Shown here: positions 1-64,000 of the stretch, one piece after another
Layout of the letters: every line of letters starts with the position of its first letter
Position numbering within the stretch: the first letter of the stretch is position 1
Translations under genes and position numbers: made by a program
The notes under the pieces: model-generated
Told to the model about the DNA's origin: nothing
Seen by the model: the letters and a program-made list of their open reading frames with translations, nothing else
Database searches by the model: none
DNA from: Escherichia phage NHEP1
Sequence record: PQ511146.1
Strand: one strand, 5' to 3'
Length of the DNA stretch: 64,000 nucleotides

Positions 1-380
1 TGAGTTGCAGCTGTCCCACCAGAGATAGGAACTATCAAAGAGGTATTGTAGCCACCTTTTGCAATGGTCATTACGACATCGGTATCAGCTGCGGCAGCAA
101 TACCTTTAAAATCTACAGTGGTTTTTTCTTTGGCCTGTCTGCCGATCATAACATATTGTGGAGGGAATACACCACCAAAAGCTTTTGCTGCAAACTCATA
201 CGCTGCAGAGCCTTGTGCGAAACCATCTTCCACCATCTGATCCAGCTCCGCATATACGCGAGCTCGCTCAGTAAAGTTGTTGTGGATAGCGATGAACAGG
301 GGAGTTTCGAAACCTACAGTGTCAATAGGTTGGGTTCCGAGGTTAACTGTAACATCTACCACTTTATCTAAATATGGCAT
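1..380 (-). CDS. virion structural protein, N-terminal 126 codons (tail sheath or major tail protein candidate); gene runs off the window edge
   Basis: Own minus-strand translation: ATG at 378-380 preceded by AAGAGGAAA, frame open to nt 1 (MPYLDKVVDVTVNLGTQPIDTVGFETPLF...). Absent from ORF track because no stop in window. Position after head-tail joining genes. Confidence 0.45.
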   Translation of the reverse strand, partial: MPYLDKVVDVTVNLGTQPIDTVGFETPLFIAIHNNFTERARVYAELDQMVEDGFAQGSAAYEFAAKAFGGVFPPQYVMIGRQAKEKTTVDFKGIAAAADTDVVMTIAKGGYNTSLIVPISGGTAAT

Positions 381-452
381 TTGTTTCCTCTTAATATCTG
401 TGCACGGATATCAAACACGCAGTGTAATCATTACACTACACAATTATAACGA

Positions 453-1004
453 TTACTGACCACTGTCTGTAACCGATTTATCAGAATTGGGTGAAGGGAA
501 GTGTGTGGTTATTTCAGCCTTAATTCCCTGAAGATCCTCAAAAGCCCCAATGTCTGTCTCAACAAACCTTACGTTAAAAGTCAGCATTACCGTGGCTCTA
601 TTTTCATACGTCTGCTTATTCAACGGCACTCTTTGAGGTGAGATTGTTGAATTGTTAGAGTAGGCAAAGCACGATCCCAGAGGGAAATACTTGTCATAAA
701 ACATTGGAAGGTTTATTGCTTGCAATACTCTGCTAAGTGCAGCATATGCCCTGCCGCGATAAGCTGTTAACAGATAAGTAACAGTGTAACTGTGGGTGAC
801 GTAAGCATTACCCTCCGCATCTTGAAACTCATTATCTTCCCAAGTGGTGGGATTGATCGCCAGGGTTTGCAAAAGTACAAACTCACCTTCCGGCTTCGGT
901 ATGGTAGAGCTTTCTGCCAGAACTACAGTTCTTCCTGTGGCAACCTTGACAAGCTTAGCGATGGTTGTTTCAAGATCAGAAAAAACTTTTTCGAAAGCTT
1001 CCAT
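453..1004 (-). CDS. head-tail joining / tail completion protein (hypothetical)
   Basis: 183-aa ORF in co-directional late block; start overlaps upstream stop (TGATG at 1002-1006). No diagnostic motif. Confidence 0.4.
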   Translation of the reverse strand: MEAFEKVFSDLETTIAKLVKVATGRTVVLAESSTIPKPEGEFVLLQTLAINPTTWEDNEFQDAEGNAYVTHSYTVTYLLTAYRGRAYAALSRVLQAINLPMFYDKYFPLGSCFAYSNNSTISPQRVPLNKQTYENRATVMLTFNVRFVETDIGAFEDLQGIKAEITTHFPSPNSDKSVTDSGQ

Positions 1005-1429
1005 CAGTTTTCTCCTTCAGGCTCTTCTACCACAAAAAATCTGTATCTTCCACCACCAGACGTGACATAAGAATCGCATTTTAAAACGGTAAACCACTTC
1101 AGGTCACCACGGATGTCAGGCAGTTGAATTTGATCAGCCATTGCATATGTTCCTTCGTCTGGACTATACAACTTGGTTGAGGAGTAAACTGTAAAAGCCT
1201 CGTACTGTCTGTCACCCTCAGGATTTATCTGGGAGGAGTAATCTTTAGCTGCTCTTCCTGTCAACGGCTGCACAACACACTCTAAGACATCAAACTCTTC
1301 ATACTCAAGTTCTAACCCCTCGTTAGCAAAAGGACTGCCAACTGTTTTGTTATACACTCTGTGGCGACCTTTGAATGTTTTACGAGGTATTAGCCTGTTC
1401 TTTCCTATCAGCTTATAACCTGCTGCCAC
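1004..1429 (-). CDS. head-tail joining protein (hypothetical)
   Basis: 141-aa ORF, tightly packed in late block, translationally coupled to downstream gene. Confidence 0.4.
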   Translation of the reverse strand: MAAGYKLIGKNRLIPRKTFKGRHRVYNKTVGSPFANEGLELEYEEFDVLECVVQPLTGRAAKDYSSQINPEGDRQYEAFTVYSSTKLYSPDEGTYAMADQIQLPDIRGDLKWFTVLKCDSYVTSGGGRYRFFVVEEPEGEN

Positions 1430-1448
1430 TCAACCACCCCCTTATTTT

Positions 1449-1919
1449 TTACTGTCCAATTTTAAAGGTTGCAGATTCAAGCAGCACATCGTAATGCCGC
1501 ATAGCCTCGTTGAAGCCCTTCTCTTGTGCCCACTGCTCACTAACAGTAGGGTTACTAAACTGACCAGCCTCAATAACAAACTGGATAGCTTTGGCCCCTG
1601 TGTCCCCCATCTGCCTAAGAACAGCCTCTGCACTTGATCCTCTAGCCATAGCTCTCAACAATTTTTCTGTCAAGGTCTGTAGTTGCGTGCTGTGAAATGC
1701 AAAGGCCGTCTCCATGAAATTGCGAACAGGCAGCCCGTTCCAACCGAAGTTGTGAATAGCTGCCAATGTTGCCATATTTAAGCCTGACGGGTGAGGTTCA
1801 TCATAAAAGCCGTAGGTTATTGTTTTGCTTTCAAGTTTCACAAGGTCTTTATAAAAGCGATCTAAACGCTTTAGGTTGAACCTTGTTTGACATTTAACCT
1901 TTAGCATTATATTCCTCAC
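1449..1919 (-). CDS. head completion / connector module protein (hypothetical)
   Basis: 156-aa ORF in morphogenesis block; start may be internal (M5). Confidence 0.4.
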   Translation of the reverse strand: MRNIMLKVKCQTRFNLKRLDRFYKDLVKLESKTITYGFYDEPHPSGLNMATLAAIHNFGWNGLPVRNFMETAFAFHSTQLQTLTEKLLRAMARGSSAEAVLRQMGDTGAKAIQFVIEAGQFSNPTVSEQWAQEKGFNEAMRHYDVLLESATFKIGQ

Positions 1920-1960
1920 TAATGTATTTTACCACAAAGATACATCAAAAGCAACAATTT

Positions 1961-2581
1961 TTAAAAACTGCGTTTGCGTCTTGGGTGGCGAGGAGGTTGA
2001 TTATTTAGACCACTAATAGGTGTAATCCCCTGAACATCGAAAGGGCCGTTACTGTTTTCATTAAATTTAACCCGAATTCCTTCGTCTACACGAACACCAC
2101 CAATGATAATCATTCTGCTATAAGCATCTAGCTCAGAGTCTACATAATCTGGGTGTGCCAGCAGCCAATCAAGAAAATCTTTCCACTGAGCGTAGGAAGA
2201 TCCACCACGAATCTCTATGGTCTCATCACCTATTTTTTCCAGACGAGAAGTTATACTTGCATTACCACTGGAAACTTCCTGCATCATCAGCCACCGCACA
2301 AGCTGCACAAGCACATTGTACTTAAGCAGGGGTAGCTTATCAGGGTCTGCCGGATAATTTAGTTTCAGCTTCTCCATGTCAAGGAATGTTTTAATTACCT
2401 CATCAGGGAGTGTTTCCTCATCAACATTGCCAAGCAATAACCTCATAATATCAATAAGAGGTTGGTCTGGATCAGGTTCCGGAGGCACAGGATCTTCTTT
2501 TGGTGGTTCTTCTGGGGTATCGACTACACCATCATGGTCAGGCGGTGACGGGATAATCTCTTCATCTTCATACCATGCCAT
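1961..2581 (-). CDS. virion morphogenesis protein with acidic Pro/Glu-rich N-terminus
   Basis: ORF 1961-2638 trimmed to ATG at 2579-2581 (MAWYEDEE...) with GAGG upstream; no motif recognised. Confidence 0.4.
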   Translation of the reverse strand: MAWYEDEEIIPSPPDHDGVVDTPEEPPKEDPVPPEPDPDQPLIDIMRLLLGNVDEETLPDEVIKTFLDMEKLKLNYPADPDKLPLLKYNVLVQLVRWLMMQEVSSGNASITSRLEKIGDETIEIRGGSSYAQWKDFLDWLLAHPDYVDSELDAYSRMIIIGGVRVDEGIRVKFNENSNGPFDVQGITPISGLNNQPPRHPRRKRSF

Positions 2582-2640
2582 TTGAAAATACCTCGTAAAA
2601 ATAAAGCCCCATTCCTGATTTGGAAGGGGCCTTAACAAAA

Positions 2641-3495
2641 TTATGCCAGTGCAGCCTCAAAATCTTTCATCATATTTTGGAAAGTTTTTGCCTTACTTAA
2701 GGTAACACCGTGCTCTTTAGCGAAGGTTTGTAGTGCATCTTTCGAACCACTCTTGTCATCTTCGTTGTTAAGAGCTGCGGCTTGCTGCAGTATGGCATCA
2801 ACATCGCCGTGAGAAGATCTTGATTCTTGTGCCTGTTCAGGATCCTGCTCAGTACCTTCCGTACCCTCAGGTGCGGTCGGACCTGGTGATTCCTCACTGC
2901 CACCACCAGGTTCAGTAGGGCCTACAGGTGGCTCCGGCTCTGGTTCAGGTTCTGGGGCTACTGTAGAAGTCAGCCCAAGATTTACAACCTGAGAACGTTT
3001 CTTAGGCCACTCAATGGTGAAAGTCTGGGTATCTTCTGCATAAGCAACATCGCATTGCTCATCGTTTATGGTCACTTTTTTGGGCATCCCTTCAGGGTCC
3101 CACAGATGACCTTCTGCCACTGAAACTTTGAAAGCGGCATCTACCTCTTTAAACACTGACGGGGTGAGTGTGATATTGACATCACCGCTTTGCAGTGTTA
3201 AAGTGCTTTCATCAAGGTTCTCTGTGAAGAACAGAAGAATAACACCCATACGGATAGTTGAAATACCAGTATCAATTGGCAGGCCTGTATGTTTTGCAAT
3301 CTTCTCGAAGAAGTCTACAATCGTTCTGCACGGATAGTGAACCCTGCCAATAACGAATTCTGTTGGTGGCAGCAGGGCTGATAAACCAACATTGATTTCT
3401 GGATTATATTGTGCTAAAAATTGATAAAAACTTAACTGATTGTTGAAAACTCTTAATAGAGGATCATACTCAACTGGATATACGGCTCTCTTCAC
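2641..3495 (-). CDS. structural protein with (PE)n low-complexity linker
   Basis: 284-aa ORF immediately downstream of the capsid gene; PEPEPEPEPP linker then Gly/Glu-rich segment. Confidence 0.4.
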   Translation of the reverse strand: MKRAVYPVEYDPLLRVFNNQLSFYQFLAQYNPEINVGLSALLPPTEFVIGRVHYPCRTIVDFFEKIAKHTGLPIDTGISTIRMGVILLFFTENLDESTLTLQSGDVNITLTPSVFKEVDAAFKVSVAEGHLWDPEGMPKKVTINDEQCDVAYAEDTQTFTIEWPKKRSQVVNLGLTSTVAPEPEPEPEPPVGPTEPGGGSEESPGPTAPEGTEGTEQDPEQAQESRSSHGDVDAILQQAAALNNEDDKSGSKDALQTFAKEHGVTLSKAKTFQNMMKDFEAALA

Positions 3496-3516
3496 GGGAC
3501 ACTCCTGTTAAACCCT

Positions 3517-3551
3517 AATAAATAAAAAGGGGAGGGGAGAACCCCCTCCCC
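3517..3551 (-). terminator. rho-independent terminator after major capsid gene
   Basis: Plus strand GGGGAGGGG(3529-3537)-AGAAC-CCCCTCCCC(3543-3551) with A-tract 3521-3528, i.e. a 9-bp GC stem followed by a U-tract on the minus strand. Confidence 0.65.
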
Positions 3552-3575
3552 ATATGGGATGAATCACCTTAGTGA

Positions 3576-4586
3576 TTAGCCACCGTTTTTCAGAGTTGCT
3601 TTAACAACCAGCTCTGGGCGGGTGTTAACTGCCAGCATAGAAGTTTCAGATTCAATCTTCTCTTCACGCAGGTATGCAGAGTGTTTATACCACATGTACA
3701 GTTCCTGTGCTGGAGTGTTTGCTTCGTTAACATCGTCTGCCGGAGCAAAGTGCAGCTGGAACATCTGATCAATACCCATCGGCAGAATGCGAGCTTCTTT
3801 CTTAGGAATATTGCCAGAGATATCTTCGATAAAGGTGATACCTTTATGTTCAAACACACGGTATACGCTGTCTTGACCGCCAGCACCCAGACGGCGACGC
3901 AGAGGTTCCTGAGCAGAGCCGTAATAGGTGTATGCCAGTTCTACCAGTGGGTGATGGGTAATAGCACTGAAGAACTCTGGTGAGCACAGAGCTACAATAC
4001 GATAGCCAGCTGCGTTATCACCAGCTTGCAGTGCGATGTGCAGACGAGCTTCTTCCAGAACCTCCATAGGATCCTGATCTGCTTTTGCAGGGTCGATCTC
4101 AACAGACTTCTGAGACACACCCCACAGAGTGTAGTAATCATACTGGCAGGTAGCGTCACCAGGCGCATAGGATTTACCCAGAATAGCCTGGAACAGCGCT
4201 TTCTCACGCAGTGCTTCATGAGAAACACGGATACGGCGAACAACGCGGGTTACTACATCCTGAACAGTTTTCGGAGCATCAGGGGTGAAGTAACGACGGA
4301 AGTTCTGAACATCTGCAGCAGTGATGCCTTTGTCCAGAGGGAAGAACGGGATGTTCAGGTTTTTAACCTGGGCACGTTCACTACCAACGTAGTTACGCTC
4401 ACCACCACGACGGCGTGCCGGAATGTCGGTTACAACTTCATCAACACGCTCGATCTGAGCAATTGTTGAGGTGCCGAGACGGGTTTCGAACAGATCCATA
4501 CCGGTAATCAGTCGGAATTGGCGCGGAACAAGGTCCAGAGTAGCACCTAAATCGACAATGCCAAATTCATCTTTACGAGTAATCAT
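3576..4586 (-). CDS. major capsid protein
   Basis: 336-aa ORF between scaffold/decoration genes and a strong terminator; lambda-like order terminase-portal-scaffold-(D-like)-capsid. Assigned by synteny and size, not by motif. Confidence 0.6.
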   Translation of the reverse strand: MITRKDEFGIVDLGATLDLVPRQFRLITGMDLFETRLGTSTIAQIERVDEVVTDIPARRRGGERNYVGSERAQVKNLNIPFFPLDKGITAADVQNFRRYFTPDAPKTVQDVVTRVVRRIRVSHEALREKALFQAILGKSYAPGDATCQYDYYTLWGVSQKSVEIDPAKADQDPMEVLEEARLHIALQAGDNAAGYRIVALCSPEFFSAITHHPLVELAYTYYGSAQEPLRRRLGAGGQDSVYRVFEHKGITFIEDISGNIPKKEARILPMGIDQMFQLHFAPADDVNEANTPAQELYMWYKHSAYLREEKIESETSMLAVNTRPELVVKATLKNGG

Positions 4587-4636
4587 TTATTTCTCCAAAG
4601 TAAAACTTAAATATTTCCCGAACAATTTAGGGCTTA

Positions 4637-5023
4637 TTATTCACCAACAGTTTGGACGTGAACTTTGTTACCAAGGGCCTCAAGCTTGTCTAACACAGCC
4701 TGTGCTGCTTTAGCTCCATCTGCACCTAACAGCATGTCTTTTGCAAAGGTAACACCGTGAACGGCAACAACCAGGTTATAGGATTGACCAACTTCTAACG
4801 GTTTTGCAAGATGAACCGTACCAGCATCTTTGACAAGAGCACGGTCAACAAGAACGCCGTACACATCAGAACCGTCTGCGTTAGCGATGGTCCCAGTTTT
4901 TGTTACAACAGTACCAGCGTGGTGATGCTCTGTCAGTGTTACCTTGATTTCTTTAAAATTGTAGCCAGCATCGCTAGAATCAACTTTGCCGAGCACGATA
5001 TCAGAATATTGAGCGGTAATCAT
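4637..5023 (-). CDS. head decoration / accessory capsid protein candidate
   Basis: 128-aa ORF directly upstream of the capsid gene (position of lambda D); no sequence-level support. Confidence 0.35.
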   Translation of the reverse strand: MITAQYSDIVLGKVDSSDAGYNFKEIKVTLTEHHHAGTVVTKTGTIANADGSDVYGVLVDRALVKDAGTVHLAKPLEVGQSYNLVVAVHGVTFAKDMLLGADGAKAAQAVLDKLEALGNKVHVQTVGE

Positions 5024-5043
5024 TTATTTCCCCCGTTAATGTC

Positions 5044-6021
5044 TTATTTGGTAGATTCTGCACGTGCACGAGCAAGTGCTTTTGCAACGTTTTCAGCAAG
5101 AATTTCTTCTGCGGATTTTGCAATATCATCCACAACAGGTTCGCCATCATTACCATGTTCAGTGGTGGCAAACTCTTCTTTGGTTTTATGCACCTCTGCT
5201 TCCAGCTCTTTAATTTTGGCTTGAGCTTTCTCCAGCATAGCTACGATAGGTTCGTTAGCTTTTTCCAGCATGAAGTCAACCAGGGTTGCATGATCTTCTT
5301 CACCAACAAAGCTTAAAGCTTGAGCTTTAGCCAGCATTTTAGCTTTTTCAACTTCAACCTGGGCCTTGATGATTTCTTCAGCTTTACTCTGGGTTGCTTT
5401 CAGCTCTTCTACTTGCTTCAGCAGATCCAGATACTCTTTAGTTTTGGTTACGTCCACCGGATTCTCCTCGGTATTTGCGGATTTTGCAACATCATCCACC
5501 TCGGTAGTTTTATCCACCTCAGTAGGTTCCTGTACCGCCTTGATCAGGTTCCCTTCTTTATCGAAGAGATCAGCGGTTACTTGTTCAAAAATCTGTTGTG
5601 TTTTTAACAGGCTGTACTGATCTACCACGCTAAGCTGCTTGCCTTCTTTTGCAGCTTTATGAATGGTCACGTTATCACAACGCTCTTCCAGCCATGCAAT
5701 GCAAGACTCTGCGTCAGCTTGCGCCCATTCCCAATCAGGATGCTCTTTAGCCCAAGCTTCCTCTTCAATCTCAAAACCAAGCATGTGTGCAAGTGCCTTG
5801 GCATCGTCATACCACATATCGAAGAAACGACGCAGGTATTCTTCAAAACTCAGCTCCACAGTAACTTGGCGAAGTGCCTTAACAATATCGTCTGTTAACT
5901 GCTCAGGCTGAAGATCACTCTTCATCAAAAGAGATACAGGTCTGTTGTTAGCGCTATAGCCTTGCGCCTTATGGCACAGGGCAATCCCCTTCTCTTTAAT
6001 AGTGATTGTTTTTTCAGACAT
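5044..6021 (-). CDS. capsid scaffolding protein
   Basis: 325-aa acidic protein with long predicted coiled coil (EELKATQSKAEEIIKAQVEVEKAKMLAKAQ) between portal and capsid genes. Confidence 0.5.
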   Translation of the reverse strand: MSEKTITIKEKGIALCHKAQGYSANNRPVSLLMKSDLQPEQLTDDIVKALRQVTVELSFEEYLRRFFDMWYDDAKALAHMLGFEIEEEAWAKEHPDWEWAQADAESCIAWLEERCDNVTIHKAAKEGKQLSVVDQYSLLKTQQIFEQVTADLFDKEGNLIKAVQEPTEVDKTTEVDDVAKSANTEENPVDVTKTKEYLDLLKQVEELKATQSKAEEIIKAQVEVEKAKMLAKAQALSFVGEEDHATLVDFMLEKANEPIVAMLEKAQAKIKELEAEVHKTKEEFATTEHGNDGEPVVDDIAKSAEEILAENVAKALARARAESTK

Positions 6022-6440
6022 TATTCATTGCCCTCTTCTACAACACTGATCCCGAAATTTACGTTGGTAATTTCGCCCGTCTCTTCATCAACATTGCCTG
6101 TTGCCTGAATGCTTAGGCCACCAACAATGCCAGCCTTCTTAGCTTCCCATAATTCAGGATTATTGTATTTAACTTTAGCAACCCAAGAGCCAGCCTTGAT
6201 GACCTGCTCAGTACCAATTACTACAACATCAAACTCTTCTTGAATCCACGTCTTTTCAATAGTGAAAGCATCCGTAGAGGTCAAGTGGAAAAGGTTTTCA
6301 GAAACTAGGCCTGCGGCGTATGCTGCGTCCCAATTATCTTTAGCCTTTTTGATGGTGTCTTTACTCATCCACTCACCGTGAGCGTCTTTAGTGTCCGGTT
6401 CGTAGATGATTTCGTAGGAAATCATTTCTTCCTGTGGCAT
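6021..6440 (-). CDS. head morphogenesis protein (possible prohead protease)
   Basis: ORF 6021-6596 trimmed to internal ATG (6438-6440) to clear the portal stop at 6508; sits between portal and scaffold. Function inferred from position only. Confidence 0.3.
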   Translation of the reverse strand: MPQEEMISYEIIYEPDTKDAHGEWMSKDTIKKAKDNWDAAYAAGLVSENLFHLTSTDAFTIEKTWIQEEFDVVVIGTEQVIKAGSWVAKVKYNNPELWEAKKAGIVGGLSIQATGNVDEETGEITNVNFGISVVEEGNE

Positions 6441-6507
6441 CTTATTCCCCATGTGGATTATTTTATCACGCCAAAGGAGGTTTTGCAACCCCCTGCGTTG
6501 ATAATTT

Positions 6508-8064
6508 TTAATTTTCCATATTGGATATGGAATTATCTCTGGTTGATGACATCTTAGAAGTGCCGTTGCCAGTGGATCCTGCAGCCATACCATCACCAGC
6601 CCTGCTGATATCCTGGCCTAAAAGCTTCATCAGCTCTTCTTGATCCATGTCTTCGTCAAATCTTTCATCAAACCCGCCTACTTCAAGAATCTTATTAATT
6701 ACTGCAGGAGTTTTTGGCAAGTAACCTACAGCACCGATCCTCTGGACAAACTTGGAGAAGCTCTCCATGTCCACTTCTTCAATCAGACCAGGTTTCAGTT
6801 TAGGCATATCATCATCTTCAAGGATGATACCATTCAATGCCAGAAGCTGTGGAATAAGATCTTTATTGAAGGCCTCAGTGATAATATCTATATCACGCTG
6901 AACAAAATGCCCATGGATGGATTGTTTTGACTCAGACAGAGAGAAGGACCCAACGTTATCGTTACCAAGGTTAATAAAGCCAGCACCGAAACGGTCAAGA
7001 ATCGCCTTCTTACGGGCATCAATCAAATCTTTAGTGGAATACTGCTTACCCATACCATCAACCCCCTTCAGGGTCATGGAGTAAAGCTCTTTACCAGACT
7101 TATCTCTATCAGACGGAAGTATAAAGAAACTTTGCTCCCCACTATGGGCGTTTGCTGCGTCCAACATAAGATCTGCAACCATTCTCCCTTCCATCGAATT
7201 CGGGTCAATGCTGGCCTTGTTCAAAATATTGGAAGGAATTTTCAGCTCAAGCACACCACCAAGGTCTTTGGAGCAGCCAACAACCTCAAGGTTTTCAATC
7301 AAAACTTTCTCACGGAAAGATCTGTAGCAACCTATCATCGGTGACACACCTGCAGGATTAGATTCTGTTCCTGACAGAGTCATGAGCATAAGCTTTTTAG
7401 CAGGGATGAAAATTTCAGGCTCATTAAAGCCTTTTGAAGGCATTGCAGCGAGAGGTCCAGCCCAGCGTGCATTCTGAGTGTTTAGAAATGCATTAGGTGA
7501 CTGATAAATACCTGTCAGTGTTCTGCTATTCTTGTCAAAGACAAACGGCTCTGATCTGGACAAACTGGCCTGTGGTCGGAATGCAATTTTATCAATAAGA
7601 AGCATCCCGGCATATTTACCTTCTTTCTCTCTGCGGTATACTTTCTCAAACAGTGAAAAACCATACTCGTTAAAGGTAGCTGCGCTTCTTGCAATATCTC
7701 GAAGAGTTTGTTGGTTTGCCAAATTACGCAAAGAATACTCTATAAGCTCGGCGGCTTTCTTAGAGTCTTCACTTTTAACATTATAAAGGATCTTAAAATC
7801 ATTGAATGCTTTCGTGATGAAAACATATTTTGTATCTAAGGCAGTAGCAACTGTGGAATCACATTTCATAGTCTCCACTGTGGCAATCAGCTGAGGCCAA
7901 CGCAATTCCTCAACCATCATAGATTGTGATTCTGCCATAATTTGGGAAAGTGCGCCAGAACCGATCTCACTCATACGAACATTATGAGTTGGTGCGCCTG
8001 CGTTCCCAGATTTATTCACAGTTTTGGCTGTGGCGTTGTGTTTCCTGCGGTTCTTTTTGGACAC
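6508..8064 (-). CDS. portal protein
   Basis: 518-aa ORF immediately downstream of large terminase; size and position typical of portal. No motif check possible. Confidence 0.6.
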   Translation of the reverse strand: MSKKNRRKHNATAKTVNKSGNAGAPTHNVRMSEIGSGALSQIMAESQSMMVEELRWPQLIATVETMKCDSTVATALDTKYVFITKAFNDFKILYNVKSEDSKKAAELIEYSLRNLANQQTLRDIARSAATFNEYGFSLFEKVYRREKEGKYAGMLLIDKIAFRPQASLSRSEPFVFDKNSRTLTGIYQSPNAFLNTQNARWAGPLAAMPSKGFNEPEIFIPAKKLMLMTLSGTESNPAGVSPMIGCYRSFREKVLIENLEVVGCSKDLGGVLELKIPSNILNKASIDPNSMEGRMVADLMLDAANAHSGEQSFFILPSDRDKSGKELYSMTLKGVDGMGKQYSTKDLIDARKKAILDRFGAGFINLGNDNVGSFSLSESKQSIHGHFVQRDIDIITEAFNKDLIPQLLALNGIILEDDDMPKLKPGLIEEVDMESFSKFVQRIGAVGYLPKTPAVINKILEVGGFDERFDEDMDQEELMKLLGQDISRAGDGMAAGSTGNGTSKMSSTRDNSISNMEN

Positions 8065-8166
8065 AAGCTTTACCCCTCAAAACAGTATAACAAAATAGCC
8101 CTCGTGTTAGAGGGCCAGTATCTCCGATTACTCTATTCTACCACATCTAATTAAGATTGGCAACAC

Positions 8167-9714
8167 TTAGATAAAACGCTTGAACATAGAAGGTGATGAG
8201 ATTGATGGAATCACACAAGGCAGCGCTACCTCCTCTTTCTCCAGGAAATTAATCGCAGAAGCTACACAGTCGGCCCAGTCGTCTTTTCTGTTAAATGTTG
8301 ATCTTTCCCCGTTGAACTTTTCAAGTTCAGTTAGAAATGCTTCCAGAGTGTCAGGATGGAAACTGGATTTTACAATCCTCACCATTCCTTGTTGGGCAAG
8401 ATTGGCAAAGGGTGAGAACCTTGTCAGTTTAGATTTGTTGGAAGGCATTGGATCTTCTTCAACCCTGAACCCTTCGGCGAGCAAGGATCTGGACGAGGTT
8501 AAGAACTCACTCTTACCTGCCTGACCGGGGTCCACAGAAAATACGATTATGCAATCATCTCCATCAAACTGCGCCTGTTTCCTGATGATCACATCTCGTT
8601 CCCCAGCCTTTTTACAGAACTTTCCTTCCAGACCTGTGGAATACCTACCGTCATCCACGTTCTCAGGACAATAATCCCCGGACAGGTAATAAAAGCCGTC
8701 GCTATCTTTACTTACCTTAACACTGGCGGTAAAGTCAGGAAATTTATTACCGGAAGTTCTCTCGGTTCCTGCTTTATCCCATGCCCTGCAAGATACTGAT
8801 CCAAGAGGTACTCTATCGGCATCACGAAGGAAAGATCTTTGGAAATAGTTTGCACCCTCAGGTTTGGCAAACCAGTTGCCATGAAGAAGCTGGGCTTTTT
8901 CAAGCTCGGGTAGACCTTCAAGGAAAGCAAGGTATTCTGGGTTGTCTCTCAAGCAGACAGGATTATCGAAAATTGTTGCGCCTATAAACGAGAATGACAA
9001 CGGTCTTGGCTTGATCTCCACACCCAGTCCGTTAACCGTGGTGTATTTCTCTATTAACTCCTCTTTAGAGTCTCCCCAGATAAACTCACCGTCGCGTCGG
9101 ATAAAATATCTTTTCTTACCACATTTCTCCGGGTCTGGATACCCTTCATCGTCCAACCACCACCTAACCAGTTTGGCAAGCATGTGTTCTGAGTCGGGGT
9201 TACAGCTGATAACCATTCTTGATGGATACTTTGACTGAGATCGCAGACGAGACATCAAATAGTCTATCTGCTCCCATTCGAATTGCGTGCCTTCATCGAA
9301 GCAAACCATGGTGTACTCAAGGCCTTGATGGTTAAGCTTATCTTGGACATACTCCATGTGGCAGTATTTTACAACGGCCCCTTTTTTGCTCCTGTCCCAC
9401 TTGCCAGTGCTCGGATCAAACCGTGGAAAAATAAACTTATGATCCTTCTCTCTGAACTTTGGTTTAATGTTTTCAGGCAGATCACTGTAAATAGCTACTG
9501 CTTTAGGCCATAGACCACCCTCACCTTCCAACTGTGGAGTTGTTCTTCGGAACATAACCACAGAGCTGTGCGGGTCATCAATAATTTTAAGCGGCATTAG
9601 CTGCAAGAGGAACGACTTGCCAGACCCAGCTGCACCTCCGATCACCAAAATATCTGCATCGTTCTCTAGGATCATCTTCTGCTTTTCAGAACACGGTCCG
9701 TAAATCTTAGACAT
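8167..9714 (-). CDS. terminase large subunit
   Basis: 515 aa; N-terminal Walker A ILVIGGAAGSGKSF; size and placement ahead of portal. Confidence 0.85.
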   Translation of the reverse strand: MSKIYGPCSEKQKMILENDADILVIGGAAGSGKSFLLQLMPLKIIDDPHSSVVMFRRTTPQLEGEGGLWPKAVAIYSDLPENIKPKFREKDHKFIFPRFDPSTGKWDRSKKGAVVKYCHMEYVQDKLNHQGLEYTMVCFDEGTQFEWEQIDYLMSRLRSQSKYPSRMVISCNPDSEHMLAKLVRWWLDDEGYPDPEKCGKKRYFIRRDGEFIWGDSKEELIEKYTTVNGLGVEIKPRPLSFSFIGATIFDNPVCLRDNPEYLAFLEGLPELEKAQLLHGNWFAKPEGANYFQRSFLRDADRVPLGSVSCRAWDKAGTERTSGNKFPDFTASVKVSKDSDGFYYLSGDYCPENVDDGRYSTGLEGKFCKKAGERDVIIRKQAQFDGDDCIIVFSVDPGQAGKSEFLTSSRSLLAEGFRVEEDPMPSNKSKLTRFSPFANLAQQGMVRIVKSSFHPDTLEAFLTELEKFNGERSTFNRKDDWADCVASAINFLEKEEVALPCVIPSISSPSMFKRFI

Positions 9715-10001
9715 TAACCTCTCTCCTTTGGAAACAGTGTTCTTATATAGTCTTGCAAAATGATCAATTTAGCTCTATCATTACTACAAGACAGGTTATT
9801 ATCCCTCATAATGCCAGAATTCACCGCATCTGGCGCACCTTTCTTCAAAGGGATAGCTTTAGCAGGTGGTTTCATAGCACCCTCGGGAGGTTTAACAATC
9901 AACCTTCCTACATCCGGAGGGTCAATCCTGTATTCTCTCTCAACGCTGGTTGCACACCCACACAATAACAAGCACAAAACAACCAGTGCAGTAACTCTCA
10001 T
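9714..10001 (-). CDS. o-spanin (Rz1-like outer-membrane lipoprotein)
   Basis: Signal peptide plus lipobox-like LLLCGC, Pro-rich body, C-terminus ...PKERG resembling lambda Rz1 ...PSERG; 4-nt overlap with i-spanin ORF. Confidence 0.55.
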   Translation of the reverse strand: MRVTALVVLCLLLCGCATSVEREYRIDPPDVGRLIVKPPEGAMKPPAKAIPLKKGAPDAVNSGIMRDNNLSCSNDRAKLIILQDYIRTLFPKERG

Positions 10002-10396
10002 CGAACCTCCTGATTGATACTCTCATTATAAATATCTATTAGCTGATCAGGAAGTGTTGACTTCTTACCTTCAGGAGATTGGAGGTAGATAATCTGCTTT
10101 TCTTTACCTGCCTTCTCAGCCATATTTAATTTATCCTGTAGGTCAGAAAGAGATTTTTCAAGGTTTTTAACCTCCTCTGCGTGGCCCATTTTAATTTTGT
10201 CGGCCTGCTTTTGTTGTTGGTCAAGGATCCGTTCCCACTTTAACTCTGTTGCTGACACACCTTCCTGATAAGCATCATTGAGCTTAGAGTTAAACCAATA
10301 CACGGCACCAAGATAAGCCATGCCTATAGCCGCTGCAAAAACTAAACCTTTTATGATCCCTCTGTATTTACTCATCAATGTTAAAACTGAAATCAT
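9998..10396 (-). CDS. i-spanin (Rz-like)
   Basis: 132 aa; N-terminal transmembrane segment (GLVFAAAIGMAYLGAVYWF) then charged coiled-coil periplasmic domain; overlaps o-spanin ORF. Confidence 0.55.
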   Translation of the reverse strand: MISVLTLMSKYRGIIKGLVFAAAIGMAYLGAVYWFNSKLNDAYQEGVSATELKWERILDQQQKQADKIKMGHAEEVKNLEKSLSDLQDKLNMAEKAGKEKQIIYLQSPEGKKSTLPDQLIDIYNESINQEVR

Positions 10397-10424
10397 TTTA
10401 AGGCTCCAGAAACGAAAAAACCCC

Positions 10425-10445
10425 GCAGCTATACAGCTAACGGGG
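10425..10445 (-). terminator. rho-independent terminator
   Basis: Plus strand AAAAAA-CCCCG...CGGGG; on the minus strand a GC stem followed by UUUUUU, downstream of gene 10502-10771. Confidence 0.45.
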
Positions 10446-10501
10446 CGGGTTAAAATTGAGTAACCTAAATAGATCGAAACTAACTAAAAGGAGACTAATA
10501 C

Positions 10502-10771
10502 TTATCGAGGCACTCGGTGGATGATTCTGACAGTAACCGCATTCTCATTCATCAAGTAAGCATCCACATCTCTGTAAATATAAAACTTCTGCTCGCTATC
10601 AACAACACAAGCTACTGCCCCTTCAGAGTTGTCTTCAAAGAAGACCACAACTGCATCGCAGCTTAGTTCATGATACGACTCTCGAAGATTTACAGCAAGA
10701 GGGTTGAAATCGTCACGAAGATCTAAAGTATGGGTTGGATTTACACGTTCTACAATTTTAAGTGTATACAT
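10502..10771 (-). CDS. hypothetical protein (ERVNPxHTL N-terminal motif)
   Basis: 89-aa ORF with AAGGAA RBS; N-terminus shares ERVNP(T/V)HTL motif and an 11-nt identical core with ORF 52482-52763. Confidence 0.5.
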   Translation of the reverse strand: MYTLKIVERVNPTHTLDLRDDFNPLAVNLRESYHELSCDAVVVFFEDNSEGAVACVVDSEQKFYIYRDVDAYLMNENAVTVRIIHRVPR

Positions 10772-10817
10772 TTTAAAGGTTCCTTTTGTGTGTATATATT
10801 TAAAGTATAACTAAAGG

Positions 10818-10894
10818 TGGTCTCCACGGAGTGATTCGAACACTCGACCTCCTGATCCCAAATCAGGCGCTCTACCAAGCTGAGCTACGCGGAG
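10818..10894 (-). tRNA. tRNA-Pro (anticodon UGG)
   Basis: Manual fold of minus strand: 7-bp acceptor (one GU), D stem GCTC/GAGC, anticodon stem CCTGA/TCAGG, loop TTTGGGA, T stem GAGTG/CACTC with TTCGAAT loop, encoded CCA. Confidence 0.85.
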
Positions 10895-10905
10895 TATTTA
10901 TTATT

Positions 10906-10980
10906 TGGTGGCCCTGGGTGGAATTGAACCACCGTCTGGCGATTATGAGTCGCTTGCTTGAACCTTCCAGCTACAGGGCC
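10906..10980 (-). tRNA. tRNA-Met or tRNA-Ile2 (anticodon CAU)
   Basis: Manual fold: acceptor GGCCCTG/CAGGGCC, anticodon loop CTCATAA, T arm GGTGG-TTCAATT-CCACC, encoded CCA. Confidence 0.75.
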
Positions 10981-10981
10981 A

Positions 10982-11057
10982 TGGTGCTGATGGCAGGACT
11001 TGAACCTGCAACCTATTGATTACAAATCAATTGCACTACCAATTGTGCTACATCAGC
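10982..11057 (-). tRNA. tRNA-Thr (anticodon UGU)
   Basis: Manual fold: acceptor GCTGATG/CATCAGC, D stem GCAC/GTGC, anticodon stem ATTGA/TCAAT with loop TTTGTAA, T arm GCAGG-TTCAAGT-CCTGC, CCA. Confidence 0.85.
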
Positions 11058-11063
11058 AAAAGG

Positions 11064-11160
11064 TGCTAGGTGATGGAATCGAACCACCTATGTATTCAAC
11101 GACTACCTCGTCTATTTTCAGGATTAAAAATCCTCGCCCTTGCCAAAGGGCTTACCTAGC
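11064..11160 (-). tRNA. atypical tRNA-like gene (anticodon-loop-like UUUUUAA, possible tRNA-Lys-UUU variant or pseudogene) with about 30-nt extra region
   Basis: Good acceptor (GCTAGGT/ACCTAGC), D arm (GCCC-TTTGGCAA-GGGC) and T arm (GGTGG-TTCGATT-CCATC), but only a 4-bp anticodon stem (AGGA/TCCT), 97 nt long, no encoded CCA. Confidence 0.4.
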
Positions 11161-11258
11161 GCAATATGTCGACCATGTGGCTAGTCGGCGATGACGACTG
11201 TAACATTTGATAATCCGGTTCTGCTTCCGGCTTTCGCTTAATTACAAGGTCAACAATG

Positions 11259-11349
11259 TGGCGGAGAGTAATGGAATCGAACCATCATCGAGTCATCCTC
11301 AACGGGACGGTTTTCAAGACCGCTTGAGCACCATTGCTCCCTACCCTCC
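11259..11349 (-). tRNA. tRNA-Ser (anticodon UGA), class II
   Basis: Manual fold: acceptor GGAGGGT/ACTCTCC (one GU), anticodon stem GCGGT/ACCGT with loop CTTGAAA, long variable arm, T arm GATGG-TTCGATT-CCATT, encoded CCA. Confidence 0.75.
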
Positions 11350-11463
11350 TTTATAAATTACACTGATAATGACACTGATTTTCGAGCAGTTAGTGACTAG
11401 TATAAACGACGATAAATATCAATGTCATTATCTGTATGATTTATGCATTTAAAAATATAAATT

Positions 11464-11551
11464 TGGTGGTGAGTGATGGAGTCGAACCACCCGAATCGCA
11501 ATGATAACAGATTTACAGTCTGCCCCGCTACCCCTACGGAATTAACTCACC
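11464..11551 (-). tRNA. tRNA-Tyr (anticodon GUA), class II
   Basis: Acceptor GGTGAGT/ACTCACC, anticodon stem-loop GCAGA-CTGTAAA-TCTGT (as in E. coli tRNA-Tyr), T arm GGTGG-TTCGACT-CCATC, CCA; D arm could not be cleanly folded by hand. Confidence 0.7.
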
Positions 11552-11681
11552 TAAATACTAATATTTAAATTCTTTTTAAAATAGCTAGTGTTCTAACCAC
11601 TAACTATGAGGTATCGGTAAAGTGGTTACCGCCACTTGCCGAAGATTTACTCTGCTAAAGTAAGCTACATTAAAAAGAACT

Positions 11682-11756
11682 TGGCACCCCGTACTGGACT
11701 CGAACCAGTGTCAACGGCTTAGAAGGCCGCTGCTTTATCCACTAAGCTAACAGGGC
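11682..11756 (-). tRNA. tRNA-Arg (anticodon UCU)
   Basis: Acceptor GCCCTGT/ACGGGGT (two wobble pairs), D arm GCTT-AGTGGATA-AAGC, anticodon stem GCGGC/GCCGT with loop CTTCTAA, T arm ACTGG-TTCGAGT-CCAGT, CCA. Confidence 0.75.
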
Positions 11757-11852
11757 ACTGGGTGGCTTTCTTTTACACCTGAGCCGCCAGAAAAGGTGGG
11801 AGACCATGTTTATAATATTACACTGTTAGGCAAAGTTTGTCAAGAAAATATT

Positions 11853-12191
11853 TTAACTATTGCCAACAGGCTGTATTTCTGTGGTAAATGGCATAAAAGG
11901 TGCTGGTTTTTCAGCCTCTTCCACTACCACCTCTTCCTCTTCACCAAACATCTCATCATATTCTTCCTGCATTCGGTCTGCCTTATCAAGAACATACTCT
12001 GCAATGCTTTGACGAATATTTTGTTTGGTTTTCGGGTCCAACATCAGCTCTCTTAAAACTTTGTGAGCTTCTGGAACCATCGCTATAAAAGATTCCTTCA
12101 TATCAAGAATGTTCTTCTCTAGCTGAATGGCGTTGGACTCCTCTTTCAGAGGTCTGCCTCTACGGCGACGCTTTTTAGTTGTATCCGCCAT
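11853..12191 (-). CDS. hypothetical protein with basic AT-hook-like N-terminus (KKRRRRGRP) and acidic C-terminus
   Basis: ORF 11853-12311 trimmed to ATG at 12189-12191 (MADTTKK...) with GGAGG RBS; the longer start would overlap its own promoter. Confidence 0.5.
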   Translation of the reverse strand: MADTTKKRRRRGRPLKEESNAIQLEKNILDMKESFIAMVPEAHKVLRELMLDPKTKQNIRQSIAEYVLDKADRMQEEYDEMFGEEEEVVVEEAEKPAPFMPFTTEIQPVGNS

Positions 12192-12219
12192 GTTTCCTCC
12201 ATTATCACGTGATAGGTGG

Positions 12220-12248
12220 ATTTTATCACGGCAAATACTGATTGTCAA
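12220..12248 (-). promoter_or_regulatory. sigma70-like promoter with palindromic operator
   Basis: Minus strand TTGACA (12243-12248) N17 TAAAAT (12220-12225), followed by perfect palindrome ATCACGTGAT (plus 12204-12213) before the RBS. Confidence 0.5.
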
Positions 12249-12536
12249 GTTCGCCGCAGGGTGGTATTCCCTGCGACTTGCCCAGCGTCCTGGACCAGCA
12301 AGACCCAACAAGTGGGTTACCAGATACCCATTACCGCGCTCTGGCTCGACCTTATTACAGGTTGGCTGGGGTCACATCGTCATGTGCTGGCTGCCCCTAC
12401 CATTTTAAGTGTGGTGCACTATCAAGCCCTCTAAGGGGAACTCAGCCTTCTCCGAACCCTGTTTCAAAGCATCCGGAGATAAAGCCATCAAACTCATCTT
12501 TAAATTGGATATTCATCATGATACACGAAAACAACC

Positions 12537-12779
12537 TCATTGTAAAGCACAAATAAATAAAACATACTTAATTTGTTTGTTATCAGGCTCAGGGTAGAAG
12601 TAGAAGATCTTGCTATCACCGATCTGAACACCACCATCCCAACAGCATAACCCATAACCAGTATTCATACAAGCTAAGTCGTTGGCAAAATCTATTGCAT
12701 CATCTAGTGCACGAAATTCACCTTCATCTTCTAAATAATCCTCATTCATGGAACGGAAAACGAGCTTAACCTTAAACAT
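12537..12779 (-). CDS. hypothetical protein
   Basis: 80-aa minus-strand ORF, acidic; no motif. Confidence 0.4.
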   Translation of the reverse strand: MFKVKLVFRSMNEDYLEDEGEFRALDDAIDFANDLACMNTGYGLCCWDGGVQIGDSKIFYFYPEPDNKQIKYVLFICALQ

Positions 12780-12855
12780 AGCATTACCTGTAGACCTCGT
12801 AAGTTAAAATTGTATCACATCATATTGCAGATCTTATCAGGTAACATTATTTTTG

Positions 12856-13044
12856 TCAACAGATTCCGGCCTTATCCCTCCTGTCTGCGTATTCTTTAAT
12901 CGCAACCTCACCTGCATTGGTAACCAGATCTTCAAAGTAATTCTCAAGCTCCTCGTCAATGTCCGGTGACCAGCTCTTTTTCCTGTCAGTGTGAATTGCA
13001 GACTTGTTGAACTTATTACAATTCTTTGCTACCGGATTGTTCAT
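12856..13044 (-). CDS. hypothetical protein
   Basis: 62-aa minus-strand ORF. Confidence 0.35.
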   Translation of the reverse strand: MNNPVAKNCNKFNKSAIHTDRKKSWSPDIDEELENYFEDLVTNAGEVAIKEYADRRDKAGIC

Positions 13045-13054
13045 TAAGCTCTCC

Positions 13055-13633
13055 TCAACGTTCGTAGTAAATCTTATTCAACATTACCTCATCGTTTGCA
13101 GAAAGGATATCAAGATATGCATCACCAAATCTGCCTGCAACAACCTCTGCATGATACATCACTTCGTTAACATCGTCAAGAGTGATAACCGGATGACCAT
13201 ATCTTTCTGAATATTGTCTCAGTGTGCGATGTAACGAGTCGTCATCATATGCAGACTTTTTAATATCACAAACACGACGAATGGCCTTGATGTCGAAAAA
13301 ACCTGTGCGATACCACCCAAGAAAAAAGTTCCGTGTAGTGTCAACATCTACATCAATACCATTAAGAACCTTATCTACAAGATAGCTGTCATCCTTTGGA
13401 CTAGCGTCCTTAGTGCGAATGTAGTTGCCATCTTTTCCAGGTGATAGCTCCTTCTCATCACCAACCTGCATGCCATCATTTGGCGGTGTTAGCCACTTAT
13501 CAGGATGCTTACGATCACGAGCGTTAGAATGATTACGCTGGAAACCTGGCTTCCACTTGAAAGTTTTCTCCATCTGTTCTTCATTCTGATAACGTTTTGC
13601 AATCTTTTCACTGGCATCTTTGCGTGAACTCAT
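13055..13633 (-). CDS. hypothetical protein
   Basis: 192-aa minus-strand ORF with AGGAG near start; no motif recognised. Confidence 0.5.
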   Translation of the reverse strand: MSSRKDASEKIAKRYQNEEQMEKTFKWKPGFQRNHSNARDRKHPDKWLTPPNDGMQVGDEKELSPGKDGNYIRTKDASPKDDSYLVDKVLNGIDVDVDTTRNFFLGWYRTGFFDIKAIRRVCDIKKSAYDDDSLHRTLRQYSERYGHPVITLDDVNEVMYHAEVVAGRFGDAYLDILSANDEVMLNKIYYER

Positions 13634-13740
13634 AGCAGACTCCTCTTCAAGTTATAGAAAAACTCACTGTATCGCTTTGTAACGAGCTTTTCTATCAAAC
13701 TGGTGCGATTGCCTTACTTGGTATAGTTTATATAGCTGTG

Positions 13741-13990
13741 GAGCGATTTAGGGGCCTTCTTGTCAGTTTCCACACATAAACTTTATCCGAACTCGCGCGG
13801 GAGGCTCTCAACCGACTCCTTCCGGCGCTGGCAAGCTTTCGTCGGTGGTCCACATTAGTGCTCGGCCTTTGGCCTGCGCTATCGCTTCGCTCCCACACAT
13901 GTTAACAGTCCTGCATGTATGCACTTCTGTTATTGTGTGCACTATGGAGGCCCGGCATCTCGCCCCTCGTAGGCGAGTGCCAATGAAGGG
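13741..13990. other. GC-rich ORF-free island (candidate structured RNA or eroded gene)
   Basis: About 250 bp visibly GC-enriched in an AT-rich genome, no ORF of 60 aa or more in any frame; nested hairpins such as GGCCC...CTCGCC-CCTCGTA-GGCGAG...GGGCC. Confidence 0.3.
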
Positions 13991-14141
13991 CCGACACTAC
14001 CCATGATAAGTAATAAATTTAAAACATGGTACTTAGGATCTAGTATATTCTACATAAGTTAAGTATATGTACTTTAGTACCATAAGTACTAGATCTTTTA
14101 TTTTTTTTTATTATTTAGTTATTTTAGTTATATTCTTTATG

Positions 14142-14224
14142 TGTCCGTATCACGGACAGTTAGTGTCCGTATTACGGGCAGATGTGTCCGCGTGACGGAC
14201 AGTGGTGTCCGTATCACGGACAGT
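14142..14224. repeat. four-copy array of 18-bp palindromic iterons (TGTCCGTATCACGGACAG family)
   Basis: Copies at 14142-14159, 14165-14182, 14186-14203, 14207-14224 (first and last identical, two with 2-3 substitutions); each an inverted repeat; AT-rich tract 14095-14140 upstream. Confidence 0.8.
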
Positions 14225-14297
14225 TACTAACCTCTGTGCCATAGTGAACATAAAACATACAAATCCTTATAGTACAGATGTTTAAGTTTTTACTGGT

Positions 14298-14648
14298 CTA
14301 ACCAGTTGTTGACATTCGAATAACTTCTTCTGGTGGCAAAACTTTGGAAAATGTGCATCTTTTACCTCTCCCTTGTGTGGATATTTCAACCACTCCTGCA
14401 CATTCTAAAGTTTTAACGCACGCTGCTGCTTTTGTTTTCTTTATCCCAACATCTGCTGCAATTTTCCTTGTGCTGGGTGTGAAGCGTGAATTTTCTCCAA
14501 GCTTATACCAGTTGTGCAGGTAGCAGTATACAATCTTGTCATATAAGTCAAGAACAACAACCTCCCCAGTCGTGTCATTCAAAACTTTTGACATAGACAG
14601 TATTTCAAGGGGGACTTTAAGATATAGCAGCTTATCCCCATCTTTCAT
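14298..14648 (-). CDS. putative DNA-binding protein (helix-turn-helix)
   Basis: 116 aa; HTH-like segment TRKIAADVGIKKTKAAACVKTLECAGVV; gene ends 74 nt from the iteron array. Confidence 0.4.
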   Translation of the reverse strand: MKDGDKLLYLKVPLEILSMSKVLNDTTGEVVVLDLYDKIVYCYLHNWYKLGENSRFTPSTRKIAADVGIKKTKAAACVKTLECAGVVEISTQGRGKRCTFSKVLPPEEVIRMSTTG

Positions 14649-14695
14649 ATCTTCTGATTCTCCTTGTGTGGCAATTTTCTTTAAAATAGCAGGGA

Positions 14696-15250
14696 TTACT
14701 CCCCGCTGTCAATAGCAAGACTCATTGCAATACGGTATGCCTCTTCTAATGGTAAGAGTCTCCCCCACACATCCCAACCGACATCAAACTGCCTGCCAAA
14801 CAACTGCTGCGTGGTTCCGTGAGCATGACCGAACAGTTGGACTGATCCGTGAGGCTTTCTGTTCCACTTTGCAAACTGGTAATGGCTCATACAGATCAAA
14901 TTCTTGTTGTGGCGAAGCTCGTAATAATCTACAACCTCATGACCGAACTCTTTCATAATTCTGACAGTCGTCCTTGTGTCATGGTTACCACGAACAAGAA
15001 TAATATGTCCGTTCAACATATTTAGAACATCTGGAAGCAATTTGTTGATATTCTTATCATTAGTGCACGCAATATCCCCCAAGTGAAACACAGTGTCTGC
15101 AGGTGACACAACAGAGTTCCACTTGGTGATGATTCCCGCATTCATACTGTCAAGATTGTGATCATACTGAGATCTGTGTTTTTGACATGAGTCGAACTCC
15201 ATTACCCGCTGGTGGAGAAAGTGTGTGTCGCTTGTTACAAAGTATTTCAT
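14696..15250 (-). CDS. calcineurin-like metallophosphoesterase (RNA/DNA end-healing phosphatase candidate)
   Basis: ORF trimmed to ATG 15248-15250 (MKYFVTSDTHF...); motifs SDTHF, GDIA, GNHD typical of the metallophosphoesterase fold. Confidence 0.7.
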   Translation of the reverse strand: MKYFVTSDTHFLHQRVMEFDSCQKHRSQYDHNLDSMNAGIITKWNSVVSPADTVFHLGDIACTNDKNINKLLPDVLNMLNGHIILVRGNHDTRTTVRIMKEFGHEVVDYYELRHNKNLICMSHYQFAKWNRKPHGSVQLFGHAHGTTQQLFGRQFDVGWDVWGRLLPLEEAYRIAMSLAIDSGE

Positions 15251-15257
15251 ACATTCC

Positions 15258-15668
15258 TCATTTAAGTTTAATGCAGTTTTTAAGCTGGCGTTCCATACGA
15301 TCCACAACCCTGTCTGGAACATCATGAATGCTTTTATTACCATGGCGGTTTTCAACCACGATCACGGTATAACTATATCCATGACTGATCGCCATGTCAA
15401 TATATTCTTGCACATATTTTTCTTTTGTAAACGTATTACTTACCACGATACGGTCGTAGCCCATACGCATCATATCTTCTACGTTATCTTTGCACCATTT
15501 TGCTGCAAGTGTTACTTTACTTGCATCCCAATTGTAATTGCCGTCATCGTCGTACCAGAACATATCGTTCTCAAAATGTGGATACAGACCTTCTAAAGAT
15601 AGCGCATTTGCCAGTGTTGATTTGCCAGACCCTGGTAGACCACGCACGATATATAGCATTTTAGACAT
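15258..15668 (-). CDS. P-loop polynucleotide kinase-like protein
   Basis: ORF trimmed to MSKMLYIVRGLPGSGKST; Walker A and overall layout resemble the T4 PNK kinase domain; directly upstream of the phosphoesterase. Confidence 0.6.
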   Translation of the reverse strand: MSKMLYIVRGLPGSGKSTLANALSLEGLYPHFENDMFWYDDDGNYNWDASKVTLAAKWCKDNVEDMMRMGYDRIVVSNTFTKEKYVQEYIDMAISHGYSYTVIVVENRHGNKSIHDVPDRVVDRMERQLKNCIKLK

Positions 15669-15786
15669 AGTAACTCTCCGTTTTAATTTTAATGATAGTA
15701 TACCTAACTGTTTTGTTAATTTCAAGTGTTGACACCAGGTTATTTGTGTGGCAGAATAAAGGGACAAAATGACAAATGAGGAATGT

Positions 15787-16704
15787 ATGATGAAGTATTT
15801 TAATGCAGACGACCTAGTTGACAAAGGTCTTGTAACCAGCAGATATTACCCGGATCTTGGGTTAAAGATCTATAAATATGCCAGAAAAGTATTCTACAAC
15901 AATTTATGGCATTTGTCTCATCGTTTGCTGGAGTGCCGAGGCATTGTTGTCGGTAATGAAGGAAATGTTGTGGCATGGCCCTTCACAAAAGTGTTTAACT
16001 TGGGAGAAAATTCCACCAACCTGCCTGACAATAAACTTGTGACGGCGGTAGAGAAAAAGAACGGATTCCTTGGTGTGGTATCATCTCATAAAGGTGAACT
16101 ATTGTTCTCAACAACCGGGTCTCTTGATTCTCCATATTGTAACCTTGCAAAGGAAACAATCCATGAGCAATGTGGTAATTTAGATCTTATCAAGAGGGTT
16201 ATGGGCCATGAAAACATGACATTCATGTTTGAAATTTGTCACCCTTCAGATCCGCATATTGTTCAGGAAGATCATGGCGCATATTTGATAGGTTGCAGAT
16301 ATAATGATTCTGGAATAATGCTACCAGAAGCAGCTTTAGATGGGATTGCCAAATACCTTGGTGCAAAACGTCCTCACACTGTGCGTGAAATTCCGTTCAG
16401 CTATGCAAAAGAATTAGCTGCAGAAACAAGAGGTGAAGGGTATATGATTCGTAAGCCTTACTACCCTTATGATCTGCAGCTGAAGATCAAGTCTCCATAC
16501 TATTTGGCACGGAAGGCCGTAATGAGGGGTAAAGCTTGGAAGATTTGGGATGATGATATCTTTAAACGTGTTGACGAAGAGTTTTATGGCATGGTAAACT
16601 TCATTCGTAGCAATTACACAGAAGATGTGTGGAACTGCCTCCTGGAGCAAGAACGTCGTGAGATACTTGACTGCTATTTCCACAACGAGGACTATATGCA
16701 ATGA
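15787..16704 (+). CDS. RNA ligase-like nucleotidyltransferase
   Basis: GAGGA RBS then ATG 15787; motif I-like EKKNGF (KxNG), motif IV-like EGYMIRK, downstream KIKSP; divergent from the kinase/phosphatase pair. Confidence 0.55.
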   Translation: MMKYFNADDLVDKGLVTSRYYPDLGLKIYKYARKVFYNNLWHLSHRLLECRGIVVGNEGNVVAWPFTKVFNLGENSTNLPDNKLVTAVEKKNGFLGVVSSHKGELLFSTTGSLDSPYCNLAKETIHEQCGNLDLIKRVMGHENMTFMFEICHPSDPHIVQEDHGAYLIGCRYNDSGIMLPEAALDGIAKYLGAKRPHTVREIPFSYAKELAAETRGEGYMIRKPYYPYDLQLKIKSPYYLARKAVMRGKAWKIWDDDIFKRVDEEFYGMVNFIRSNYTEDVWNCLLEQERREILDCYFHNEDYMQ

Positions 16705-17051
16705 AGAAGTTGATTGTGTGGCTGGATGACTTGAGAGATCCGTCAAATTATGGGCTCCCAGATGCTCTTTGGCTAAAGAATTCCTCTGAGTTTATGGATT
16801 TTATTAACGATAATGGAAAGCTCTACAGGCGCGTTTCTGAGTGGCACATGGACAACGACCTTGGAGAGGTATTTGAAGGGTACGATTGCCTATCTATGCT
16901 GGAGGAAAAATTTGTATTTGGTAAGCCTCCTGTAGTTGACAACGTGAAGATTTTCGTGCATACTTCTAACCCATCAGCGGCTCGTAAATTCATGCTTGCT
17001 GCTGACTCGTTTAAAAAGTTTGGAATAGAGATTAAACAAAACATCTACTGA
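16701..17051 (+). CDS. hypothetical protein
   Basis: 116-aa ORF overlapping stop of RNA ligase gene (coupled); no confident motif. Confidence 0.45.
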   Translation: MKKLIVWLDDLRDPSNYGLPDALWLKNSSEFMDFINDNGKLYRRVSEWHMDNDLGEVFEGYDCLSMLEEKFVFGKPPVVDNVKIFVHTSNPSAARKFMLAADSFKKFGIEIKQNIY

Positions 17052-17059
17052 GGACACTT

Positions 17060-17821
17060 ATGCGACGACTGATCATTATCTCCGGTGCTGGTTTGAGCGC
17101 TGAATCTGGTATCCCCACTTTCCGATCTGGTGGCACTGCAATGTGGGAGAATTTCAGCATCGATGAGGTGTGTAACATCCACACCTTTGCCAAGAACTAC
17201 TATAAGGTGCATGACTTTTACAATGCACGGCGTGTAGCTCTGGGCAGTGTTGATCCTAACCTTGCACATCTCCGGATCGCTGAGTGGTATTCACGCTGGT
17301 CTGGTCGTGTGATCAACCTGACAACCAATGTAGATGATTTGCTGGAGCGTGCTGGTGTAAAACATGAAGATATTTTACATGTCCACGGATATTTGCCAGA
17401 AATAGTCTACGAGGATGATGAAGGGAGTGACGTCATTAAAGACATTGGATACTCTGAGGTAGACGCAAGCAAGTATACTTGGGTTAAGCCTAATGTAGTG
17501 TTTTTCGGAGAAGTAGCTCCAAAGTATACAGACATGTATGACCTGTTGACTTCTCTGACGAGCAATGATATGGTTATCCTTGTAGGGTGCTCCAACACAG
17601 TTATCAATTTTAACTGGGAGCTATTTCCTGCCTGTAATAAGGGAACCAAACTGCTGATCGTCAACAAATACGACTCACAGCATTTAGGGGAGAATGGCAT
17701 TTCACGTAGTGACATTTACCAGTATGAGGATCGCGGCATCCCAGTTTGGTTTAACGGGGCGGTTGACGCTTTCTCTGATAAAACATTTATTGACATCGTA
17801 GAAAACTTTATGGAACTGTAA
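17060..17821 (+). CDS. Sir2-family (sirtuin-like) NAD-dependent protein
   Basis: N-terminal GAGLSAESGIPTFR (sirtuin Rossmann signature), TTNVDDL (TQNID-like), HVHG motif; GAGGA RBS. Confidence 0.75.
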   Translation: MRRLIIISGAGLSAESGIPTFRSGGTAMWENFSIDEVCNIHTFAKNYYKVHDFYNARRVALGSVDPNLAHLRIAEWYSRWSGRVINLTTNVDDLLERAGVKHEDILHVHGYLPEIVYEDDEGSDVIKDIGYSEVDASKYTWVKPNVVFFGEVAPKYTDMYDLLTSLTSNDMVILVGCSNTVINFNWELFPACNKGTKLLIVNKYDSQHLGENGISRSDIYQYEDRGIPVWFNGAVDAFSDKTFIDIVENFMEL

Positions 17822-17835
17822 GCGGAGGCCTTTTA

Positions 17836-26509: not shown

Positions 26510-27316
26510 TTGAGCAAGAAAGAGTCCAACGACAAATATTACACAGACCCCGAGTATGCAGAATATCTTGTTGGTAAAGTAAAAGGTAAGTATGGGAATT
26601 GTGCATACGTTGAGCCTTCTGCTGGAAAGGGTTCTTTTTCAAAACTATTTTCAGAGATACTGTCGTATGATTTGGTACCAGATCCTGAATTTGAAGGCCC
26701 AACCCCGTGTATTAAGGCAAACTTCTTAGAGGTGTACCCCAAGGCCGATGTATTCATAGGTAATCCTCCATTCGGCAAAAATTCGTCTTTAGCTTGCAAG
26801 TTCTTTAACCACTGTGCATCATTGCTAGAGCCTGGTGGAGCTATAGCCTTCATCTTGCCACGGACTTTTGAAAAAATATTTTTTGCAAACAAACTGGACA
26901 TGTCGATGCACCTTATTTACAGCGAAAGGTGCCCCAAGAACTCGTTTTTACTTAACGGCAAACCTTATGACGTGCCATGTGTTTTCCAAATTTGGGAGAA
27001 AAAGGTGTGCAATAGGGACCCTGTAGAGATCGGGGAGAATAAGTTATTTTCTTTTAGCACACCGGACGATTACGACTTCTGTATAAGACGTGTTGGGTAT
27101 AATGCTGGGAAAGTATTGGGAGATGATGACCCAAAATCTGAAGAATCAACATATTTCATAAAATCTTTAGTTGATGGTGTTGACAGAGTGTTTGTTGAGT
27201 GCTATTCTTCTTTTCAAGAAGAAGCAGGTAAGACTGCTGGAATGAAGAGTATAGGCAAGAAAGAACTACAATACATTTTGGAGACCAGGTATGATCAAAA
27301 GCATAGACTTGACTAA
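26510..27316 (+). CDS. N6-adenine DNA methyltransferase
   Basis: AdoMet motif VEPSAGKGSF and catalytic NPPF (FIGNPPFGK); start set at TTG 26510 after GGAGG because the track start 26480 lies inside the terminator hairpin. Confidence 0.6.
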   Translation: MSKKESNDKYYTDPEYAEYLVGKVKGKYGNCAYVEPSAGKGSFSKLFSEILSYDLVPDPEFEGPTPCIKANFLEVYPKADVFIGNPPFGKNSSLACKFFNHCASLLEPGGAIAFILPRTFEKIFFANKLDMSMHLIYSERCPKNSFLLNGKPYDVPCVFQIWEKKVCNRDPVEIGENKLFSFSTPDDYDFCIRRVGYNAGKVLGDDDPKSEESTYFIKSLVDGVDRVFVECYSSFQEEAGKTAGMKSIGKKELQYILETRYDQKHRLD

Positions 27317-27749
27317 AGAGCTTACCGATGCAAAAGCTTTTGGTGAGACAGCCGTGCAAAGGGGGCAGGCTATGGGGCTGGCACTACCTTTTGTCTTAAA
27401 AGAGCATTTTACAGATTTTCAGCTTATCCGGGGTGAAAAGGGTATGCTTATTCTGGAACATAAGCTGAGTAAGAAACGTTATAAAGTTGTTTTTAATTCT
27501 AAAGCTCCAACAAAACTTGGATTCAGAACTTACAATCTCAACCCTTCTTATACTAAGGGTGTTGGAAGAGTGGAGCAGCAGCATTTCAGTGCTAGAGCTT
27601 CTTTAGCCCCTTTGATGATAAATTTCTCAGGTGTGGCTTTAGGATACCTAGATAAGAAAAGAGTTCTTCATGTTCGTTTTACAGACTTCGTAACGCTTTT
27701 AGCTAACAACGAAGTAGATGAAAAGGGACGTGTAAAAACAAACTTCTAA
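27291..27749 (+). CDS. hypothetical protein
   Basis: 152-aa ORF. Confidence 0.45.
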   Translation: MIKSIDLTKELTDAKAFGETAVQRGQAMGLALPFVLKEHFTDFQLIRGEKGMLILEHKLSKKRYKVVFNSKAPTKLGFRTYNLNPSYTKGVGRVEQQHFSARASLAPLMINFSGVALGYLDKKRVLHVRFTDFVTLLANNEVDEKGRVKTNF

Positions 27750-27764
27750 TAACGTGCAGTATGA

Positions 27765-27968
27765 TTGGAGACCGCAATGACACCAGAGTTAACAATTCCA
27801 GACAGCTTTTCAGAAAGCTTTATCCCAGAAATGATGAAGAAGATGCGATCACTGCTTGATCAGATTGAGGAGGCTGTTTGGGAAGACGATGCTGTAGTAG
27901 CTAACGAGCTGGTAGATAAGTGTAAAAGTATTATTGATGCAGTTGAAGAATACCACGGAGGTTTTTAA
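27765..27968 (+). CDS. hypothetical small acidic protein
   Basis: 67-aa ORF. Confidence 0.4.
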   Translation: METAMTPELTIPDSFSESFIPEMMKKMRSLLDQIEEAVWEDDAVVANELVDKCKSIIDAVEEYHGGF

Positions 27969-28570
27969 TGGATATTATTGTTCTCAATGCTCCACCAAGT
28001 TCTGGAAAAGACCATATCGCAGATCTTTTGTTGGAAGCCATTCCAAACTCGCATCACCGCGAGGTAAAGGAAATGCTATTCAGTGTGGCAATTAAGGCAG
28101 CGGGTATTTCACCACAGTTGTGGAATGCACTCTATGATCGCCGCTACAAAGAAGAACCGTGCCCGTTCTTAATGATAGACGGAAAGCATGTTTCTCCGCG
28201 AGAATGGATGATTCATTGTAGTGAAAATCTGATTAAACCTATCTTTGGTGAAGACGCTTTCGGTAAGGCCGCAGTCGCATCCTTGAAGAAAGATTTCCCT
28301 GAAGGTAAAGGGGTTGTTGTTTACTCCGATGGTGGCTTCAAAGAGGAGCTGGCATGCCTTGGCGAGTACGCATACAGCACAGGTGGCGATCTTCTACTGT
28401 TCCGTATCCACCGTGCAGGATATGATTGGGGAAATGATTCCAGAACTTACCTTAGCCTAGAGAAGAACGGGATAAAAGGTATCGAGTTTGATGTTGTTAA
28501 CCCTGAGGGGTCTCCTTGGGAGTGCGCATCTGAGATTGTGTGCAAGTATATTGATGCTAAAGAGGTCTGA
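27968..28570 (+). CDS. P-loop nucleotide kinase (dNMP kinase-like)
   Basis: N-terminal Walker A IIVLNAPPSSGKDHIADLL resembles T4 gp1 dNMP kinase start. Confidence 0.5.
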   Translation: MDIIVLNAPPSSGKDHIADLLLEAIPNSHHREVKEMLFSVAIKAAGISPQLWNALYDRRYKEEPCPFLMIDGKHVSPREWMIHCSENLIKPIFGEDAFGKAAVASLKKDFPEGKGVVVYSDGGFKEELACLGEYAYSTGGDLLLFRIHRAGYDWGNDSRTYLSLEKNGIKGIEFDVVNPEGSPWECASEIVCKYIDAKEV

Positions 28571-28575
28571 GAACA

Positions 28576-29169
28576 ATGCTGATCGGAATTGATGTAGATT
28601 TAACACTGGTAGACTCAGGAACAGCATGGTGGGAGTGGCTAGAGCGTTTATATGGTCCAGCCAGTAAGACAGTCGCTAAACCTTCTAACGGACTGATGTA
28701 TTACGATCTGTCAAAGTATTGGCCTGATCGCCCCAAAGAAAACATCATAGGGCCTTTTGATTTCTGGAGTGACCCGTTCCTCTACGACTTTCTTAAGCCT
28801 GAGGAGGGGGCTATTGAGGTTATGAAAGATTTGGTGGCTCGTGGTCACAAGCTTGCATTTATCTCTGTATGCAAGAAAGGTCACCTTGCATCTAAATCAA
28901 GGTTCTTAAAGCGTTGGACCAGCGATTTTATGGATCTGGACGATCACACCCAGGGTCACGGCTTCTACGCCACACATTTCAAAGGTAATGTGGCTGTAGA
29001 TGTTATAATTGACGACAGGCATGAATACCTGAACCAATTCGCTTCACGCCCTGAAGTTATTAAAATCTTAAAAGACACCCCTTATGAGCAATTCGAGGAG
29101 TTGAAGGTTAGTGTTGACTATACCGCTAACAGCTGGTATAAAATAGGGAAGTTTTTAGAAGGTATTTGA
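28576..29169 (+). CDS. HAD-superfamily phosphatase (5'-nucleotidase candidate)
   Basis: Motif I IGIDVDLTLVDS (DxDxT) at N-terminus. Confidence 0.55.
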   Translation: MLIGIDVDLTLVDSGTAWWEWLERLYGPASKTVAKPSNGLMYYDLSKYWPDRPKENIIGPFDFWSDPFLYDFLKPEEGAIEVMKDLVARGHKLAFISVCKKGHLASKSRFLKRWTSDFMDLDDHTQGHGFYATHFKGNVAVDVIIDDRHEYLNQFASRPEVIKILKDTPYEQFEELKVSVDYTANSWYKIGKFLEGI

Positions 29170-29170
29170 A

Positions 29171-29371
29171 ATGGGCAGATGTTCTAAGGGTGGCGATCCT
29201 GTAGTCAGATACGGTGATTGGCTAGAGGTGTATGATCTGGGTGGTAAGCTGGTGTATGCTTCTAGGATCACCCAAGATATGTGCTCCGATATGTTCAACA
29301 GATACCTTGCATTTAAGGCCAACATAAACCCAGACGAAATTTCCAAAATTAAAACAAGGAGAGCTAAATAA
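29171..29371 (+). CDS. hypothetical protein
   Basis: 66-aa ORF between HAD gene and thyX. Confidence 0.4.
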   Translation: MGRCSKGGDPVVRYGDWLEVYDLGGKLVYASRITQDMCSDMFNRYLAFKANINPDEISKIKTRRAK

Positions 29372-30354
29372 TGCTAAAACTGTGCACTGCAAAGATTATT
29401 GCCGACAGCATTTCCGAGAAAGGTAAGCGTATCACCACTTTTGAGCTAGAATATCCTCGAATTATTCACTCAGAGCTTATGACACATCGAGTGTTCAGCC
29501 GAAACGCTATGTCTTCTCGTGCAGTTCCTGTCGGTAAGATGCTGCAGCAGATCGTGGAGAATCCGGCAATGCCAGTTCGCTTCGGTGTAAATAAGCGAGG
29601 GATGGAAGATGGTGGGGAACACGATCAAAAGATCCGTGTAGAGTATACCGACATGGAGTTAACTCCTGAAGAGTTTTGGAAAGAAGCTGCAAAAAACGCC
29701 GCGTGGCATGCAGAGAAGTTCGCCCTTGCTGGTTACCATAAGCAAGTATGTAATCGCTTAGTGGAGCCGTTTCAGCGCATGAAAACAGTTGTAACAAGCA
29801 CCGAGTGGAATAATTTTTTCCACCTGCGTTGCTGGCACGATGCTGATCCTACGATTCAGATGCTGGCTAATTGTATGTGGGATGCTCTTATGAATAGCAC
29901 TCCTGAAACCCTTAAACCGGGTCAATGGCACACCCCATATGTAGAGCACGTTTATTTGGACGGTGAGTTTAACTATGCCGTGCGTGACACAGAAGGGAAG
30001 CTATGCATTCTCGATACTGGAGAAGCTCTATCTATTAGTGCGAGCTGCTGTGCACAAGTATCTTATCGCAATATTGACAGCACGTTTGAAAAAGCAGATA
30101 GTGTGGCTAAAAAATTGATTGGTGGGGATCGTATTCATGCAAGCCCTTACGAGCACCAGGCGACACCTATGGATCACGATAATGCAATGGAACGTTTAAA
30201 CTACTACCTGTCTTCATGTGAAATCACACAAGATAGTTGTGTTTGGCAGGAAGGTGTAACCCATCAAGACCGTGATGGTAAATTCTGGTCTGCCAACTTT
30301 TGTGGGTGGGTTCAGCACAGACAGTTGCTTAATAACCACTTCATGAAAGGGTAA
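29371..30354 (+). CDS. thyX: flavin-dependent thymidylate synthase ThyX
   Basis: ThyX signature RHR...S.R (THRVFSRNAMSSRA); AAGGAG RBS. Confidence 0.85.
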   Translation: MLKLCTAKIIADSISEKGKRITTFELEYPRIIHSELMTHRVFSRNAMSSRAVPVGKMLQQIVENPAMPVRFGVNKRGMEDGGEHDQKIRVEYTDMELTPEEFWKEAAKNAAWHAEKFALAGYHKQVCNRLVEPFQRMKTVVTSTEWNNFFHLRCWHDADPTIQMLANCMWDALMNSTPETLKPGQWHTPYVEHVYLDGEFNYAVRDTEGKLCILDTGEALSISASCCAQVSYRNIDSTFEKADSVAKKLIGGDRIHASPYEHQATPMDHDNAMERLNYYLSSCEITQDSCVWQEGVTHQDRDGKFWSANFCGWVQHRQLLNNHFMKG

Positions 30355-30383
30355 GCCTATCACAGCGATAGGTAACTTTTGTG

Positions 30384-30412
30384 TTGACTAATAGCATTAG
30401 ATAATCTATAAT
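30384..30412 (+). promoter_or_regulatory. sigma70-like promoter (near-consensus)
   Basis: TTGACT (30384-30389) N17 TATAAT (30407-30412). Confidence 0.65.
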
Positions 30413-30452
30413 AGTGGCTCACTTTGTTGGTGAGCCAGAAAGGGAGACAGAT

Positions 30453-30914
30453 ATGAGTGATGTTATGATTCCTAAAAAGACATTTATTTCAGTTACTTTA
30501 GATTTCCTATCTACCGTTCCTGGGTTTAACGTTCGCACACGAAACGGTCTTCGAGCTGCACTCTTTGCCGTAGGGTTTGATTTAAAAAATATTGATGTTC
30601 TTCGTGGAAAAAACGTTAGATGCAAAAATAAACCAACTCATTATCGAAAGGCAGATGTATTTGCTGGTGTCATGCGCGCAGACTTTAGATACCCACAAAT
30701 GTATAATGGTGTAGATATTCTAGATGTAGATAAAGCACCCGGTGAGACAATGCTTGTTCAAGATCTTCCGTATGATATCCCCGTAGAGGATCGTGTCAAT
30801 GTAAGAAAGTATACAAAACAATCTGAAAAGGCTGAAGATATTCATATTGTTGATGAACCTTTCAATTTTGAAGATCTGCATCGCCTGGAAAAATTATTCG
30901 GTATTGAAAGCTAA
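30453..30914 (+). CDS. hypothetical protein
   Basis: Start moved to ATG 30453 (AAGGGAGA RBS) because the track start 30414 falls at the promoter -10. Confidence 0.5.
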   Translation: MSDVMIPKKTFISVTLDFLSTVPGFNVRTRNGLRAALFAVGFDLKNIDVLRGKNVRCKNKPTHYRKADVFAGVMRADFRYPQMYNGVDILDVDKAPGETMLVQDLPYDIPVEDRVNVRKYTKQSEKAEDIHIVDEPFNFEDLHRLEKLFGIES

Positions 30915-30924
30915 GGTGGTGAAG

Positions 30925-31155
30925 ATGAGTCATAACTCCAAGTGGAAGGATCTTGGTTTTGCAAGTCGGGCAGAATATGTTGGTTGGCTTTGGTTCAATG
31001 GCCTGACAAACGATATTAAAATGTATGATGATGTTTATTATGACGAGTATACAGGTAAAATTATAAATATCTCTGTAGAAGAGGATACCTTTACCCAACA
31101 AGATACTGATACCTGCCTTGATAAATACGTTGATGAAGTGGAGGAAGCAAATTGA
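30925..31155 (+). CDS. hypothetical small acidic protein
   Basis: ORF 30847-31155 trimmed to ATG 30925 with AAGGTGG RBS. Confidence 0.4.
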   Translation: MSHNSKWKDLGFASRAEYVGWLWFNGLTNDIKMYDDVYYDEYTGKIINISVEEDTFTQQDTDTCLDKYVDEVEEAN

Positions 31156-33467
31156 TCACCAAGGTAATTAAAAGCAACGGATGTGAAGTGGCATTCGATC
31201 CGGAACGTTTAAATAAGGCAGCTATTTTCGGTGACGACGGTAACGGCAATTGGTCACATATTGCACTTGATGCATACAAACGGCTGTATGATGGATGCAC
31301 AACCAAAGAAGTTAACCAAGCTATTATAGACTCCTGTGTTAGCCGTAAGGATGAAGCACATTCTCGTATGGCTGGTCGTGTTCTTATCGGTCAGATTTAT
31401 AAAGAGGCTTTTGGAGGATTCACAAAGATCCCTTCCTTACCATCATTTTACAATACCATGGTTGATAAAGGGTATTGGGAGGATATGGGTTATAGCTTTA
31501 CCGAGTTAAACACTTTAGACACTGTTATTGATCACAGTAAAGACCTTGGTTATGGCTATGCAGTCCTTAAACAGTTTCGAGACAAATACGGGATCAAGGA
31601 TACTCTTAAAGACACCCTGTTCGAATCTCCACAGATGATGTTTATGGGGATAGCGATGGCTGTCATGAAAAATATGCCGAAAGAACGCCGTATTGACGAT
31701 GTTGTAAAATTATACACTTATCTGTCAGACTTAAAGATCAATGCCCCGACACCGTACTTAAACGGTCTACGCACAGGCAAGACAGGGTATGCATCTTGTT
31801 GTGTAATAAAAGCTGACGATACAGCAAAATCTATTGGTGTGGCACGTGAAGTTGCATACACAATGACGGTTAACCAAGCAGGTATTGGCTACTATTTATC
31901 ATCAAGATCTGCAGGTGATGGTGTTCGTGGTAACACTATTAAACATATGGGCAAGATTCCATATTATCGAGGTATTGATGCTGGGGTTAAGGAGAACAGA
32001 CAACAATCACGTGGCGGTTCTGCAACAGTATCATTCCTTGCACTGGACCCGCAGATTGATGAGCTAATCCGTTTGAGAAACCCTATGACTGTTGCTTCAA
32101 AAAGAATCAACACCATGGACTACTCTATAGGTATTAATAGGTCGTTTATCAACCGTGTGGCTAAGAATTTAGATTGGATGCTTGTTTCTTATAAGCACGC
32201 GCCTCAACTGCATGAGGGTATCTTCACCATGTCTATGGAGGAGTTTGATGCAGAGGTTGATCGTATCGCTAAAGATGACAGTATTCCTAAAACATGGATC
32301 CGAGCTAGAGATCTTGCTGTTGAGCTGATCACGCAGCGTACCGAGGTTGGAAGGCTGTACGTATACTGGACAGATGAGATGAATAGACATACACCTTTTA
32401 AAGATGTAATCTATTCAAGTAACCTGTGTGCAGAAATAGCCCTCCCGACAAAAGGCTATTCAGATATGCGTAATATCTTCAAGTACGATGTTGATGATGG
32501 CGAAGTTGCATTGTGCTTCCTGTCATCTCTTGTAGCTGGAAGGGTTACCCCAGAGGAGTATGAGGATGTTGCATACTACACGGTGCTTATGATTGACAAT
32601 GTTATGGAAATCATGACATATCCGTATGAAAATATGGAGAGCACTGTTAAAAAACGCAGATCCATTGGGGTTGGCCTTACTAATGTTGCACATTTTATTG
32701 CCAGCCACAAGGTTACTTACGGATCTCCTGAAAGTAAACAGCTTGTTCACGATCTTGCAGAGCTCCACAGCTACAGCTTGCATAAGGCAAGTTTACGATT
32801 GGCAAAAGAGCGTGGTGTCTGTGAGTGGATGCATAAAACAAAATACCCGGAGGGTTGGTTACCAATCGACACCTATAACAAAGAGGTCGATAGTGTGGTG
32901 AAAGATCCTTCTCTTAAGCAGGATTGGGAAGGGTTACGTAAAGAAATCATTGAAAATGGTGGGCTACGTAATAGCGTTCTTGAAGCATATATGCCTAATG
33001 AAAGCTCTTCGCTGGCAACAAACACCACTAACGGGGTTTATCCTGTCCGTGAGCACATTATCTTTAAAAAGTCGCCACAAGGTCAGGTGCTGTTTATCGT
33101 TCCTGAATATGATGAACTGAAAGAGTATTATACCTCGGCTTGGGACGTTGATACTAACGACATGATTGATATGTATGCTGTGATTCAAAAATTCACAGGG
33201 CAGGCAATCAGTGCTGACCTATATATTGATTACACCAAGTTGAAAGATGGTAAAATTTCAATGAAGGAGCAGCTGGGGTATCTTATCCGTGCTACTAAAT
33301 TCGGGATGAAGACATGGTATTACTTAAACTCTCGGGTTGGTGCTGGTGACTCTTTGACAGAGGAGCTTCACGCGAAGAAACAGGCTGAAGATGAAACCAG
33401 AAAGAACTATCCTTTGATTGCAGATAGTTCAGTTGAAGGTCCATATTGCGAAAGTTGTGCACTGTAA
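31152..33467 (+). CDS. nrdA: ribonucleotide reductase class Ia large subunit NrdA
   Basis: 771 aa; ATP-cone start VIKSNGCEVAFDPERLNKA; followed by nrdB; TTG start after GAGGAAG. Confidence 0.9.
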   Translation: MITKVIKSNGCEVAFDPERLNKAAIFGDDGNGNWSHIALDAYKRLYDGCTTKEVNQAIIDSCVSRKDEAHSRMAGRVLIGQIYKEAFGGFTKIPSLPSFYNTMVDKGYWEDMGYSFTELNTLDTVIDHSKDLGYGYAVLKQFRDKYGIKDTLKDTLFESPQMMFMGIAMAVMKNMPKERRIDDVVKLYTYLSDLKINAPTPYLNGLRTGKTGYASCCVIKADDTAKSIGVAREVAYTMTVNQAGIGYYLSSRSAGDGVRGNTIKHMGKIPYYRGIDAGVKENRQQSRGGSATVSFLALDPQIDELIRLRNPMTVASKRINTMDYSIGINRSFINRVAKNLDWMLVSYKHAPQLHEGIFTMSMEEFDAEVDRIAKDDSIPKTWIRARDLAVELITQRTEVGRLYVYWTDEMNRHTPFKDVIYSSNLCAEIALPTKGYSDMRNIFKYDVDDGEVALCFLSSLVAGRVTPEEYEDVAYYTVLMIDNVMEIMTYPYENMESTVKKRRSIGVGLTNVAHFIASHKVTYGSPESKQLVHDLAELHSYSLHKASLRLAKERGVCEWMHKTKYPEGWLPIDTYNKEVDSVVKDPSLKQDWEGLRKEIIENGGLRNSVLEAYMPNESSSLATNTTNGVYPVREHIIFKKSPQGQVLFIVPEYDELKEYYTSAWDVDTNDMIDMYAVIQKFTGQAISADLYIDYTKLKDGKISMKEQLGYLIRATKFGMKTWYYLNSRVGAGDSLTEELHAKKQAEDETRKNYPLIADSSVEGPYCESCAL

Positions 33468-33475
33468 TTTAAAAA

Positions 33476-33494
33476 GGGGCTTCGGCCCCATTTT
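33476..33494 (+). terminator. intercistronic stem-loop (partial terminator or processing site) between nrdA and nrdB
   Basis: GGGGC-TTCG-GCCCC followed by ATTTTA. Confidence 0.4.
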
Positions 33495-33506
33495 AGAGGT
33501 AGAATA

Positions 33507-34595
33507 ATGGCTGTATTTAATACTGAGAACACTGCTCATAAAACTGGTGATTATCCGCTGTTTTTAGGACAGCAGATGGGGATGTACGACTCTATTAACA
33601 AAAAGTACCCACAGCTGTTTGAACTATACAAAAAACAAAAAGAACAAGATTGGGCAGAGGACGAAGTAGATTTGTCACAGTCTATTTCGGATTTCGTAAC
33701 ATGCTCAAAGTCAACTTACGATGTGATGGTGCAGACACTTATGTGGCAATGGGAGGCAGACAGTGTTGCAGCAAGATCTATCATTTGTCTGTTTTCACCA
33801 TTTATCACCAATAGTGAACTTTTCACCTTGTTGATGAAGCAGTCTGAGATTGAGGTTCTTCATGCACTAACTTACTCAGAGATTGTTAGACAATGCCTTC
33901 CTAATGCTCGTGAGATTATAGAAGAGATTCAGGAAAACCAGAACGTGCTGAGCAGATCTGGAGTTATTGTCAAATACATGCAAGAGCTTGAGGTTATTGG
34001 TGCAAAATACCGACTGGATCCTTCCAGTGTTGAAGAAGATGTTGTACGGAAATGTATCCTTAGAGCACTTTTTGCACTTTTAGCTCTAGAAAGTATTGAG
34101 TTTATTGCAAGTTTTGCATGTACGTTCGCAGTAGCTGAGCAAGGTATTTTTGTTCAAGTTGCACAACTCGTTCAAAAAATTATGCTTGATGAAATGCTGC
34201 ATTCGAAAGGCGATTTTGCTATCATCGATATCCTGCTTGATGATCCTGCATGGGAGCAAAGCTTTCTTGAGATTAAGGGTGAGTTAAAAGAAATTCTTGA
34301 CGAAGTGCGAATCAAGGAGTACGGTTGGAGTGACTATATTTTCAGCGAAGGAAGAGCAATTATAGGTCTTAACTCACCATTACTTAAAGAATGGGTTGAC
34401 TATAACTGCTCACCGATTTATGATTACTACAACATCGACAAAGACTTTGTGCCGCCAACAAAGGACCCGTTACCGTTTATGCAGGTGTGGATGAAACCTT
34501 CACTGCAACAGACGGCTAACCAGGAAATGTCTAACACCGACTACCGCGTCAACACAACTGTTAATGACGCTGAAGAAGAAATTTGGGAGTTTTAA
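33507..34595 (+). CDS. nrdB: ribonucleotide reductase class Ia small subunit NrdB
   Basis: 362 aa, ferritin-like; position after nrdA. Confidence 0.85.
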   Translation: MAVFNTENTAHKTGDYPLFLGQQMGMYDSINKKYPQLFELYKKQKEQDWAEDEVDLSQSISDFVTCSKSTYDVMVQTLMWQWEADSVAARSIICLFSPFITNSELFTLLMKQSEIEVLHALTYSEIVRQCLPNAREIIEEIQENQNVLSRSGVIVKYMQELEVIGAKYRLDPSSVEEDVVRKCILRALFALLALESIEFIASFACTFAVAEQGIFVQVAQLVQKIMLDEMLHSKGDFAIIDILLDDPAWEQSFLEIKGELKEILDEVRIKEYGWSDYIFSEGRAIIGLNSPLLKEWVDYNCSPIYDYYNIDKDFVPPTKDPLPFMQVWMKPSLQQTANQEMSNTDYRVNTTVNDAEEEIWEF

Positions 34596-34598
34596 TAT

Positions 34599-34877
34599 AT
34601 GAGCTGTGAAAAATCTTTTTTCATTATCATCTACGGTAAGGATAACTGCCCACATTGTGTAAGAGCAAAAGAATTTGCAGCAAGCAAAGGTATACCTTTC
34701 GTATACAAGACGCTTGGTGAAGGATACACAAAAGAAGAGCTTATTGAGAAGTGTAGTCCATTTGTTCCCAGAACGTTGCCTCAGATCTTCTTGGAAAGCA
34801 ACCTTGATAGTGTCCACATCGGTGGTGCTGACGATTTCATCTCTTTTGTTAAGAATGGTTTTGGAGAGAAAAAGTGA
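34599..34877 (+). CDS. glutaredoxin / NrdH-like redoxin
   Basis: N-terminal CPHC active site (IIIYGKDNCPHCVRAKEF), about 90 aa, between nrdB and nrdD. Confidence 0.7.
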   Translation: MSCEKSFFIIIYGKDNCPHCVRAKEFAASKGIPFVYKTLGEGYTKEELIEKCSPFVPRTLPQIFLESNLDSVHIGGADDFISFVKNGFGEKK

Positions 34878-36997
34878 AAATTGTAAAACGGGACGGTAGA
34901 GAAGAGGTCTATAACGGAGTTAAGGTAATCAAGGCGGCAGAGTCCGCCTTACTTGAGTCTGGGCATACTGAAGAAGAAGCTTACCGGATCGCTTGTACGG
35001 TTAATGAAGTTGTTGCCAACAATCTACCAACCGACCAGTGCACGATCTCTGTAAAAAATATCCATATCCTTGTTGAAGATGCTCTTATGGATATGGGTTT
35101 AAAATGTGCAGCCAGAGAATATATCCAGTATAGACAGACAAGAGATAATAACAGAGAGGCAGGTGGAAAACTGCTTGCAGATATTAGTGGCTTCTTGGAT
35201 CGAACTTGTGATGAATTTACAAAAGAAAACGCAAATAAGCCCACTAATCATGTACATACTCATCGTGACCTGCTTGCAGGTATCCTTAGCAAACACCTTG
35301 CATCAACACAGATACTGCCAGATCGTGTCTCCGAAGAGCACAACAAGGGATTCATCCATGTGCATGATCTTGACTATCTGATCAGTCCGTTAACAAACTG
35401 CTGTTTGGTGAATTATCCGGATATGCTGGAAAACGGATTCAACATTGGCAACGCCCATGTCAGTAAGCCGAAGTCAATAGGGGTTGCAACAACAATCCTC
35501 AGCCAAATCTCTAGTGCAGTAGCTAGTGCTCAATATGGTGGTCAGACCATGAGCCATATTGATCATTACCTGGCGCAGTATGCTGAAGCAACCTATGAGA
35601 AGAATCTTAAATTTTGTCAGGAACATTGGTTGCCGGATGCTGAGACTGTTGCAATGCAAATGACGGATAAAGACGTGTTTGATAGTATGCAAACTTTGCT
35701 ATACCAAATCAATACGTTAACTTCTGTCAACGGGCAAACCCCATTCATCACATTAAGTTTAGGACTGGATACCTCAATCTTTGGTAGAATGATTACCAAA
35801 AACTACCTGAAAGTCCACAAAATGGGTCTTGGTGAAGAACGTATCACACCTGTGTTCCCTAAGGTGCTGTTCTTCCTGGAGGAGGGTATCAACATGAACC
35901 CTGGGGATCCTAACTATGATTTGAAACGATTAGCTCTGGAATGCTCTGCAGAGCGGATTTATCCTGACTTCGTATCTGTACCACTAAATAGAAAAGTGAC
36001 AGGTTCAACAGAAGGTAATGTCACAAGCATGGGTTGCCGGAGTTTTCTTAGCAAATACAATGACTTGGAAACAGGAGAGGAGAAATACCTTGGCAGATTT
36101 AACTTAGGTGTTGTTAGCCTTAACCTACCAATGATTGCGGCAAAAGCTAAAACGGAAGGTGTTGATTTCTTTGCAGTTCTTGACGAGTACTTGGATCTGG
36201 CATACGAGGCTCACCTTGTAAGGGTTAACCGTCTAAAAGGAACAAAGGCAGGGCAGAACCCCATCATGTGGTGTGAAGGAGCCCTTGCTCGCCTGGATCC
36301 TGAAGAGAGCATTGATAAACTCTTCTATGACGGGTATGCTTCCATAAGTATTGGGTATATTGGTGTGTATGAAACCTGCCAGATTTTAGGCAGAGAGGGA
36401 GACAAGTCCTTAGCTCTTGGGATCCTTCAACACATGAAAGACGCTTGTGATCGGTACAAAAAAGAAAGTGGTCTGGCATTCAGCTTGTACGGCACTCCTT
36501 CAGAGAGCTTGTGCTATAAGGCTGCAACATGTCTAGATCGTGAATACCCTGAAGTGTTGAAGCACGAGCACGAATACCTTACCAACAGTTTCCACCAACC
36601 CGTGTGGATCAATAGCTCACCTTTTGACAAGTGGAAGTATGAGGAAGGTTTTGCTATGATCTCTTCTGGCGGCAACATTGGATACATAGAAACACCTAAC
36701 CTGAAAAACAACCTGGATGCTTTGGAATCCCTTGTCGATTTCGGGTATAAACACATTATGTATTTTGGTATTAACCAACCTGTGGATAAATGTCTTAAGT
36801 GCGGATTCTCTGGTGAGTTCAGTGCAACAGCTAAAGGCTTTGTATGCCCAGAGTGCGGAAACCATGAAGAGGGAACGATCAGTGTGATTAGACGTGTATC
36901 TGGGTATCTGTCCAGTCCAAACTCCCGCCCTTACAATAAGGGTAAGCAGGCTGAGGTTATAGAACGGGTTAAGCACTACGGAAGTTGTGGTTGCTGA
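34874..36997 (+). CDS. nrdD: anaerobic ribonucleotide reductase class III NrdD
   Basis: 707 aa; N-terminal ATP cone (MKIVKRDGREEV), C-terminal glycyl-radical motif RVSGY and Cys cluster. Confidence 0.85.
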   Translation: MKIVKRDGREEVYNGVKVIKAAESALLESGHTEEEAYRIACTVNEVVANNLPTDQCTISVKNIHILVEDALMDMGLKCAAREYIQYRQTRDNNREAGGKLLADISGFLDRTCDEFTKENANKPTNHVHTHRDLLAGILSKHLASTQILPDRVSEEHNKGFIHVHDLDYLISPLTNCCLVNYPDMLENGFNIGNAHVSKPKSIGVATTILSQISSAVASAQYGGQTMSHIDHYLAQYAEATYEKNLKFCQEHWLPDAETVAMQMTDKDVFDSMQTLLYQINTLTSVNGQTPFITLSLGLDTSIFGRMITKNYLKVHKMGLGEERITPVFPKVLFFLEEGINMNPGDPNYDLKRLALECSAERIYPDFVSVPLNRKVTGSTEGNVTSMGCRSFLSKYNDLETGEEKYLGRFNLGVVSLNLPMIAAKAKTEGVDFFAVLDEYLDLAYEAHLVRVNRLKGTKAGQNPIMWCEGALARLDPEESIDKLFYDGYASISIGYIGVYETCQILGREGDKSLALGILQHMKDACDRYKKESGLAFSLYGTPSESLCYKAATCLDREYPEVLKHEHEYLTNSFHQPVWINSSPFDKWKYEEGFAMISSGGNIGYIETPNLKNNLDALESLVDFGYKHIMYFGINQPVDKCLKCGFSGEFSATAKGFVCPECGNHEEGTISVIRRVSGYLSSPNSRPYNKGKQAEVIERVKHYGSCGC

Positions 36998-37060
36998 TAC
37001 TTGACAAAAGTCACAAGGATGTGGCATATTGTTGTCACACAGTAAACTAGGAGGTGCAAT

Positions 37061-45976: not shown

Positions 45977-46220
45977 AATTCTTGACTCTAACGTCTACTT
46001 GGGACAATCCTTCCTGAAAGGAAAGGTCGTACCTGCTGTATACTTCGAAGGGTTGCCGTGGGACGATCCTGTGCGGCAAAATCACAGCCATGTAGGCCAC
46101 AATGTGGTGTTCATCTTGGGATCAGACCTGATCGCGGCTGGTGCCCCGGAATATTATTTCGGAGAGGACTTGTATTATGCCTTTGGGGCAGGGTCAGATG
46201 CGGATATTTTAGAGCTGTGA
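45966..46220 (+). CDS. small acidic protein, paralogue family member
   Basis: MKVKIL...FILGSDLIAAGAP...ADILEL; overlaps previous paralogue by 11 nt. Confidence 0.5.
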   Translation: MKVKILDSNVYLGQSFLKGKVVPAVYFEGLPWDDPVRQNHSHVGHNVVFILGSDLIAAGAPEYYFGEDLYYAFGAGSDADILEL

Positions 46221-46232
46221 TGGGGAACTATT

Positions 46233-46631
46233 GTGAAAAATAAACTGTTCAAAGTTACAATGAAAATTCGCGGAGCTTGGAGCGTAAAGCAAGGGCGTAT
46301 CCCCGAATTTGAGAAAGACTTCTACGTAGTCTCCACCTCGGAGGAGGCTGCATGCTGGCAGGCTGGCTATGCCTATGCAAGAACCTGGTACGAAGGATAC
46401 CAGACTGGTGGCTATGACGGAGAAATTATCAGCAAGGGTGTAGAAGAAATTAATGTGTTGACAAGTGAAAAAGTTTTTGTTATAGTGCATCCAGATTCCA
46501 GAGTGAAGCATTACTGGAATGCCAGAACAAAAACTTGGACACCGTTTGCAGATTCTGCTACACCACTTTTAAGCCAGAAAGCTCTTGACTCTGCTCCAAG
46601 CTACGGGGTTGTTGAAGAAAAGCTAAACTGA
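46233..46631 (+). CDS. hypothetical protein, paralogue of 48438-48833
   Basis: Shares VIVHPDSRVKHYWNARTKTWTP with VMRHPHSNIAYYWDVLNNEWTP of 48438-48833. Confidence 0.45.
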   Translation: MKNKLFKVTMKIRGAWSVKQGRIPEFEKDFYVVSTSEEAACWQAGYAYARTWYEGYQTGGYDGEIISKGVEEINVLTSEKVFVIVHPDSRVKHYWNARTKTWTPFADSATPLLSQKALDSAPSYGVVEEKLN

Positions 46632-46648
46632 AACAGTGAGGTACCAAC

Positions 46649-46939
46649 ATGATGGATTTAGTTCTGGACACTGATAACACCGGAGCGTTTAAAAAGGATG
46701 GTGCAATAAGCATTGACCAATTCTTCCCTGCCAAGATTGACTCAAAATGGACCTACAAGTTTGACGGTGAGATCTTCGCAAATGATGAGAAGGTCGTGGA
46801 TGCTGTAGCCATTTTAAACGCTTTAGGGTATGACCCTGTGAACTCATTGATCAAGGATCCTGTTGAGTTTGCAGAGTATGTTCGTAAAATGGCAGATCTT
46901 GCAGTAGATATTTTAAAAACTATCGACAACAAGTTGTAA
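46649..46939 (+). CDS. hypothetical protein
   Basis: 96-aa ORF. Confidence 0.4.
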   Translation: MMDLVLDTDNTGAFKKDGAISIDQFFPAKIDSKWTYKFDGEIFANDEKVVDAVAILNALGYDPVNSLIKDPVEFAEYVRKMADLAVDILKTIDNKL

Positions 46940-46945
46940 AAACTG

Positions 46946-46974
46946 TTGACACAACGCTTCAGATTTAGTATCAT
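46946..46974 (+). promoter_or_regulatory. sigma70-like promoter followed by leader hairpin (46984-47001)
   Basis: TTGACA (46946-46951) N17 TATCAT (46969-46974); then AGAGGG-TTGGTT-CCCTCT plus TCTTT before the HPF-like gene. Confidence 0.5.
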
Positions 46975-47020
46975 TGTTTTCAAAGAGGGTTGGTTCCCTC
47001 TTCTTTAAAAGGAACACATT

Positions 47021-47338
47021 ATGCAAATTGAAATCACTGGCAACGTAGAGATCACTGAAGGTATGGTGTCTTTCATTTCCAACAAAATGTCCAAGCTGGA
47101 GCGTTTGCACCCCTCTGCCAACTATGCACGTGTGAGTGTAAAAGTTGAAAATGATCACCAGGAAGTTATGGCTTTCATTTTTGACAATTCTGGGAAAGAA
47201 GTTATCGCCAAAGCTAAAGGCAGCGATGCTTACGAGGCAACTGACCGTATGGTGGATGTTGCAGCACGCCAGTTGGCTAAATGCGGTGGAAAGAAAGGTA
47301 AGGGAAAAGGTAAAGTAAAGATTGACTTTTTAGATTGA
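47021..47338 (+). CDS. hpf: ribosome hibernation promoting factor / YfiA (RaiA) family homologue
   Basis: MQIEITGNVEITEGMVSFISNKMSKLERL...VSVKVEND...EVIAKAKGSDAYEATDRMVDVAARQLAK aligns along its length with E. coli HPF (MQLNITGNNVEITEALREFV...KLEQ...VLKVEK...GEIHASAEGQDMYAAIDGLIDKLARQLTK) from memory; Lys/Gly-rich tail. Confidence 0.7.
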   Translation: MQIEITGNVEITEGMVSFISNKMSKLERLHPSANYARVSVKVENDHQEVMAFIFDNSGKEVIAKAKGSDAYEATDRMVDVAARQLAKCGGKKGKGKGKVKIDFLD

Positions 47339-47347
47339 GGTGCTACA

Positions 47348-47449
47348 ATGGGCATGATTAAGAAATTAGTCCCAAATGTAGAGATTGCATGCTTTGAAAT
47401 TATGTTTGCAATCGCAGTTGTAGTTAATGTGTTAGGTTACGGCTATTAA
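47348..47449 (+). CDS. 33-aa hydrophobic micro-protein (unannotated)
   Basis: Own translation MGMIKKLVPNVEIACFEIMFAIAVVVNVLGYGY; GAGGTG RBS right after the HPF-like stop. Confidence 0.3.
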   Translation: MGMIKKLVPNVEIACFEIMFAIAVVVNVLGYGY

Positions 47450-47475
47450 TATCAAATAATTGAGGAGACCTCTAA

Positions 47476-47745
47476 ATGAAAATTAAATTATTCCAAACTG
47501 AGCTGGCAGACAAAAACTGTGGACTGGTTGAAGGCATGATCGTTGAAGCACAACCAGTTGACTACATGAAGGTGGTTCGTGATGCCCTGGGTGAAGGTTT
47601 TGATCTGATGGAGCCAGCTCTGCGAGAAGATGTCATCGAGATGGCTAAAAAGCACACACCGGAAGGTTTGGTAGTGTTTGTTGCACCAGGTAACGGGGAA
47701 GAGTTGATTGTAACTCCGGATGTGTATGAGGTTGTAGAAGAGTAA
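47476..47745 (+). CDS. small acidic protein, paralogue family (divergent)
   Basis: MKIKLF... and C-terminal YEVVEE. Confidence 0.45.
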   Translation: MKIKLFQTELADKNCGLVEGMIVEAQPVDYMKVVRDALGEGFDLMEPALREDVIEMAKKHTPEGLVVFVAPGNGEELIVTPDVYEVVEE

Positions 47746-47837
47746 TCCTGCTTGGGTTAGCATACTTTCCTCTACAAGAAAGGTTTGTAATTATTTGTGG
47801 GAAAGGAATCCCCATCTCTTACCAGAGGTGATACTAT

Positions 47838-48101
47838 ATGATTGTTTATTTTAAAACTTCAGGTGGATACCCTGATTCTCAAAGCTTGATTGGAAAAACG
47901 TGCACAGCATACTCACCTCTTGATGAGGAGGTAAGCAATATCCTACGAGATATGTATCGGATTGATCCCCAAGAAGCTTTTGATCAAAACCTTGTATTTG
48001 TCAAGGGATCAGACATAAAGTCTTTGGGGGCATTCCCTGAAGCAGATGATGATGCTGTTTATTCGTTTATGACACCTTTTGAAGCTATGATTGTGGGGTG
48101 A
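47838..48101 (+). CDS. small acidic protein, paralogue family member
   Basis: Contains VFVKGSDIKSLGA, the KG.D motif. Confidence 0.45.
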   Translation: MIVYFKTSGGYPDSQSLIGKTCTAYSPLDEEVSNILRDMYRIDPQEAFDQNLVFVKGSDIKSLGAFPEADDDAVYSFMTPFEAMIVG

Positions 48102-48105
48102 GAAT

Positions 48106-48438
48106 ATGAAAGTACGCTTTATTGGTGAAACAATTCCTGTGCATCTCCGGTCTCCTGAAGACTCTGCAGATCTTGCATCTCAAAAGGCGAGAGGGTATGA
48201 TAAGAAAGTGATCTCAAGCAATGTAGAGCTTGAGGCCACCAGTCTACCTGACCCAGCTGCATTCTTCAATCATTATGGCTACTATTTTAGCAATCTGATG
48301 AATATTGGTGAGCTTGTGTTTATTAGTGGTGGAGAGATAGTTAGCAAGCTTGGTGGAGATCCGGATATCTTTCATGAAACCTGCCCTTTTGCATTTGTGG
48401 TGGGTTCAGATGTGGAAGTTATTGAGGAGGTTCGGTAA
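48106..48438 (+). CDS. small acidic protein, paralogue family (divergent)
   Basis: Trimmed to MKVRFIG after GGGGTGAG; C-terminal FVVGSDVEVIEEVR. Confidence 0.45.
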   Translation: MKVRFIGETIPVHLRSPEDSADLASQKARGYDKKVISSNVELEATSLPDPAAFFNHYGYYFSNLMNIGELVFISGGEIVSKLGGDPDIFHETCPFAFVVGSDVEVIEEVR

Positions 48439-48833
48439 TGGTAAGTCTATACCGTGTTGAGTATAGCTCGGATACTGTATACAATGTAAGAAGCAAAGAT
48501 CGCAGTGACAGAGTGCAAGAAATGTATGTTCTTGCAGACAGTCCGTTATCTGCAGCGTTCAAGGCAGGAGCTCTTGCATCTCGTTGGAAATTTGAGGGTG
48601 GATCTTTCTATGAAGAAACCCTTGAAGATTCTGTTGTTATTTCTTCTGTAGAGGTTTCAACCGACTACGAAGGGAAAAAGTTCGTAATGCGGCACCCACA
48701 CAGCAACATTGCGTACTACTGGGATGTTCTGAACAATGAGTGGACCCCTGATCTTCAGAAGGCCACTGTTCTAACCCCATTCCTGGCAGATAAGTTTCCA
48801 CCAGAAGGTAATTTATCTGCACTGTTTCAGTAA
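48438..48833 (+). CDS. hypothetical protein, paralogue of 46233-46631
   Basis: Shared HP..S...YW...N.WTP block. Confidence 0.45.
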   Translation: MVSLYRVEYSSDTVYNVRSKDRSDRVQEMYVLADSPLSAAFKAGALASRWKFEGGSFYEETLEDSVVISSVEVSTDYEGKKFVMRHPHSNIAYYWDVLNNEWTPDLQKATVLTPFLADKFPPEGNLSALFQ

Positions 48834-48851
48834 TTTTATGCCACACAGGTG

Positions 48852-48880
48852 TTGACAACACCAACCCTGTGTGCAATAAT
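48852..48880 (+). promoter_or_regulatory. sigma70-like promoter with -35 embedded in a 15-bp perfect palindrome
   Basis: TTGACA (48852-48857) N17 AATAAT with TG extension; palindrome GGTGTTGACAACACC (48848-48862) flanked by CACAGG/CCTGTG. Confidence 0.5.
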
Positions 48881-48909
48881 ACCTTCATCTTAACAAGATA
48901 GGAGACCGA

Positions 48910-49170
48910 TTGATGAAGATTAAATTGAAAAACCTTGAAACGGCAGAGATTCAGGAAGGTATTGATTTCCGTTCTAAAGATGGAGACATCCTGGAGGCGA
49001 ATGTCCCGACATATAAGTTGATTAAAGGTTTTGGCAACGTTCCGGAGGAGGATATTACAGACATTCTTATGATGTTGATCCTTGACGGGACTGTGTTTGT
49101 AGGTGAAGGTGAGAACGCTATTGCAATCCCGAGCCATTTTTATGAAGTAGTTGACGAAGAGGTGCTGTAA
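48910..49170 (+). CDS. small acidic protein, paralogue family (divergent)
   Basis: MMKIKLK... and C-terminal FYEVVDEEVL. Confidence 0.45.
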   Translation: MMKIKLKNLETAEIQEGIDFRSKDGDILEANVPTYKLIKGFGNVPEEDITDILMMLILDGTVFVGEGENAIAIPSHFYEVVDEEVL

Positions 49171-49521
49171 ATGAAAGTAGAGATCACAGGTTTTGATATG
49201 AATGCGGTTCCGGAAGATATTTTAGCTAAACTCCCGGAAGGTTTTGGTAACGGTGTTGTGGTTGATGCTGTTCCTCCTACCAAAGACATCCTGCTGCAGT
49301 ATGGTGTGGCAGAGGAAGATGTTGATAAAGTTCTTACAATGATGGCAATCGACCGTGTTGTCGTTGTTAAAGGTCTTGAAGGTTTTGATAACGATCCTCT
49401 GATTATTCGTGGTGATGACTATCATGTCATCGACAACGAAGGCCAAGAGTTCTACGAACCTTCTGCTGAAGATGTTCTTAACTTACTACTGGAAGCAGGC
49501 ACCGAAGAGGAGGAAGAATAA
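49171..49521 (+). CDS. small acidic protein, paralogue family (divergent)
   Basis: MKVEITGF..., VVVKGLEGFD, poly-Glu C-terminus EEEEE. Confidence 0.45.
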   Translation: MKVEITGFDMNAVPEDILAKLPEGFGNGVVVDAVPPTKDILLQYGVAEEDVDKVLTMMAIDRVVVVKGLEGFDNDPLIIRGDDYHVIDNEGQEFYEPSAEDVLNLLLEAGTEEEEE

Positions 49522-49850
49522 TGAAAATTGATCCGTTACTGAAGGCTCGTGCAGAAAAAGCATACACTATCAAGCTGACCTCTCTGGTCCCTACTTGTCA
49601 TCCGGATGTAGGTTGGCCTGAAGGCTTGGTAGAGGGGACTGTAACAGCTGCATACCTTCCTAACATCAAATACCTCATGGAGATCTTGGAGATGGATGAG
49701 GAAACGGCAGAACAGTTCCAGTTAGACATGAAGCAAAGTGGGACTCTGGTTATTCACGGGTGGTATAATACTAAAGATGCAGAAGATCCCCTGGTAACTT
49801 CTAATCTGGCATATGAGATCTTAGGGCCTTTGAACTTGGGGGAAGACTAA
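49521..49850 (+). CDS. hypothetical small acidic protein
   Basis: 109-aa ORF in the same tandem array. Confidence 0.4.
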   Translation: MKIDPLLKARAEKAYTIKLTSLVPTCHPDVGWPEGLVEGTVTAAYLPNIKYLMEILEMDEETAEQFQLDMKQSGTLVIHGWYNTKDAEDPLVTSNLAYEILGPLNLGED

Positions 49851-50137
49851 TGAAAGATTTGGTTAAGATCAAGATTAAAGACACCAATGGAGAACTCAGC
49901 CATTTTGGAATTAACGATGGTGACGAGCTGATCGCCCACCTGCCTACCAAGGAAGTTGTAAGCAAAGCGGTTGCCGGAGAAGAAGATGCAATGCAGGCTG
50001 CAGGTGTGGATGAAAGCTATGTAGCAATGTGTATGTGCCGAGATCAGGTTGTTCTGTATAAAGCGTATCGACCAAATGGAGCACCTGAGTGGCTTGTTTT
50101 CCGACCCGAAGGGTATGAAATTTTAGAGACGCTATGA
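49850..50137 (+). CDS. hypothetical small acidic protein
   Basis: 95-aa ORF, MKDLVKIKIK N-terminus. Confidence 0.4.
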   Translation: MKDLVKIKIKDTNGELSHFGINDGDELIAHLPTKEVVSKAVAGEEDAMQAAGVDESYVAMCMCRDQVVLYKAYRPNGAPEWLVFRPEGYEILETL

Positions 50138-50226
50138 TAAATCTTGCCAAGGTTGCAACGGCACTGTTAATTATTTGCTGGATAGTGACCTTGGCACTAT
50201 GTCTTGTATTTCATTAAGGGGGCTAT

Positions 50227-50490
50227 ATGAACATCTTGGTGTGGGTTGTAGCAGTAGCGTTTGTTGCGTGCCTCTCTTGTTGGGTTGCTGTGAGGATTTC
50301 TATAGCCACTCTTCGGAAATTAGGGTTCTCAGAGTGGGATATTAATATCCTTTCTTTTCGCAATGAGACAATCTCAGCCGCCCTGCTGTGTAAGAAGTTT
50401 AAGTGGGAACCTTGTGAGGTCATGAACTATCTAAGAACAGGAGATATTCCTGAGAGATTTAAAAAAGTTCTTGACGGCAAAGACAAATGA
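50227..50490 (+). CDS. small membrane protein
   Basis: 87 aa; N-terminal transmembrane segment ILVWVVAVAFVACLSCWVAV. Confidence 0.45.
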   Translation: MNILVWVVAVAFVACLSCWVAVRISIATLRKLGFSEWDINILSFRNETISAALLCKKFKWEPCEVMNYLRTGDIPERFKKVLDGKDK

Positions 50491-50499
50491 TAGTATAGT
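50471..50499 (+). promoter_or_regulatory. sigma70-like promoter
   Basis: TTGACG (50471-50476) N17 TATAGT (50494-50499). Confidence 0.5.
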
Positions 50500-50518
50500 G
50501 ACTAACAAGAGGTGAGGA

Positions 50519-50659
50519 ATGACTGATTTTACTGAAGCTTTAATGATGGCCTTATCTGTTTTAGCGCTATCGGTGTGTTTTGGGGCGTTATTCACATCTC
50601 TGGTTAAAGTTTTACATACCATATTCTCACCCAAGGAGCACAGTAATGACGAAGATTGA
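50519..50659 (+). CDS. 46-aa membrane micro-protein (unannotated)
   Basis: Own translation MTDFTEALMMALSVLALSVCFGALFTSLVKVLHTIFSPKEHSNDED; GAGGTGAGG RBS; overlaps next gene start. Confidence 0.35.
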   Translation: MTDFTEALMMALSVLALSVCFGALFTSLVKVLHTIFSPKEHSNDED

Positions 50660-50897
50660 CTTAAATGCTGGCGACCATGTTGTTGTCAAATGCATCGGGG
50701 ATTATCTTGGATTCACAATCGGCAATACTTACGAGGCAGTGGTGGCGAAGGTTTATCATGATAAAGTCCTCAGCCTTGTATTTGACTGCGATGATGACGG
50801 AGATGACCGTTACGTCTGTGAGGTGCTGGCACGTGACGATAGTGAAGACCAAAAATTCCTGGTTATTGAACTGAACGGTATTTTTGTAGAACGTTAA
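50646..50897 (+). CDS. hypothetical small acidic protein
   Basis: ORF 50580-50897 trimmed to ATG 50646 (MTKIDLNAGDHVV) after AAGGAG. Confidence 0.45.
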   Translation: MTKIDLNAGDHVVVKCIGDYLGFTIGNTYEAVVAKVYHDKVLSLVFDCDDDGDDRYVCEVLARDDSEDQKFLVIELNGIFVER

Positions 50898-50925
50898 TTT
50901 AAAACAATATAAGGAGACTCTTACT

Positions 50926-51231
50926 ATGGCTAAATCTAAAGTTGAACTGTTCACCTCTCTGCCTTCTGACATTGCAGAGCGTGATCGCCTCCGTAAAACA
51001 ATTGAAGAGCTGGTGGAACTTCAGCTTCAGATTAAAGATCTGAAAGATGCTATCAAAGATATTATTCTTGTCGAGAAGCAGGATCACTTGTATTCTCCTA
51101 AGTTTATCAAGTCATTGGTGGCTACCGAGTTCGATATCCGCTACGAAGCTGAAAAACGTCGAGCTAAAATCGAAGAGGAGGTTGAGCACATGTCTGAAGC
51201 AGACATTCTGTTCAAACGCTCTGCAGAATAA
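50926..51231 (+). CDS. hypothetical coiled-coil protein
   Basis: 101-aa ORF, AAGGAGA RBS, followed by a terminator. Confidence 0.5.
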   Translation: MAKSKVELFTSLPSDIAERDRLRKTIEELVELQLQIKDLKDAIKDIILVEKQDHLYSPKFIKSLVATEFDIRYEAEKRRAKIEEEVEHMSEADILFKRSAE

Positions 51232-51237
51232 TGACAA

Positions 51238-51262
51238 AGAGGGGTCTTGGCCCCTCTTTTTA
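51238..51262 (+). terminator. rho-independent terminator
   Basis: AGAGGGG-TCTTGG-CCCCTCT followed by TTTTT. Confidence 0.65.
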
Positions 51263-51284
51263 CTATCTATGAAGGAGATCAGAG

Positions 51285-51611
51285 ATGCTAATGCCGATTA
51301 CTGTAAAAGAACTAAATGAACGTGATGCAGGAGGCCTGTGGCCTGCACGGAAAATACGCTGCGTTTATATGAAAGAGAATCTTGAACACCTTGATCAACA
51401 GATTGCGGTTGGCGATATTTTCGAAGTTCTCTATTCTAATCGCCGCAACTGGGAAACCATTCAACCTTCCGGTTTTGTTCTTGCCAGACTTGATACCGGA
51501 GAAGTGATTATCCCCGGGCTGGATATTGTCTTCGAAATTATCCAGGAGTGGGATCCTGATAAGATTAAATATGAAGAGTTATTCGGCGAAGGTATTATCA
51601 AGCCTGTGTGA
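51285..51611 (+). CDS. hypothetical protein
   Basis: 108-aa ORF. Confidence 0.45.
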   Translation: MLMPITVKELNERDAGGLWPARKIRCVYMKENLEHLDQQIAVGDIFEVLYSNRRNWETIQPSGFVLARLDTGEVIIPGLDIVFEIIQEWDPDKIKYEELFGEGIIKPV

Positions 51612-51919
51612 GGTGGATTATGTCTACAACGACAGCTAAATACTCCTATATGCCAGCAACCTCAGCAGAAATAGACTTCAGTTTCGATGTGTTTCCATTG
51701 TTTGAGATAGTCCTGGCATACCCAACAATTCTATCTACTCCTGAATCACTTGTACCTGTTAAGTTGCAGAACGCTATGCATTCCATGCACTACAACAATA
51801 AATGCAGGCACAGATGGTGTCAGGACGAGGAAAAAGATCTGGAGAGTTTGAAAGATTTTGACAGTCACCTTTTGACACCTTTTAGTTACTCAAACCTAGA
51901 CAAGCCTTCATGGGTATAG
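51608..51919 (+). CDS. hypothetical protein
   Basis: 103-aa ORF, coupled. Confidence 0.45.
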   Translation: MRWIMSTTTAKYSYMPATSAEIDFSFDVFPLFEIVLAYPTILSTPESLVPVKLQNAMHSMHYNNKCRHRWCQDEEKDLESLKDFDSHLLTPFSYSNLDKPSWV

Positions 51920-51944
51920 CAAAGTATCAAATTTAAGGCACATA

Positions 51945-51970
51945 GGACGCTCTGTGGCGTCCTTTTCTTT
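51945..51970 (+). terminator. rho-independent terminator
   Basis: GGACGC-TCTGTG-GCGTCC followed by TTTTCTTT. Confidence 0.6.
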
Positions 51971-52481
51971 ATCTGGTGAACGATTCCATACCTTAAGCAG
52001 TTAATATCATTACAGAGCGTTTAAAGGCGGCTTACAAGCAACTCTCTATTTCGAGCGTAGCGAGAACGCACGTCCGTTTTGACCCAAATCACCATACGCT
52101 CGGATTTTAACCAAACCCTCGCGGTGTTTCTGTTGACACATTACCGCTCCTGAAATATGCTTATAGCATCGACACGTTCCAGCCATATGTCGATAAAGTC
52201 TTATTTTTTAAACATGTTGCCGGAATACTCACGGGTGGAACATGACCAACACACATGCATCTACAGAAACATCTGGAGGAGTGAAAGAGGAAAACTTCAA
52301 TTCTGAGGATTCTCTATCTCCGTCCCAGGTGGATCCTGAGGCTGATGACCTAACGTGGGAGGATATCATAGCCATCTGGTTCTCTATTATGCCTGAGCAC
52401 GAAGAGTTCAGAGGTGGGAGACTATAAAGCACCGAGCCCACATAAGTTTATCATGCTAAAGCATGGCCTGAAGAGGCAAAC

Positions 52482-52763
52482 GTGCATAATTCCATCGTAT
52501 TGGAACGTGTAAACCCTGTTCACACTCTCATTTCCAGAGGAGATTCCATGAAAATAGAGATATTTGGTGGGGCTGACAACACTCGTGGCCTGATTTACCT
52601 TGAATTCGATGAATCATACCTGCCAGAGGTGTTAAATATAGATGCTGTTGCGGAAGCCCTTGATGTAGACCCTAAAGATCTCTACTCCCGTGCTGAGATT
52701 GATGGTTGGGAAGAGACTCTGAACATTGATTTCAGTGAAGTAGTAGATGAACCTTTGGACTGA
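52482..52763 (+). CDS. hypothetical acidic protein (ERVNPxHTL motif; start uncertain)
   Basis: GTG start after AGAGG, or ATG 52551 after GAGGAG; N-terminal region paralogous to 10502-10771. Confidence 0.4.
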   Translation: MHNSIVLERVNPVHTLISRGDSMKIEIFGGADNTRGLIYLEFDESYLPEVLNIDAVAEALDVDPKDLYSRAEIDGWEETLNIDFSEVVDEPLD

Positions 52764-54191
52764 CACACAAGTCTGCTTTGCAGGTTTAGCTGCTCAGCTA
52801 AGGTTCTGGAGGCACCTATAACATCTTCCAACTAAATTTCCTACCAACACAGTTACTTACCTACCACACATGACTGTTTGCTTGTTTAGTGAGCAGTCAT
52901 CACTTGACATTCTTGCCTATCTTGATAAAATTAAGTTCTTCTCTTTTCTTTTACCGAGTAATTCGGGTTTTCTGTTCTCTTCGGTTTGAAGGGGTATGGA
53001 GATACACCTGAGTGAACAGGGTGAACAACCGAACCTTTAGCTATGGCATTAGCATGGCGAAGCGGACGGGTGACGAAAGAGGGGCCGGAGGACACCAGTC
53101 ACTGCCATATAGTATATGGGTGATAACCTGAAGAGTCTGAATAAGTGTTTAAGTACCAGTCAGAGGAAAAGGTGAATGGTAGCCGAAGGGGGAGGGGGGT
53201 TTCTTATATCTTTAATTTGTATACTTTATATACACTTGTAAACCAATTCAATTAGAATCTGTTTACCACACAAAGGGGATGGAGACAAATATCACCTATT
53301 AAACTTGAATTATTTATAGAAAATACCACAACACCCGTTAAGTCTTTGATTTTACACACAAATCTTACAAATATCCTACCTCCACATTTAACATACTTGT
53401 AACATATTCCATATCCTACCTGCCTGATCAATTTACTCCATCACATTCCCACATTTTCCCTGTCTGTACTACCCCACCCCCGCCGGGAGTCCCGTCATAT
53501 CTGGCTTTCCAGCAAATATCACACCAACAAATATCATCACCTGAAGAGGGTTTCATCCCATAATACCTGCCTTACCTGAAGAGCGCTTCATACACCACGT
53601 AAATTTTTTAATTGACCCCTCCCCGCCGCCAGAGAGGTTGGCTTTTCCCACACAGGCCTGAAGAGTCAGCCAGAAATATCTGAACAGGCAGTTATGTCCC
53701 GATTTTGTGCTTGTCCTACAGGAGTGCTGCCAGGCGGACGGAATGGGAATACTTCTCATTCTTATAATAATTCTCAAATATCGAGGCAGTGAGGCAAATT
53801 AATAGGCCAGGCCGTTCACACAGTGGCACAACATTTGCAATCTATCTTGTGTGGATGAATGAGAATACCTATCATTGTGAGAATGGTTATCATTACGGGC
53901 AATTTAACATAATACCCATTATGCGCACCACTGGCGATACATACAGGGATTGATAACATGGGTTACTGTTTACGCATATAACAATTATATTTCTTACTAT
54001 TTGTGTGGGATATAGTTAGCAACCAATAGATTAGATATTGACCTGCAGACTTCTGACCGTCCAGACGTCTAAACGCCCACACAACAAGGATTATACATAC
54101 ACTCCTGCATGTAACCAGGGCCGCAAAAATGCTACCATACCAGTTTGTAAATTTTTCATGCAGCACTTGACAAAGAGGAGAAAAACTTGTC

Positions 54192-54250
54192 TGACACAAT
54201 GTGACAATTTTGTCACTTTTGACACTTTTACCTTTGACACAATATGACAC
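54192..54250. repeat. cluster of TGACA(C) iterons
   Basis: TGACAC at 54192, 54220, 54235, 54245, GTGACA at 54201 and inverted copy TGTCAC at 54211, all within 59 bp. Confidence 0.75.
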
Positions 54251-54330
54251 AATAACGGCTGTTACTATTCCATATCTCACTGTTTACGCCTGAATAGTTT
54301 ACGCAAAAACTGTTTACACAGAGATGATAA

Positions 54331-54608
54331 GCCATGCCATTCGTTTGCATGAAAACAATTAACAAGATAACAATTGACAAGCTAACAGCCAACAAGCTGA
54401 CAGTTAATAAGTTAATAAGTTATGACATAATATAAAAGCAGGGCAACTATTAGAAGATCTATAGTTGCCTTGCTTGTTATGTCATGATTAACTAAATACA
54501 AGGCAACTATGATCTGAATAATAGATTGCAGACAAACTATCACGGGGGTGATTGTTACTGCTTTTATATTATGTCGCGACTCCGTCGCGCCATGCCATTC
54601 GTTTGCAT
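54331..54608. repeat. 20-bp direct repeats flanking an 18-bp inverted-repeat element
   Basis: Direct repeat GCCATGCCATTCGTTTGCAT at 54331-54350 and 54589-54608; inverted repeat GACATAATATAAAAGCAG (54424-54441) / CTGCTTTTATATTATGTC (54559-54576); inner palindrome GGCAACTAT...ATAGTTGCC (54442-54469). Confidence 0.75.
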
Positions 54609-55223
54609 AGTTGCCTTATTGTTACAGGTAAAACAATTACATTATTAATTATTTCTTATCTTTCTCTTAGTCATCTAATGATTCCAGTCAGTATAGTAAT
54701 GTACAGTAAACATTAGACGACTAAATATTTCTCTGTGTATAATAACTTATCGTGACAATTTCGAACTGTTTACGAAAAATGTTGACACCTGAGCTGATTT
54801 ATGTTATGCAGTTTACACGAATAATTATTTTATGCAGGTATTGACTATTCCGTTATTCTGTGGTTGGAATAAATACTTTGCAGACTATAGAATGGCGTGC
54901 GTACGTGAATTCTGAGATCTGGCGGCTATAGTTATACTCGATTTTTCGCGTAGAACACGCTTTCGATGCTGTGTAAGTGTATGACTTATAAAGATTTTTA
55001 GTTGTTGACAAGATATTGGAGATGTGCATCAGGTTAAAATTTGTGCAATAGCGGCATTACGTGCACTTTTGGGAGAGAAAACGGGTAAAAATGGCCCTGC
55101 TACCACACAATGAAAGATTATGCAATAGTTATTTTCCATGTATATTTGTACAGTATGTGGGATTGATGGCTAGTCAATTATTCCACTTGCCAGGTAGGGC
55201 CGTTTATGGTAGGAGAAGAGCAG

Positions 55224-55250
55224 ACAAAAAGAAAGGGGCCTTTAAGCCCC
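55224..55250 (-). terminator. rho-independent terminator at end of minus-strand early block
   Basis: Plus strand A-tract then GGGGC-CTTTAA-GCCCC; on the minus strand a stem followed by UUUCUUUUUGU, right after the 55271-55690 stop. Confidence 0.55.
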
Positions 55251-55270
55251 TTGATAATTCAGTTAAGAAA

Positions 55271-55690
55271 TTATAATGATTCGTATATTTCAAAAATCCG
55301 ATTTGCCAGGTCGTTACGGTAGCGGAATTTTTCATCGCGCTTGATCATTAAATCCTTATAGCCGTACTCTTTAAGCACTTCATTAACTTTATAGCGGCAT
55401 ACCTGCATATTATCTTGAGCGTCACCAATAAACTTGTTGCTGTGGTGCATTGCTTTAATTTCTTCTTCCAGGACCAGGGCAACTACCCGGACCGGATCAA
55501 GCTGATAGGCGGTAACATCTATGCGGCATTGTAGACGGCTTTTAACGTCTGCCACCGGATATACTGCAACCTCTTCCCCGTCAACATTGACAATAATTAG
55601 TTTACCATCGATTTCGAATCCTTTCGCCGCCGGACCGTGACAAAAAGCGTTATCAAAGCTATATGCCGGATTATCAGATTTAATGTTCAT
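55271..55690 (-). CDS. hypothetical early protein
   Basis: 139-aa ORF with AAGAGG RBS. Confidence 0.5.
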   Translation of the reverse strand: MNIKSDNPAYSFDNAFCHGPAAKGFEIDGKLIIVNVDGEEVAVYPVADVKSRLQCRIDVTAYQLDPVRVVALVLEEEIKAMHHSNKFIGDAQDNMQVCRYKVNEVLKEYGYKDLMIKRDEKFRYRNDLANRIFEIYESL

Positions 55691-55834
55691 GGTGTTTTTA
55701 CCTCTTAGTTAATTTTCTTACAACTTCCCTTCAAAAAAGAATATAGCAAAACTGCCGATCCCTGTCAACAAGGGATAGCATAATTTTTATGTGATCAAGG
55801 GGCTTTATCGCCCCTGACCATGCAACCTGTTGTA

Positions 55835-56098
55835 TTATTTGTTGCTCATCCAGTTTTCCCAAGCTGCCTGATAATCTGCCTCACTACGGCGGATCTCTTC
55901 TTGTTCTTCAAGCCGGATCTCTTCTTCCAGGTACCCCAAGATGTCAGCCTTTTTAGTCTGGCGCAACATCCAATCGTCTTTTTTGCGAGTAAAGATCTTG
56001 TACGCTTTCTCGCAAACTTCTTTTTTGCTACCTTTTTGGACTTCAAGAATTCTGTAAGCCATGTACTGAACTAGTTTGAGCTGGTCAAGACGTTTCAT
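55835..56098 (-). CDS. hypothetical early protein
   Basis: 87-aa ORF. Confidence 0.4.
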   Translation of the reverse strand: MKRLDQLKLVQYMAYRILEVQKGSKKEVCEKAYKIFTRKKDDWMLRQTKKADILGYLEEEIRLEEQEEIRRSEADYQAAWENWMSNK

Positions 56099-56161
56099 GA
56101 TGTTTTCCTCTTTATGGGGTTCTGGTTTGGTGGGGGCCTTTTGGCCCGTGTCATTATCTTA

Positions 56162-56434
56162 TTACTTACGGCGGCAAAATTCAAGTGTTTTTAATTGATA
56201 ATCTTCCTCAGCCTGGAGTACAACCGCCTCGATCATTTCGTTGGCATTGTTGAAGCCATACCCTTGAGCGAACTCATCCGCGCCACCTTTGTGATCATGT
56301 TCTGCGTTCATCGCTTCCACAAAATGGAATTCAAGATTATTGAGGTAGGGGCTTGATGTTCCGTCCTCTTTTTCGATGAGATCCCAGATAGCGTTAAAAC
56401 GTGATTCGACTTCTTGGTTAATCCAGCTTGACAC
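56162..56434 (-). CDS. hypothetical early protein (acidic)
   Basis: 90-aa ORF. Confidence 0.4.
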   Translation of the reverse strand: MSSWINQEVESRFNAIWDLIEKEDGTSSPYLNNLEFHFVEAMNAEHDHKGGADEFAQGYGFNNANEMIEAVVLQAEEDYQLKTLEFCRRK

Positions 56435-56639
56435 GGCGTTTTCCTCTCTTCTGGTTGTTGTGTGGGCACTTTTGCCCCTTCAAGGTAAATGCTACCCCAC
56501 CACCCGGCAGATGTCAACGGTTTTTATAGTTTTTTATATGACAGGCACCCCCGGTGATTGTCTCCCCCCGTCGCCAGGTGCCTGCCGTGAAATAAGCATA
56601 ACAAAAAACAGGACAAAAACAAGCCCTGTTTTGTAAAGA

Positions 56640-56843
56640 TTAGATGATCTGCATATCCTCCACGATAATTTCTAATTTCCAAATAAGATGATCTAAGCTC
56701 CCTGATAAAAATGATTCCGATACATAACCGCCATCGGATACCGTAGCAAGGATCTCGCCATTTGCTTGCTCTTTGATTTGAACATCCAGGCGGTTAGCCT
56801 TTGCTTTATTCAGGACGGCGATCAGGCGGTTAGCTGTAGTCAT
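56640..56843 (-). CDS. hypothetical early protein
   Basis: 67-aa ORF downstream of promoter 56894-56921. Confidence 0.45.
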   Translation of the reverse strand: MTTANRLIAVLNKAKANRLDVQIKEQANGEILATVSDGGYVSESFLSGSLDHLIWKLEIIVEDMQII

Positions 56844-56893
56844 GGTGTTTTCCTTCCAGTTGTGAGCGGCACTATTGCCGCCCTACGTGATAC

Positions 56894-56921
56894 ATCTTAC
56901 ACTATCCGGCACATCATGCAA
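56894..56921 (-). promoter_or_regulatory. sigma70-like early promoter plus conserved leader hairpin
   Basis: Minus strand TTGCAT N16 TAAGAT, then GTATCACGTAGGGCGG and hairpin GCGGCA-ATAG-TGCCGC (plus 56862-56880). Confidence 0.5.
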
Positions 56922-56927
56922 GCTATT

Positions 56928-57119
56928 TTATACTTCCTCACCTATAAAGTCGGATCTATTCTTCTCCGTCATGCGTTTAAGTAGTTCTTGCATGTTGCTG
57001 ATAGCTTGCAATGTATCTTCTTCCAGGCTTGAATCAAGATAATCAGGATCATTCTTCACCTTGCTATGATTGTGATACCGCAACGCTGCTAATACCTTTC
57101 TAACTTGTTCTGCATTCAT
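56928..57119 (-). CDS. hypothetical early protein
   Basis: 63-aa ORF. Confidence 0.35.
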   Translation of the reverse strand: MNAEQVRKVLAALRYHNHSKVKNDPDYLDSSLEEDTLQAISNMQELLKRMTEKNRSDFIGEEV

Positions 57120-57131
57120 TTTTATTACTCC

Positions 57132-57344
57132 TTAAAACCAGGTGCCAACCGTTTCCAATAGGTCACTGACTACCAGAACAACACCGATTAGCACATATTT
57201 AATCAGGAAGGGGATTAGCGCCAGCGCCGCTACTATGATCCCCATTGTCATGATTATTTTTCTCATGGTTAACGGTTCACGTAAGTTTTTTTTTCCCATC
57301 TTCTGATCCTCTGTTAGCATACGATAGCGATCACGCCGCCACAA
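57132..57344 (-). CDS. small membrane protein
   Basis: 70 aa; hydrophobic IIMTMGIIVAALALIPFLIKYVLIGVVLVV. Confidence 0.4.
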   Translation of the reverse strand: MWRRDRYRMLTEDQKMGKKNLREPLTMRKIIMTMGIIVAALALIPFLIKYVLIGVVLVVSDLLETVGTWF

Positions 57345-57577
57345 ATAGAAGGTAAATCAAAACGGTCTAACTTGCAAGCTATTTTTAAACGAAAGGCAAC
57401 ATAAAAGAAAATTTGCAAACAATCGATCATTGTGTTAGCTGTTGAAACGCTGCCAGCATTAAACACCACCCCGCCCACGGCGTTAAACGTTGCGTTACTC
57501 ACGAAAGCGGAAAGGCAAGCGATCACGGTGGCGATCATAATGTTGCGTTTTGTCAATCTGTAGATGATGTTTTTCAT
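57314..57577 (-). CDS. hypothetical membrane protein
   Basis: ORF 57314-57619 trimmed to MKNIIYRL because the longer start overlaps the promoter; hydrophobic IMIATVIACLSAF. Confidence 0.35.
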   Translation of the reverse strand: MKNIIYRLTKRNIMIATVIACLSAFVSNATFNAVGGVVFNAGSVSTANTMIDCLQIFFYVAFRLKIACKLDRFDLPSICGGVIAIVC

Positions 57578-57617
57578 TCTGTCATGTTGGCGGCAGCATT
57601 GCCGCCCTACGAAATAC

Positions 57618-57645
57618 ATTCTACCCGATTTGTAATTGTTGTCAA
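57618..57645 (-). promoter_or_regulatory. sigma70-like early promoter plus conserved leader hairpin
   Basis: Minus strand TTGACA (plus 57640-57645) N16 TAGAAT (plus 57618-57623), then GTATTTCGTAGGGCGG and hairpin GGCGGCA-ATGC-TGCCGCC. Confidence 0.55.
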
Positions 57646-57646
57646 A

Positions 57647-57916
57647 CTAATTTTTCAAGCTCGACCAGTCAAAACACGGCGGGATCTCGTTAAAACTTGT
57701 GCCCTGTAAAGCACATAATTTTTTAGCAATAGCCGCCGTGACCTGGCGCTGTACGCGCGGATCTGCTACTGATTGGAGAAAGTAGGCGGCTTTATACGTG
57801 ATCATGCTTTCGCCTGTTTCCTTGCTAACATGATGCACTATTTTAGCCTTATCATCTTTTACCAGGGTGTAACCGGATTCGATGGCCTTGATTGCAACGT
57901 CCAATGATATTTTCAT
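57647..57916 (-). CDS. hypothetical early protein
   Basis: 89-aa ORF. Confidence 0.45.
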   Translation of the reverse strand: MKISLDVAIKAIESGYTLVKDDKAKIVHHVSKETGESMITYKAAYFLQSVADPRVQRQVTAAIAKKLCALQGTSFNEIPPCFDWSSLKN

Positions 57917-57963
57917 GATTTATCTCTTTATTGATGGCGGGGAATACTCCCCCGCCTTATTAA

Positions 57964-58134
57964 TTACTCTTCATCGTCGCCGTTATAGTATTCAATGCCG
58001 TTTTCATCGGTTACGGTAATATTAACGCCACCGATAGCAACACGATCACGGGCAAACGTCATGGCTTCATTTAAATCTTCAGACCAAAAAATATTGTGAC
58101 CTTTGCGCGATACGTAAAACATAGTCGGGATCAT
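57964..58134 (-). CDS. 56-aa micro-protein (unannotated)
   Basis: Own translation MIPTMFYVSRKGHNIFWSEDLNEAMTFARDRVAIGGVNITVTDENGIEYYNGDDEE downstream of promoter 58189-58216. Confidence 0.35.
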   Translation of the reverse strand: MIPTMFYVSRKGHNIFWSEDLNEAMTFARDRVAIGGVNITVTDENGIEYYNGDDEE

Positions 58135-58188
58135 GATTTGTTTCTCTTTTGTTGTGAGCGGGAAACCATTTCCCGCCCTATGTGATAC

Positions 58189-58216
58189 ATCTTAAACTAA
58201 TTTAAAACGTTGTCAA
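58189..58216 (-). promoter_or_regulatory. sigma70-like early promoter plus conserved leader hairpin
   Basis: Minus strand TTGACA (plus 58211-58216) N16 TAAGAT (plus 58189-58194), then GTATCACATAGGGCGGG and hairpin GCGGGAAA-TGG-TTTCCCGC. Confidence 0.55.
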
Positions 58217-58446
58217 TTATTTTCAAAAAATTTTTCTGCCGTGATATTCTTCCCGGTAGGGTTCGCTACTTTCAAAATTTTATCATGCACTGGACGCCCA
58301 AAAGAATAAGCGCCGTACACAGTGCACCAATAATCGCCGTCAGGCTGTACTATTACCGCCGCATAGGGTACGCCTTTTTCGTTTTTGCTGACAAAATAGA
58401 TCACATTGCCATTAATAGCCTCAGCGCGTTTAATTTGTTCCATCAT
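58213..58446 (-). CDS. hypothetical early protein
   Basis: 77-aa ORF. Confidence 0.4.
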   Translation of the reverse strand: MMEQIKRAEAINGNVIYFVSKNEKGVPYAAVIVQPDGDYWCTVYGAYSFGRPVHDKILKVANPTGKNITAEKFFENN

Positions 58447-58509
58447 GATGATTCACCTATCTTTATTTTTTCATAGTTTCAGGAGGGGCCTTTTTCGGCC
58501 CCGCCAGGC

Positions 58510-58794
58510 TTATTTATTGATGGCGTGCAGCGGGAAAGGTACGCCAGGTTGATAGATAACTTTTACAACCTCATCAGGGCAAAAGAAGTTACAAAATTCA
58601 CCCCGATAAGCTTCATCTTCTTTTAATTCTTCATCAACATACTCAAAAAAGTAGTCGATGCTTGGATAATCCTGGCCGGGATTATAGTCAACCATTGTCA
58701 GGACCAGTTCAAGATCGTTGCGTAGGATATGCATACCTGCTTTTAAGTATTTTGCTTCCATTTCTACTACATCGCCAACGGTAACAATAGCCAT
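58510..58794 (-). CDS. hypothetical early protein
   Basis: 94-aa ORF. Confidence 0.45.
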   Translation of the reverse strand: MAIVTVGDVVEMEAKYLKAGMHILRNDLELVLTMVDYNPGQDYPSIDYFFEYVDEELKEDEAYRGEFCNFFCPDEVVKVIYQPGVPFPLHAINK

Positions 58795-58998
58795 GGTTTT
58801 AACTCCTATCTATCTGGTTAATGATTGGAGGCCTCACCGCTCCCCCGACACCCTTTATTATCCATATTGTAGGACTTGATGCAAGTACTTCTTTAAAAAT
58901 TTTTAAGCGCCTTGAGGCCGCTGTAACGCCAAAATAATAAAGGCCATGCGGTTGCATAGCCATTAGATGATTATATCGCTGTAGGCCCTGCTGGGGCC

Positions 58999-59349
58999 TT
59001 ATTTTGCATTATTTCCTATATTGCCGCTACGGTACCAGCGTTTACGGTGAAAATGGTAATAATCGCCATCGGCATTAAACATCAGATGGTTTTCAATAAC
59101 CAGCTTACGAAGGTGGGCCGGATCTTGTTCCATTCTTGCCAGATTCTGGCGGCTGTTACGTAAGCGGATAAATTCCATATTCAGGCCGTTGATTGCAGCA
59201 TGGATGTCAAAGTAACCACCTTTGAGACGTTCACGCATGGCGTTAATCTCAACACAATATACAGATTTCTCACAAATCAAGGTATTAGCCAGGGCGCGGA
59301 CCTGGGCAAGGGGGTTAAGCTCATTAAGGTAATATAGTTTTACTTTCAT
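58999..59349 (-). CDS. hypothetical early protein
   Basis: 116-aa ORF. Confidence 0.45.
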   Translation of the reverse strand: MKVKLYYLNELNPLAQVRALANTLICEKSVYCVEINAMRERLKGGYFDIHAAINGLNMEFIRLRNSRQNLARMEQDPAHLRKLVIENHLMFNADGDYYHFHRKRWYRSGNIGNNAK

Positions 59350-59366
59350 AAAATAACCTGCTGAAA

Positions 59367-59672
59367 CTAGTTTGAGAAAACATCGTTCACAATAGCGATC
59401 ACAATGCCGTTCACCTTGTCACGGTCAACAATGCACAAATCACCATAGATCATGTGGTAGTCTGGATGATCTTTGACGGAATAGTCAATCAATGTTTTCT
59501 TATCATCCAGCTTACCAACTTCCATTCTCATAACGATATGAGAATCATCAAAGGCATTATTCCGAAAAGTCATAACCTGACCGCCAGGGCACCCAGTGAT
59601 TTCCACCTCCACGCCGTCTACGATCTGACCATCAAAGAAATAAAGATTATTAGCCTGGATAAACATGATCAT
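59367..59672 (-). CDS. hypothetical early protein
   Basis: 101-aa ORF with AAGGAG RBS. Confidence 0.45.
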   Translation of the reverse strand: MIMFIQANNLYFFDGQIVDGVEVEITGCPGGQVMTFRNNAFDDSHIVMRMEVGKLDDKKTLIDYSVKDHPDYHMIYGDLCIVDRDKVNGIVIAIVNDVFSN

Positions 59673-59717
59673 TACTCCTTTTTTGCACTGATTATTTTAA
59701 CAGGGTTTAAATTTACT

Positions 59718-59760
59718 TTATTGATGGCCCTGGAATCAAGGCCATCTAAAAATAAATTTT
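59718..59760. promoter_or_regulatory. conserved intergenic hairpin element (motif B, copy 1)
   Basis: TTATTGATGGCCCTG-GAAT-CAAGGCCATCTAAAAATAAATTTTA; a 10-bp stem with AT-rich flanks; near-identical copy at 63424-63466. Confidence 0.5.
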
Positions 59761-59959
59761 ACAGGCCTACAATCTCTTTAATTCGTTTTACTGCTGCCTC
59801 AGCGCCTTGAGGGTAAAAATTATGGTAACCAATCACGCGAGTGATACTAATCGCCGTTTGATGATCTTCATAATCACCTTTAAAGATTTCTTGACCGTCA
59901 ATCAGCACGGCAATTTTTTCTTCTTTTTTGAAGTTAATAACGCGGATATTGTTGCTCAT
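59759..59959 (-). CDS. hypothetical early protein
   Basis: 66-aa ORF. Confidence 0.4.
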   Translation of the reverse strand: MSNNIRVINFKKEEKIAVLIDGQEIFKGDYEDHQTAISITRVIGYHNFYPQGAEAAVKRIKEIVGL

Positions 59960-60235
59960 TTTGTTTCTCCTTTCTAGTCTTTGTGGTGGGGATTGCTCCC
60001 CGTTGATTGTTATTATCCATATTCCGGACCGGATTGCAACACCCTAGAAGAAAAATTTTTGAAAAAGTTAAGCCCCCAGGGATTGGGGGCCGTTATCAGT
60101 TACTTACAGCGATAAAGTACATCCCTACGCCTAACAATATTTCAAGAGCGATGATCTCAAGCCATACCGTAACACGGCGCACCTTATCGGTGCGGGGCTT
60201 ATCCTTGGGTGTCATCGTCTCCCCCTTTCCTCCTG

Positions 60236-60454
60236 TTAGCAGTTACGTGGTTTGCAATGGTCCCCAGGAGTATTATCACCACGCACATTACAAGAAAAAT
60301 TATCTCTGTCGTTGTTCGATCCATTGTTATAAAATTCCTTAAGATCAGGCCTGAAAATAAAGCTTTCGTTATTGAATCCATCCCGCCAGGCGGCTGGCTT
60401 CAAATCTTCACTAAATGGATTAATTAACGTGGCATTATTTCGGCTGGCCCACAT
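60236..60454 (-). CDS. hypothetical early protein
   Basis: 72-aa ORF with strong AAGAGGAA RBS; preferred over the overlapping 60199-60381 frame. Confidence 0.35.
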   Translation of the reverse strand: MWASRNNATLINPFSEDLKPAAWRDGFNNESFIFRPDLKEFYNNGSNNDRDNFSCNVRGDNTPGDHCKPRNC

Positions 60455-60836
60455 ATTTTCTATTCCTCTTAAATAAGCGATCCGCCTCAGTTAAACAAAT
60501 CTCATGGGCGTGATCTCTGGTTTTAGCTTCATCGAAAACCTGTTGTGCAAGGCTGCAACGTAGGGAGACTGGAAGATCACTATAATAGGCGTTGACAAAC
60601 GTTTGAGCGTCGTACAGGTCTGAAAATACTTTACCCTTTCTATTATTCCCCTTGTCAACAATTGCAAGGATAACCAATACAATAGTTGCAACCACCCCCA
60701 GGAAAATAGATATAATAAACCATAAAAAGGCGGATCTTCCCATCTTGCCAGCGATCCAGGCGTTAAACAAGGCAACCAATACAGCCAAAATAATAAATTC
60801 CATTCTATGTACCTCTTTTACAGTTCTGATTAACAA
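60435..60836 (-). CDS. membrane protein (two transmembrane segments)
   Basis: 133 aa; FIILAVLVALFNAWIAG and FLWFIISIFLGVVATIVLVILAIV. Confidence 0.45.
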   Translation of the reverse strand: MLIRTVKEVHRMEFIILAVLVALFNAWIAGKMGRSAFLWFIISIFLGVVATIVLVILAIVDKGNNRKGKVFSDLYDAQTFVNAYYSDLPVSLRCSLAQQVFDEAKTRDHAHEICLTEADRLFKRNRKYVGQPK

Positions 60837-60867
60837 TAAGGCGGCAAATATGCCGCCTGTTACCTGA

Positions 60868-61248
60868 TTAAAAATTATCGCCGTAAATCTTTCCGCTTTC
60901 TACCCATACCACCACGCGAGGCATACTATCCCACACGTCTTGTTTTAGATTGAGCGCGTGCAATTCTTCGGTGGTGCTCATACCAGGCACGGGCTGATTG
61001 TATACTGCAAAACGACCACCCGCATAATCATAGGCCAGGGTTAAATCACACTGGATCATCTTTTTGATCATGGCATTAAGCATGGCGTTAGCCGCATATT
61101 GATCACGTTTTAAAGGCAACTCTTTGATTAGTTTGCGATAGTTTTCGATATGGTCGCACACTGTTTCACGCGGAAGATCTTTCATATCTTCACGGAATGT
61201 GACCAGGTTAAACATAACGGTGTCAATAGCCTTGGTAGTGTTTTTCAT
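60868..61248 (-). CDS. hypothetical early protein
   Basis: 126-aa ORF. Confidence 0.45.
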   Translation of the reverse strand: MKNTTKAIDTVMFNLVTFREDMKDLPRETVCDHIENYRKLIKELPLKRDQYAANAMLNAMIKKMIQCDLTLAYDYAGGRFAVYNQPVPGMSTTEELHALNLKQDVWDSMPRVVVWVESGKIYGDNF

Positions 61249-61338
61249 GATGTTATCCTCTTTGTTTTGTGTTGGGGCAAACGTCTTGCCCCCTTGAGTT
61301 TTAATATAGCAGGTTTTTAGGTTATTGCAACACTTTAT

Positions 61339-61962
61339 TTATGAAAAAGTCATCTCACCATATTCATCGACATCAAACCGCCAATCATTGGCCTCGATAA
61401 GGCCGATCAGGTTTTCTGCGGTGAACTGTTCTAGATAGGCCTCCTCCAGGTCTACGTAAACCTTGCGGGATAGCTCCCGTGCCGTCTCGGTGATCAGTTC
61501 TTCCAGGTCTTCCACTTTGTTTTCTTGTTTGGCGGTCAGATCTAGCCAAGTGGTATCAATGTACCCGTTTACAGTGTTTTCATGGCTGTAATGGCTGTAC
61601 TTGTCGCGTTCAATACTGGCGGATAGTTCGCCATCGTGCATTGTGCCGAACAAGTGACGAATTGATCTGAACTTGGTCAGGGCCTTGACTTTACGCAAGA
61701 ATTTTTCTAAGTCTACATTTTCAGCACTGATCGATGCGCCATCGCCTTGACACCAAAAGCCGGACCAATGTACTTCGGTATCTTCAAGGCCGTACTCTGG
61801 AAAGATATATTCTTTGTAGTATTCAATTACATTTTCTGCAAAAAAGTCATCCCCGCTGCGTTCTTCTCTTTCGCGTACCATTTCAATGGCTTTTTCTTTT
61901 TGTTCGTCGGTCAGCACGTCGAAAGATAAATTGTAACCTGTGGTAATGTTAACGGTGGTCAT
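61339..61962 (-). CDS. hypothetical acidic early protein
   Basis: 207 aa, strongly acidic, conserved-looking WSGFWCQGDGASI block; first gene after promoter 62010-62037. Confidence 0.5.
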   Translation of the reverse strand: MTTVNITTGYNLSFDVLTDEQKEKAIEMVREREERSGDDFFAENVIEYYKEYIFPEYGLEDTEVHWSGFWCQGDGASISAENVDLEKFLRKVKALTKFRSIRHLFGTMHDGELSASIERDKYSHYSHENTVNGYIDTTWLDLTAKQENKVEDLEELITETARELSRKVYVDLEEAYLEQFTAENLIGLIEANDWRFDVDEYGEMTFS

Positions 61963-62009
61963 GATATTTTCTCCTGTTTTCTTTGTTAGTGGCGGGAAGT
62001 TTTCCCGCC

Positions 62010-62037
62010 TGCGTGTTTAATTATACTTATTGGGATT
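62010..62037 (-). promoter_or_regulatory. sigma70-like early promoter (consensus) plus leader hairpin
   Basis: Minus strand TTGACA (plus 62032-62037) N16 TATAAT (plus 62010-62015), then AAACACGCAGGCGGG and hairpin GGCGGGAA-AACT-TCCCGCC. Confidence 0.65.
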
Positions 62038-62297
62038 TACTTGTCAACACTATTTTTTAAATTATTGTGGCGCAAAATGTTTAAAATCTCCTCAACGTCA
62101 TCAACACGGCGGCAATTTTTAAACGCTACCAATTGCCCCATGATTTTAATCACTGGGCGGCCTTGCCAGTGCCCCTGAAGAAAGCGCGCCTTGACTTTAT
62201 CGGTGGAACTATCACGCCACCAAATAGCCTTGTTGTTGCAGTAGTAAAAATTATTCAGGATAACATCAACTTTATCAAAATTTTTTAATTTACGCAT
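62037..62297 (-). CDS. hypothetical early protein
   Basis: 86-aa ORF. Confidence 0.45.
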   Translation of the reverse strand: MRKLKNFDKVDVILNNFYYCNNKAIWWRDSSTDKVKARFLQGHWQGRPVIKIMGQLVAFKNCRRVDDVEEILNILRHNNLKNSVDK

Positions 62298-62516
62298 GGC
62301 GTTTACTCCTTTCTCTCTTTGATGTGGTTAGTATAGCTAACCTGTTGACGATGTCAATGATATTTTTAACGCCATAAAACGGCCCTGGGCGATGTTTTCA
62401 GGTTAAAGGGGGGCGATTGCATAGGTGGGGGCCTTTTTGGCACTTACAGGGCCAACCAGGGGCGCTATTCGTAGGATAGAAATAAAAAGCCCCGCACAAT
62501 GGCGGGGCGTTGGTTG

Positions 62517-62714
62517 TTATTTGTCTTTATGGCGGTATCGTTCTGCCTGTCGTTCACGTTCCAAAAGTAGGCAGGGCAATTTACGATCATAATGATTCCG
62601 CCAGATCTTCCCAAACCTTTTTGGCTTATTCAGTTTATTGTTACGCTGTCGGCGTTCTGGCAGCTCTTCGGAATCATGAGGGCGCTTTACAATTTTCTCG
62701 AAATTAATTTTCAT
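62517..62714 (-). CDS. small basic protein (Arg/Lys-rich)
   Basis: Trimmed to MKINFEKIVKRP after AAGGGGGG RBS; RRQRNNKLNKPKRFGKIWRNHYDRK. Confidence 0.4.
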   Translation of the reverse strand: MKINFEKIVKRPHDSEELPERRQRNNKLNKPKRFGKIWRNHYDRKLPCLLLERERQAERYRHKDK

Positions 62715-63057
62715 ATATTCCCCCCTTGCTAACTTCAATATTGGCCTGAATGGCCCGGATACGGCGCTTTATAACTTCCTGATCTGTGTGGTCGTATCCC
62801 CAAAAGTCCACAATTTTTGCGCCCCCAGCCTCCAGGCGGTATAGTGTTTCCTGCATTTTGTAAGCCGGGATCGGTCGCGGTGTTACTTGGTCACCTTCTT
62901 TATTTTTATACTTTATAATATAATCTTCGTTATCGTTGAATTCCCAAAATGGATATTCTGCAAGGGCGGTACTTCCTCTTTCCTTTTTATCCTGGATCTT
63001 ATTTACAATTAAAGCCGTAGCAATAGCGCCAATAATAAAACTAGCCCCGCTGATCAT
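62704..63057 (-). CDS. membrane-anchored early protein
   Basis: Trimmed to MISGASFIIGAIATALIV after AAAGGAGAAA. Confidence 0.4.
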   Translation of the reverse strand: MISGASFIIGAIATALIVNKIQDKKERGSTALAEYPFWEFNDNEDYIIKYKNKEGDQVTPRPIPAYKMQETLYRLEAGGAKIVDFWGYDHTDQEVIKRRIRAIQANIEVSKGGIYEN

Positions 63058-63088
63058 GTTACTTTCTCCTTTCATGGTGTTAATAAAT

Positions 63089-63125
63089 TATCTTTATAGA
63101 TGGCCCTGCAACCAGGACCACCGAA
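63089..63125. promoter_or_regulatory. conserved intergenic hairpin element (motif B, degenerate copy)
   Basis: TATAGATGGCCCTG-CAAC-CAGGACCACCGAAAAATAAC. Confidence 0.4.
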
Positions 63126-63131
63126 AAATAA

Positions 63132-63377
63132 CTATTTCACAATGCCTACAAAACAGATCCCGCCTTCACCTATGTAAGCAATATCGGTCACTTTGTAGTC
63201 GGTTAAGATCTGTTTATTCAGATCATTAATAAAATCGGTCATTGCGTTGGTGTAGTTGTCTTCTGTATCTAAGGCATAATCCCAGGTGTAAACCTTTTTA
63301 CGTCCGAAGCCTTTTACCATGATACGGGCGCTTTTGGTGTTAGTAGGGGCATAATACTTGGTGATTAGTGCTGCCAT
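63132..63377 (-). CDS. hypothetical early protein
   Basis: 81-aa ORF with GAGGAG RBS. Confidence 0.45.
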   Translation of the reverse strand: MAALITKYYAPTNTKSARIMVKGFGRKKVYTWDYALDTEDNYTNAMTDFINDLNKQILTDYKVTDIAYIGEGGICFVGIVK

Positions 63378-63423
63378 GGTTTTAACTCCTCATTAGTTCA
63401 GTGTTAACAGTGTAAAGTTTACT

Positions 63424-63466
63424 TTATTGATGGCCCTGAAGTCAAGGCCATCTAAAAATAAATTTT
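63424..63466. promoter_or_regulatory. conserved intergenic hairpin element (motif B, copy 2)
   Basis: TTATTGATGGCCCTG-AAGT-CAAGGCCATCTAAAAATAAATTTTA. Confidence 0.5.
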
Positions 63467-63806
63467 ACTCGTTTTCTTCCAGCTTTGAAAGCTCTTCTTT
63501 CACTTCTTCAAGCTCTGTCTGCAATTCTTGGTATTCTTCGTCGTCCTCAATATCCAGGCTGTCGATGTAGTCGCTAAATCCGCAGCGGTAAGCGATAGGA
63601 TCTAACTCCTTGAGGATACGCGACGGAAGAAAAGAAATGCTTCCGATCATAATTTCGCCGTAGATCTCGTCTAACCATTCATCATAGTTTTCGTCGTACT
63701 TGTCCTCGTCGATTTCAAAGTTATCGATCTTGTTCTCAAGGTCTGCGATCTGTTTTTTCAGCGCGGCGATCTGCATAGCTTTTTCTGCGGCGGTCATAGT
63801 AGTCAT
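63465..63806 (-). CDS. acidic coiled-coil early protein
   Basis: 113-aa ORF; AAAAGGAGAAAA RBS; downstream of promoter 63858-63885. Confidence 0.5.
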   Translation of the reverse strand: MTTMTAAEKAMQIAALKKQIADLENKIDNFEIDEDKYDENYDEWLDEIYGEIMIGSISFLPSRILKELDPIAYRCGFSDYIDSLDIEDDEEYQELQTELEEVKEELSKLEENE

Positions 63807-63857
63807 GGTGTTTTCTCCTTTTGTGTATTCTGGGAAGTTTTCCCGTTTACGTGTTTA

Positions 63858-63885
63858 AGTATATCAATCTAAGTTAGCTTGTCAA
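63858..63885 (-). promoter_or_regulatory. sigma70-like early promoter plus leader hairpin
   Basis: Minus strand TTGACA (plus 63880-63885) N16 TATACT (plus 63858-63863), then AAACACGTAAACGGG and hairpin GGGAA-AACT-TCCC. Confidence 0.6.
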
Positions 63886-64000
63886 TTAAAAATTTAAGAA
63901 AAATTTTGCAAAACTGTTAGCGCTACTCATTAACATTTGCGCCAGGATGTAACCGACAACGCAAACGATAATAGTTACCTTTGTGTATTGGCGTGTAGTG

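What the first reader, a model, noticed from the sequence alone, without database searches (positions are those of the whole stretch)
11064..11160. Atypical tRNA-like gene with a UUU-type anticodon loop and a long extra region
Among six well-folded tRNAs, this element has canonical acceptor, D and T arms but only a 4-bp anticodon stem with loop UUUUUAA (U33, purine-37, anticodon UUU if read conventionally) and about 30 nt between anticodon and T arms, giving 97 nt. tRNA-Lys(UUU) is the classic target of the PrrC anticodon nuclease, so a structurally altered Lys-like tRNA next to an RNA-repair module could be a nuclease-resistant replacement or decoy; it could equally be a pseudogene.
Basis: partly seen in the sequence, partly recalled or inferred. 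Interest (0 to 1): 0.55.

Follow-up and report, generated by a model that had tools for sequence, protein, structure and literature searches.

The report
Conserved non-decoding tRNA-shaped phage RNA
The "odd lysine tRNA" is a real, strongly conserved tRNA-shaped RNA gene found in rV5-like and phi92-like phages, but comparison of relatives shows it has no conserved anticodon, so it is most likely a tRNA mimic of unknown target, not a lysine tRNA or a dead gene.

Summary
The window is a Vequintavirus (rV5-like coliphage). At 11064-11160 (- strand), inside a seven-gene tRNA operon, lies a 97-nt tRNA-like gene (Rfam tRNA 35.5 bits; ARAGORN "tRNA-???"). I collected 28 distinct homologues from five Vequintavirinae genera, from Justusliebigvirus (Stephanstirmvirinae) and from unclassified metagenome contigs. 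A covariance model scores them at 85-112 bits, against 37 bits or less for everything else.

Covariation is strong. 98.5% of cells are paired and 14 of 24 tested pairs show compensatory changes, including the tertiary pair G19:C56 <-> U19:A56. So this is a selected, L-shaped RNA and not a pseudogene.

The "anticodon" hairpin is a 5-bp stem closing a loop of 5-6 nt, and the loop sequence differs between genera (UUUUA, UUAUA, CAUCA, CAUCCA, AUCAA, AUCGA...). U33 occurs only in Vequintavirus and Avunavirus, and the discriminator base varies (A/U/C). The Lys(UUU) reading is therefore peculiar to one genus and is not a conserved identity.

The D arm can be drawn like that of tRNA-Sec (6 bp plus a tetraloop). 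A long extra arm is flanked by invariant GAAAA and AUAC motifs.

GenBank labels the element tRNA-Lys, tRNA-OTHER, tRNA-TERM or nothing, and I found no paper describing it. The most likely role is a tRNA mimic processed like a tRNA. Its target is unknown, and a decoy role against an anticodon nuclease is neither excluded nor supported.

The parts
11064..11160 (-). Whole tRNA-like RNA gene (97 nt, from G1 to discriminator A)
   Evidence: Rfam tRNA 35.5 bits; family model R1 99.7 bits; MFE cloverleaf plus extra hairpin, z = -4.09
11154..11160 (-). Acceptor stem, 5' strand (GCUAGGU); pairs with 11065-11071
   Evidence: 7 of 7 pairs. In the family, 4 of the 7 pairs show compensatory changes and 100% of cells are paired
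11136..11151 (-). D arm, GCCC-UUUGGCAA-GGGC. It can be drawn as 4 bp plus an 8-nt loop, or as 6 bp plus a UGGC tetraloop as in tRNA-Sec. It is preceded by A8 A9 (11152-11153)
   Evidence: 3 of 4 stem pairs covary. U14:A21 and U15:A20 are invariant and are paired in the MFE and RNAalifold structures. G19 covaries with T-loop position 56
11120..11134 (-). 'Anticodon' hairpin, AGGAU-UUUUA-AUCCU (5 bp plus a 5-nt loop). The alternative drawing is 4 bp plus UUUUUAA
   Evidence: The 4th pair occurs as AU, CG and UA. The 5th pair is UA in 10, CG in 6 and C.A in 3 of 19 distinct cores. The loop sequence is not conserved
11113..11119 (-). J1 linker GAAAAUA (GAAAA is invariant in the family)
   Evidence: Alignments A4, A6 and A7
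11098..11112 (-). Extra (variable-region) hairpin, GACGA-GGUAG-UCGUU
   Evidence: A hairpin is predicted at this place in 26 of 30 sequence variants despite unrelated sequences (the other 4 folded differently or weakly), and in the full-length folds of 7 representatives. Compensatory A:U to G:C change between Vequintavirus and Avunavirus
11089..11097 (-). J2 linker GAAUACAUA (AUAC is invariant in the family)
   Evidence: Alignments A4 and A6
11072..11088 (-). T arm, GGUGG-UUCGAUU-CCAUC, with a canonical T-loop
   Evidence: 3 of 5 pairs covary and 100% of cells are paired. C56 changes to A56 exactly where G19 changes to U19
11058..11071 (-). Acceptor 3' strand (11065-11071), discriminator A (11064), then CC-UUUU spacer (11058-11063) running up to the first base of tRNA-Thr
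   Evidence: Sequence. In most other genera N73 is followed by an encoded CCA
10982..11057 (-). tRNA-Thr(UGU), 6 nt downstream in the same transcript (context)
   Evidence: ARAGORN; Rfam 79.5 bits
11259..11349 (-). tRNA-Ser(UGA), 98 nt upstream (context)
   Evidence: ARAGORN
11815..11843 (-). Sigma-70-like promoter of the tRNA operon (TTGACA-17-TAATAT), upstream of tRNA-Arg
   Evidence: Consensus scan, 10 of 12. The same site is annotated P(tRNA) in rV5

Best explanation
This is a member of a conserved family of 97-107-nt tRNA-shaped RNAs that do not decode. The family is carried in the tRNA operons of Vequintavirinae, Justusliebigvirus and one unclassified metagenomic lineage.

Shown: it keeps a 7-bp acceptor stem, a 5-bp T stem with a canonical T-loop, a D arm whose G18/G19 still match the T-loop, and in most members an encoded N73-CCA end. 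Its anticodon arm is a 5-bp stem closed on a 5-6-nt loop of non-conserved sequence. Between that arm and the T arm it carries a 31-41-nt extra domain: invariant GAAAA, a hairpin of free sequence, then invariant AUAC.

Inferred: it is transcribed with the tRNAs from the operon promoter. RNase P and 3' trimming or CCA addition release it, because its ends lie 2-6 nt from neighbouring tRNAs. It folds into an L shape.

Inferred with less certainty: it acts by mimicry. It would occupy or titrate a protein that recognises the tRNA body (acceptor/T minihelix plus elbow) together with the conserved extra domain, for example a host tRNA-targeting defence or tRNA-processing/modifying enzyme. It would not read AAA codons. 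The Lys-like loop in this genus is a lineage-specific state of a fast-evolving loop.
For: Family and separation: 28 distinct members. Model R1 scores them at 84.9-112.2 bits. The next best hits reach 37 bits, and ordinary tRNAs reach 28.6 bits or less. A further scan of 100 viral loci added no members.

Structure: 98.5% of cells are paired and 14 of 24 pairs have compensatory changes. The covariation score is 0.477 against 0.184 in shuffles (0 of 500 shuffles reach it). Sliding the 3' partners gives 35-47% paired. G19:C56 in 15 cores and U19:A56 in 4. The window element and five of six other members folded independently gave the same five-helix MFE structure; arall gave the same helices except the D arm. 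z ranged from -2.5 to -4.6.

Non-decoding: loop length is 5-6 nt and the loop sequence varies. U33 is present only in Vequintavirus and Avunavirus. N73 is A, U or C, and differs even between near-identical Avunavirus copies. ARAGORN finds a usable anticodon in no member. Rfam passes threshold only for the Vequintavirus copy.

Processing context: the element sits 6 nt upstream of tRNA-Thr here and 2 nt after an upstream tRNA's CCA in other genera. The operon has a promoter, and no convincing internal terminator was found.

Not host-derived: there is no match in 5,426 E. coli genomes, and none in 185,579 species genomes with two patterns.
Against: I have no expression, end-mapping or aminoacylation data. 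The mimicry target is unidentified, and no co-varying protein partner was found. The neighbours in the distant L033 lineage are ORFans. No antisense target was found in the window.

In Vequintavirus the 7-nt drawing UUUUUAA differs from the E. coli tRNA-Lys loop CUUUUAA at one position (E. coli sequence recalled from memory). So a genus-specific decoding or decoy role cannot be excluded from sequence alone.

Phage V18 has lost the element by recombination with tRNA-Tyr and is still a viable isolate. The function is therefore dispensable under some conditions.
Confidence: 0.6

Rival explanations
1. Anticodon-nuclease decoy. The hairpin loop imitates the anticodon loop of the host tRNA attacked by a defence nuclease (PrrC or PARIS AriB for tRNA-Lys). 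The RNA soaks up or blocks the nuclease while the Pnkp/Rnl1 module repairs the damage.
For: In Vequintavirus the loop plus closing pair (GA-UUUUUAA-UC) is nearly identical to the tRNA-Lys(UUU) anticodon loop (E. coli sequence from memory). The loop evolves fast on a conserved body, as expected in an arms race. Kinase, phosphoesterase and Rnl1 genes lie 3.5-5.5 kb away. Phage tRNAs are known to counter PARIS and retron Eco7 (background section of PMC13015707).
Against: Most members have loops (CAUCCA, AUCAA, AUCGA) that resemble no host anticodon loop and lack U33. The closing pair covaries, which argues for a closed 5-6-nt loop. The invariant parts are GAAAA, AUAC and the tRNA body, not the loop. 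The ligase is far more widespread than the element (678 records against about 200). A catalytic nuclease is poorly countered by a stoichiometric decoy.
Confidence: 0.12
2. A functional but structurally odd tRNA-Lys(UUU) that supplies or replaces host tRNA-Lys, as annotated in the BASEL phage records.
For: It is annotated tRNA-Lys (AAA) in several GenBank records. Rfam aligns a 7-nt loop with U33, UUU and A37. The discriminator is A73. Vequintavirus has no other tRNA-Lys.
Against: The anticodon arm has 15 nt instead of 17, so the stem is 4 bp in that drawing. Avunavirus orthologues, about 93% identical over the 96 nt that align, read UAU, and other genera have no triplet in register. N73 is not conserved. 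The element has A8/U14 and a 31-nt extra region unknown in tRNA-Lys. BLAST finds no similarity to any E. coli tRNA gene. Justusliebigvirus carries both the element and a normal tRNA-Lys(UUU).
Confidence: 0.05
3. A tRNA-Sec/allo-tRNA-like adaptor. It would be charged independently of the anticodon (for example by SerRS through the long extra arm) and would act as a suppressor or recoding tRNA (UCA in Henunavirus and Justusliebigvirus, UUA in a shifted Vequintavirus reading).
For: A 6-bp D stem with a tetraloop and a long extra arm resemble tRNA-Sec and allo-tRNAs (PMC5389517). The Hena1 copy scores 39 bits on Rfam tRNA-Sec and is annotated tRNA-sup(tca). Allo-tRNAs also show highly diverse anticodons, including UAU.
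Against: The acceptor/T configuration is 7/5, not 8/5, 8/4 or 9/3. The anticodon stem is shorter, not longer. Position 33 is A or C where UCA occurs. All tRNA-Sec scores are below the gathering score of 47. The extra hairpin is separated from the core by linkers of 7 and 9 nt. These phages give long ORFs under the standard code.
Confidence: 0.07
4. A pure processing signal ('tRNA punctuation'). The tRNA-like fold exists only to recruit RNase P and 3' processing enzymes and so separate the operon transcript.
For: It is embedded in a tightly spaced tRNA operon. The acceptor/T minihelix and the elbow, which RNase P recognises, are the best conserved structural parts.
Against: The flanking genes are themselves tRNAs and supply their own RNase P sites. 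The idea does not explain the covarying anticodon hairpin, the maintained extra hairpin, the invariant GAAAA and AUAC motifs, or the encoded CCA.
Confidence: 0.08
5. A decaying tRNA pseudogene with no function.
For: tRNA finders fail on it or disagree about it. It was lost in phage V18.
Against: 14 of 24 pairs show compensatory substitutions, including a tertiary pair. 98.5% of cells are paired across lineages whose element sequences are only about 70% identical.
Confidence: 0.03

Closest known systems
Canonical bacterial or phage elongator tRNA (Rfam RF00005), specifically tRNA-Lys(UUU)
   Same: 7-bp acceptor stem, 5-bp T stem, T54-Psi55-C56-R57-A58 loop, G18G19, G10:C25, G53:C61, location in a tRNA operon, and N73(-CCA). 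In this genus the loop can be drawn as UUUUUAA.
   Different: The anticodon arm is 15-16 nt, closed to a 5-6-nt loop. There is no conserved anticodon and no U33 in most members. Position 8 is A and position 14 is U, instead of U8:A14. There is a 31-41-nt extra domain with long conserved linkers. Only the Vequintavirus copy passes the Rfam threshold.
tRNA-Sec and allo-tRNAs / irregular tRNAs (Mukai et al. 2017, PMC5389517)
   Same: A D stem that can extend to 6 bp with a tetraloop, a long extra arm, highly variable 'anticodons', and possible non-translational roles. Some members are phage-borne.
   Different: The configuration is 7/5, not 8/5, 8/4 or 9/3. The anticodon stem is shorter rather than longer. 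The loop is not 7 nt. The extra arm is set off by conserved single-stranded linkers. Scores on the Rfam tRNA-Sec model are below threshold.
Phage T4 stable RNAs, species 1 and 2 (rnaC, rnaD)
   Same: Small non-tRNA RNA genes lying inside a phage tRNA cluster directly next to tRNA genes. rnaC ends in a T-arm-like hairpin. Their function has remained unknown for decades (from memory).
   Different: There is no sequence or structure homology: model R1 gives at most 10.6 bits on the T4 region. The T4 RNAs are 119-139 nt and lack the complete cloverleaf.
Bacillus cereus tRNA-Other (tRNA-like small RNA charged by LysRS1/LysRS2; cited in PMC5389517)
   Same: A tRNA-like RNA with an aberrant anticodon arm that is not used as a normal decoder.
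   Different: It is bacterial and chromosomal, with a different architecture. Aminoacylation of the phage RNA has not been tested. The GenBank label 'tRNA-OTHER' on the phage gene is only an annotation default.
Phage T5 tRNA-Lys and tRNA-Tyr, which counter PARIS and retron Eco7
   Same: Phage-encoded tRNA genes whose value lies in host defence conflicts, not in codon usage (PMC13015707).
   Different: Those are fully functional decoders that replace cleaved host tRNAs. This RNA lacks a usable anticodon loop.

Membership tests
Canonical tRNA (RF00005) | Score at or above the Rfam gathering threshold (29 bits) | tested here: inconclusive
   The window copy scores 35.5 bits. The Mydovirus and Justusliebigvirus orthologues give no tRNA hit at E<=1. 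Others hit only tRNA-Sec, below threshold.
Canonical tRNA (RF00005) | Acceptor (7 bp), D, and T (5 bp plus TPsiC loop) arms with the G18G19/T-loop elbow | tested here: met
   All helices covary, and G19:C56 <-> U19:A56 covaries.
Canonical tRNA (RF00005) | 5-bp anticodon stem with a 7-nt loop, U33 and purine 37 | tested here: not met
   The arm is 5 bp plus a 5-6-nt loop, or 4 bp plus 7-8 nt. Position 33 is U only in 2 of 7 lineages.
Canonical tRNA (RF00005) | U8:A14 tertiary pair and a variable region of 4-5 nt (class I) or a directly attached arm (class II) | tested here: not met
   A8 and U14 are invariant in 19 of 19 cores. The extra region is 31-41 nt with linkers of 7 and 9 nt.
tRNA-Lys(UUU) | UUU anticodon and A73 conserved among orthologues | tested here: not met
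   UUU occurs only in Vequintavirus. Avunavirus has UAU and the others have none. N73 is A, U or C.
tRNA-Lys(UUU) | Aminoacylation by LysRS and decoding of AAA/AAG | not testable with these tools
   Needs charging assays.
tRNA-Sec (RF01852) | 13-bp acceptor/T branch (8/5 in bacteria), 6-bp D stem with a 4-nt loop, 6-bp anticodon stem, UCA anticodon, long extra arm | tested here: not met
   The branch is 7/5. The D arm is compatible (6 bp plus 4 nt is possible). The anticodon stem is 5 bp or less. UCA appears only in some members, with A33. Best score is 39 bits against a threshold of 47.
allo-tRNA (Mukai 2017) | 8/4 or 9/3 acceptor/T configuration | tested here: not met
   Nucleotide 8 (A) cannot pair with the last T-stem nucleotide (C), and the T stem is 5 bp in all members.
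T4 rnaC/rnaD stable RNAs | Sequence or structure homology to the T4 species 1 and 2 RNAs | tested here: not met
   R1 gives at most 10.6 bits on T4 70.9-71.2 kb with filters off.
tmRNA / YrlA (other tRNA-like RNAs) | Match to the Rfam or ARAGORN models | tested here: not met
   ARAGORN finds no tmRNA. No YrlA or tmRNA hit overlaps the element.
New family defined here (model R1) | G1..A8..U14UUGKYAA..G26-[5-bp stem, 5-6-nt loop]-GAAAA-[hairpin]-AUAC-[T arm]-acceptor | tested here: met
   The window copy scores 99.7 bits (E about 4e-22) and contains all motifs.

The most novel reading that the evidence does not exclude
The family is a phage-encoded anti-defence tRNA mimic. It would be a stable, RNase P-processed, L-shaped RNA whose conserved body and GAAAA/AUAC domain dock onto a host tRNA-targeting immune effector or sensor. 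Its fast-evolving hairpin loop would track the targeted anticodon loop, which is Lys-like in E. coli Vequintavirus. That would make it the first RNA-based inhibitor of an anticodon-nuclease-type defence.
Probability: 0.15. Interest if true: 0.85.

Novelty: new variant of a known kind. Interest (0 to 1): 0.58.

Why it matters
Phage tRNA genes are now understood as weapons in conflicts over the host tRNA pool. Every known example, however, is a working decoder. Here a tRNA-shaped RNA has kept everything except a usable anticodon loop through the divergence of two phage subfamilies, and it has gained a conserved extra domain. That points to a function based on being recognised as a tRNA, not on translating.

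There is also a practical consequence. About 200 deposited genomes label this gene inconsistently (tRNA-Lys, tRNA-TERM/suppressor, tRNA-OTHER, a hypothetical protein, or nothing). This distorts tRNA counts and codon-usage analyses for phages used in therapy and biocontrol. The covariance model built here would let the family be annotated uniformly. The family also offers a compact natural example of a tRNA scaffold carrying an inserted module.

Tried and rejected
- **ARAGORN's fold** (stem AUUUU/AAAAU, 8-nt loop, anticodon 'atcc'). The AAAAU partner has no complement in other genera, so I rejected it.
- **Origin from a neighbouring isoacceptor.** I compared the 5' 26 nt and the 3' 25 nt with 141 tRNAs from 12 loci. 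Nothing came close (best summed score 17, against 22-41 between family members).
- **Host origin or prophage copies.** There is no BLAST hit in 5,426 E. coli genomes. Two degenerate patterns gave no hit in 185,579 species genomes.
- **Antisense targets.** The reverse complements of J2 and of J1 plus the adjacent stem occur in the window no more often than in shuffles.
- **Homology to T4 rnaC/rnaD.** None.
- **A wider net.** Of the 116 new ones, 100 were searched with R1, and only ordinary class II tRNAs at 32-35 bits turned up.
- **Ribozyme or other Rfam families.** No hits.
- **Specific linkage to the RNA ligase.** The ligase is present in 678 phage records, including Pseudomonas, Vibrio and Streptomyces phages that lack the element.
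- **Literature.** Four searches for a description of this RNA (Vequintavirinae with tRNA-Lys or tRNA-like, phage tRNA mimics, non-canonical phage tRNAs) found nothing specific. The rV5 genome paper lists six tRNAs without it.
- **Nature of the 866-kb and 368-kb contigs.** The neighbouring ORFs have no Pfam, PHROG or phage tblastn matches apart from one RRXRR/HNH endonuclease. This is unresolved.

Full report
**Source and context.** The 1.9-kb region around the finding is 97-99% identical to Escherichia phages of the genus Vequintavirus (rV5-like myoviruses). On the - strand the operon reads promoter (11843-11815, annotated P(tRNA) in rV5), then tRNA-Arg(UCU) 11756-11682, tRNA-Tyr(GUA) 11551-11467, tRNA-Ser(UGA) 11349-11259, the element 11160-11064, tRNA-Thr(UGU) 11057-10982, tRNA-Met/Ile2(CAU) 10980-10906 and tRNA-Pro(UGG) 10894-10818. 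Genes for a P-loop kinase, a metallophosphoesterase and a T4 Rnl1-type RNA ligase, followed by a Sir2-family gene, lie at 14696-17821.

**The observation.** Rfam's tRNA model matches exactly 11064-11160 at 35.5 bits (threshold 29). It aligns the anticodon arm as a 4-bp stem with loop UUUUUAA and an insertion of about 30 nt before the T arm. ARAGORN reports 'tRNA-???' with a 4-base anticodon, using a different stem. The RNA folds as a cloverleaf plus one extra hairpin at -34.2 kcal/mol (z = -4.09). The description is therefore accurate.

GenBank shows how ambiguous the gene looks to software. It is labelled tRNA-Lys (BASEL phages), tRNA-OTHER, tRNA-???(atcc), tRNA-TERM/sup(tca), covered by small 'hypothetical protein' CDSs, or left unannotated as in rV5. 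The rV5 genome paper lists six tRNAs without it.

**Relatives.** BLAST with the window copy finds 128 phage records. Nearly all are Vequintavirus or Avunavirus at 92% identity or more, with one Seunavirus hit at 72%. Walking outwards from that copy and then from the Erwinia phage Hena1 copy brought in more lineages:
- Seunavirus (Salmonella and Cronobacter phages);
- Mydovirus (Klebsiella and Proteus phages);
- Henunavirus (Erwinia phages);
- Justusliebigvirus of the separate subfamily Stephanstirmvirinae, where the element is unannotated.

A degenerate pattern of the invariant 5' half recovered 21 metagenome and 16 IMG/VR loci. One divergent clade sits on contigs of 866 kb and 368 kb that are full of tRNA arrays. 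No copy was found in 185,579 bacterial and archaeal species genomes or in 5,426 E. coli genomes.

In all there are 28 distinct sequences. A covariance model built from them (R1) scores members at 84.9-112.2 bits. The next hits are a different 104-nt tRNA-like gene of the L033 clade at 36-37 bits, and ordinary tRNAs reach 28.6 bits or less. A further pattern scan that yielded at least 120 viral loci, 100 of the 116 new ones searched with R1, added no members. The family is thus sharply delimited.

**Structure from comparison.** MAFFT misaligns the length-variable loop, so I spliced the fixed-length parts into gap-free 'cores' anchored on invariant G26 and GAAAA. I then counted the pairs.
- 98.5% of 456 cells form standard pairs (shuffles give 83.8%; 0 of 500 reach the observed value).
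- 14 of 24 pairs have changes on both sides.
- The covariation score is 0.477 against 0.184 in shuffles.
- Sliding the 3' partners by 1-3 columns gives only 35-47% pairing and at most 2 compensated pairs.
- Every helix contributes: acceptor 4 of 7 pairs, D 3 of 4, 'anticodon' 3 of 5, T 3 of 5.
- The tertiary elbow pair covaries perfectly. D-loop UUUGGCAA goes with T-loop UUCGAUU, and UUUGUCAA goes with UUAGAUU (G19:C56 in 15 cores, U19:A56 in 4).

The extra hairpin has unrelated sequences in different genera. RNAfold still predicted a hairpin there in 26 of 30 sequence variants of the extra region folded alone. The window element and six other members folded whole: all but arall gave the same five-helix MFE structure, and arall differed only in its D arm. 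This is a selected, L-shaped RNA, so the pseudogene reading is rejected.

**The anticodon arm.** What remains is a loop of 5 nt (UUUUA, UUAUA, CAUCA, AUCAA, AUCGA, AUCGC) or 6 nt (CAUCCA, CUUCCA, CCUCCA, CAGCCA).

Suppose the closing pair is opened to give 7-8 nt. The 'anticodon' is then UUU in Vequintavirus, UAU in Avunavirus (about 93% identical over the 96 nt that align), and UCA with A33 in Henunavirus and Justusliebigvirus. Elsewhere there is nothing in register. U33 is present in only two lineages. The discriminator is A, U or C, and differs even within Avunavirus. The whole arm is 15-16 nt instead of 17. A conserved decoding identity, lysine or otherwise, is therefore not supported.

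**Other peculiarities.** A8 and U14 are invariant, the reverse of the universal U8:A14. U15 faces A48. The simplest reading is that U14:A21 and U15:A20 extend the D stem to 6 bp with an N-G-K-Y tetraloop. RNAfold and RNAalifold both draw it that way. That is the D-arm architecture of tRNA-Sec and of the 'allo-tRNAs' (PMC5389517). These columns never vary, so the two drawings cannot be told apart.

After the anticodon stem every member has GAAAA. Before the T stem every member has AUAC within (R)AAUAC(A/G)(U/A)(A/U). J1 ...AAUA and J2 RAAU... could form an irregular A:U / A.A / U:A / A.R extension of the extra arm. This is my inference and is untested.

Most non-Vequintavirus members encode N73-CCA. 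The 5' end lies 2 nt after the CCA of an upstream tRNA in those genera, and the 3' end here lies 6 nt before tRNA-Thr. This spacing implies maturation by RNase P and the normal 3' pathway (inferred).

**What it most likely does.** Three things are conserved: the acceptor/T minihelix, the elbow, and the GAAAA/AUAC junction. Two things are free to vary: the hairpin-loop sequence and the extra-hairpin sequence. That pattern fits an RNA that must be recognised and processed as a tRNA, and that must present a specific junction. It does not fit a decoder.

My best explanation is a non-decoding tRNA mimic that binds or titrates a tRNA-recognising protein. I cannot name the target. A decoy for a tRNA-Lys nuclease (PrrC, PARIS) is a special case that remains possible for Vequintavirus, because its loop is one base away from the E. 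coli tRNA-Lys loop (E. coli sequence from memory). The other genera do not fit this case, and the closed loop argues against it. The Rnl1-type ligase is present in 678 phage records of many unrelated groups, so its proximity carries little weight.

A pure processing role would not explain the conserved junction, the anticodon hairpin or the encoded CCA. Phage V18 shows that the gene can be lost. A recombination at GUC(A/G)UUG fused the 5' part of tRNA-Tyr to the last 46 nt of the element and deleted tRNA-Ser.

**Comparison with known kinds.** The element is not a member of canonical tRNA, because the anticodon loop, the 8:14 pair and the variable region all fail. It is not tRNA-Sec or an allo-tRNA, because it is 7/5 with a short anticodon stem and sub-threshold scores. 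It is not homologous to the T4 rnaC/rnaD stable RNAs, which sit next to tRNA-Arg in T4.

Functionally it is closest to those 'irregular' or tRNA-like RNAs: allo-tRNAs, many of which are inactive in translation, B. cereus tRNA-Other, and the T4 species 1 and 2 RNAs. I found no publication describing this family. I rate it a new variant of a known kind. The existence and structure of the family are well supported, and its function is open.

Noticed in passing
window 11552-11678 (- strand, between tRNA-Arg and tRNA-Tyr): A 127-nt insertion is present here but absent from rV5, where tRNA-Tyr starts 5 nt after tRNA-Arg. This explains the '93% coverage, 2 pieces' hits of many relatives. No Rfam or tRNA hit lies in it, and its nature is unknown.
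   Followed up: partly
window 11467-11551 (-): tRNA-Tyr(GUA) is detected by Rfam (39 bits) but missed by ARAGORN in this window. ARAGORN does find the rV5 orthologue, which differs at several stem positions.
   Followed up: partly
window 10906-10980 (-): ARAGORN calls the CAU-anticodon tRNA Met, but the BASEL phage records annotate it as tRNA-Ile reading AUA (lysidine type). Its true identity is unresolved.
   Followed up: no
L018:1926-2000, L014:1924-2000, L015:1925-2000, L021:1929-2003 (Mydovirus/Seunavirus, directly upstream of the element): A second aberrant tRNA-like gene of about 75 nt has an anticodon loop of 6, 7 or 8 nt in different phages (..CCCAC-GAU-..GGG). It lacks U33 and purine 37. 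ARAGORN calls it '???(ga)', '???(agat)' or Ile(GAU). It may be another non-decoding tRNA mimic next to the first.
   Followed up: partly
L055:1155-1246 (phage V18): A chimeric gene joins the 5' part of tRNA-Tyr to the last 46 nt of the element at a GUC(A/G)UUG microhomology. tRNA-Ser, tRNA-Tyr and the element have all been lost.
   Followed up: yes
L033 (866-kb contig Ga0308161_1000008), L036 (368-kb contig), L023: These very large metagenome contigs carry the most divergent family members inside massive repeated Gly/Val/Arg/Met tRNA arrays, together with a tRNA(UCA). The neighbouring ORFs have no Pfam, PHROG or phage matches apart from one RRXRR/HNH endonuclease. They could be a giant phage or another element, and a non-standard genetic code is possible.
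   Followed up: partly
L033:5031-5134, L036:6189-6292, L023:3794-3897; also L033:6883-7000: These are further long tRNA-like genes. One is 104 nt with U8, a CCUCAAA loop (UCA with C33) and a 36-nt extra region (36-37 bits on R1). Another, of about 115 nt, ends in a T arm plus CCA. Neither is called by ARAGORN.
   Followed up: partly
L019:2687-2765 and L018:2362-2440: Rfam tRNA hits (38.6 and 34.9 bits) in the phage arall and Mydo tRNA clusters are neither annotated nor found by ARAGORN.
   Followed up: no
GenBank MG0656xx 'Campylobacter phage' records: Eighteen records labelled Campylobacter jejuni phages carry this locus at 97-98% identity to E. coli Vequintavirus. They are probably E. coli phages mislabelled or co-isolated.
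   Followed up: no
window 11136-11151 (-): The consensus scan flags the D-arm hairpin followed by GAGGAUUUUU as terminator-like. The number of such sites in the region is no higher than in shuffles (2 against 1.8), so it is probably not a terminator.
   Followed up: partly
window 14696-17821: A metallophosphoesterase, a P-loop kinase (AAA_33/zeta-toxin-like) and an Rnl1-type RNA ligase are followed by a 116-aa ORF and a Sir2-family protein. This arrangement is conserved in the BASEL relatives.
   Followed up: partly

Follow-up and report, generated by a model that had tools for sequence, protein, structure and literature searches.

The DNA analyzed here, a window of 64 kb, is from a Vequintavirus, a coliphage of the rV5/FV3 type, and the region of interest is 96 to 99.7% identical to about 118 Vequintavirus genomes, rV5, FV3, and ECP26 among them. 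The genes around it lie on the minus strand; proceeding upstream, the order is a tRNA array, the gene for a 112-amino-acid protein, a GC-rich island (island 1), small open reading frames (ORFs), a second GC-rich island (island 2, 13720-14010), and an origin-like stretch, and the tRNA array comes after the 112-amino-acid gene in the direction of transcription (Table 1). A homologue of that gene occupies the equivalent position in a second Vequintavirinae lineage.

A tRNA-like gene of 97 to 99 nt at 11062-11160 (minus strand) was assigned a four-base anticodon (atcc) by ARAGORN, scored weakly against the Rfam tRNA model (35.5 bits), and is labeled tRNA-Lys or "OTHER" in relatives. An RNA-repair neighborhood is made up of polynucleotide kinase, phosphoesterase, and RNA ligase genes at 14696-17051 along with the nearby tRNA array and both RNA islands. 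Between 14010 and 14220, four copies of the inverted-repeat iteron GTGTCCGTATCACGGACAG come after an AT-rich stretch; adjoining them is a minus-strand HTH/DUF6945 gene (14298..14648) that some records name a replication initiator, and this region looks like a replication origin. Eighteen records labeled "Campylobacter phage" (MG0656xx) are 95 to 99% identical to E. coli Vequintavirus genomes, and their host label looks doubtful.

Composition, reading frames, and promoters at the island

A first-pass annotation, made from the letters of the window, had described 12250-12500 as an ORF-poor island of elevated GC between a gene stop and a promoter guarded by a palindrome. The composition was as claimed: GC is 0.538 against a window mean of 0.427 (standard deviation, 0.034; z = 3.2), a value reached by only 0.28% of windows of the same size, and no other 250-bp stretches of the window are as GC-rich as islands 1 and 2. 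The bordering gene stop exists at a different place. A short ORF fills the upstream third of the island, overlapping it at 12442-12500, and an alignment of seven Vequintavirus sequences, read by eye, contains five synonymous changes and one nonsynonymous change, a pattern from which we judge the ORF to be probably a real coding gene. Because of this, the true stop would lie at 12442, the first 60 nt or so of the interval would be coding, and the noncoding part would run from about 12440 to 12249 (GC, 0.562; z = 3.5). The KDEFDGF end of the short ORF is kept in the second Vequintavirinae lineage, where (L192, about 8440-8470) the ORF has shrunk to eight codons, MKDEFDGF and a stop, with a strong ribosome-binding site directly before the promoter of the RNA.

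The statement that the minus strand is free of ORFs was partly right: the short ORF and ORF 11853..12311 both enter the island, the latter as a mechanical TTG-start extension of the downstream gene. ORFs do exist in three plus-strand frames (12127..12408, 12216..12434, and 12242..12556), there is coding support for none of them, and their description as artifacts of composition stands. Some Vequintavirus records place "hypothetical proteins" over related noncoding DNA.

The downstream-gene promoter is present on the minus strand as described, matching 11 of 12 consensus positions; it carries a TG before the -10 hexamer, is invariant in seven Vequintavirus sequences, and follows directly after the RNA element. 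The palindrome ATCACGTGAT (12204-12213) is likewise present, extends to TATCACGTGATA, and is flanked by the -10 hexamer on one side and the ribosome-binding site GGAGG (12200..12196) on the other. Chance alone would give about 60 perfect 10-nt palindromes in a sequence of 64 kb (64,000/4^5), so the palindrome by itself is unremarkable; it could act as an operator or, together with CCACC (12219..12215), fold into a hairpin that hides the ribosome-binding site of read-through transcripts. The inverted repeat CCACC...GGAGG (12196-12219) could pair the downstream ribosome-binding site with sequence upstream of the transcription start, and such masking would touch read-through transcripts only; an equivalent inverted repeat, CUCCAGAAU...AUUCUGGAG, is found in L192 at about 8640-8690. 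A candidate sigma-70 promoter farther upstream could start a transcript containing the small ORF and the RNA. No terminator-like site was found on the minus strand from 11700 to 14400.

Table 1. Features of the island 1 locus (window coordinates)
Feature	Position	Strand	Basis or remark
tRNA array	10818-11756		Six to seven tRNAs called (ARAGORN, Rfam)
Downstream gene, 112 aa, N-terminal KKRRRRGRP, acidic tail	11853..12191	-	ORF list and translation
Palindrome TATCACGTGATA	12203..12214		Extension of ATCACGTGAT; single occurrence in window
Downstream-gene promoter: TTGACA (12248..12243), 17-nt spacer, TAAAAT (12225..12220)	12220..12248	-	11/12 consensus positions
SroH-like structured noncoding RNA, whole element	12249..12440	-	GC, fold z, pairing
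5' module: hairpin CCCCUUAGAGGG, then CUUGAUAGUGCACCACAC	12409..12438	-	
P1: GGGG (12397..12394) with CCCC (12371..12368)	12368..12397	-	
Linker GCCAG, pseudoknot 5' strand	12391..12387	-	Inside P1
Hairpin P2, loop GACG	12386..12373	-	Inside P1
Conserved 53-nt core, three-way junction P5/P3/P4	12317..12369	-	
P5	12366..12364 with 12328..12326	-	
P3	12362..12349	-	
P4	12345-12344 with 12337-12336	-	
Pseudoknot 3' strand CUGGU	12319..12323	-	Pairs with GCCAG (12391..12387)
3' domain: P6, P7, P8, then GGCGAAC	12249..12317	-	
P6	12317..12303	-	
P7, inner loop GACG	12302..12277	-	
P8	12274..12256	-	
GGCGAAC tail	12255..12249	-	
Short ORF, ending in KDEFDGFISGCFETGFGEG and a stop	12442..12540	-	Annotated in several GenBank relatives
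Candidate sigma-70 promoter: TTTACA, 17-nt spacer, TATCAT	12518..12546	-	Consensus scan, 10/12 positions

Architecture and covariation of the minus-strand RNA

The suggestion that the island is a candidate structured noncoding RNA, to be checked by covariation across homologues, was borne out: the covariation supports a structured RNA, and it does so on the minus strand, where fold stability relative to that of shuffled sequences is also greater (z = -2.4; plus strand, z = -1.2). At the heart of the RNA is a three-way junction (P5/P3/P4) with invariant CGAG and CGGUAAU; the linker inside P1 pairs with the tail just past P5 to give a pseudoknot, and the junction is set within it. The 5' hairpin module and the three 3' hairpins are additions of the Vequintavirus RNA. 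The 5' module is identical in the second Vequintavirinae lineage (L038 and L191-L193), in which a TTGACA-N17-TATACT promoter lies about 10 nt before the CCCCUUAGAGGG hairpin; a reading of the 5' piece beginning CUUGAUAGUGCAC as a promoter was rejected, since the presence of a proper promoter upstream in that lineage assigns the module to the RNA.

Twenty-four aligned cores were examined under the three-way junction model. The core helices are 96% paired, compared with 23 to 45% in slid controls, and none of 500 shuffles reached the core covariation score. Two pairs of P5 covary, one being CG in 18 cores and GC in 6 and the other CG in 16, UA in 4, GC in 2, AU in 1, and GU in 1, and P4 flips from C:G to G:C both in SroH, a small RNA of E. 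coli, and in Vequintavirus contig L188, whose form, GGUCAAGGCGAAGUCCGGUAA, is that of SroH. The same contig carries compensatory changes in P6 (A-U to U-A) and P7 (C-G to U-A). Elsewhere, the letters of P1 and P2 differ and the pairing is kept (GGAAC/GUUCC, GGGAA/UUCCC, GGAUG/CAUCC, and GAGUG/CACUC), and P1 pair 13:60 covaries in T4-like phages. The pseudoknot covaries among 13 T4-like sequences (position 19:114, CG in 10, AU in 2, and GC in 1; position 20:113, GC in 10 and CG in 3), and by eye it can be followed from GUGAGGG/CCCUUAC in L038 and AAACCA/UGGUUU in L039 to GCCAG/CUGGU in the window and CAGA/UCUG in SroH. Fitted to seven Vequintavirus sequences, the complete window-RNA model gives 97.8% pairing and four double-sided changes, in P5, P4, P6, and P7. 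G-U pairs are frequent and fit a minus-strand reading only.

Such a pattern makes it extremely unlikely that the island is something other than an RNA gene, whether a decayed or unrecognized protein gene, an artifact of composition, or a DNA site such as an origin or packaging signal. Across homologues, the element contains stop codons and indels that are not divisible by three, its substitutions either spare the stems, lying in loops, or are balanced there by a compensating change, its G-U pairs fit one strand, its genome settings are unrelated to one another, and bacteria have it as a mapped small RNA; against these observations can be set the three open plus-strand frames, the annotation of vs.8 across the element in the T4 RefSeq record, and the origin-like region (iterons and an AT-rich stretch) 1.6 kb away. 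The first-pass annotation had allowed that homologues might hold an intact gene here, and none spanning the core was found; T4-like phages have broken or shifted frames over the element, except for the overextended vs.8 of the T4 RefSeq record.

No tRNA cloverleaf was called in 12192-12540 by ARAGORN or the Rfam tRNA model, and no riboswitch or self-cleaving ribozyme was matched in Rfam at the gathering threshold or at an E value of ≤10. An HDV-like ribozyme, suggested by an identical helix order, was rejected because it is in the P4-equivalent domain that the nucleotides are conserved and because Rfam offers no matching model. A T-arm reading was discarded as a short letter match contradicted by the P4 covariation, and resemblances to the 16S 530 loop, as mimicry, and to 4.5S RNA rest likewise on short letter matches only.

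Island 2 had been linked to island 1 through a short shared core. The letters are there, the string ATAGTGCAC occurring exactly at 12414-12422 and 13937-13945 only, both on the minus strand, but the sharing does not exceed chance: islands 1 and 2 align locally with a best score of 19, compared with 17.5 ± 2.3 for shuffled sequences, 136 of 500 of which reach 19. The core covariance model finds no copy of the RNA core in island 2 or in its plasmid relatives, and with no core match and no significant alignment, we rejected the view that the islands are paralogues. Island 2 (13720-14010, minus strand) is a separate structured element that is not SroH related and has no Rfam match. Its arms change in a compensatory manner (CUCGCC/GGCGAG to CUCUCC/GGAGAG; CCGAC/GUCGG to CUGCC/GGCAG; and, in L200, GGGAG/CUCCC to GGAAG/CUUCC), and about 85% of two of its stretches has a match in unannotated DNA of 13-kb circular E. 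coli "plasmids." Two small circular E. coli replicons with tape-measure and baseplate genes (L006, NZ_CP020521, 13.7 kb; L007, NZ_CP043822, 39.6 kb) hold the island 2 homologue in a noncoding region of about 1.6 kb and are possibly Vequintavirus-related phage satellites or defective phage-plasmids.

Distribution among phages and kinship with SroH

Sensitive BLAST searches of phage records returned 118 full-length Vequintavirus matches and about 700 further records, mostly of T4-like phages, in which only 45 nt (12369..12325) are common, at 88 to 95% identity, in unannotated intergenic DNA and in the sense orientation. In T4 itself, the core lies between denV and vs.8 (69.5 bits). Pattern scans of viral contigs, together with BLAST, located it in several Tevenvirinae genera, and it is also present in the second Vequintavirinae lineage (L038 and L191-L193), in Phapecoctavirus phiWec190, where it occupies the space between the tRNA-Thr and tRNA-Gly genes of a tRNA array, and in Klebsiella phage Pylas, KpCHEMY26, and other contigs of 46 to 96 kb. 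The element was annotated in none of the records examined. In at least eight phage contigs, as in the window, it lies on the same strand as a tRNA array and within 200 to 700 nt of it or inside it. The window holds one strong copy by the core covariance model (65.9 bits; E = 2.5e-17); a weak match at 19999-20050, inside a 427-amino-acid ORF, was taken as chance, and the genome-wide pattern scan was loose, with about 110 of its 120 matches arising by chance.

The T4/Tevenvirinae element has the same core and the same plan of P1, P2, and pseudoknot, and it lies on the sense strand of its flanking genes, but it is shorter (about 120 to 140 nt), has a different 3' domain (AUGGA... and GCCAWGGAAUGGC), and has no tRNA genes next to it. 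The RefSeq entry for T4 (L199, NC_000866; 3293-3413, corresponding to about 64,790-64,912 of T4) has the vs.8 coding sequence starting at an ATG within P2 and reading through the element; in a close relative, the frame is stopped before a shorter start, MRTFLTG, and the RefSeq start is probably misannotated, running over the element. Some T4-like contigs carry two SroH-like elements in tandem (L043, 5087-5250; L046, 9021-9185), the second with a diverged junction (GGUCAGCCCGCGGCGGUAA). No conserved protein partner was found on the phage side: vs.8, a P-loop protein, is linked to the RNA in T4-like phages only, and the 112-amino-acid protein is linked to it in Vequintavirinae only. A search of the literature on vs.8/denV and on Vequintavirinae transcriptomes yielded nothing useful.

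The first lead to a bacterial relative was an Rfam scan of a T4-like copy, which returned sroH at 10 bits (E = 1.8; gathering score, 80). Apart from this hit, Rfam scans at the gathering threshold and at an E value of ≤10 gave tRNAs and a spurious rli43 match over island 2; the Rfam search proposed for island 1 by the first-pass annotation thus came back without a match at the curated threshold, and sroH was not matched anywhere in 11700-14300 even at an E value of ≤10. The Rfam SroH model describes sequence only and misses the phage copies. A covariance model (R2) built from 26 phage copies alone scored E. coli SroH at 45.6 bits (E = 3.9e-11), a bacterial relative on contig L124 at 42.7 bits, and a Vibrio ezurae locus at 39.1 bits, compared with no more than 27.6 bits for chance loci with the same sequence pattern; the Rfam model, RF00372, scores L124 at 60 bits. 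A sequence-only profile (HMM) of the phage copies reaches SroH at just 13.7 bits, and no match to island 1 came from a BLAST search of 5,426 E. coli genomes, because SroH is too diverged for blastn; a structure-aware model was needed.

SroH of E. coli (RF00372; b4691, between yjaZ and thiH) shares the three-way junction of the core, ...ACCU(hairpin)AGGUC-AG-C...CGGUAAUG..., and carries UCCCGC-AACCUG(hairpin)AAGGUC-AG-C-AAGU-CGGUAAUGG, the same string with its hairpin lengthened; both P5 and P4 covary when phage and bacterial copies are compared. The order of helices equals that of the phage RNA, namely, a 5' hairpin, P1, linker, P2, P1', P5-P3-P4, the pseudoknot tail, a 3' hairpin, and GGCGAA, and the hairpin followed by GGCGAA is present in bacterial SroH RNAs too. 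The two differ in the letters of P1 and the pseudoknot, the bacterial GGAUGCAGCAGAC and GUUCUGAAUA not being kept in the phage RNA, and in the extra 5' module and two extra 3' hairpins of the phage RNA. SroH stands alone as a gene, with a promoter and an intrinsic terminator of its own, an arrangement that the window RNA does not share; the latter has no terminator of its own and no yjaZ neighbor and sits in an early/tRNA transcription unit. We are highly confident that island 1, from about 12440 to 12249 on the minus strand, is a structured RNA gene of the SroH family.

The E. coli SroH RNA is polyadenylated, and both poly(A) polymerase and PNPase act on it (PMC5389530 and PMC13572404); a K-12 sroH deletion is reported, in work cited in PMC5389530, to be viable and only envelope-stress sensitive. 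No paper linking sroH to phages was found in an incomplete search of the literature, and an earlier description is possible.

Bacterial yjaZ and the proposed role of the phage RNA

All six bacterial yjaZ loci examined (E. coli, a metagenome-assembled genome labeled cyanobacterial, Oceanimonas, Aeromonas, the cyanobacterium Waterburya, and a Raoultella contig), the YjaZ homologues being those of Pfam PF27200, have an SroH-like RNA tail to tail with yjaZ, on the opposite strand and 50 to 110 nt past the yjaZ stop. The Oceanimonas, Aeromonas, Waterburya, and Raoultella cores score 44.8, 17.4, 33.7, and 29.4 bits, respectively. Flanks differ from locus to locus (ParA with an integrase, LptFG, HicB, and UmuDC), the L124 contig has the same pair among different neighbors with a YjaZ 49% identical in protein sequence to that of E. 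coli, and the YjaZ of the Raoultella contig is labeled plasmid borne by NCBI; the recurrence of one pair among different neighbors means that yjaZ-sroH behaves as a mobile two-gene module. The pair is spread over Gammaproteobacteria and cyanobacteria (L059, L124, L219, L221, L223, and L224), and within it the RNA is conserved better than the YjaZ protein. The two convergent genes probably use a common bidirectional terminator. The Vibrio ezurae RNA has no adjacent yjaZ, and tblastn with YjaZ found no match in the window or in any phage locus examined. The predicted fold of YjaZ weakly resembles RelE/ParE toxins; an incomplete literature search found no papers on YjaZ function.

The best explanation overall, which we hold at a little under even confidence, is that the phage RNA is a trans-acting mimic of host SroH and possibly a decoy for YjaZ. 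Its two parts carry separate weights: action in trans as a mimic of SroH has an even chance of being right, and YjaZ as the target is a possibility that we regard as doubtful. The RNA would be made early, with the same polarity as the small upstream ORF, the 112-amino-acid gene, and the tRNA array, and it is probably released by cleavage of a longer early transcript, as there is no terminator behind it. It would then occupy whatever host SroH binds. Action in trans is favored because the junction is the invariant part and the bacterial copies are free-standing, and a YjaZ decoy is the most specific version of the idea because of the linkage to yjaZ: after host transcription stops or SroH decays, the phage RNA would keep a YjaZ-type activity silenced in the manner of an antitoxin-like decoy. 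Counting against the decoy model are the weakness of the YjaZ fold resemblance, the Vibrio ezurae copy without yjaZ, the departure of the phage copies from the bacterial P1 and pseudoknot letters, and the fixed place of the RNA beside vs.8 in T4-like phages; the reported viability of the sroH deletion argues against a strict toxin-antitoxin pair. A broader version, somewhat improbable in our estimation, makes yjaZ-sroH a widespread mobile toxin-antitoxin or abortive-infection module, in which a RelE/ParE-like protein would be held in check by the pseudoknotted RNA and from which large virulent phages of enterobacteria (T4-, rV5-, phAPEC8-, and Pylas-like) would each have taken the RNA half as an early decoy that disarms it.

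The main rival to a mimic acting in trans is a cis element of the early polycistronic transcript, either a signal for processing or stability, at which RNase III, E, or P would enter or stop, or a control on translation of the next gene. We consider this unlikely, since bacterial SroH and the L039 phage copy stand alone, finishing with an intrinsic terminator and having no downstream gene, the genes downstream vary between phage groups, and it is the junction that is invariant, whereas processing would take place in the flanks. The cis reading nevertheless draws on several features of the phage copies: no terminator follows the RNA, which shares its direction with the downstream gene and the tRNAs; the RNA of T4-like phages always lies directly upstream of vs.8, a fixed position that could itself mean a cis role; the CCACC upstream of the palindrome can, by eye, pair with the GGAGG ribosome-binding site in read-through transcripts; and the phiWec190 or Pylas-type element is closed, again by eye, by long terminal helices, GUUGUGAC/GUCACAAC or GUUGUGAA/UUCACAAC (the second with a compensatory change), plus an outer helix of about 10 bp, an arrangement that looks like a processing stem.

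Alternatively, the RNA might sense or bind a partner other than YjaZ, be it a small molecule, the ribosome, RNA polymerase, or CsrA. Its approximately 30 near-invariant nucleotides in a pseudoknotted junction are reminiscent of aptamer cores, and, by eye, GGA occurs in hairpin loops, AGGACG and GGGAAU in the window and CAAGGAAUG and AUGGAUG in T4-like phages, that resemble sites of the CsrA consensus. The GGA motifs, however, are at nonconserved positions, the likeness of GCCAGAGCGCGGUAAU to the 16S 530 loop extends over just 8 or so contiguous nucleotides, the window has no Rfam riboswitch or ribozyme match even at an E value of ≤10, the only Rfam matches in T4 are sroH and MS2 at chance level, and the bacterial copies control no downstream gene; we rate such a binding role as quite unlikely. 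An ordinary base-pairing small RNA, acting through a short seed on host or phage mRNAs, is very unlikely: conservation resides in the structured junction and not in an accessible seed, and the single-stranded linkers vary among lineages, even though SroH is cataloged as a small RNA and kbl is the one reported in vitro target (PMC6172242).

SroH has been on the list of E. coli small RNAs since 2003 without a function or structure, and Rfam holds it as sequence only. The present analysis shows that its core is a covarying pseudoknotted three-way junction, that this junction is present in more than 800 phage records of the collection searched, T4 included, and always unannotated, and that in bacteria the SroH-like RNA travels with yjaZ. 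An orphan small RNA and an orphan gene become a testable pair, the findings suggest a possible new phage countermeasure, and the T4 annotation is corrected in that the vs.8 start probably overruns the element.

Two known systems invite comparison with the mimic that we favor. Blower et al. reportedly described in 2012 how the pseudo-ToxI of phage phiTE counters ToxIN; the likeness would be one of concept only, a phage copy of a host RNA neutralizing a host toxin with the toxin gene absent. Type III antitoxins and their phage pseudo-antitoxins are tandem repeat arrays processed by the toxin, ToxI being made of tandem 36-nt repeats on the same strand as toxN, whereas the window holds one copy of a single complex RNA whose bacterial partner gene is convergent. 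The tRNA cluster of T4 encodes the stable RNAs C and D (rnaC and rnaD), of unknown function, and these are non-tRNA stable RNAs that are colocated and presumably coprocessed with phage tRNAs, as would be the case here; the SroH-like element of T4 lies at a different locus (denV-vs.8) from rnaC and rnaD.

Follow-up and report, generated by a model that had tools for sequence, protein, structure and literature searches.

A candidate iteron-type replication origin beside the gene for a RepA-like winged-helix protein in rV5-like phages

The origin of phage lambda consists of four iterons of about 19 bp, each dyad symmetric (6-bp arms around a 5-bp center), with an AT-rich tract of about 40 bp beside them. 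Dimers of the O protein bind these iterons through an N-terminal winged-helix domain, and the iterons lie directly after the region that codes for this DNA-binding domain. Plasmids of the RepA_N type also have their origin inside the rep gene, and their initiator carries a host-specific C-terminal domain; in lambda O as in the RepA_N plasmids, the origin is embedded in the rep gene and follows the part that codes for DNA binding. The staphylococcal RepA proteins of pSK41 and pTZ2162 belong to RepA_N (PDB entries 4PQL, 4PT7, 4PTA, and 5KBJ), and their iterons are direct repeats with inverted sub-repeats of 8 to 9 bp. In PLE, a satellite found in V. cholerae, RepA was placed in RepA_N by structure and not by sequence; it binds semi-palindromic iterons in EMSA, and PLE depends on RepA as well as on the iterons to replicate (Barth et al., NAR 2020, PMC7145576). 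PLE replication uses the replisome of phage ICP1, including PolA, a gp4d-type helicase-primase, and an SF1B helicase (PMC7145576). Recruitment-free loading by DNA remodeling has only been conjectured for PLE RepA. Domains of the RepA_N type also serve in non-initiator roles, for example in the Odn nucleases.

The window, by which we mean the whole stretch of 64,000 nucleotides analyzed here, belongs to an rV5-like Vequintavirus, and the locus of interest is 96 to 99% identical to about 118 records of Vequintavirus coliphages. Gene order is that of rV5, with terminase, spanins, tRNAs, small ORFs, ORF77, a long intergenic region, ORF79, phosphoesterase, and polynucleotide kinase on the minus strand, followed on the plus strand by RNA ligase, Sir2, and others. 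The repeats and the AT-rich tract lie in the 660-nt intergenic region between ORF77 and ORF79 (Table 1), about 4.5 kb from the terminase gene and about 1.5 kb from both a divergent transcription switch and the minimum of the cumulative GC skew of the window, which falls at 15 to 16 kb. Skew analysis was also used to look for an origin in the rV5 genome paper, where it yielded only switches tied to the direction of transcription, one of them about 1 kb from ORF79 (PMC3606486). This position is in keeping with an origin, but the change of skew cannot be told apart from the change in the direction of transcription. We found no description of an origin for the rV5-like phage group in the literature. 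The name "replication initiation protein" has already been given to the gene by automated annotation, and the repeats carry an uncommented "repeat_region" label in a few records.

Table 1. Positions of the features of the locus in the window, with nucleotide diversity among the 16 sequences compared
Feature	Position	Strand	Nucleotide diversity	Remarks
rV5 ORF77	13055..13633	-		
Conserved GC-rich noncoding block	13740..13995	.	0.057	GC 0.51-0.62 versus about 0.42 around; flanks the AT region
AT-rich region with dyads	14026..14095	.	0.055	9-bp inverted repeat and weaker 7-bp dyad
9-bp inverted repeat	14037..14045 and 14087..14095			GATCTAGTA and TACTAGATC
7-bp dyad	14026..14032 and 14077..14083			ATGGTAC and GTACCAT
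AT-rich tract, candidate DNA-unwinding element	14095..14140	.	0.027	46 bp, 91% AT, T-rich on the plus strand
Iteron array, four copies of the 17-bp palindrome TGTCCG-N5-CGGACA	14142..14222	.	0.025	palindromes 14142-14158, 14164-14180, 14185-14201, 14206-14222; 22-nt repeat units 14141-14162, 14163-14184, 14184-14205, 14205-14226
Spacer, ORF79 stop codon to iteron 4	14227..14297	.	0.146	same diversity as wobble positions
Sigma-70-like match nearest the array	14245..14273	+		inside the spacer
Gene for 116-aa winged helix-turn-helix protein (rV5 ORF79/gp075; bas54_0212)	14298..14648	-		stop codon 71-75 nt from iteron 4
Sigma-70-like promoter of ORF79	14683..14712	-		TTGACA-18-TATTTT with upstream TG; 10/12 matches; annotated in rV5 as "P76"
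Third codon positions			0.12-0.15	
First and second codon positions			0.016-0.046	

The earlier note had described four palindromic repeats, the first and last identical, and this description stands: the array is made of four 22-nt units, of which copies 1 and 4 are identical. The spacing of two helical turns that it gave also holds, with measured start-to-start distances of 22, 21, and 21 bp in place of 21 to 23 bp, and the conserved core is 17 bp long and not 18 bp. When up to three mismatches were allowed, the 17-mer occurred at only these four sites in 64 kb, against 0.08 sites expected from shuffles; with the center left free and up to two mismatches allowed, there were five matches against 1.39 expected (none of 100 shuffles reached five), and four of the five were the iterons themselves. 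The AT-rich stretch said to precede the repeats is there as well, 1 bp longer than the 45 bp first reported, and it directly adjoins iteron 1 on the 5' side on the plus strand. By nearest-neighbor energies, the least stable duplex of the 64 kb contains this tract at the 50-, 100-, and 150-bp scales (4.6 to 5.2 standard deviations from the mean), and an exceptionally unstable AT-rich element right beside the iterons is what is expected of iteron origins in general. The claim of two interleaved inverted repeats fared unevenly: the arms of the 9-bp pair, each of which includes a GATC, were invariant in all 16 of the phage sequences compared, whereas the 7-bp pair was rejected as a functional element and is probably fortuitous, since in a divergent clade both partner positions are changed to non-complementary A/A. 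One database record, MG065672.1, stops precisely where iteron 4 has its outer boundary.

In its geometry the array matches lambda ori, with four dyad-symmetric iterons and an adjacent AT tract. Like the iterons of RepA_N replicons, which lie near or inside the rep gene, the repeats are semi-palindromic direct repeats whose inverted sub-repeats reach 5 bp or more, and they lie 71 to 75 nt 3' of ORF79. Half-site centers within an iteron are 11 bp apart, and the inverted arms measure 6 to 7 bp around a center of 3 to 5 nt with no poly-A, whereas the PLE iteron has 13-bp inverted sub-repeats converging on poly-A; a central poly-A tract is found in most RepA_N iterons and is absent from those of the rV5-like phages.

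The rest of the intergenic region was searched for other signals. Rfam gave nothing at the locus beyond a chance-level match to rli43, and there were no DnaA boxes (TTWTNCACA) within 13500 to 14800; such host initiator sites are not obligatory for phages that encode their own replisome. Neither a terminator nor, among the sigma-70-like sites that the promoter scan covered, a conserved promoter was found in the intergenic region, and the sole sigma-70-like match near the array sits in the neutrally evolving spacer. The small intergenic ORFs that have been annotated here (rV5 ORF78; bas54_0213 to bas54_0215) were rejected as genes; they show no codon periodicity, and one of them sits on the iterons. 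When tested for structured RNA, the GC-rich block beat its shuffles on the plus strand only (folding z-scores of -3.07 on the plus strand and -1.51 on the minus strand, with one compensatory pair), and it tolerates transposon insertions in the related phage Bas54; whether the block is tied to the origin is uncertain.

The adjacent gene had been reported to lie 74 nt away and to encode a 116-aa protein with a helix-turn-helix-like segment, and we agree on each point (Table 1). Pfam matched ORF79 only at threshold, with DUF6945 (28.5 bits, cutoff 28) and HTH_36 (24.8 bits, cutoff 25); the RepA_N model (PF06970) gave no match at an E value of 1 or lower, and the Phage_rep_O model gave none either. 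The PHROGs family to which the protein belongs is labeled "replication initiation protein," a label that RefSeq copies, and many other records have "putative transcriptional regulator." A word-indexed protein search returned only proteins that were at least 85% identical, and tblastn in a phage collection returned only Vequintavirus sequences that were at least 88% identical; across records, the protein is at least 88% identical in 118 of 118. An exhaustive HMM search of 1.8 billion representatives found 14 relatives, a profile search added about 25, and a search of IMG/VR for related loci found none. The AlphaFold model built with 29 homologues is confident (pLDDT of 81); an alignment of 5 sequences gave a pLDDT of 40.

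By sequence and by fold, the nearest solved structure to ORF79 is the N-terminal domain of PLE RepA (PDB 4RO3), with which the whole 116 aa aligned at about 27% identity, and the next Foldseek matches were the N-terminal domains of S. aureus RepA, including the Rep-iteron complex 5KBJ. Generic winged-helix regulators of the MarR, SlyA, CodY, and Crp types matched just a core of about 72 residues. The modeled fold is the dimeric winged-helix fold of RepA_N and DnaD-N. ORF79 ends at residue 116, straight after the winged helix and a short helix, with no C-terminal effector domain, and longer homologues in other phages have tails. rV5 encodes PolA, a gp4d-type helicase, and a PIF1/RecD helicase (PMC3606486), and so resembles ICP1, from which PLE takes a PolA and enzymes of the gp4d type and the SF1B kind. 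Given the homology to 4RO3 and the like enzymes encoded by rV5, ORF79 is, by sequence and by model, an "N-terminal-domain-only" relative of a proven initiator, and by analogy with PLE RepA we propose it as a candidate iteron-binding initiator. The systems also differ. PLE RepA continues into a C-terminal domain that ORF79 lacks, and PLE is a satellite whereas the rV5-like locus is part of the phage's own genome. The staphylococcal RepA proteins come from Gram-positive plasmids, whereas ORF79 comes from a virulent coliphage and is unmatched by the Pfam RepA_N model. Lambda ori lies inside the O gene and the C-terminal domain of O binds P-DnaB, whereas the rV5-like iterons lie outside the gene; unlike lambda, the rV5-like phages encode their own replisome.

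We then looked at selection among rV5-like phages by comparing the window with eleven phage records from GenBank and four contigs assembled from metagenomes, 16 sequences in all, which are 89 to 98% identical over 2.4 kb. The iterons and the AT tract evolve 5 to 6 times more slowly than wobble sites (Table 1), so the conservation in related phages that the earlier note proposed as a check is present. The spacer between the stop codon and iteron 4, which evolves at a neutral rate, lies outside the functional module. Judged from these alignments, the iterons, the AT tract, and the ORF79 protein are under strong purifying selection. Most substitutions in the iterons hit the N5 center or bring an arm back to the consensus. 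Unit-length deletions are seen in two phage records, one of 22 bp that leaves three iterons and one of 42 bp that leaves two; these natural variants indicate that four copies are not obligatory, and in-phase change of copy number is typical behavior of iteron arrays.

More diverged phages keep a module of the same kind. Erwinia phage pEp_SNUABM_01 and two metagenomic contigs have Henunavirus-like loci with an ORF79 homologue at a divergent junction; here two copies of TGCTCAATTTGAGCATAGGC (20 nt, 23-bp spacing) stand directly between an AT-rich tract, T-rich in its composition, and the ribosome-binding site of the homologue. This placement looks like autoregulation, and in these relatives the repeats may serve both as an origin and in autoregulation. 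A third phage group has homologues of 182 to 195 aa, and the order there is AT tract, two tandem and more degenerate ...CAGGTACA units (22-bp spacing), a strong promoter, and the gene, with two further and more distant copies of the unit. In all lineages (three besides the rV5-like phages), the first repeat is preceded by 50 bp whose AT content reaches the 99.6th percentile of the locus or higher, and tandem repeats that are comparable under strict criteria occur once per 95 kb elsewhere in these loci. The ORF79-type module is kept in at least three diverged phage lineages, and on comparison of their sequences it is the combination of an AT tract with tandem repeats and the gene that persists, while the sequence of the repeat changes with the protein.

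The iteron core itself is also found far outside this phage group. A scan of public collections, for which the query was two adjacent TGTCCG-N5-CGGACA units, found such tandems in 17 viral and 37 bacterial contigs of many phyla, in arrays of 2 to 7 copies with a period of 20 to 25 bp. All 15 loci that we inspected have the array within a gene, where it directly follows the N-terminal winged helix on the 3' side, and in 12 loci the family profile matches the very ORF that holds the array. A clear example is a 133-aa HTH_36 protein with an internal array on a phage contig; at the loci L062, L066, and L073, the array is in a rep-like gene just 3' of the winged-helix segment, and the family match is weak. 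An AT-rich 50-mer (at or above the 95th percentile) lies within 150 bp of 45 of the 54 arrays, compared with 39% of control positions. These HTH_36-type genes with internal arrays (e.g., L072, L066, L073, and L062) have the same iteron core, period, and copy number as the rV5-like locus, an AT-rich tract nearby, and the array right 3' of the winged-helix coding region. Unlike in ORF79, the array forms part of the protein, in which it encodes a linker, and beyond it comes a tail or C-terminal domain, often with ...PF at its end, and the similarity of the proteins to ORF79 is weak (profile E values of 2.6e-5 to 7.5e-3; hhalign probabilities of 15 to 28%). By analogy, the rV5 layout (an N-terminal-domain gene, a stop, 74 nt, and iterons) looks like the origin-in-rep topology minus the downstream part of the gene. 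No similar array, as a satellite or a plasmid, was found in 5,426 complete E. coli genomes.

Fitness data come from transposon sequencing (HIDEN-SEQ) of Bas54 (MaxBurger), reported in a 2025 preprint; this phage is 96.5% identical to the window at the locus. In the ORF79 orthologue bas54_0212, 17 of 20 TA sites were hit with a mean count of 13.6, and in bas54_0213, 4 of 7 were hit with a mean count of 18.1; both were classed as "Intermediate" (HIDEN-SEQ preprint). We found that bas54_0213 is a spurious ORF, all seven of whose TA sites (7/7) lie within or between iterons. Most flanking genes had mean counts of 140 to 400, with 135 to 192 for bas54_0209 to bas54_0211, bas54_0214, and bas54_0216, bas54_0215 on the GC-rich block had 78, and the primase/helicase had 6.0 (HIDEN-SEQ preprint). 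Insertions in the gene and in the iterons are thus depleted about 10-fold in Bas54, and neither is essential. The gene and the iterons share a substantial, nonlethal defect, and polar effects on dispensable neighbors are no explanation for it. The fitness cost of insertions in so close a relative contradicts the idea, which the earlier note had set against its own reading, that the region can be lost without effect. An iteron origin would explain the intermediate fitness class of both bas54_0212 and bas54_0213, the latter being the iteron array and no gene. The same phage has a 2.5-kb intergenic region with no insertions at all (HIDEN-SEQ preprint). It maps to 52764 to 55270 of the window, is AT rich, and contains the next-weakest duplex stretches and dense repeat clusters; we take seriously that it may be a further origin, perhaps the primary one, or an essential cis element of another kind.

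The sequence anatomy of the locus, the homology and fold of the protein, the purifying selection, the covariation of repeat and protein, and the loss of fitness that insertions cause in a close relative lead us to favor, with reasonable though not high confidence, an iteron-type replication origin of the rV5-like phages, probably one of several initiation routes. The suggestion of an origin or a multi-operator control region with which this work began has accordingly gained from the RepA homology, the weakest duplex, the selection, the modules of relatives, and the presence of the core in rep-like genes. Binding, dimer geometry, melting, and helicase loading we infer as follows. ORF79, expressed early, would act as a winged-helix dimer of the RepA_N N-terminal-domain type, with one dimer on each 17-bp palindrome. 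Because the half-site centers are 11 bp apart, the two recognition helices of the dimer would reach successive major grooves, and because the sites are 21 to 22 bp apart, the four dimers would stand on the same face of the DNA. The resulting nucleoprotein array of four dimers may bend or stress the DNA so that the adjoining AT tract (46 bp, 91% AT) opens, and the phage's T7-gp4-like primase-helicase, with or without the PIF1/RecD-like helicase, would load on the opened or remodeled DNA. Since ORF79 has no effector domain, the helicase is presumed to load without recruitment by a C-terminal domain. Recombination-dependent or rolling-circle replication would take over later, and with such later routes the origin would be non-essential; by analogy with other large virulent phages, it probably acts early and is backed by other initiation routes.

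Several observations count against an origin. The C-terminal domain with which initiators of the RepA_N and lambda O types are thought to recruit host machinery is missing from ORF79, and neither Pfam model, RepA_N or Phage_rep_O, matches it; in Bas54, neither gene nor iterons are essential, and the insertion-free region could be the main origin; the skew signal is tied up with transcription direction; the repeats in the Henunavirus-like loci abut the ribosome-binding site of the gene in an autoregulation-like manner; and RepA_N-type domains have non-initiator uses as well. The architecture of iterons, AT tract, and winged-helix Rep is a classical, textbook one, and what is unusual is the effector-less initiator and the wide phylogenetic spread of one iteron core. 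A bolder version of the origin reading, which we put forward as speculation and think rather unlikely, is that ORF79 is a minimal effector-less initiator, that DNA remodeling alone beside an extreme AT tract lets the T7-like primase-helicase or the SF1B helicase load, that the rV5-like phages are the natural system imitated by PLE-type satellites, and that the wider TGTCCG-N5-CGGACA superfamily, spread across phyla, normally recruits partners via an SSB-like C-terminal ...PF tip that was lost in the rV5 lineage.

The rival that survives best, although we judge it improbable, is an operator array, in which ORF79 is a transcription factor on the four palindromes and has no role in replication initiation. 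Palindromes bound by dimeric winged-helix proteins are typical operators, and the nearest non-Rep structural neighbors of ORF79 are regulators of the MarR/SlyA/CodY/Crp type, in keeping with the name that many records give to the gene; the full-length homology, however, is to an initiator domain and not to regulators. The Henunavirus-like repeats, between AT tract and ribosome-binding site, stand where autoregulation expects them, but the conserved extreme AT tract in every lineage and the AT-rich DNA near 45 of the 54 arrays are not predicted by an operator. In the rV5-like phages, the array is 3' of the gene and so cannot occlude ORF79's own promoter, and no conserved sigma-70-like promoter lies over or downstream of it, which is not decisive because phage-specific types are not covered. 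Variants of the operator reading have the array act as a roadblock or attenuator of read-through from ORF79's promoter to downstream genes, or on an unrecognized promoter in the AT region. The equal depletion of gene and sites in Bas54 fits a regulator with its operator too; yet Bas54 can do without the downstream genes on which a roadblock would act, and these have normal insertion counts, so their misregulation is an unlikely cause of a 10-fold loss.

We consider it quite improbable that the locus is the decaying relic of a captured replicon of the lambda-O/RepA_N type (from a plasmid, a satellite, or a temperate phage) that lost the part of its rep gene beyond the N-terminal domain, with the phage replicating elsewhere, for example from the 2.5-kb essential region, and the locus being at most an accessory or competitive one that titrates or blocks a related replicon or satellite. 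Such a history would suit a protein that is an N-terminal domain only when elements with the same core carry the array inside longer genes, a locus that is not essential, natural copy numbers of 2, 3, and 4, the existence of a separate essential noncoding region, and the employment of RepA_N domains in phage-satellite conflicts. Decay is at odds, however, with the strong purifying selection that the 16 sequences show for iterons, AT tract, and protein alike, with the protein identity across the 118 records, with the roughly 10-fold cost of insertions in representation, and with the retention of the module in at least three diverged phage lineages, and the 5,426 E. coli genomes held no similar array as a satellite target. 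A pac (terminase recognition) or centromere-like partition site bound by the winged-helix protein is very improbable: repeat arrays with small DNA-binding proteins are known at pac and par sites, the terminase gene is within about 4.5 kb, and the end of MG065672.1 coincides with the edge of iteron 4, but the homologues of ORF79 are initiator domains and not small terminases or ParB/ParG, partition is needless for a virulent phage, a pac site would be expected to be essential and yet insertions are tolerated, and other records of the genus start at unrelated positions, and the simplest account of the lone coincident end is that the assembly broke at a repeat. The relic, decoy, and pac/par readings all fit the data poorly.

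The origin that was sought without success in the rV5 genome paper (PMC3606486) is a gap that the candidate of about 130 bp described here addresses. With a short candidate and a named putative binding protein, the question of the origin becomes directly testable in the Vequintaviruses, which are poorly studied and yet widely used as candidates for biocontrol and therapy. The homology of ORF79 also connects a phage protein family known at the DUF level with the experimentally characterized RepA of PLE, and the scan for the iteron core shows that many uncultivated phages and bacterial elements have this core in common.

The core of the NHEP1 iterons, TGTCCG-N5-CGGACA, was found in identical form in tandem arrays of 2 to 7 copies, with a period of 20 to 25 bp, in the IMG/VR contigs L061 to L077 and the bacterial contigs L024 to L060. 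These arrays are carried by unrelated phages and by contigs of Myxococcales, Burkholderiales, Treponema, Kiritimatiellae, and others. An AT-rich stretch was present near the array in 45 of the 54 loci, and at the 15 loci examined, the array lies within the reading frame of a small winged-helix (HTH_36-like) protein and encodes its linker.

In the superfamily of ORF79, the proposed iteron-binding initiator, a C-terminal ending in PF is common (DEIPF, DEAPF, DAPF, NPPF, QLAPF, RLVPF, and LPPF; proteins P0010, P0017, P0018, P0024 [L012:2977-3468], and L072:1677-2078 and those of L074 and L031), and in the phage proteins P0010, P0017, P0018, and P0024, it follows an acidic stretch. These ends resemble the DDDIPF tip of Escherichia coli SSB, which is the docking point for many replication proteins. 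The PF end is absent from the 116-aa rV5-type and the 105- to 107-aa Henunavirus-type proteins. One ORF79 homologue, P0012 (228 aa), carries an N-terminal GIY-YIG nuclease domain and, C-terminally, the DUF6945 winged helix of the ORF79 family, an architecture similar to that of the origin-directed nuclease Odn of ICP1.

Database records suggest that iteron copy number varies in nature. Relative to window positions 14141 to 14202, phage YN3 has a 42-bp deletion that leaves two iterons in its sequence record, and "Campylobacter phage C7" has a 22-bp deletion that leaves three. In the linear record MG065672.1 ("Campylobacter phage A141"), position 1 corresponds to window position 14226, exactly where iteron 4 ends on its outer side. 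The remainder of the locus lies at the opposite record end; this start probably reflects an assembly break at the repeat. Eighteen records titled "Campylobacter phage" are rV5-like coliphage genomes; C7, the one inspected, is marked UNVERIFIED.

Between ORF77 and the AT-rich region lies a conserved, noncoding, GC-rich block (13740 to 13995; GC content, 0.51 to 0.62). The annotated small ORFs in this block lack codon periodicity, and the block is about half as diverse as neutrally evolving sequence. Its plus strand folds better than shuffled sequences (z = −3.07), with only one compensatory pair. Within the block, rV5 has an 18-nt deletion, and the equivalent block of the close relative Bas54 tolerates transposon insertions.

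Elsewhere in the window, two tRNAs were called (see the table). The gene corresponding to the first is annotated as a 97-nt tRNA-Lys in other records, and a tRNA-Tyr is annotated at the position equivalent to the second in related records.

Features of the window and example arrays with the same core in other contigs
Feature	Position	Strand	Details
tRNA, 99 nt	11062-11160	-	4-nt anticodon (atcc); ARAGORN
Further tRNA	11467-11551	-	Rfam, 39 bits; no ARAGORN call
CTGTTTACG-like motifs	within 52764-55270		~5 copies
TGACAC(AAT)	54190-54255		~6 copies, phasing ~10 bp
CCTGAAGAG	within 52764-55270		4 copies
AAGGCAACTAT	within 52764-55270	both	4 copies
Direct repeat, 20 nt	54331 and 54589		perfect
Inverted repeat, 18 nt	54424 and 54558		perfect
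Iteron-core array	L072:1915-1998
Iteron-core array	L066:6316-6460
Iteron-core array	L073:2065-2169
Iteron-core array	L062:4906-5071

The repeats listed between 52764 and 55270 occupy a 2.5-kb region with these limits that has no ORFs and is flanked by convergent genes. It contains the stretches that rank second and third in the window for low duplex stability. An Rfam search of this region gave no credible match, the single hit (mir-4) being at chance level (E value = 0.75). Its counterpart in Bas54, the gap between bas54_0134 and bas54_0135, tolerates zero transposon insertions. The region could be a primary origin or an essential cis element of another kind.

Follow-up and report, generated by a model that had tools for sequence, protein, structure and literature searches.

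What purpose is served by a short, GC-rich segment of phage DNA that holds no sizeable open reading frame and folds into nested hairpins? An initial annotation of one such segment, made from its letters alone, offered three candidates: a structured leader of the neighboring gene (13055-13633), a non-coding RNA, or the remnant of an inserted element. The segment lies in a 64,000-nucleotide stretch of DNA from Escherichia phage NHEP1 (PQ511146.1), which is referred to below as the window. Judged by its sequence, the window is a Vequintavirus (rV5/FV3-like) genome: a 2-kb stretch around the segment is 96-99% identical to approximately 118 coliphage genomes of that genus.

Composition and parts of the island

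The non-coding gap that holds the segment (hereafter the island) spans 664 nucleotides (13634-14297), with a tRNA cluster located 2 kb to its left. Measured over 200 nucleotides at a time, GC content reaches 0.54-0.58 across 13700-13999, against 0.31-0.45 in the flanks; for the island itself the value is 0.562, compared with 0.427 for the whole window. No open reading frame of at least 60 codons, counted from start to stop, overlaps positions 13741-13990. The largest encode 56 residues (13728-13898, - strand) and 53 residues (13845-14006, + strand), and a + strand frame that is free of stops for 84 codons (13752-14003) has its first start codon only at 13845. The initial description of a GC-rich segment without frames of 60 residues or more was therefore accurate, and the limits of homology, from 13746 (ATTTAGGGG) to 13996 (GGGCCGAC), are nearly the same as the boundaries of 13741-13990 that it had drawn. 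The gap and its surroundings comprise the following features:

13055..13633, - strand: gene for a 192-residue protein of unknown function (phrog_12226), restricted to the genus except for one 50%-identical homologue that lacks the island
13634..13745, - strand: separately conserved block upstream of that gene, with 12-bp inverted repeats (13654-65 / 13684-95)
13746..13996, + strand: the whole island, a hairpin-cassette element kept as a unit in all Vequintavirus genomes and partly common to 13-kb E. coli plasmids
13746..13794, + strand: variable 5' cassette, beginning with ATTTAGGGG, a motif also present inside the plasmid arrays
13770-13776, + strand: first C/A linker, CCACACA, within the 5' cassette
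13795..13856, + strand: module A, consisting of helix P1 and a 24-nucleotide loop, and ending in the linker TCCACAT
13809-13816 / 13841-13848, + strand: helix P1 of module A, enclosing the loop 13817-13840, TCCTTCCGGCGCTGGCAAGCTTTC
13857..13899, + strand: cassette with the hairpin AGTGC-tc-GGCC-TTT-GGCC-t-GCGCT, followed by the linker CCCACACA (13892-13899); nearly invariant in the genus
13900..13945, + strand: cassette with the stem TAACAG (13903-08) / CTGTTA (13927-32) and an inner TGCA/TGCA
13946..13996, + strand: module B, the nested hairpin of the initial annotation; the right-hand recombination junction of the divergent contig L005 falls exactly at its end
13997..14130, no strand: AT-rich tract (GC 0.31), a candidate DNA-unwinding element
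14035-14046 / 14086-14097, + strand: 12-bp AT hairpin followed by TTTTATTTTTTTTT (14097-14110), resembling an intrinsic terminator
14141..14226, no strand: four dyad repeats of 21-22 bp (TGTCCGTATCACGGACA), candidate iterons, present in 2 to 6 copies among phages and recorded as a repeat_region in several phage records
14298..14648, - strand: gene for a 116-residue winged-helix protein (HTH_36 / DUF6945), PHROG-annotated as 'replication initiation protein'

In module B, GGCCC (13949-53) pairs with GGGCC (13988-92), GGCA with TGCC inside it, and CTCGCC (13959-64) with GGCGAG (13972-77) around a 7-nucleotide loop. The nested stems first described for the segment are thus confirmed at 13949-13992, with a folding energy of -28.6 kcal/mol (z = -3.25; 1 of 200 shuffles as stable). 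In module A, the 5' sequence GCGCGGGAGG may pair with 13818-13828 and form a pseudoknot; this candidate helix (13795-13804 / 13818-13828) displays no covariation and is weakened by a common C/A polymorphism at 13822. The cassette at 13900-13945 is shortened by an 18-nucleotide deletion in phage A135, and variable sites within the genus are mostly found in 13746-13794 and 13900-13946. Within 13741-13990 the sole recurring motif is the linker of 5-8 nucleotides, and no family of direct repeats (tandem repeats of at least 20 nucleotides, as in a CRISPR array or a type III toxin-antitoxin RNA) was found there, nor a second copy of the island elsewhere in the window. The phage island contains three C/A linkers; taken by itself, the island is only weakly enriched in CCACA (P = 0.003 per 250 nucleotides, such that 0.7 stretches of this kind are expected by chance in 64 kb). 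Three linkers in 250 nucleotides are not significant alone, and the pattern appears convincing only together with the plasmid arrays described below.

That the island encodes a small protein, either rV5 ORF 78 (the 56-residue frame on the - strand) or the 53-residue + strand frame, is highly improbable. Although the rV5 reference and several further records annotate ORF 78, its variable sites are spread across codon positions 1, 2 and 3 in the proportion 13/16/17, it carries a stop at codon 2 in phage naam, and it is interrupted by frameshifts and stops in L005. The plasmid copy of module B has a 1-nucleotide insertion in its loop, and substitutions follow pairing, not codons. Sequence comparison therefore indicates that ORF 78 is probably not a gene, and corrects its annotation.

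Plasmid relatives, conservation and compensated base pairs

Outside the genus, homologues of the island were found only in circular E. coli plasmids of approximately 13.2-13.9 kb (NZ_CP020521, NZ_CP035869, CP148565, CP134895 and NZ_CP178698, as well as NZ_CP043822, a trimer of a plasmid unit of about 13.5 kb) and in three metagenome contigs with arrays like those of the plasmids. In these nine plasmid and metagenome copies, an unannotated array of 450-620 nucleotides separates the iterons from the promoter of the rep operon, lying on the same side of the iterons and with the same polarity as the island in the phage. Each unit of the arrays, a short hairpin or a triplet of hairpins, is succeeded by a linker of C and A only (consensus CCCACACA), and the arrays usually end in a terminator-like hairpin, GCCTAAAGAG..CTCTTTAGGC-TTTCATTT, with an 11-bp stem (z = -4.8). 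The content and order of cassettes vary among otherwise similar plasmids: only a single one has module B, two (L033 and L052) carry another hairpin in place of P1 in module A, and one cassette occurs in inverted orientation, past the terminator-like hairpin. The phage cassette at 13857-13899 has the same position as the plasmid cassette TGTGGGCC...GGACCCACACA, and the 13900-13945 stem has a counterpart in plasmids L002 and L032, in which an outer stem TAAACAG/CTGTTAT encloses a different interior. Read beside these arrays, the phage island would be a shorter mosaic of the same kind, assembled from the ATTTAGGGG start, module A, a hairpin with CCCACACA, the TAACAG/CTGTTA hairpin and module B.

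At the DNA level, the plasmids and the phage window resemble each other significantly in the hairpin modules alone (a 35-nucleotide match between L007 and window positions 2791-2825 lies in a coding region and was treated as chance). The plasmids encode a capsid protein and three rV5-like tail proteins of 25-50% identity: a tape measure protein 25% identical to rV5 gp049, a 267-residue protein 50% identical to rV5 gp048 (the tail tube initiator), and a 152-residue tail-completion protein 44% identical to the product of window ORF 1449-1919. Their annotation lists no terminase, portal, primase or helicase. On this gene content the plasmids would be Vequintavirus relatives or else candidate satellites; the occurrence of the island's only outside relatives in plasmids with diverged rV5 tail genes would reflect either a helper-satellite relationship or common descent between a virulent myovirus and a plasmid.

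Within the genus, the island is found at one locus in all of the approximately 118 genomes. Compared with the window, it is 85% identical in L005 (a divergent vequinta-like contig of 83% identity), 93% in Aya and 94% in L077, and modules A and B are 92-98% identical to divergent relatives; third codon positions of the neighboring 192-residue gene are 66%, 80% and 80% identical in the same three genomes. The island has therefore changed 2-3 times more slowly than those third positions, and by this comparison it is under purifying selection and not decaying. A wider search for relatives was conducted with several patterns. An exact 20-mer scan of viral contigs returned one vequinta-like contig and one chance match in a tape-measure gene (L004), and a 19-mer scan of genome contigs returned 19 matches in unrelated, mostly environmental bacterial genomes and MAGs (none from Enterobacteriaceae), which were assumed to be chance. 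A gapped pattern for module A identified 59 loci in metagenomes, six of them real (three vequinta-like sequences and three 13-kb elements), and a scan of viral contigs for three CCACACA linkers returned more than 120 unrelated loci without cassette homology. Searches by way of the flanking proteins did not find the island in other genera of the Vequintavirinae, the 116- and 192-residue proteins being restricted to the genus, and it has no place on the chromosomes of 5,426 E. coli genomes.

The comparison of phage and plasmid copies provided the alignment for compensatory changes that had been suggested at the outset. Variation within the genus was too slight for RNAalifold to be informative. 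Between the phage and plasmid types, module A displays eight fixed differences, all of which fall in the 16 P1 columns of its 61 (hypergeometric p of about 4e-6). Three P1 pairs are fully compensated (A-T>C-G, C-G>T-A and A-T>G-C); the 24-nucleotide loop and its flanks are identical between the consensus types, the variants within the genus being C/A at 13822 and G>T at 13830 (L077). When module B was compared with plasmid NZ_CP020521, two further compensated pairs (both G-C>T-A) were found, with 100% of cells paired. In total, five pairs are compensated and none is disrupted between the phage and plasmid copies, and additional compensated pairs occur among the plasmid cassettes, in which TTTAGCT/AGCTAAA is exchanged for TTAAGCT/AGCTTAA and GTCAC/GTGAC for GTGCT/AGCAC. 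Five compensated pairs, the lack of any disruptive change and the identity of the loops indicate that pairing within a strand has been selected. These five pairs represent few independent events, all of which derive from a single phage/plasmid split, and shuffle controls for selection on folding were only moderately strong (5/500 and 33/500). While the island belongs to no curated RNA family, compensated stems combined with invariant loops are the signature of a functional folded nucleic acid.

These observations bear upon two further explanations. The first, that the island is a double-stranded protein site common to a helper phage and its satellite (of the pac, gyrase or partition type, with the C/A octamers and loops as contacts), would explain why no other significant nucleotide similarity links the phage window to plasmids that lack terminase and portal genes and carry rV5-like tail genes. 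The terminase gene lies about 4 kb away, and packaging in Vequintaviruses is by headful, beginning at an unmapped pac site (PMC8407724, PMC13211470). A comparable arrangement is presented by the cos sites of P4 and P2 and the cos or pac sites of PICIs, where nearly the only DNA shared by a large phage and a small element (without packaging genes and with diverged structural genes) is non-coding; here, however, the shared segment is selected for hairpins and is found at a candidate origin, not at terminase genes, and the helper-satellite relation is putative. Binding to a duplex requires no compensated stems, whereas all five of the five pairs are compensated; module B, moreover, is found in one plasmid only, the P1 hairpin is replaced in two, and CCACA enrichment in the island is weak. 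A duplex site of this kind is accordingly considered quite unlikely.

The second explanation, which is judged very unlikely, regards the island as a passenger, in which palindromic cassettes spread by recombination at CCACACA linkers and perform no function for the phage. Its appeal lies in the variable content and order of cassettes among close plasmids (one of them inverted), in a GC content of 0.56 that is foreign to a phage of 0.43, and in the fact that both ends of the island are recombination junctions. Such behavior is difficult to reconcile with the presence of the island at one locus throughout the genus, with a rate of change 2-3 times below that of synonymous-like sites, with loops that are invariant across a divergence altering half of the P1 stem positions, and with the lack of any copy on the E. 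coli chromosomes surveyed. The earlier suggestion of a remnant of an inserted element thus holds as regards a modular, horizontally exchanged structure, and fails as regards decay. The island also recalls the REP and BIME elements, which are non-coding arrays of GC-rich imperfect palindromes found in either orientation that can stabilize mRNA or serve as gyrase sites. REPs, however, form one family with hundreds of chromosomal copies, whereas the cassettes of the island are all unlike one another and only the linker of 7-8 nucleotides recurs. With no chromosomal place, no other copy in the window and mutually unrelated cassettes, the island was not assigned to that class.

Strand preference and physical form

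The folding of 13700-14010 is more exceptional on the + strand (z = -3.14, with none of 100 shuffles as good) than on the - strand (z = -1.58); DNA parameters give z = -2.1 and -1.7. Folding energy alone is only moderately unusual, and it is the comparative data (compensated pairs and slow evolution) that constitute strong evidence. The Watson-Crick helices of the island fold equally on both strands, and z-scores for the plasmid arrays are equal on both. The G-U content of predicted folds cannot assign the strand, because the reverse complement of the linkers is rich in G and U and pairs promiscuously. Tests based on single substitutions are contradictory: 13846 T>C (Aya and L005) and 13856 T>C (naam) preserve wobble pairing only on the - strand, and 13857 A>G (L005) and the outer T-G pairs of the P1 helix in the plasmids fit only the + strand.

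Three asymmetries are more consistent. The linkers consist of C and A only on the + strand and are rich in G and U on the - strand. Of the 22 perfect short hairpins found in the arrays, 13 end in triloops, seven of them GNA and none TNC; all of the GNA loops are in plasmid-only cassettes, and the rV5 island has none. Triloops of the form C-GNA-G are exceptionally stable in DNA and occur in single-stranded DNA origins. Finally, a + strand hairpin followed by a T-rich tract comes after the last module in three contexts, namely the window (14035-14110), L005 (CCTTC..GAAGG and a T-rich run) and the plasmids; such ends are expected of a transcription unit and are needless for a single-strand initiation site. 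Taken together, the asymmetry of linkers, GNA loops and T-tracts would point to the + strand, opposite to the 192-residue gene.

This asymmetry weighs against an explanation in which the island acts on the - strand, as a stabilizer, processing site or translational leader within an early polycistronic mRNA extending from the winged-helix gene (rV5 promoter P76) to the 192-residue gene. That strand carries all of the flanking genes and has no terminator from 14298 to 13633, which makes it probable that the island is transcribed in this way; its Watson-Crick helices would fold equally well, the two one-sided substitutions noted above create G-U pairs only there, and the island is still linked to the 192-residue gene in L005. 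It is located, however, 113-363 nucleotides upstream of the start codon of that gene (at 13633), beyond the conserved block 13634-13745. That block is probably the gene's own 5' UTR and lies outside the island: its inverted repeats are completely paired (one pair being G-U) on the - strand alone, where they form a conserved hairpin at 13654-13695. The homologue of the 192-residue protein on another phage contig (P0006, 50% identical) has a gap of 59 nucleotides upstream and no island, in the plasmids no gene on the corresponding strand lies downstream of the array, which is served by no - strand promoter (the rep operon is read from a separate promoter, located between the array and the first gene), the G/U-rich linkers would pair promiscuously, and the fold is weak (z = -1.6 overall and +1.0 for module A). 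A - strand role is therefore regarded as unlikely. The original proposal of a structured leader or non-coding RNA is sustained insofar as the element is structured, conserved, non-coding and marked by compensatory changes; as a leader of the 13055-13633 gene specifically, it is contradicted by the homologue without an island, by the position of the plasmid array and by the + strand asymmetry.

A discrete non-coding RNA read from the + strand, antisense to the early operon, is a possibility of a different order. Such a transcript, of about 270-380 nucleotides, would extend from near 13725-13746 to the AT hairpin and its T9 run (approximately 14110); its hairpin modules would be insulated by the C/A linkers, its loops would bind protein or RNA, and the plasmid arrays would be longer versions of it. 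Terminator-like ends in three independent contexts, linkers that on the + strand alone provide the expected guard against misfolding of RNA modules, the better + strand fold (z = -3.1, against -1.6), and loops that are kept while stems co-vary, as is typical of functional RNAs, are all in keeping with this explanation. A promoter is less readily identified. Most of the genus has an extended -10 element (TGgTATAGT, 13709-13717), which is not conserved in Aya or L005; the plasmid candidate TTGTCA-16-AATTAT is weak (9/12), and no convincing conserved + strand promoter was found at either the phage island or the plasmid arrays. The Rfam/Infernal scan that had been proposed for the segment identified no family: at gathering scores Rfam 15 matched only tRNAs in the window, a permissive scan of 11500-14400 returned only a chance match to rli43, which scored 18.7 bits (gathering score 100) and covered mainly the AT-rich tract and repeats (13946-14195), and a permissive scan of the plasmid array returned nothing relevant. 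Triloops, not tetraloops, dominate the short hairpins; the inverted plasmid cassette beyond the terminator-like hairpin would be odd for an RNA module; and literature searches for the genus found no transcriptome, nor any origin mapping or satellite report. The prevalence of triloops and the lack of a conserved + strand promoter lean toward hairpins of DNA, and the terminator-like ends lean toward a transcript. A + strand non-coding RNA is nevertheless nearly as likely as the single-stranded DNA element discussed below.

Several specific partners were also considered and set aside. Pairing of the module A loop with the Shine-Dalgarno sequence of the 192-residue gene is not conserved in naam-type phages, a role as a CsrA sponge is not indicated by three GGA motifs in about 250 nucleotides (compared with about four by chance), and the linkers lack the T-rich half of a DnaA box.

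Relation to a candidate replication origin

In both phage and plasmids, the island adjoins iterons, an AT-rich tract and an initiator-like gene. The 116-residue winged-helix protein is annotated in other records as either a transcriptional regulator or a replication initiation protein, and the N-terminal domain of the Rep-like protein of the plasmids is a distant homologue of it. The stretch from 13997 to 14230, with four repeats, an AT-rich tract and an adjacent HTH_36 gene, has the sequence features of a lambda-type iteron origin, and on that basis the iteron module is likely to be a replication origin. To the right of the island, four dyad repeats of approximately 21 bp, an AT-rich tract and an adjacent winged-helix gene are arranged as in lambda; in contrast to lambda, the repeats are outside the initiator gene, the protein has only 116 residues, and no homologue of a helicase loader is present. 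Lambda has no counterpart to the hairpin island beyond a single 28-bp palindrome.

The divergent contig L005 is particularly instructive in this respect. It retains the 192-residue gene, its upstream block and the island; homology to the window then ends exactly at 13996 and resumes at 14686. Between these junctions L005 carries an analogous but exchanged module, with a different T-rich tract, different repeats or iterons, and a different winged-helix gene of 143 residues (27% identical to that of the window). As read from this one exchange, the island is independent of initiator specificity, yet stays beside an initiator module.

The reading that is favored, if tentatively and at less than an even chance, is that the island is an accessory element flanking the origin, which when single-stranded would serve as a kind of priming or loading signal. 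Precedents are provided by ssi signals, or primosome assembly sites, such as the G4-type ssi downstream of R1 oriR and the n' sites of phiX174 type in ColE1. The likeness to these sites is one of layout: in each case strand-specific clusters of short and very stable hairpins, which would function through one folded DNA strand, stand beside an iteron or AT-rich origin (a candidate origin in the phage), on the template of the leading strand that moves away from it. Strand-specific hairpins selected for folding are what the five compensated pairs and the + strand asymmetry of loops and linkers indicate, with mixed results from the single-substitution tests. The island differs in being longer and modular, with C/A octamer linkers and shuffled cassettes, and in belonging to a 137-kb lytic myovirus with its own primase-helicase; priming is putative here.

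In mechanistic terms, the island would form the left flank of a lambda-like origin module composed of the AT-rich tract, the four dyad iterons and the winged-helix gene, and would fold within one strand, most probably the + strand. The initiator would open the AT-rich tract, whereupon the neighboring + strand, as the leading-strand template for a fork moving to the left, could fold into hairpins, and the invariant loops of modules A and B might then be recognized by a priming or helicase-loading activity. Candidates for that factor would be host DnaG or PriA, on the paradigm of the ssi signal beside plasmid origins such as that of R1, or a phage primase-helicase resembling gp4, of the kind that rV5 encodes (PMC3606486). 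The plasmids of about 13.5 kb with rV5-like tail genes would employ the same factor, by placing the same modules, in the same polarity, beside their own iterons.

The non-coding RNA described above can likewise be compared with known systems, since structured transcripts are found close to several origins, among them the ColE1 RNA II primer, the R-loop RNAs of T4 oriF and oriG, and the oop RNA of lambda. In common with these, the island is a highly structured non-coding region that runs toward or beside an origin, here a candidate one, and has ends composed of a hairpin and a T-tract. It differs in that its terminator-like signal precedes the AT-rich tract and iterons, such that an RNA would not reach the origin, and in having neither a conserved promoter nor an Rfam match.

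A more speculative proposal, which is thought doubtful, is that the island and the arrays define an undescribed class of cis-acting element, in which unrelated hairpin cassettes are joined by C/A octamers, and that plasmid satellites mimic modules A and B, the origin-flanking modules of their helper, to capture its replisome or another factor that reads the loops. If true, this would add to E. coli a new satellite-helper system, one in which the satellite hijacks its helper through a structured nucleic-acid signal.

For a genus that is widely used in therapy and biocontrol, and whose origin has never been defined, the locus would offer a concrete and testable candidate. The authors of the rV5 genome paper (PMC3606486) were unable to define its origin and reported a change in skew at a distance of about 1.8 kb. 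In the window, cumulative GC skew reaches its minimum at 14-16 kb, where this minimum coincides with a switch in the direction of transcription.

Annotated frame and repeats flanking the hairpin island

The conserved GC-rich hairpin-cassette island is covered in rV5 by an annotated open reading frame:

13728-13898, minus strand: rV5 ORF 78 (rv5_gp074), 56 aa

This frame is probably spurious as a gene, as it displays no codon-position bias, is interrupted by a stop at codon 2 in the Vequintavirus naam, and contains a frameshift in the divergent vequinta-like contig L005. A 12-bp inverted repeat (13654-13665 / 13684-13695) was also observed within a highly conserved block, immediately upstream of the ribosome-binding site of the 192-aa gene; because its full pairing (with one G-U) is found only on the minus strand, it probably corresponds to that gene's own 5'-UTR hairpin or to an operator.

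At the same locus, related phages carry two alternative repeat sets (window 14141-14226 versus L005 2200-2340), each accompanied by a cognate small wHTH gene, the products of which (116 aa in the window versus 143 aa in L005) share 27% identity. Repeat copy number at this locus ranges from 2 to 6 across the genus, and the difference between the window and L005 in both repeats and wHTH gene looks like an exchange of initiator/iteron specificity.

Gene content of the 13-kb plasmids

The 13-kb plasmids, which are circular E. coli elements with hairpin-cassette arrays, encode diverged relatives of three rV5 tail genes: a gp048-like gene (50%), one for tail completion (44%) and one for the tape measure (25%). 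The loci concerned, in a plasmid, in the phage window and in L216, are:

L007 (plasmid NZ_CP020521.1), 4903-5706, 5703-6161 and 6664-8784
Window, 1449-1919
L216, 43133-46459

The plasmids possess their own capsid gene and lack terminase and portal genes, and are candidate satellites of virulent Vequintaviruses. The 39.6-kb 'plasmid' L006 (NZ_CP043822.1) is a head-to-tail trimer of a unit of approximately 13.5 kb; in one of the copies, the region encoding the capsid and baseplate carries deletions. In two array-bearing copies, L033 (about 2440-2500) and L052 (about 8885-8950), an inverted three-hairpin cassette with TTC loops and TGTGTGG linkers adjoins iterons past a terminator-like hairpin.

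Additional features and database records

The 'first' GC-rich island lacking an ORF (12191-12441; GC 0.50-0.535) matches no Rfam family and shares no similarity with the 13-kb plasmids; on the minus strand it is located upstream of a promoter close to consensus (TTGACA-17-TAAAAT, 12248 to 12220) that corresponds to rV5 P74. Within the phage tRNA cluster, ARAGORN assigns a four-base anticodon (atcc) to a tRNA-like gene (11062-11160, minus strand) that scores weakly against the Rfam tRNA model (35.5 bits); this tRNA could resemble a frameshift suppressor or contain an intron. Finally, 18 GenBank 'Campylobacter phage' (UNVERIFIED) records in the phage collection are Vequintavirus genomes with 90-96% identity to the window, and are probably mislabelled or contaminants.

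Follow-up and report, generated by a model that had tools for sequence, protein, structure and literature searches.

Bacteria commonly carry defences that cut RNA, among them PrrC, RloC, HEPN nucleases and Cas13, and phage T4 counters PrrC with Pnkp (PseT) and the ligase Rnl1 (RnlA), which together repair the cleaved tRNA-Lys; to our knowledge, this is the only phage repair pathway that has been studied in depth. The same three chemical steps are proposed here for a different set of phage genes. Pnkp of Clostridium thermocellum, of the Pnkp-Hen1 system, likewise has the three activities that we predict, including healing of the 3' end by a member of the metallophosphoesterase (MPE) superfamily, and fungal and plant Trl1 and Tpt1 also comprise an Rnl1-clade ligase, a P-loop kinase and a cyclic-phosphate-handling enzyme. 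The most direct precedent is the type 2 sirtuin-centred neighbourhood described by Iyer et al. 2022 (Viruses 14:1977, PMC9503650), with Escherichia phage V5 and Proteus phage Mydo as prototypes; both the locus and the phage group are those studied here. All six genes of the V5-type neighbourhood, those for a T4-like tRNA ligase and a cREC protein as well as for a nucleotide kinase and a sirtuin, together with one for a MazG-family pyrophosphatase and one for a calcineurin-like phosphoesterase, are present at 14696-18549 of the window, the 64,000-nucleotide stretch of Escherichia phage NHEP1 (PQ511146.1) that was analyzed. In the earlier description (PMC9503650) the sirtuin is central and the phosphoesterase "occasional", whereas in our survey of ligase relatives the phosphoesterase and the kinase are the constant partners and the sirtuin and cREC are lineage-restricted. 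The genes already carry kinase, MPE and ligase names in Vequintavirus records, and a literature search found no experimental paper on these proteins. The module is therefore known biology, common, annotated and discussed in the literature, and its reading is correct without being a discovery.

The window belongs to a Vequintavirus, an rV5-type E. coli phage that is 95-99% identical to rV5, FV3 and the BASEL phages. The kinase, MPE and ligase genes were all found at the coordinates given in an earlier note based on the letters of this DNA, and the module genes are kept at 90-99% DNA identity across 121 phage records, which marks them as real genes rather than chance ORFs. On the minus strand, the gene for a predicted mini P-loop polynucleotide 5'-kinase of 136 aa (15258-15668) ends 7 bp before the start of the gene for a 184-aa MPE (14696-15250); a 219-aa ORF beginning at TTG was rejected for the MPE as an over-extension, the ATG at 15250 agreeing with annotated orthologues. 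A spacer of 118 bp (15669-15786) separates this pair from the plus-strand gene for a predicted Rnl1-type ATP-dependent RNA ligase of 305 aa (15787-16704; alternative ATG at 15769), confirming the divergent arrangement that the earlier note had described. Back-to-back sigma-70-like matches, which are matches to the promoter consensus only, lie in the spacer (TTGACA-17-CAGAAT at 15729-15757 on the plus strand and TTGAAA-17-TATACT at 15725-15697 on the minus strand). The minimum of the cumulative GC skew also falls inside it.

Downstream of the ligase gene, the sequence ATGA at 16701-16704 overlaps its stop with the start of the gene for a cREC (cyclic-phosphate-processing receiver-like) protein of 116 aa (16701-17051), followed on the same plus strand by genes for a Sir2-family protein of 253 aa (17060-17821) and a MazG-like nucleotide pyrophosphohydrolase of 237 aa (17836-18549), the last gene of the operon. 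The operon runs to a G+C-rich hairpin with a T run on both strands (18556-18574), which is its likely end, and a terminator is annotated at the matching place in phage Gotham. The extent first proposed for the module, 14696-16704, thus holds the three genes named for it but was drawn too tightly on the right, where the cREC, Sir2 and MazG-like genes are co-transcribed to 18549.

A minus-strand tRNA cluster (Pro, Ile2/Met-CAU, Thr, Lys-UUU with a long variable-region insert, Ser, Tyr and Arg; 10818-11756) lies 2.9 kb from the module, with several small ORFs between, and 35 of 60 related ligase loci have tRNA genes in the flanking DNA that was fetched. The phage tRNAs are possible substrates of the module, or possibly a parallel counter-measure. 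An Rfam search of 10000-20000 at a permissive threshold revealed no known ncRNA inside the module, its matches being the tRNAs, a weak chance YrlA-like match and a Plastid-ycf2 match overlapping the tRNAs. Two RNA candidates were rejected. The 99-nt "tRNA-???" was considered as an intron-bearing tRNA in need of a splicing ligase; its UUUUUAA anticodon loop (Lys-UUU) is intact, and in the Rfam alignment the additional ~26 nt belong to the variable region. A tandem palindrome array accounts for the strong folding z-scores at 13860-14260, which had been considered as a module RNA.

HMM searches, which the earlier note had suggested as a check, assigned the three core proteins to the AAA_33, Metallophos and PF09511 families through Pfam and PHROG, and none of the six proteins matched NCBIfam above any curated cut-off. 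Single-sequence searches of the PDB with the kinase and the ligase gave nothing useful, and family profiles were needed. The kinase matched AAA_33 (E=2.7e-10), phrog_2071 (E=2e-58) and phrog_505, "polynucleotide kinase" (E=3e-10). Its P-loop (G10-L-P-G-S-G-K16-S-T) is followed about 20 residues downstream by the catalytic Asp, D35; G15-K16, D35, N78-T79 and E106-N-R-H-G110 are invariant across the family, and S77 is nearly so. In Pnkp1, the residue aligned with D35 is the first Asp of the RDD motif, a position that we take to correspond to T4 D35. Matches of the family profile in the PDB included PSTK, Pnkp1, T4 Pnk and CthPnk, the top one being 9d8a, a stand-alone kinase of Rhizopus azygosporus, matched over the P-loop only (residues 1-33). 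In Foldseek, T4 Pnk (1ly1/2ia5) took the best match and all of ranks 1-12 save rank 5, which was CthPnk (4gp6), with E=5e-6 to 4e-5 and TM 0.64-0.67; PSTK came next, and adenylate and gluconate kinases lower still. The claimed resemblance to the T4 PNK kinase domain was thus borne out, the nearest solved structures being the T4 and C. thermocellum polynucleotide kinases rather than dNMP kinases or an unrelated P-loop family. At the position of T4 R38 and Cth R41 (Asp + 3), the family has W, F, H, Y or V, and this missing Arg counts against a role in RNA healing and sealing. R108 of the ENRHG motif is invariant and a candidate for the lid arginine that contacts the NTP (T4 R122/R126); the sequence alignment to T4 Pnk ends before it, at profile position 102, and the local pLDDT is 64-77. 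Unlike T4 Pnkp, the kinase is a stand-alone single domain without the C-terminal HAD (DxDxT) 3'-phosphatase, so that the database name "3'-phosphatase, 5'-polynucleotide kinase" is an over-transfer from T4, and 3' healing is here assigned to a binuclear MPE.

The MPE matched Pfam Metallophos (E=1.9e-5) and phrog_547 (E=8e-50), and the binuclear metallophosphoesterase motifs DxH, GD, GNH(D/E), H and GHxH are all present, as D8, H10, G58-D59, G88-N89-H90, H123 and G141-H142-x-H144. These residues are invariant in 38 relatives, in agreement with the calcineurin-type enzyme that had been proposed. The best PDB match of its AF2 model (pLDDT 95) was 1xm7, Aquifex aq_1665, and Mre11, MJ0936, LpxH and GpdQ were also among the best. 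The phosphatase domain of CthPnkp (4j6o) did not appear among the 50 best matches listed, and hhalign could align the MPE with the cyanobacterial Pnkp-type domain over no more than 46 columns, those surrounding the GD and GNHD motifs; assignment to the lambda-phosphatase type of Pnkp was therefore rejected. From these matches, the enzyme is classed as an aq_1665/MJ0936/Mre11-like type, and the earlier comparison with the phosphatase of bacterial Pnkp consequently stands for the superfamily but fails for the type. We propose the MPE as the healer of 3' ends, acting on a 2',3'-cyclic phosphate or a 3'-phosphate, a role suggested only by its linkage to the ligase and the kinase. Against heal-and-seal, 1xm7 has no known function, and the other near folds are DNA nucleases (Mre11) and lipid or diester hydrolases.

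The ligase matched PF09511 (RNA_lig_T4_1) over model positions 1-227 of 227, with 54.8 bits against a gathering cut-off of 28.3, and phrog_562 (E=7e-65), and its family profile matched the T4 Rnl1 structure 2c5u (E=1e-13). Residues R51, K68/F70, K90, E149, E217-G218 and K233/K235 align to T4 R54, K75/F77, K99, E159, E227-G228 and K240/K242, so that all catalytic motifs are aligned with those of its T4 family member, and motifs I (K90-x-N-G), III, IV and V, together with R51 and K68-x-F70, are invariant in 33 sequences. An RNA ligase-like gene had been claimed, and these nucleotidyl-transferase motifs substantiate it; the adenylation lysine is in place, K90 aligning to T4 K99. The third residue of motif I is Asn (KxNG) rather than the Asp of T4 (KxDG), a form also found in yeast Trl1. 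Aligned to 2c5u, the protein is matched only as far as T4 residue 250 and has 305 aa versus 374-375, and its score against NCBIfam TIGR02308 (T4 RnlA) was 35.9 bits versus a cut-off of 242. This score and the absence of the T4 C-terminal domain indicate a subfamily distinct from T4 RnlA, and both count against heal-and-seal. In T4 Rnl1, the C-terminal domain confers tRNA specificity. The ligase profile retrieved no Trl1 structure and no Pnkp ligase-domain structure from the PDB at E<=1.

The cREC protein matched PF20274 (E=3.9e-14; 53.5 bits versus a cut-off of 27), and 12 full-length phage orthologues keep WLDDLRDP, DNDLGE, HTSNP and KFML, the motifs that contain D9-D10, D51-N-D53, T88-S89 and K96. 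The Sir2 protein matched PF02146 (E=1.3e-26, 94 bits) and phrog_2162 and retains GAGxSxESG, TTNVDD and HVHG, corresponding to the sirtuin GAGxS, TxNxD and HG motifs. From HVHG to VVFFGE, its sequence contains no CxxC pair, and the four-Cys zinc module is absent; judged by these motifs, the protein probably has a sirtuin fold and is unlikely to be a classical deacetylase or other classical deacylase. The MazG-like protein matched phrog_671 (E=1e-20) and had no match in Pfam. We propose that the Sir2 and MazG-like proteins are accessories limited to the rV5 lineage.

In IMG/VR, 402 stretches encode relatives of the ligase, of which 80 were fetched and 53 are complete, with >=3 kb to either side of the ligase relative. 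The MPE was found no more than 2.5 kb away from the ligase in 48 of the complete phage loci, the kinase in 46 and both in 44, counts that are not independent events because the loci are phylogenetically related. Separate genes for the activities had been thought less usual for a phage, which these 44 loci contradict; the usual order is an MPE>ligase>kinase operon, and what sets the rV5 group apart is the divergent orientation alone. The cREC and Sir2 genes accompany the ligase in 10 and 11 of the 53 loci, respectively, all nearest rV5 relatives, and in sister phages the cREC gene separates the ligase gene from the kinase gene and Sir2 comes next. Two phage contigs (L041 and L045) encode a kinase-ligase fusion, and in freshwater phage contigs the same kinase-MPE pair, with its genes overlapping, also adjoins a different RNA ligase family, PF09414.

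The same ligase family extends to cyanobacteria, Neisseria, Moraxella and Cardiobacterium (30-37% identity, profile E 1e-64 to 1e-80), with the kinase and MPE families of the phage module also present in Neisseria and Moraxella. In Neisseria, Moraxella and Cardiobacterium, a kinase-ligase fusion is followed downstream by an MPE of the same family, and the flanks fetched contain Ro60/TROVE in 31 loci (upstream in L094, the one such locus read in detail), whereas Leptolyngbya-type cyanobacteria have a single kinase-MPE-ligase protein, with RtcB nearby in 15 loci, whose MPE and kinase domains are CthPnkp-type (4j6o, E=2.5e-24; 4gp6, E=3.5e-11). The cellular relatives are thus fused and adjoin RtcB or Ro60, whereas the phage module is split and, in the rV5 group, adjoins cREC and Sir2. 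Compared with Pnkp-Hen1, the phage activities lie in separate genes without Hen1, with an aq_1665-type MPE and an Rnl1-family ligase; compared with Trl1 and Tpt1, the module has neither a 2H cyclic phosphodiesterase nor Tpt1/KptA.

Because of the linkage counts and the fusions beside Ro60 and RtcB, healing and sealing of RNA is well supported by context. We consider it probable that the module is a split RNA break-repair pathway that counters, under certain conditions, host ribonucleases cleaving tRNA or other RNA; Iyer et al. 2022 (PMC9503650) arrived at a similar general reading. The ribonucleases would leave 2',3'-cyclic-phosphate and 5'-OH ends; the 136-aa kinase would phosphorylate the 5'-OH end, the MPE, aided by cREC in rV5-type phages, would open and remove the 2',3'-cyclic phosphate or 3'-phosphate to give a 3'-OH, and the ligase, adenylylated on K90, would seal the 3'-OH to the 5'-phosphate. 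Candidate roles for the Sir2 and MazG-like proteins are 2'-phosphate removal, handling of NAD or ADP-ribose by-products, or something unrelated. The interpretation of the three genes as an RNA end-healing and sealing set, put forward in the earlier note, is thereby upheld by families, catalytic residues, folds, context and fusions; the enzymatic activities, RNA instead of DNA as their substrate, and a tRNA cut by an anticodon nuclease as the target are inferred.

T4 pseT is dispensable on laboratory K-12, and so are the rV5-type orthologues in phage Bas54, while the N-terminal domain of T4 rnlA is insertion-intolerant in contrast to the insertion-tolerant Bas54 ligase. In the Bas54 transposon data on E. 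coli K-12, five genes (MazG-like, Sir2, ligase, kinase and MPE) were classed as non-essential and cREC as intermediate, and the ligase took insertions at 56 of 60 TA sites (bioRxiv 10.1101/2025.11.20.689424, supplement). Such tolerance on K-12 fits a conditional counter-defence function. Counted against heal-and-seal, the Bas54 comparison rows that were read in the same supplement (bioRxiv 10.1101/2025.11.20.689424), whichever host they refer to, give the six genes as not depleted.

In another reading the three proteins have unrelated housekeeping roles, the ligase catalyzing tail-fibre attachment like T4 gp63 and the kinase and MPE acting on nucleotides or signalling molecules, for instance by degrading cyclic-nucleotide immune signals. 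In many records the ligase bears the inherited name "RNA ligase 1 and tail attachment protein"; the kinase family, with at least 8000 relatives, is very large and generic; and a role in breaking down cyclic nucleotide signals has been proposed for phage calcineurin-like phosphodiesterases (PMC7824862). However, since 56 of 60 TA sites tolerate insertions, the Bas54 ligase has no essential assembly role on K-12, which makes an essential attachment factor unlikely, and the tight three-way linkage and the fusions are hard to square with independent roles, so that we give this reading hardly any credence. Only slightly better placed, and very improbable in our judgment, is the processing of DNA ends, in which the kinase and MPE would clean nicks or termini (5'-OH, 3'-phosphate) ahead of sealing by the phage's ATP-dependent DNA ligase in replication or repair, with the Rnl1-like protein a bystander. 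The gene for that DNA ligase lies at 19178-20461, and 26 of the 53 loci have such a gene no farther than 2.5 kb from the RNA ligase, which also counts against heal-and-seal; Mre11 is among the structural neighbours of the MPE, a candidate origin and initiator adjoin the module, and T4 Pnk acts on DNA as well as RNA. Yet what the pair consistently accompanies is an RNA ligase, of Rnl1 type in 44 of the 53 loci and of PF09414 type in other phages, the kinase is fused with RNA ligase and never with DNA ligase, and the bacterial homologues adjoin Ro60/TROVE or RtcB, markers of RNA repair.

An alternative that keeps RNA as the substrate is a Trl1/Tpt1-like pathway through a 2'-phosphate, as in fungi, in which cREC would open the cyclic phosphate, leaving 2'-phosphate and 3'-OH, the kinase would act on the 5' end, the ligase would leave a 2'-phosphate at the junction, and the sirtuin would move it to NAD+ as Tpt1/KptA does, with the MPE and MazG-like protein cleaning by-products only. 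This proposal has been published (Iyer et al. 2022, PMC9503650). It agrees with the placement of the cREC, Sir2 and MazG-like genes in the ligase operon before a common terminator, with the order of genes in the sister phages and with the conserved acidic residues of cREC. The zinc-less Sir2 and the KxNG form of motif I point the same way. On the other side, the lineage restriction of cREC and Sir2 contrasts with the near constancy of MPE and kinase, the two genes also occur apart (L005, L006 and L040 versus L007, L010 and L016), the ligase profile matches T4 Rnl1 and no Trl1 structure, and we know of no sirtuin that removes a 2'-phosphate from RNA. We regard this pathway as unlikely.

Within the heal-and-seal reading, rV5-type phages may have a second repair branch, in which cREC would turn a 2',3'-cyclic phosphate into a 2'-phosphate, the ligase would seal, the zinc-less sirtuin would strip the junction 2'-phosphate with NAD+, and the MazG-like enzyme or the MPE would dispose of ADP-ribose. 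Sirtuin-dependent removal of the junction 2'-phosphate is the proposal of Iyer et al. 2022 (PMC9503650). The branch is a doubtful addition; if true, the sirtuin fold would have an activity in which it has never been demonstrated, that of an RNA 2'-phosphotransferase. For the core of the module, the repair of broken RNA by kinase, MPE and ligase would give the aq_1665-type MPE family its first function, namely to supply the 3' half of a "Pnkp" that is split between mini-kinase and MPE, is widespread and pairs with either Rnl1-type or PF09414-type RNA ligases. Very widespread in large phages, the rV5-type module is built differently from the set of T4, from a kinase of 136 aa, an MPE of the aq_1665 type and a short Rnl1-like ligase. 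Assays of the module would give functions to three large uncharacterized protein families and would also test the published idea of a Tpt1-like sirtuin.

The three genes that the earlier note had assigned to RNA end healing and sealing lie where it placed them and have strong family matches: a metallophosphoesterase (MPE) at 14696-15250(-) of 184 aa (Metallophos; phrog_547, 8e-50), a mini P-loop kinase at 15258-15668(-) of 136 aa (AAA_33; phrog_2071, 2e-58; phrog_505 'polynucleotide kinase', 3e-10), and a ligase at 15787-16704(+), for which 15769 is another possible ATG start (PF09511 RNA_lig_T4_1, 54.8 bits against a cut-off of 28.3; phrog_562, 7e-65). A longer TTG-initiated ORF for the MPE was rejected as an over-extension of this gene. 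Because the kinase gene ends 7 bp before the MPE gene starts, the two form a single minus-strand unit, as previously described, and a 118-bp spacer with back-to-back promoter-like hexamers separates it from the divergent ligase gene. The extent of the module, correct for these three genes, had been drawn too small, missing a cREC gene whose start overlaps the ligase stop (+, 116 aa; PF20274, E=4e-14), a Sir2-family gene downstream of it at 17060-17821(+), and a MazG-like gene at 17836-18549(+), followed by a G+C-rich hairpin terminator at 18556-18574. With these, the locus becomes a six-gene unit in which kinase and MPE are read leftwards and ligase, cREC, Sir2 and MazG-like genes rightwards. 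In this region, cumulative GC skew reaches its minimum (15600-15800) at the divergent kinase/ligase promoter spacer, where gene orientation also switches from a minus-strand structural and tRNA block to a plus-strand DNA-metabolism block. Across 4.6 kb around the module, 120 rV5-group phage records share 95-99% identity, with one more at 80-90%; the matching Vequintavirus records include ECP32, FV3, variants of rV5 and, from the BASEL collection, RudolfGeigy and MaxBurger. In these records the ligase is named 'RNA ligase', the MPE 'phosphoesterase' and the sirtuin 'Sir2-like protein'; the kinase goes under 'polynucleotide kinase', 'ATPase' or '3'-phosphatase, 5'-polynucleotide kinase'. The module is already annotated and already described (Iyer et al. 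2022, PMC9503650), and any novelty left to it would be enzymological.

An alignment of 33 ligase relatives (40-49% identity) revealed invariant R51-G52, K68-x-F70-N71, K90-x-N92-G93, F148-E149, E217-G218 and K233-x-K235. A PDB search with the profile built from this alignment matched T4 Rnl1 (2c5u, E=1e-13), and the invariant columns fell on T4 R54, K75/F77, K99 (the lysine that is adenylylated), E159, E227-G228 and K240/K242. Motif I reads KxNG rather than KxDG, yet its lysine is present and aligned with T4 K99, so the loss of the adenylation motif that would have spoken against a ligase was not found. The protein constitutes a subfamily separate from T4 RnlA, as it falls far short of the NCBIfam T4 RnlA cut-off and, at 305 aa, has no counterpart of the T4 Rnl1 C-terminal domain.

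The kinase belongs to a family of at least 8000 stand-alone P-loop proteins of about 130 aa, in which the P-loop, D35, N78-T79 and ENRHG(106-110) are invariant and S77 nearly so. In the PDB, its family profile matched a stand-alone kinase of Rhizopus as well as PSTK, Pnkp1, T4 Pnk and CthPnk (E 7e-6 to 4e-3), and T4 Pnk and CthPnk were also the best Foldseek matches of the AlphaFold model (pLDDT 83; TM ~0.65). Unlike the T4 and Cth kinases, the rV5 kinase has no Arg three residues past the catalytic Asp, and, in contrast to T4 Pnkp, it has no HAD domain, which makes the database name '3'-phosphatase, 5'-polynucleotide kinase' an over-transfer from T4. In the MPE, all metal-binding motifs are invariant among relatives and the predicted model is confident (pLDDT 95). 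Among solved structures the closest is Aquifex aq_1665 (1xm7), a protein without an assigned function, followed by Mre11, MJ0936, LpxH and GpdQ. By fold, among the 50 matches listed, and by profile comparison, the MPE is not of the lambda-phosphatase type that bacterial Pnkp carries; the earlier comparison with Pnkp therefore holds for the metallophosphoesterase superfamily and no further.

To place the module among other phages, 80 of 402 IMG/VR loci with ligase relatives were fetched and searched with profiles from the window's proteins, and neighbours within 2.5 kb were counted in the 53 loci whose ligase was flanked by 3 kb or more on both sides. The MPE was near the ligase in 48 of the 53 loci, the kinase in 46 and both in 44, so that the separate-gene arrangement, previously considered less usual for a phage, proved to be the rule; Sir2 (11/53) and cREC (10/53) were found far less often. 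The conserved core consists of kinase, MPE and ligase, to which the rV5-related lineage has added cREC, Sir2 and MazG; this shifts the emphasis relative to Iyer et al. 2022 (PMC9503650) and leaves the basic reading unchanged. The commonest layout was MPE>ligase>kinase on one strand, the divergent layout being confined to the rV5 group (62 versus 3 loci), and two phage contigs (L041 and L045) encoded kinase and ligase as a single protein. A search from kinase relatives uncovered freshwater metagenome phage contigs (L085-L088, 5001-8980) with an overlapping mini-kinase/MPE pair of the same families as in rV5, a PF09414 (Rnl2-like) RNA ligase about 2 kb downstream, and Nudix, DUF192 and SET-domain genes close by; the healing pair thus joins different ligase families. 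Within 10 kb of the module, the phage loci L045, L050-L052, L057 and L060 also encode tmRNA and tRNAs of the suppressor type (anticodons TTA and CTA, the latter called 'Pyl'), which suggests that these phages are recoded or manipulate translation.

Bacterial chromosomes carried the same families in fused form. In Neisseria, Moraxella, Kingella, Eikenella and Cardiobacterium, a kinase-ligase fusion of about 500 aa was followed directly by an MPE of the rV5 family in nearly all cases (absent in the Eikenella locus L091), and Ro60/TROVE was encoded in the fetched flanks of 31 fusion loci, upstream in the one locus read. That locus (L094, Neisseria flavescens, 3738-9404) encodes, in order, Ro60/TROVE, a 492-aa fusion of kinase and Rnl1-like ligase, a small ORF, an aq_1665-type MPE and a Nudix protein; about 50 loci from Neisseria, Moraxella, Kingella and Cardiobacterium chromosomes (within L090-L168) were similar, and the arrangement looks like a cellular RNA-repair cluster assembled from the phage-module families. 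Leptolyngbya-type cyanobacteria encoded a single kinase-MPE-ligase protein of about 710 aa, whose first two domains matched CthPnk (4gp6, E=3.5e-11) and the CthPnkp phosphatase (4j6o, E=2.5e-24), with RtcB close by in 15 loci. In Leptolyngbya sp. PCC 7375 (L148; about 25 similar loci), the protein comprises 712 aa (4726-6864), RtcB lies 1.6 kb downstream (8466-9647), and the C-terminal ligase is of the rV5 (Rnl1-like) family, not of the Pnkp ligase type. Two MPE subfamilies, aq_1665-type and CthPnkp-type, thus occupy one and the same slot. The three phage genes correspond to the three domains of a single cellular enzyme; this correspondence, together with the RNA-repair markers Ro60 and RtcB as neighbours, favours an RNA rather than a DNA substrate and supports the MPE as the 3' healing step.

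The same observations bear on the alternatives. Processing of DNA ends in the service of the neighbouring DNA ligase is improbable given the RNA-repair context of the cellular relatives, and unrelated roles for the genes, set against their linkage and fusion, are more improbable still. A Trl1/Tpt1-like 2'-phosphate route through cREC and the sirtuin is unlikely, although less so than either. When cREC was first defined, it was predicted to be an enzyme that processes cyclic phosphates and was linked to RNA ligases (PMC7824862), and the sirtuin has been proposed to act on 2'-phosphates like KptA/Tpt1 (PMC9503650). The Sir2 protein retains the NAD-binding and catalytic His motifs and lacks the zinc-binding cysteine tetrad, which makes the name 'NAD-dependent deacetylase' carried by many records unlikely to apply. 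As counted here, cREC and Sir2 are both lineage-specific additions. The reading as an RNA heal-and-seal core is supported, short of proof, by several independent comparative lines.

The tRNA cluster, 2.9 kb from the module, fits a tRNA-repair function loosely, and tRNA genes occurred in the fetched flanks of 35 of 60 related ligase loci, a count inflated by shared ancestry. Known targets of anticodon nucleases include Lys-UUU, Tyr and Arg tRNAs. Rfam alignment identified the ARAGORN 'tRNA-??? (atcc)' at 11064-11160(-) as tRNA-Lys(UUU), with an intact anticodon loop (UUUUUAA) and a variable-region insert of about 26 nt, unusual for a Lys tRNA; it also detected a tRNA-Tyr(GUA) missed by ARAGORN at 11467-11551(-), bringing the cluster to seven tRNAs. 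Directly 3' of an HTH gene at 14298-14648(-) (DUF6945/HTH_36, PHROG 'replication initiation protein'), whose Bas54 orthologue was classed as 'intermediate' with low insertion counts (bioRxiv 10.1101/2025.11.20.689424), four tandem copies of the palindrome TGTCCG-N5-CGGACA occupy 14141-14226, spaced 21-22 bp. This array is found once in the 64-kb window (4 matches versus 0.06 expected). The sequence next to it, with 14000-14130 and 13700-13999 taken in, is AT-rich (GC 0.31) in one stretch and GC-rich in another, and the array may represent a replication origin of the iteron type or a set of operators.

From family membership, catalytic residues, fold, operon layout, linkage and fusion, we infer a pathway in which RNA, probably tRNA, would be cut by a metal-independent nuclease, the kinase would phosphorylate the 5'-OH, the MPE, with cREC where present, would remove the 2',3'-cyclic or 3'-phosphate, and the ligase would seal the ends via a K90-AMP intermediate. 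In the transposon map of the Vequintavirus Bas54, an orthologous block (bas54_0206 to bas54_0211) has its genes in the same order and of identical length; on E. coli K-12 every gene of the block except cREC was classed as non-essential, with insertions at 88-96% of TA sites, and cREC was 'intermediate' (bioRxiv 10.1101/2025.11.20.689424). None of the six genes was depleted in the comparison rows of that study that were read. That the ligase is non-essential speaks against an indispensable tail-fibre function of the kind T4 gp63 has; the N-terminal domain of gp63, in contrast, is intolerant of insertions. In the same preprint, one comparison of the Bas37 table shows depletion (log2FC -1.9) of the T4-like pseT orthologue of phage Bas37 (bas37_0055), a gene that a figure legend names with those labelled in the plots for clinical isolates, indicating that E. 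coli isolates include hosts that demand RNA end-healing. The insertion tolerance of the Bas54 block fits a conditional counter-defence.
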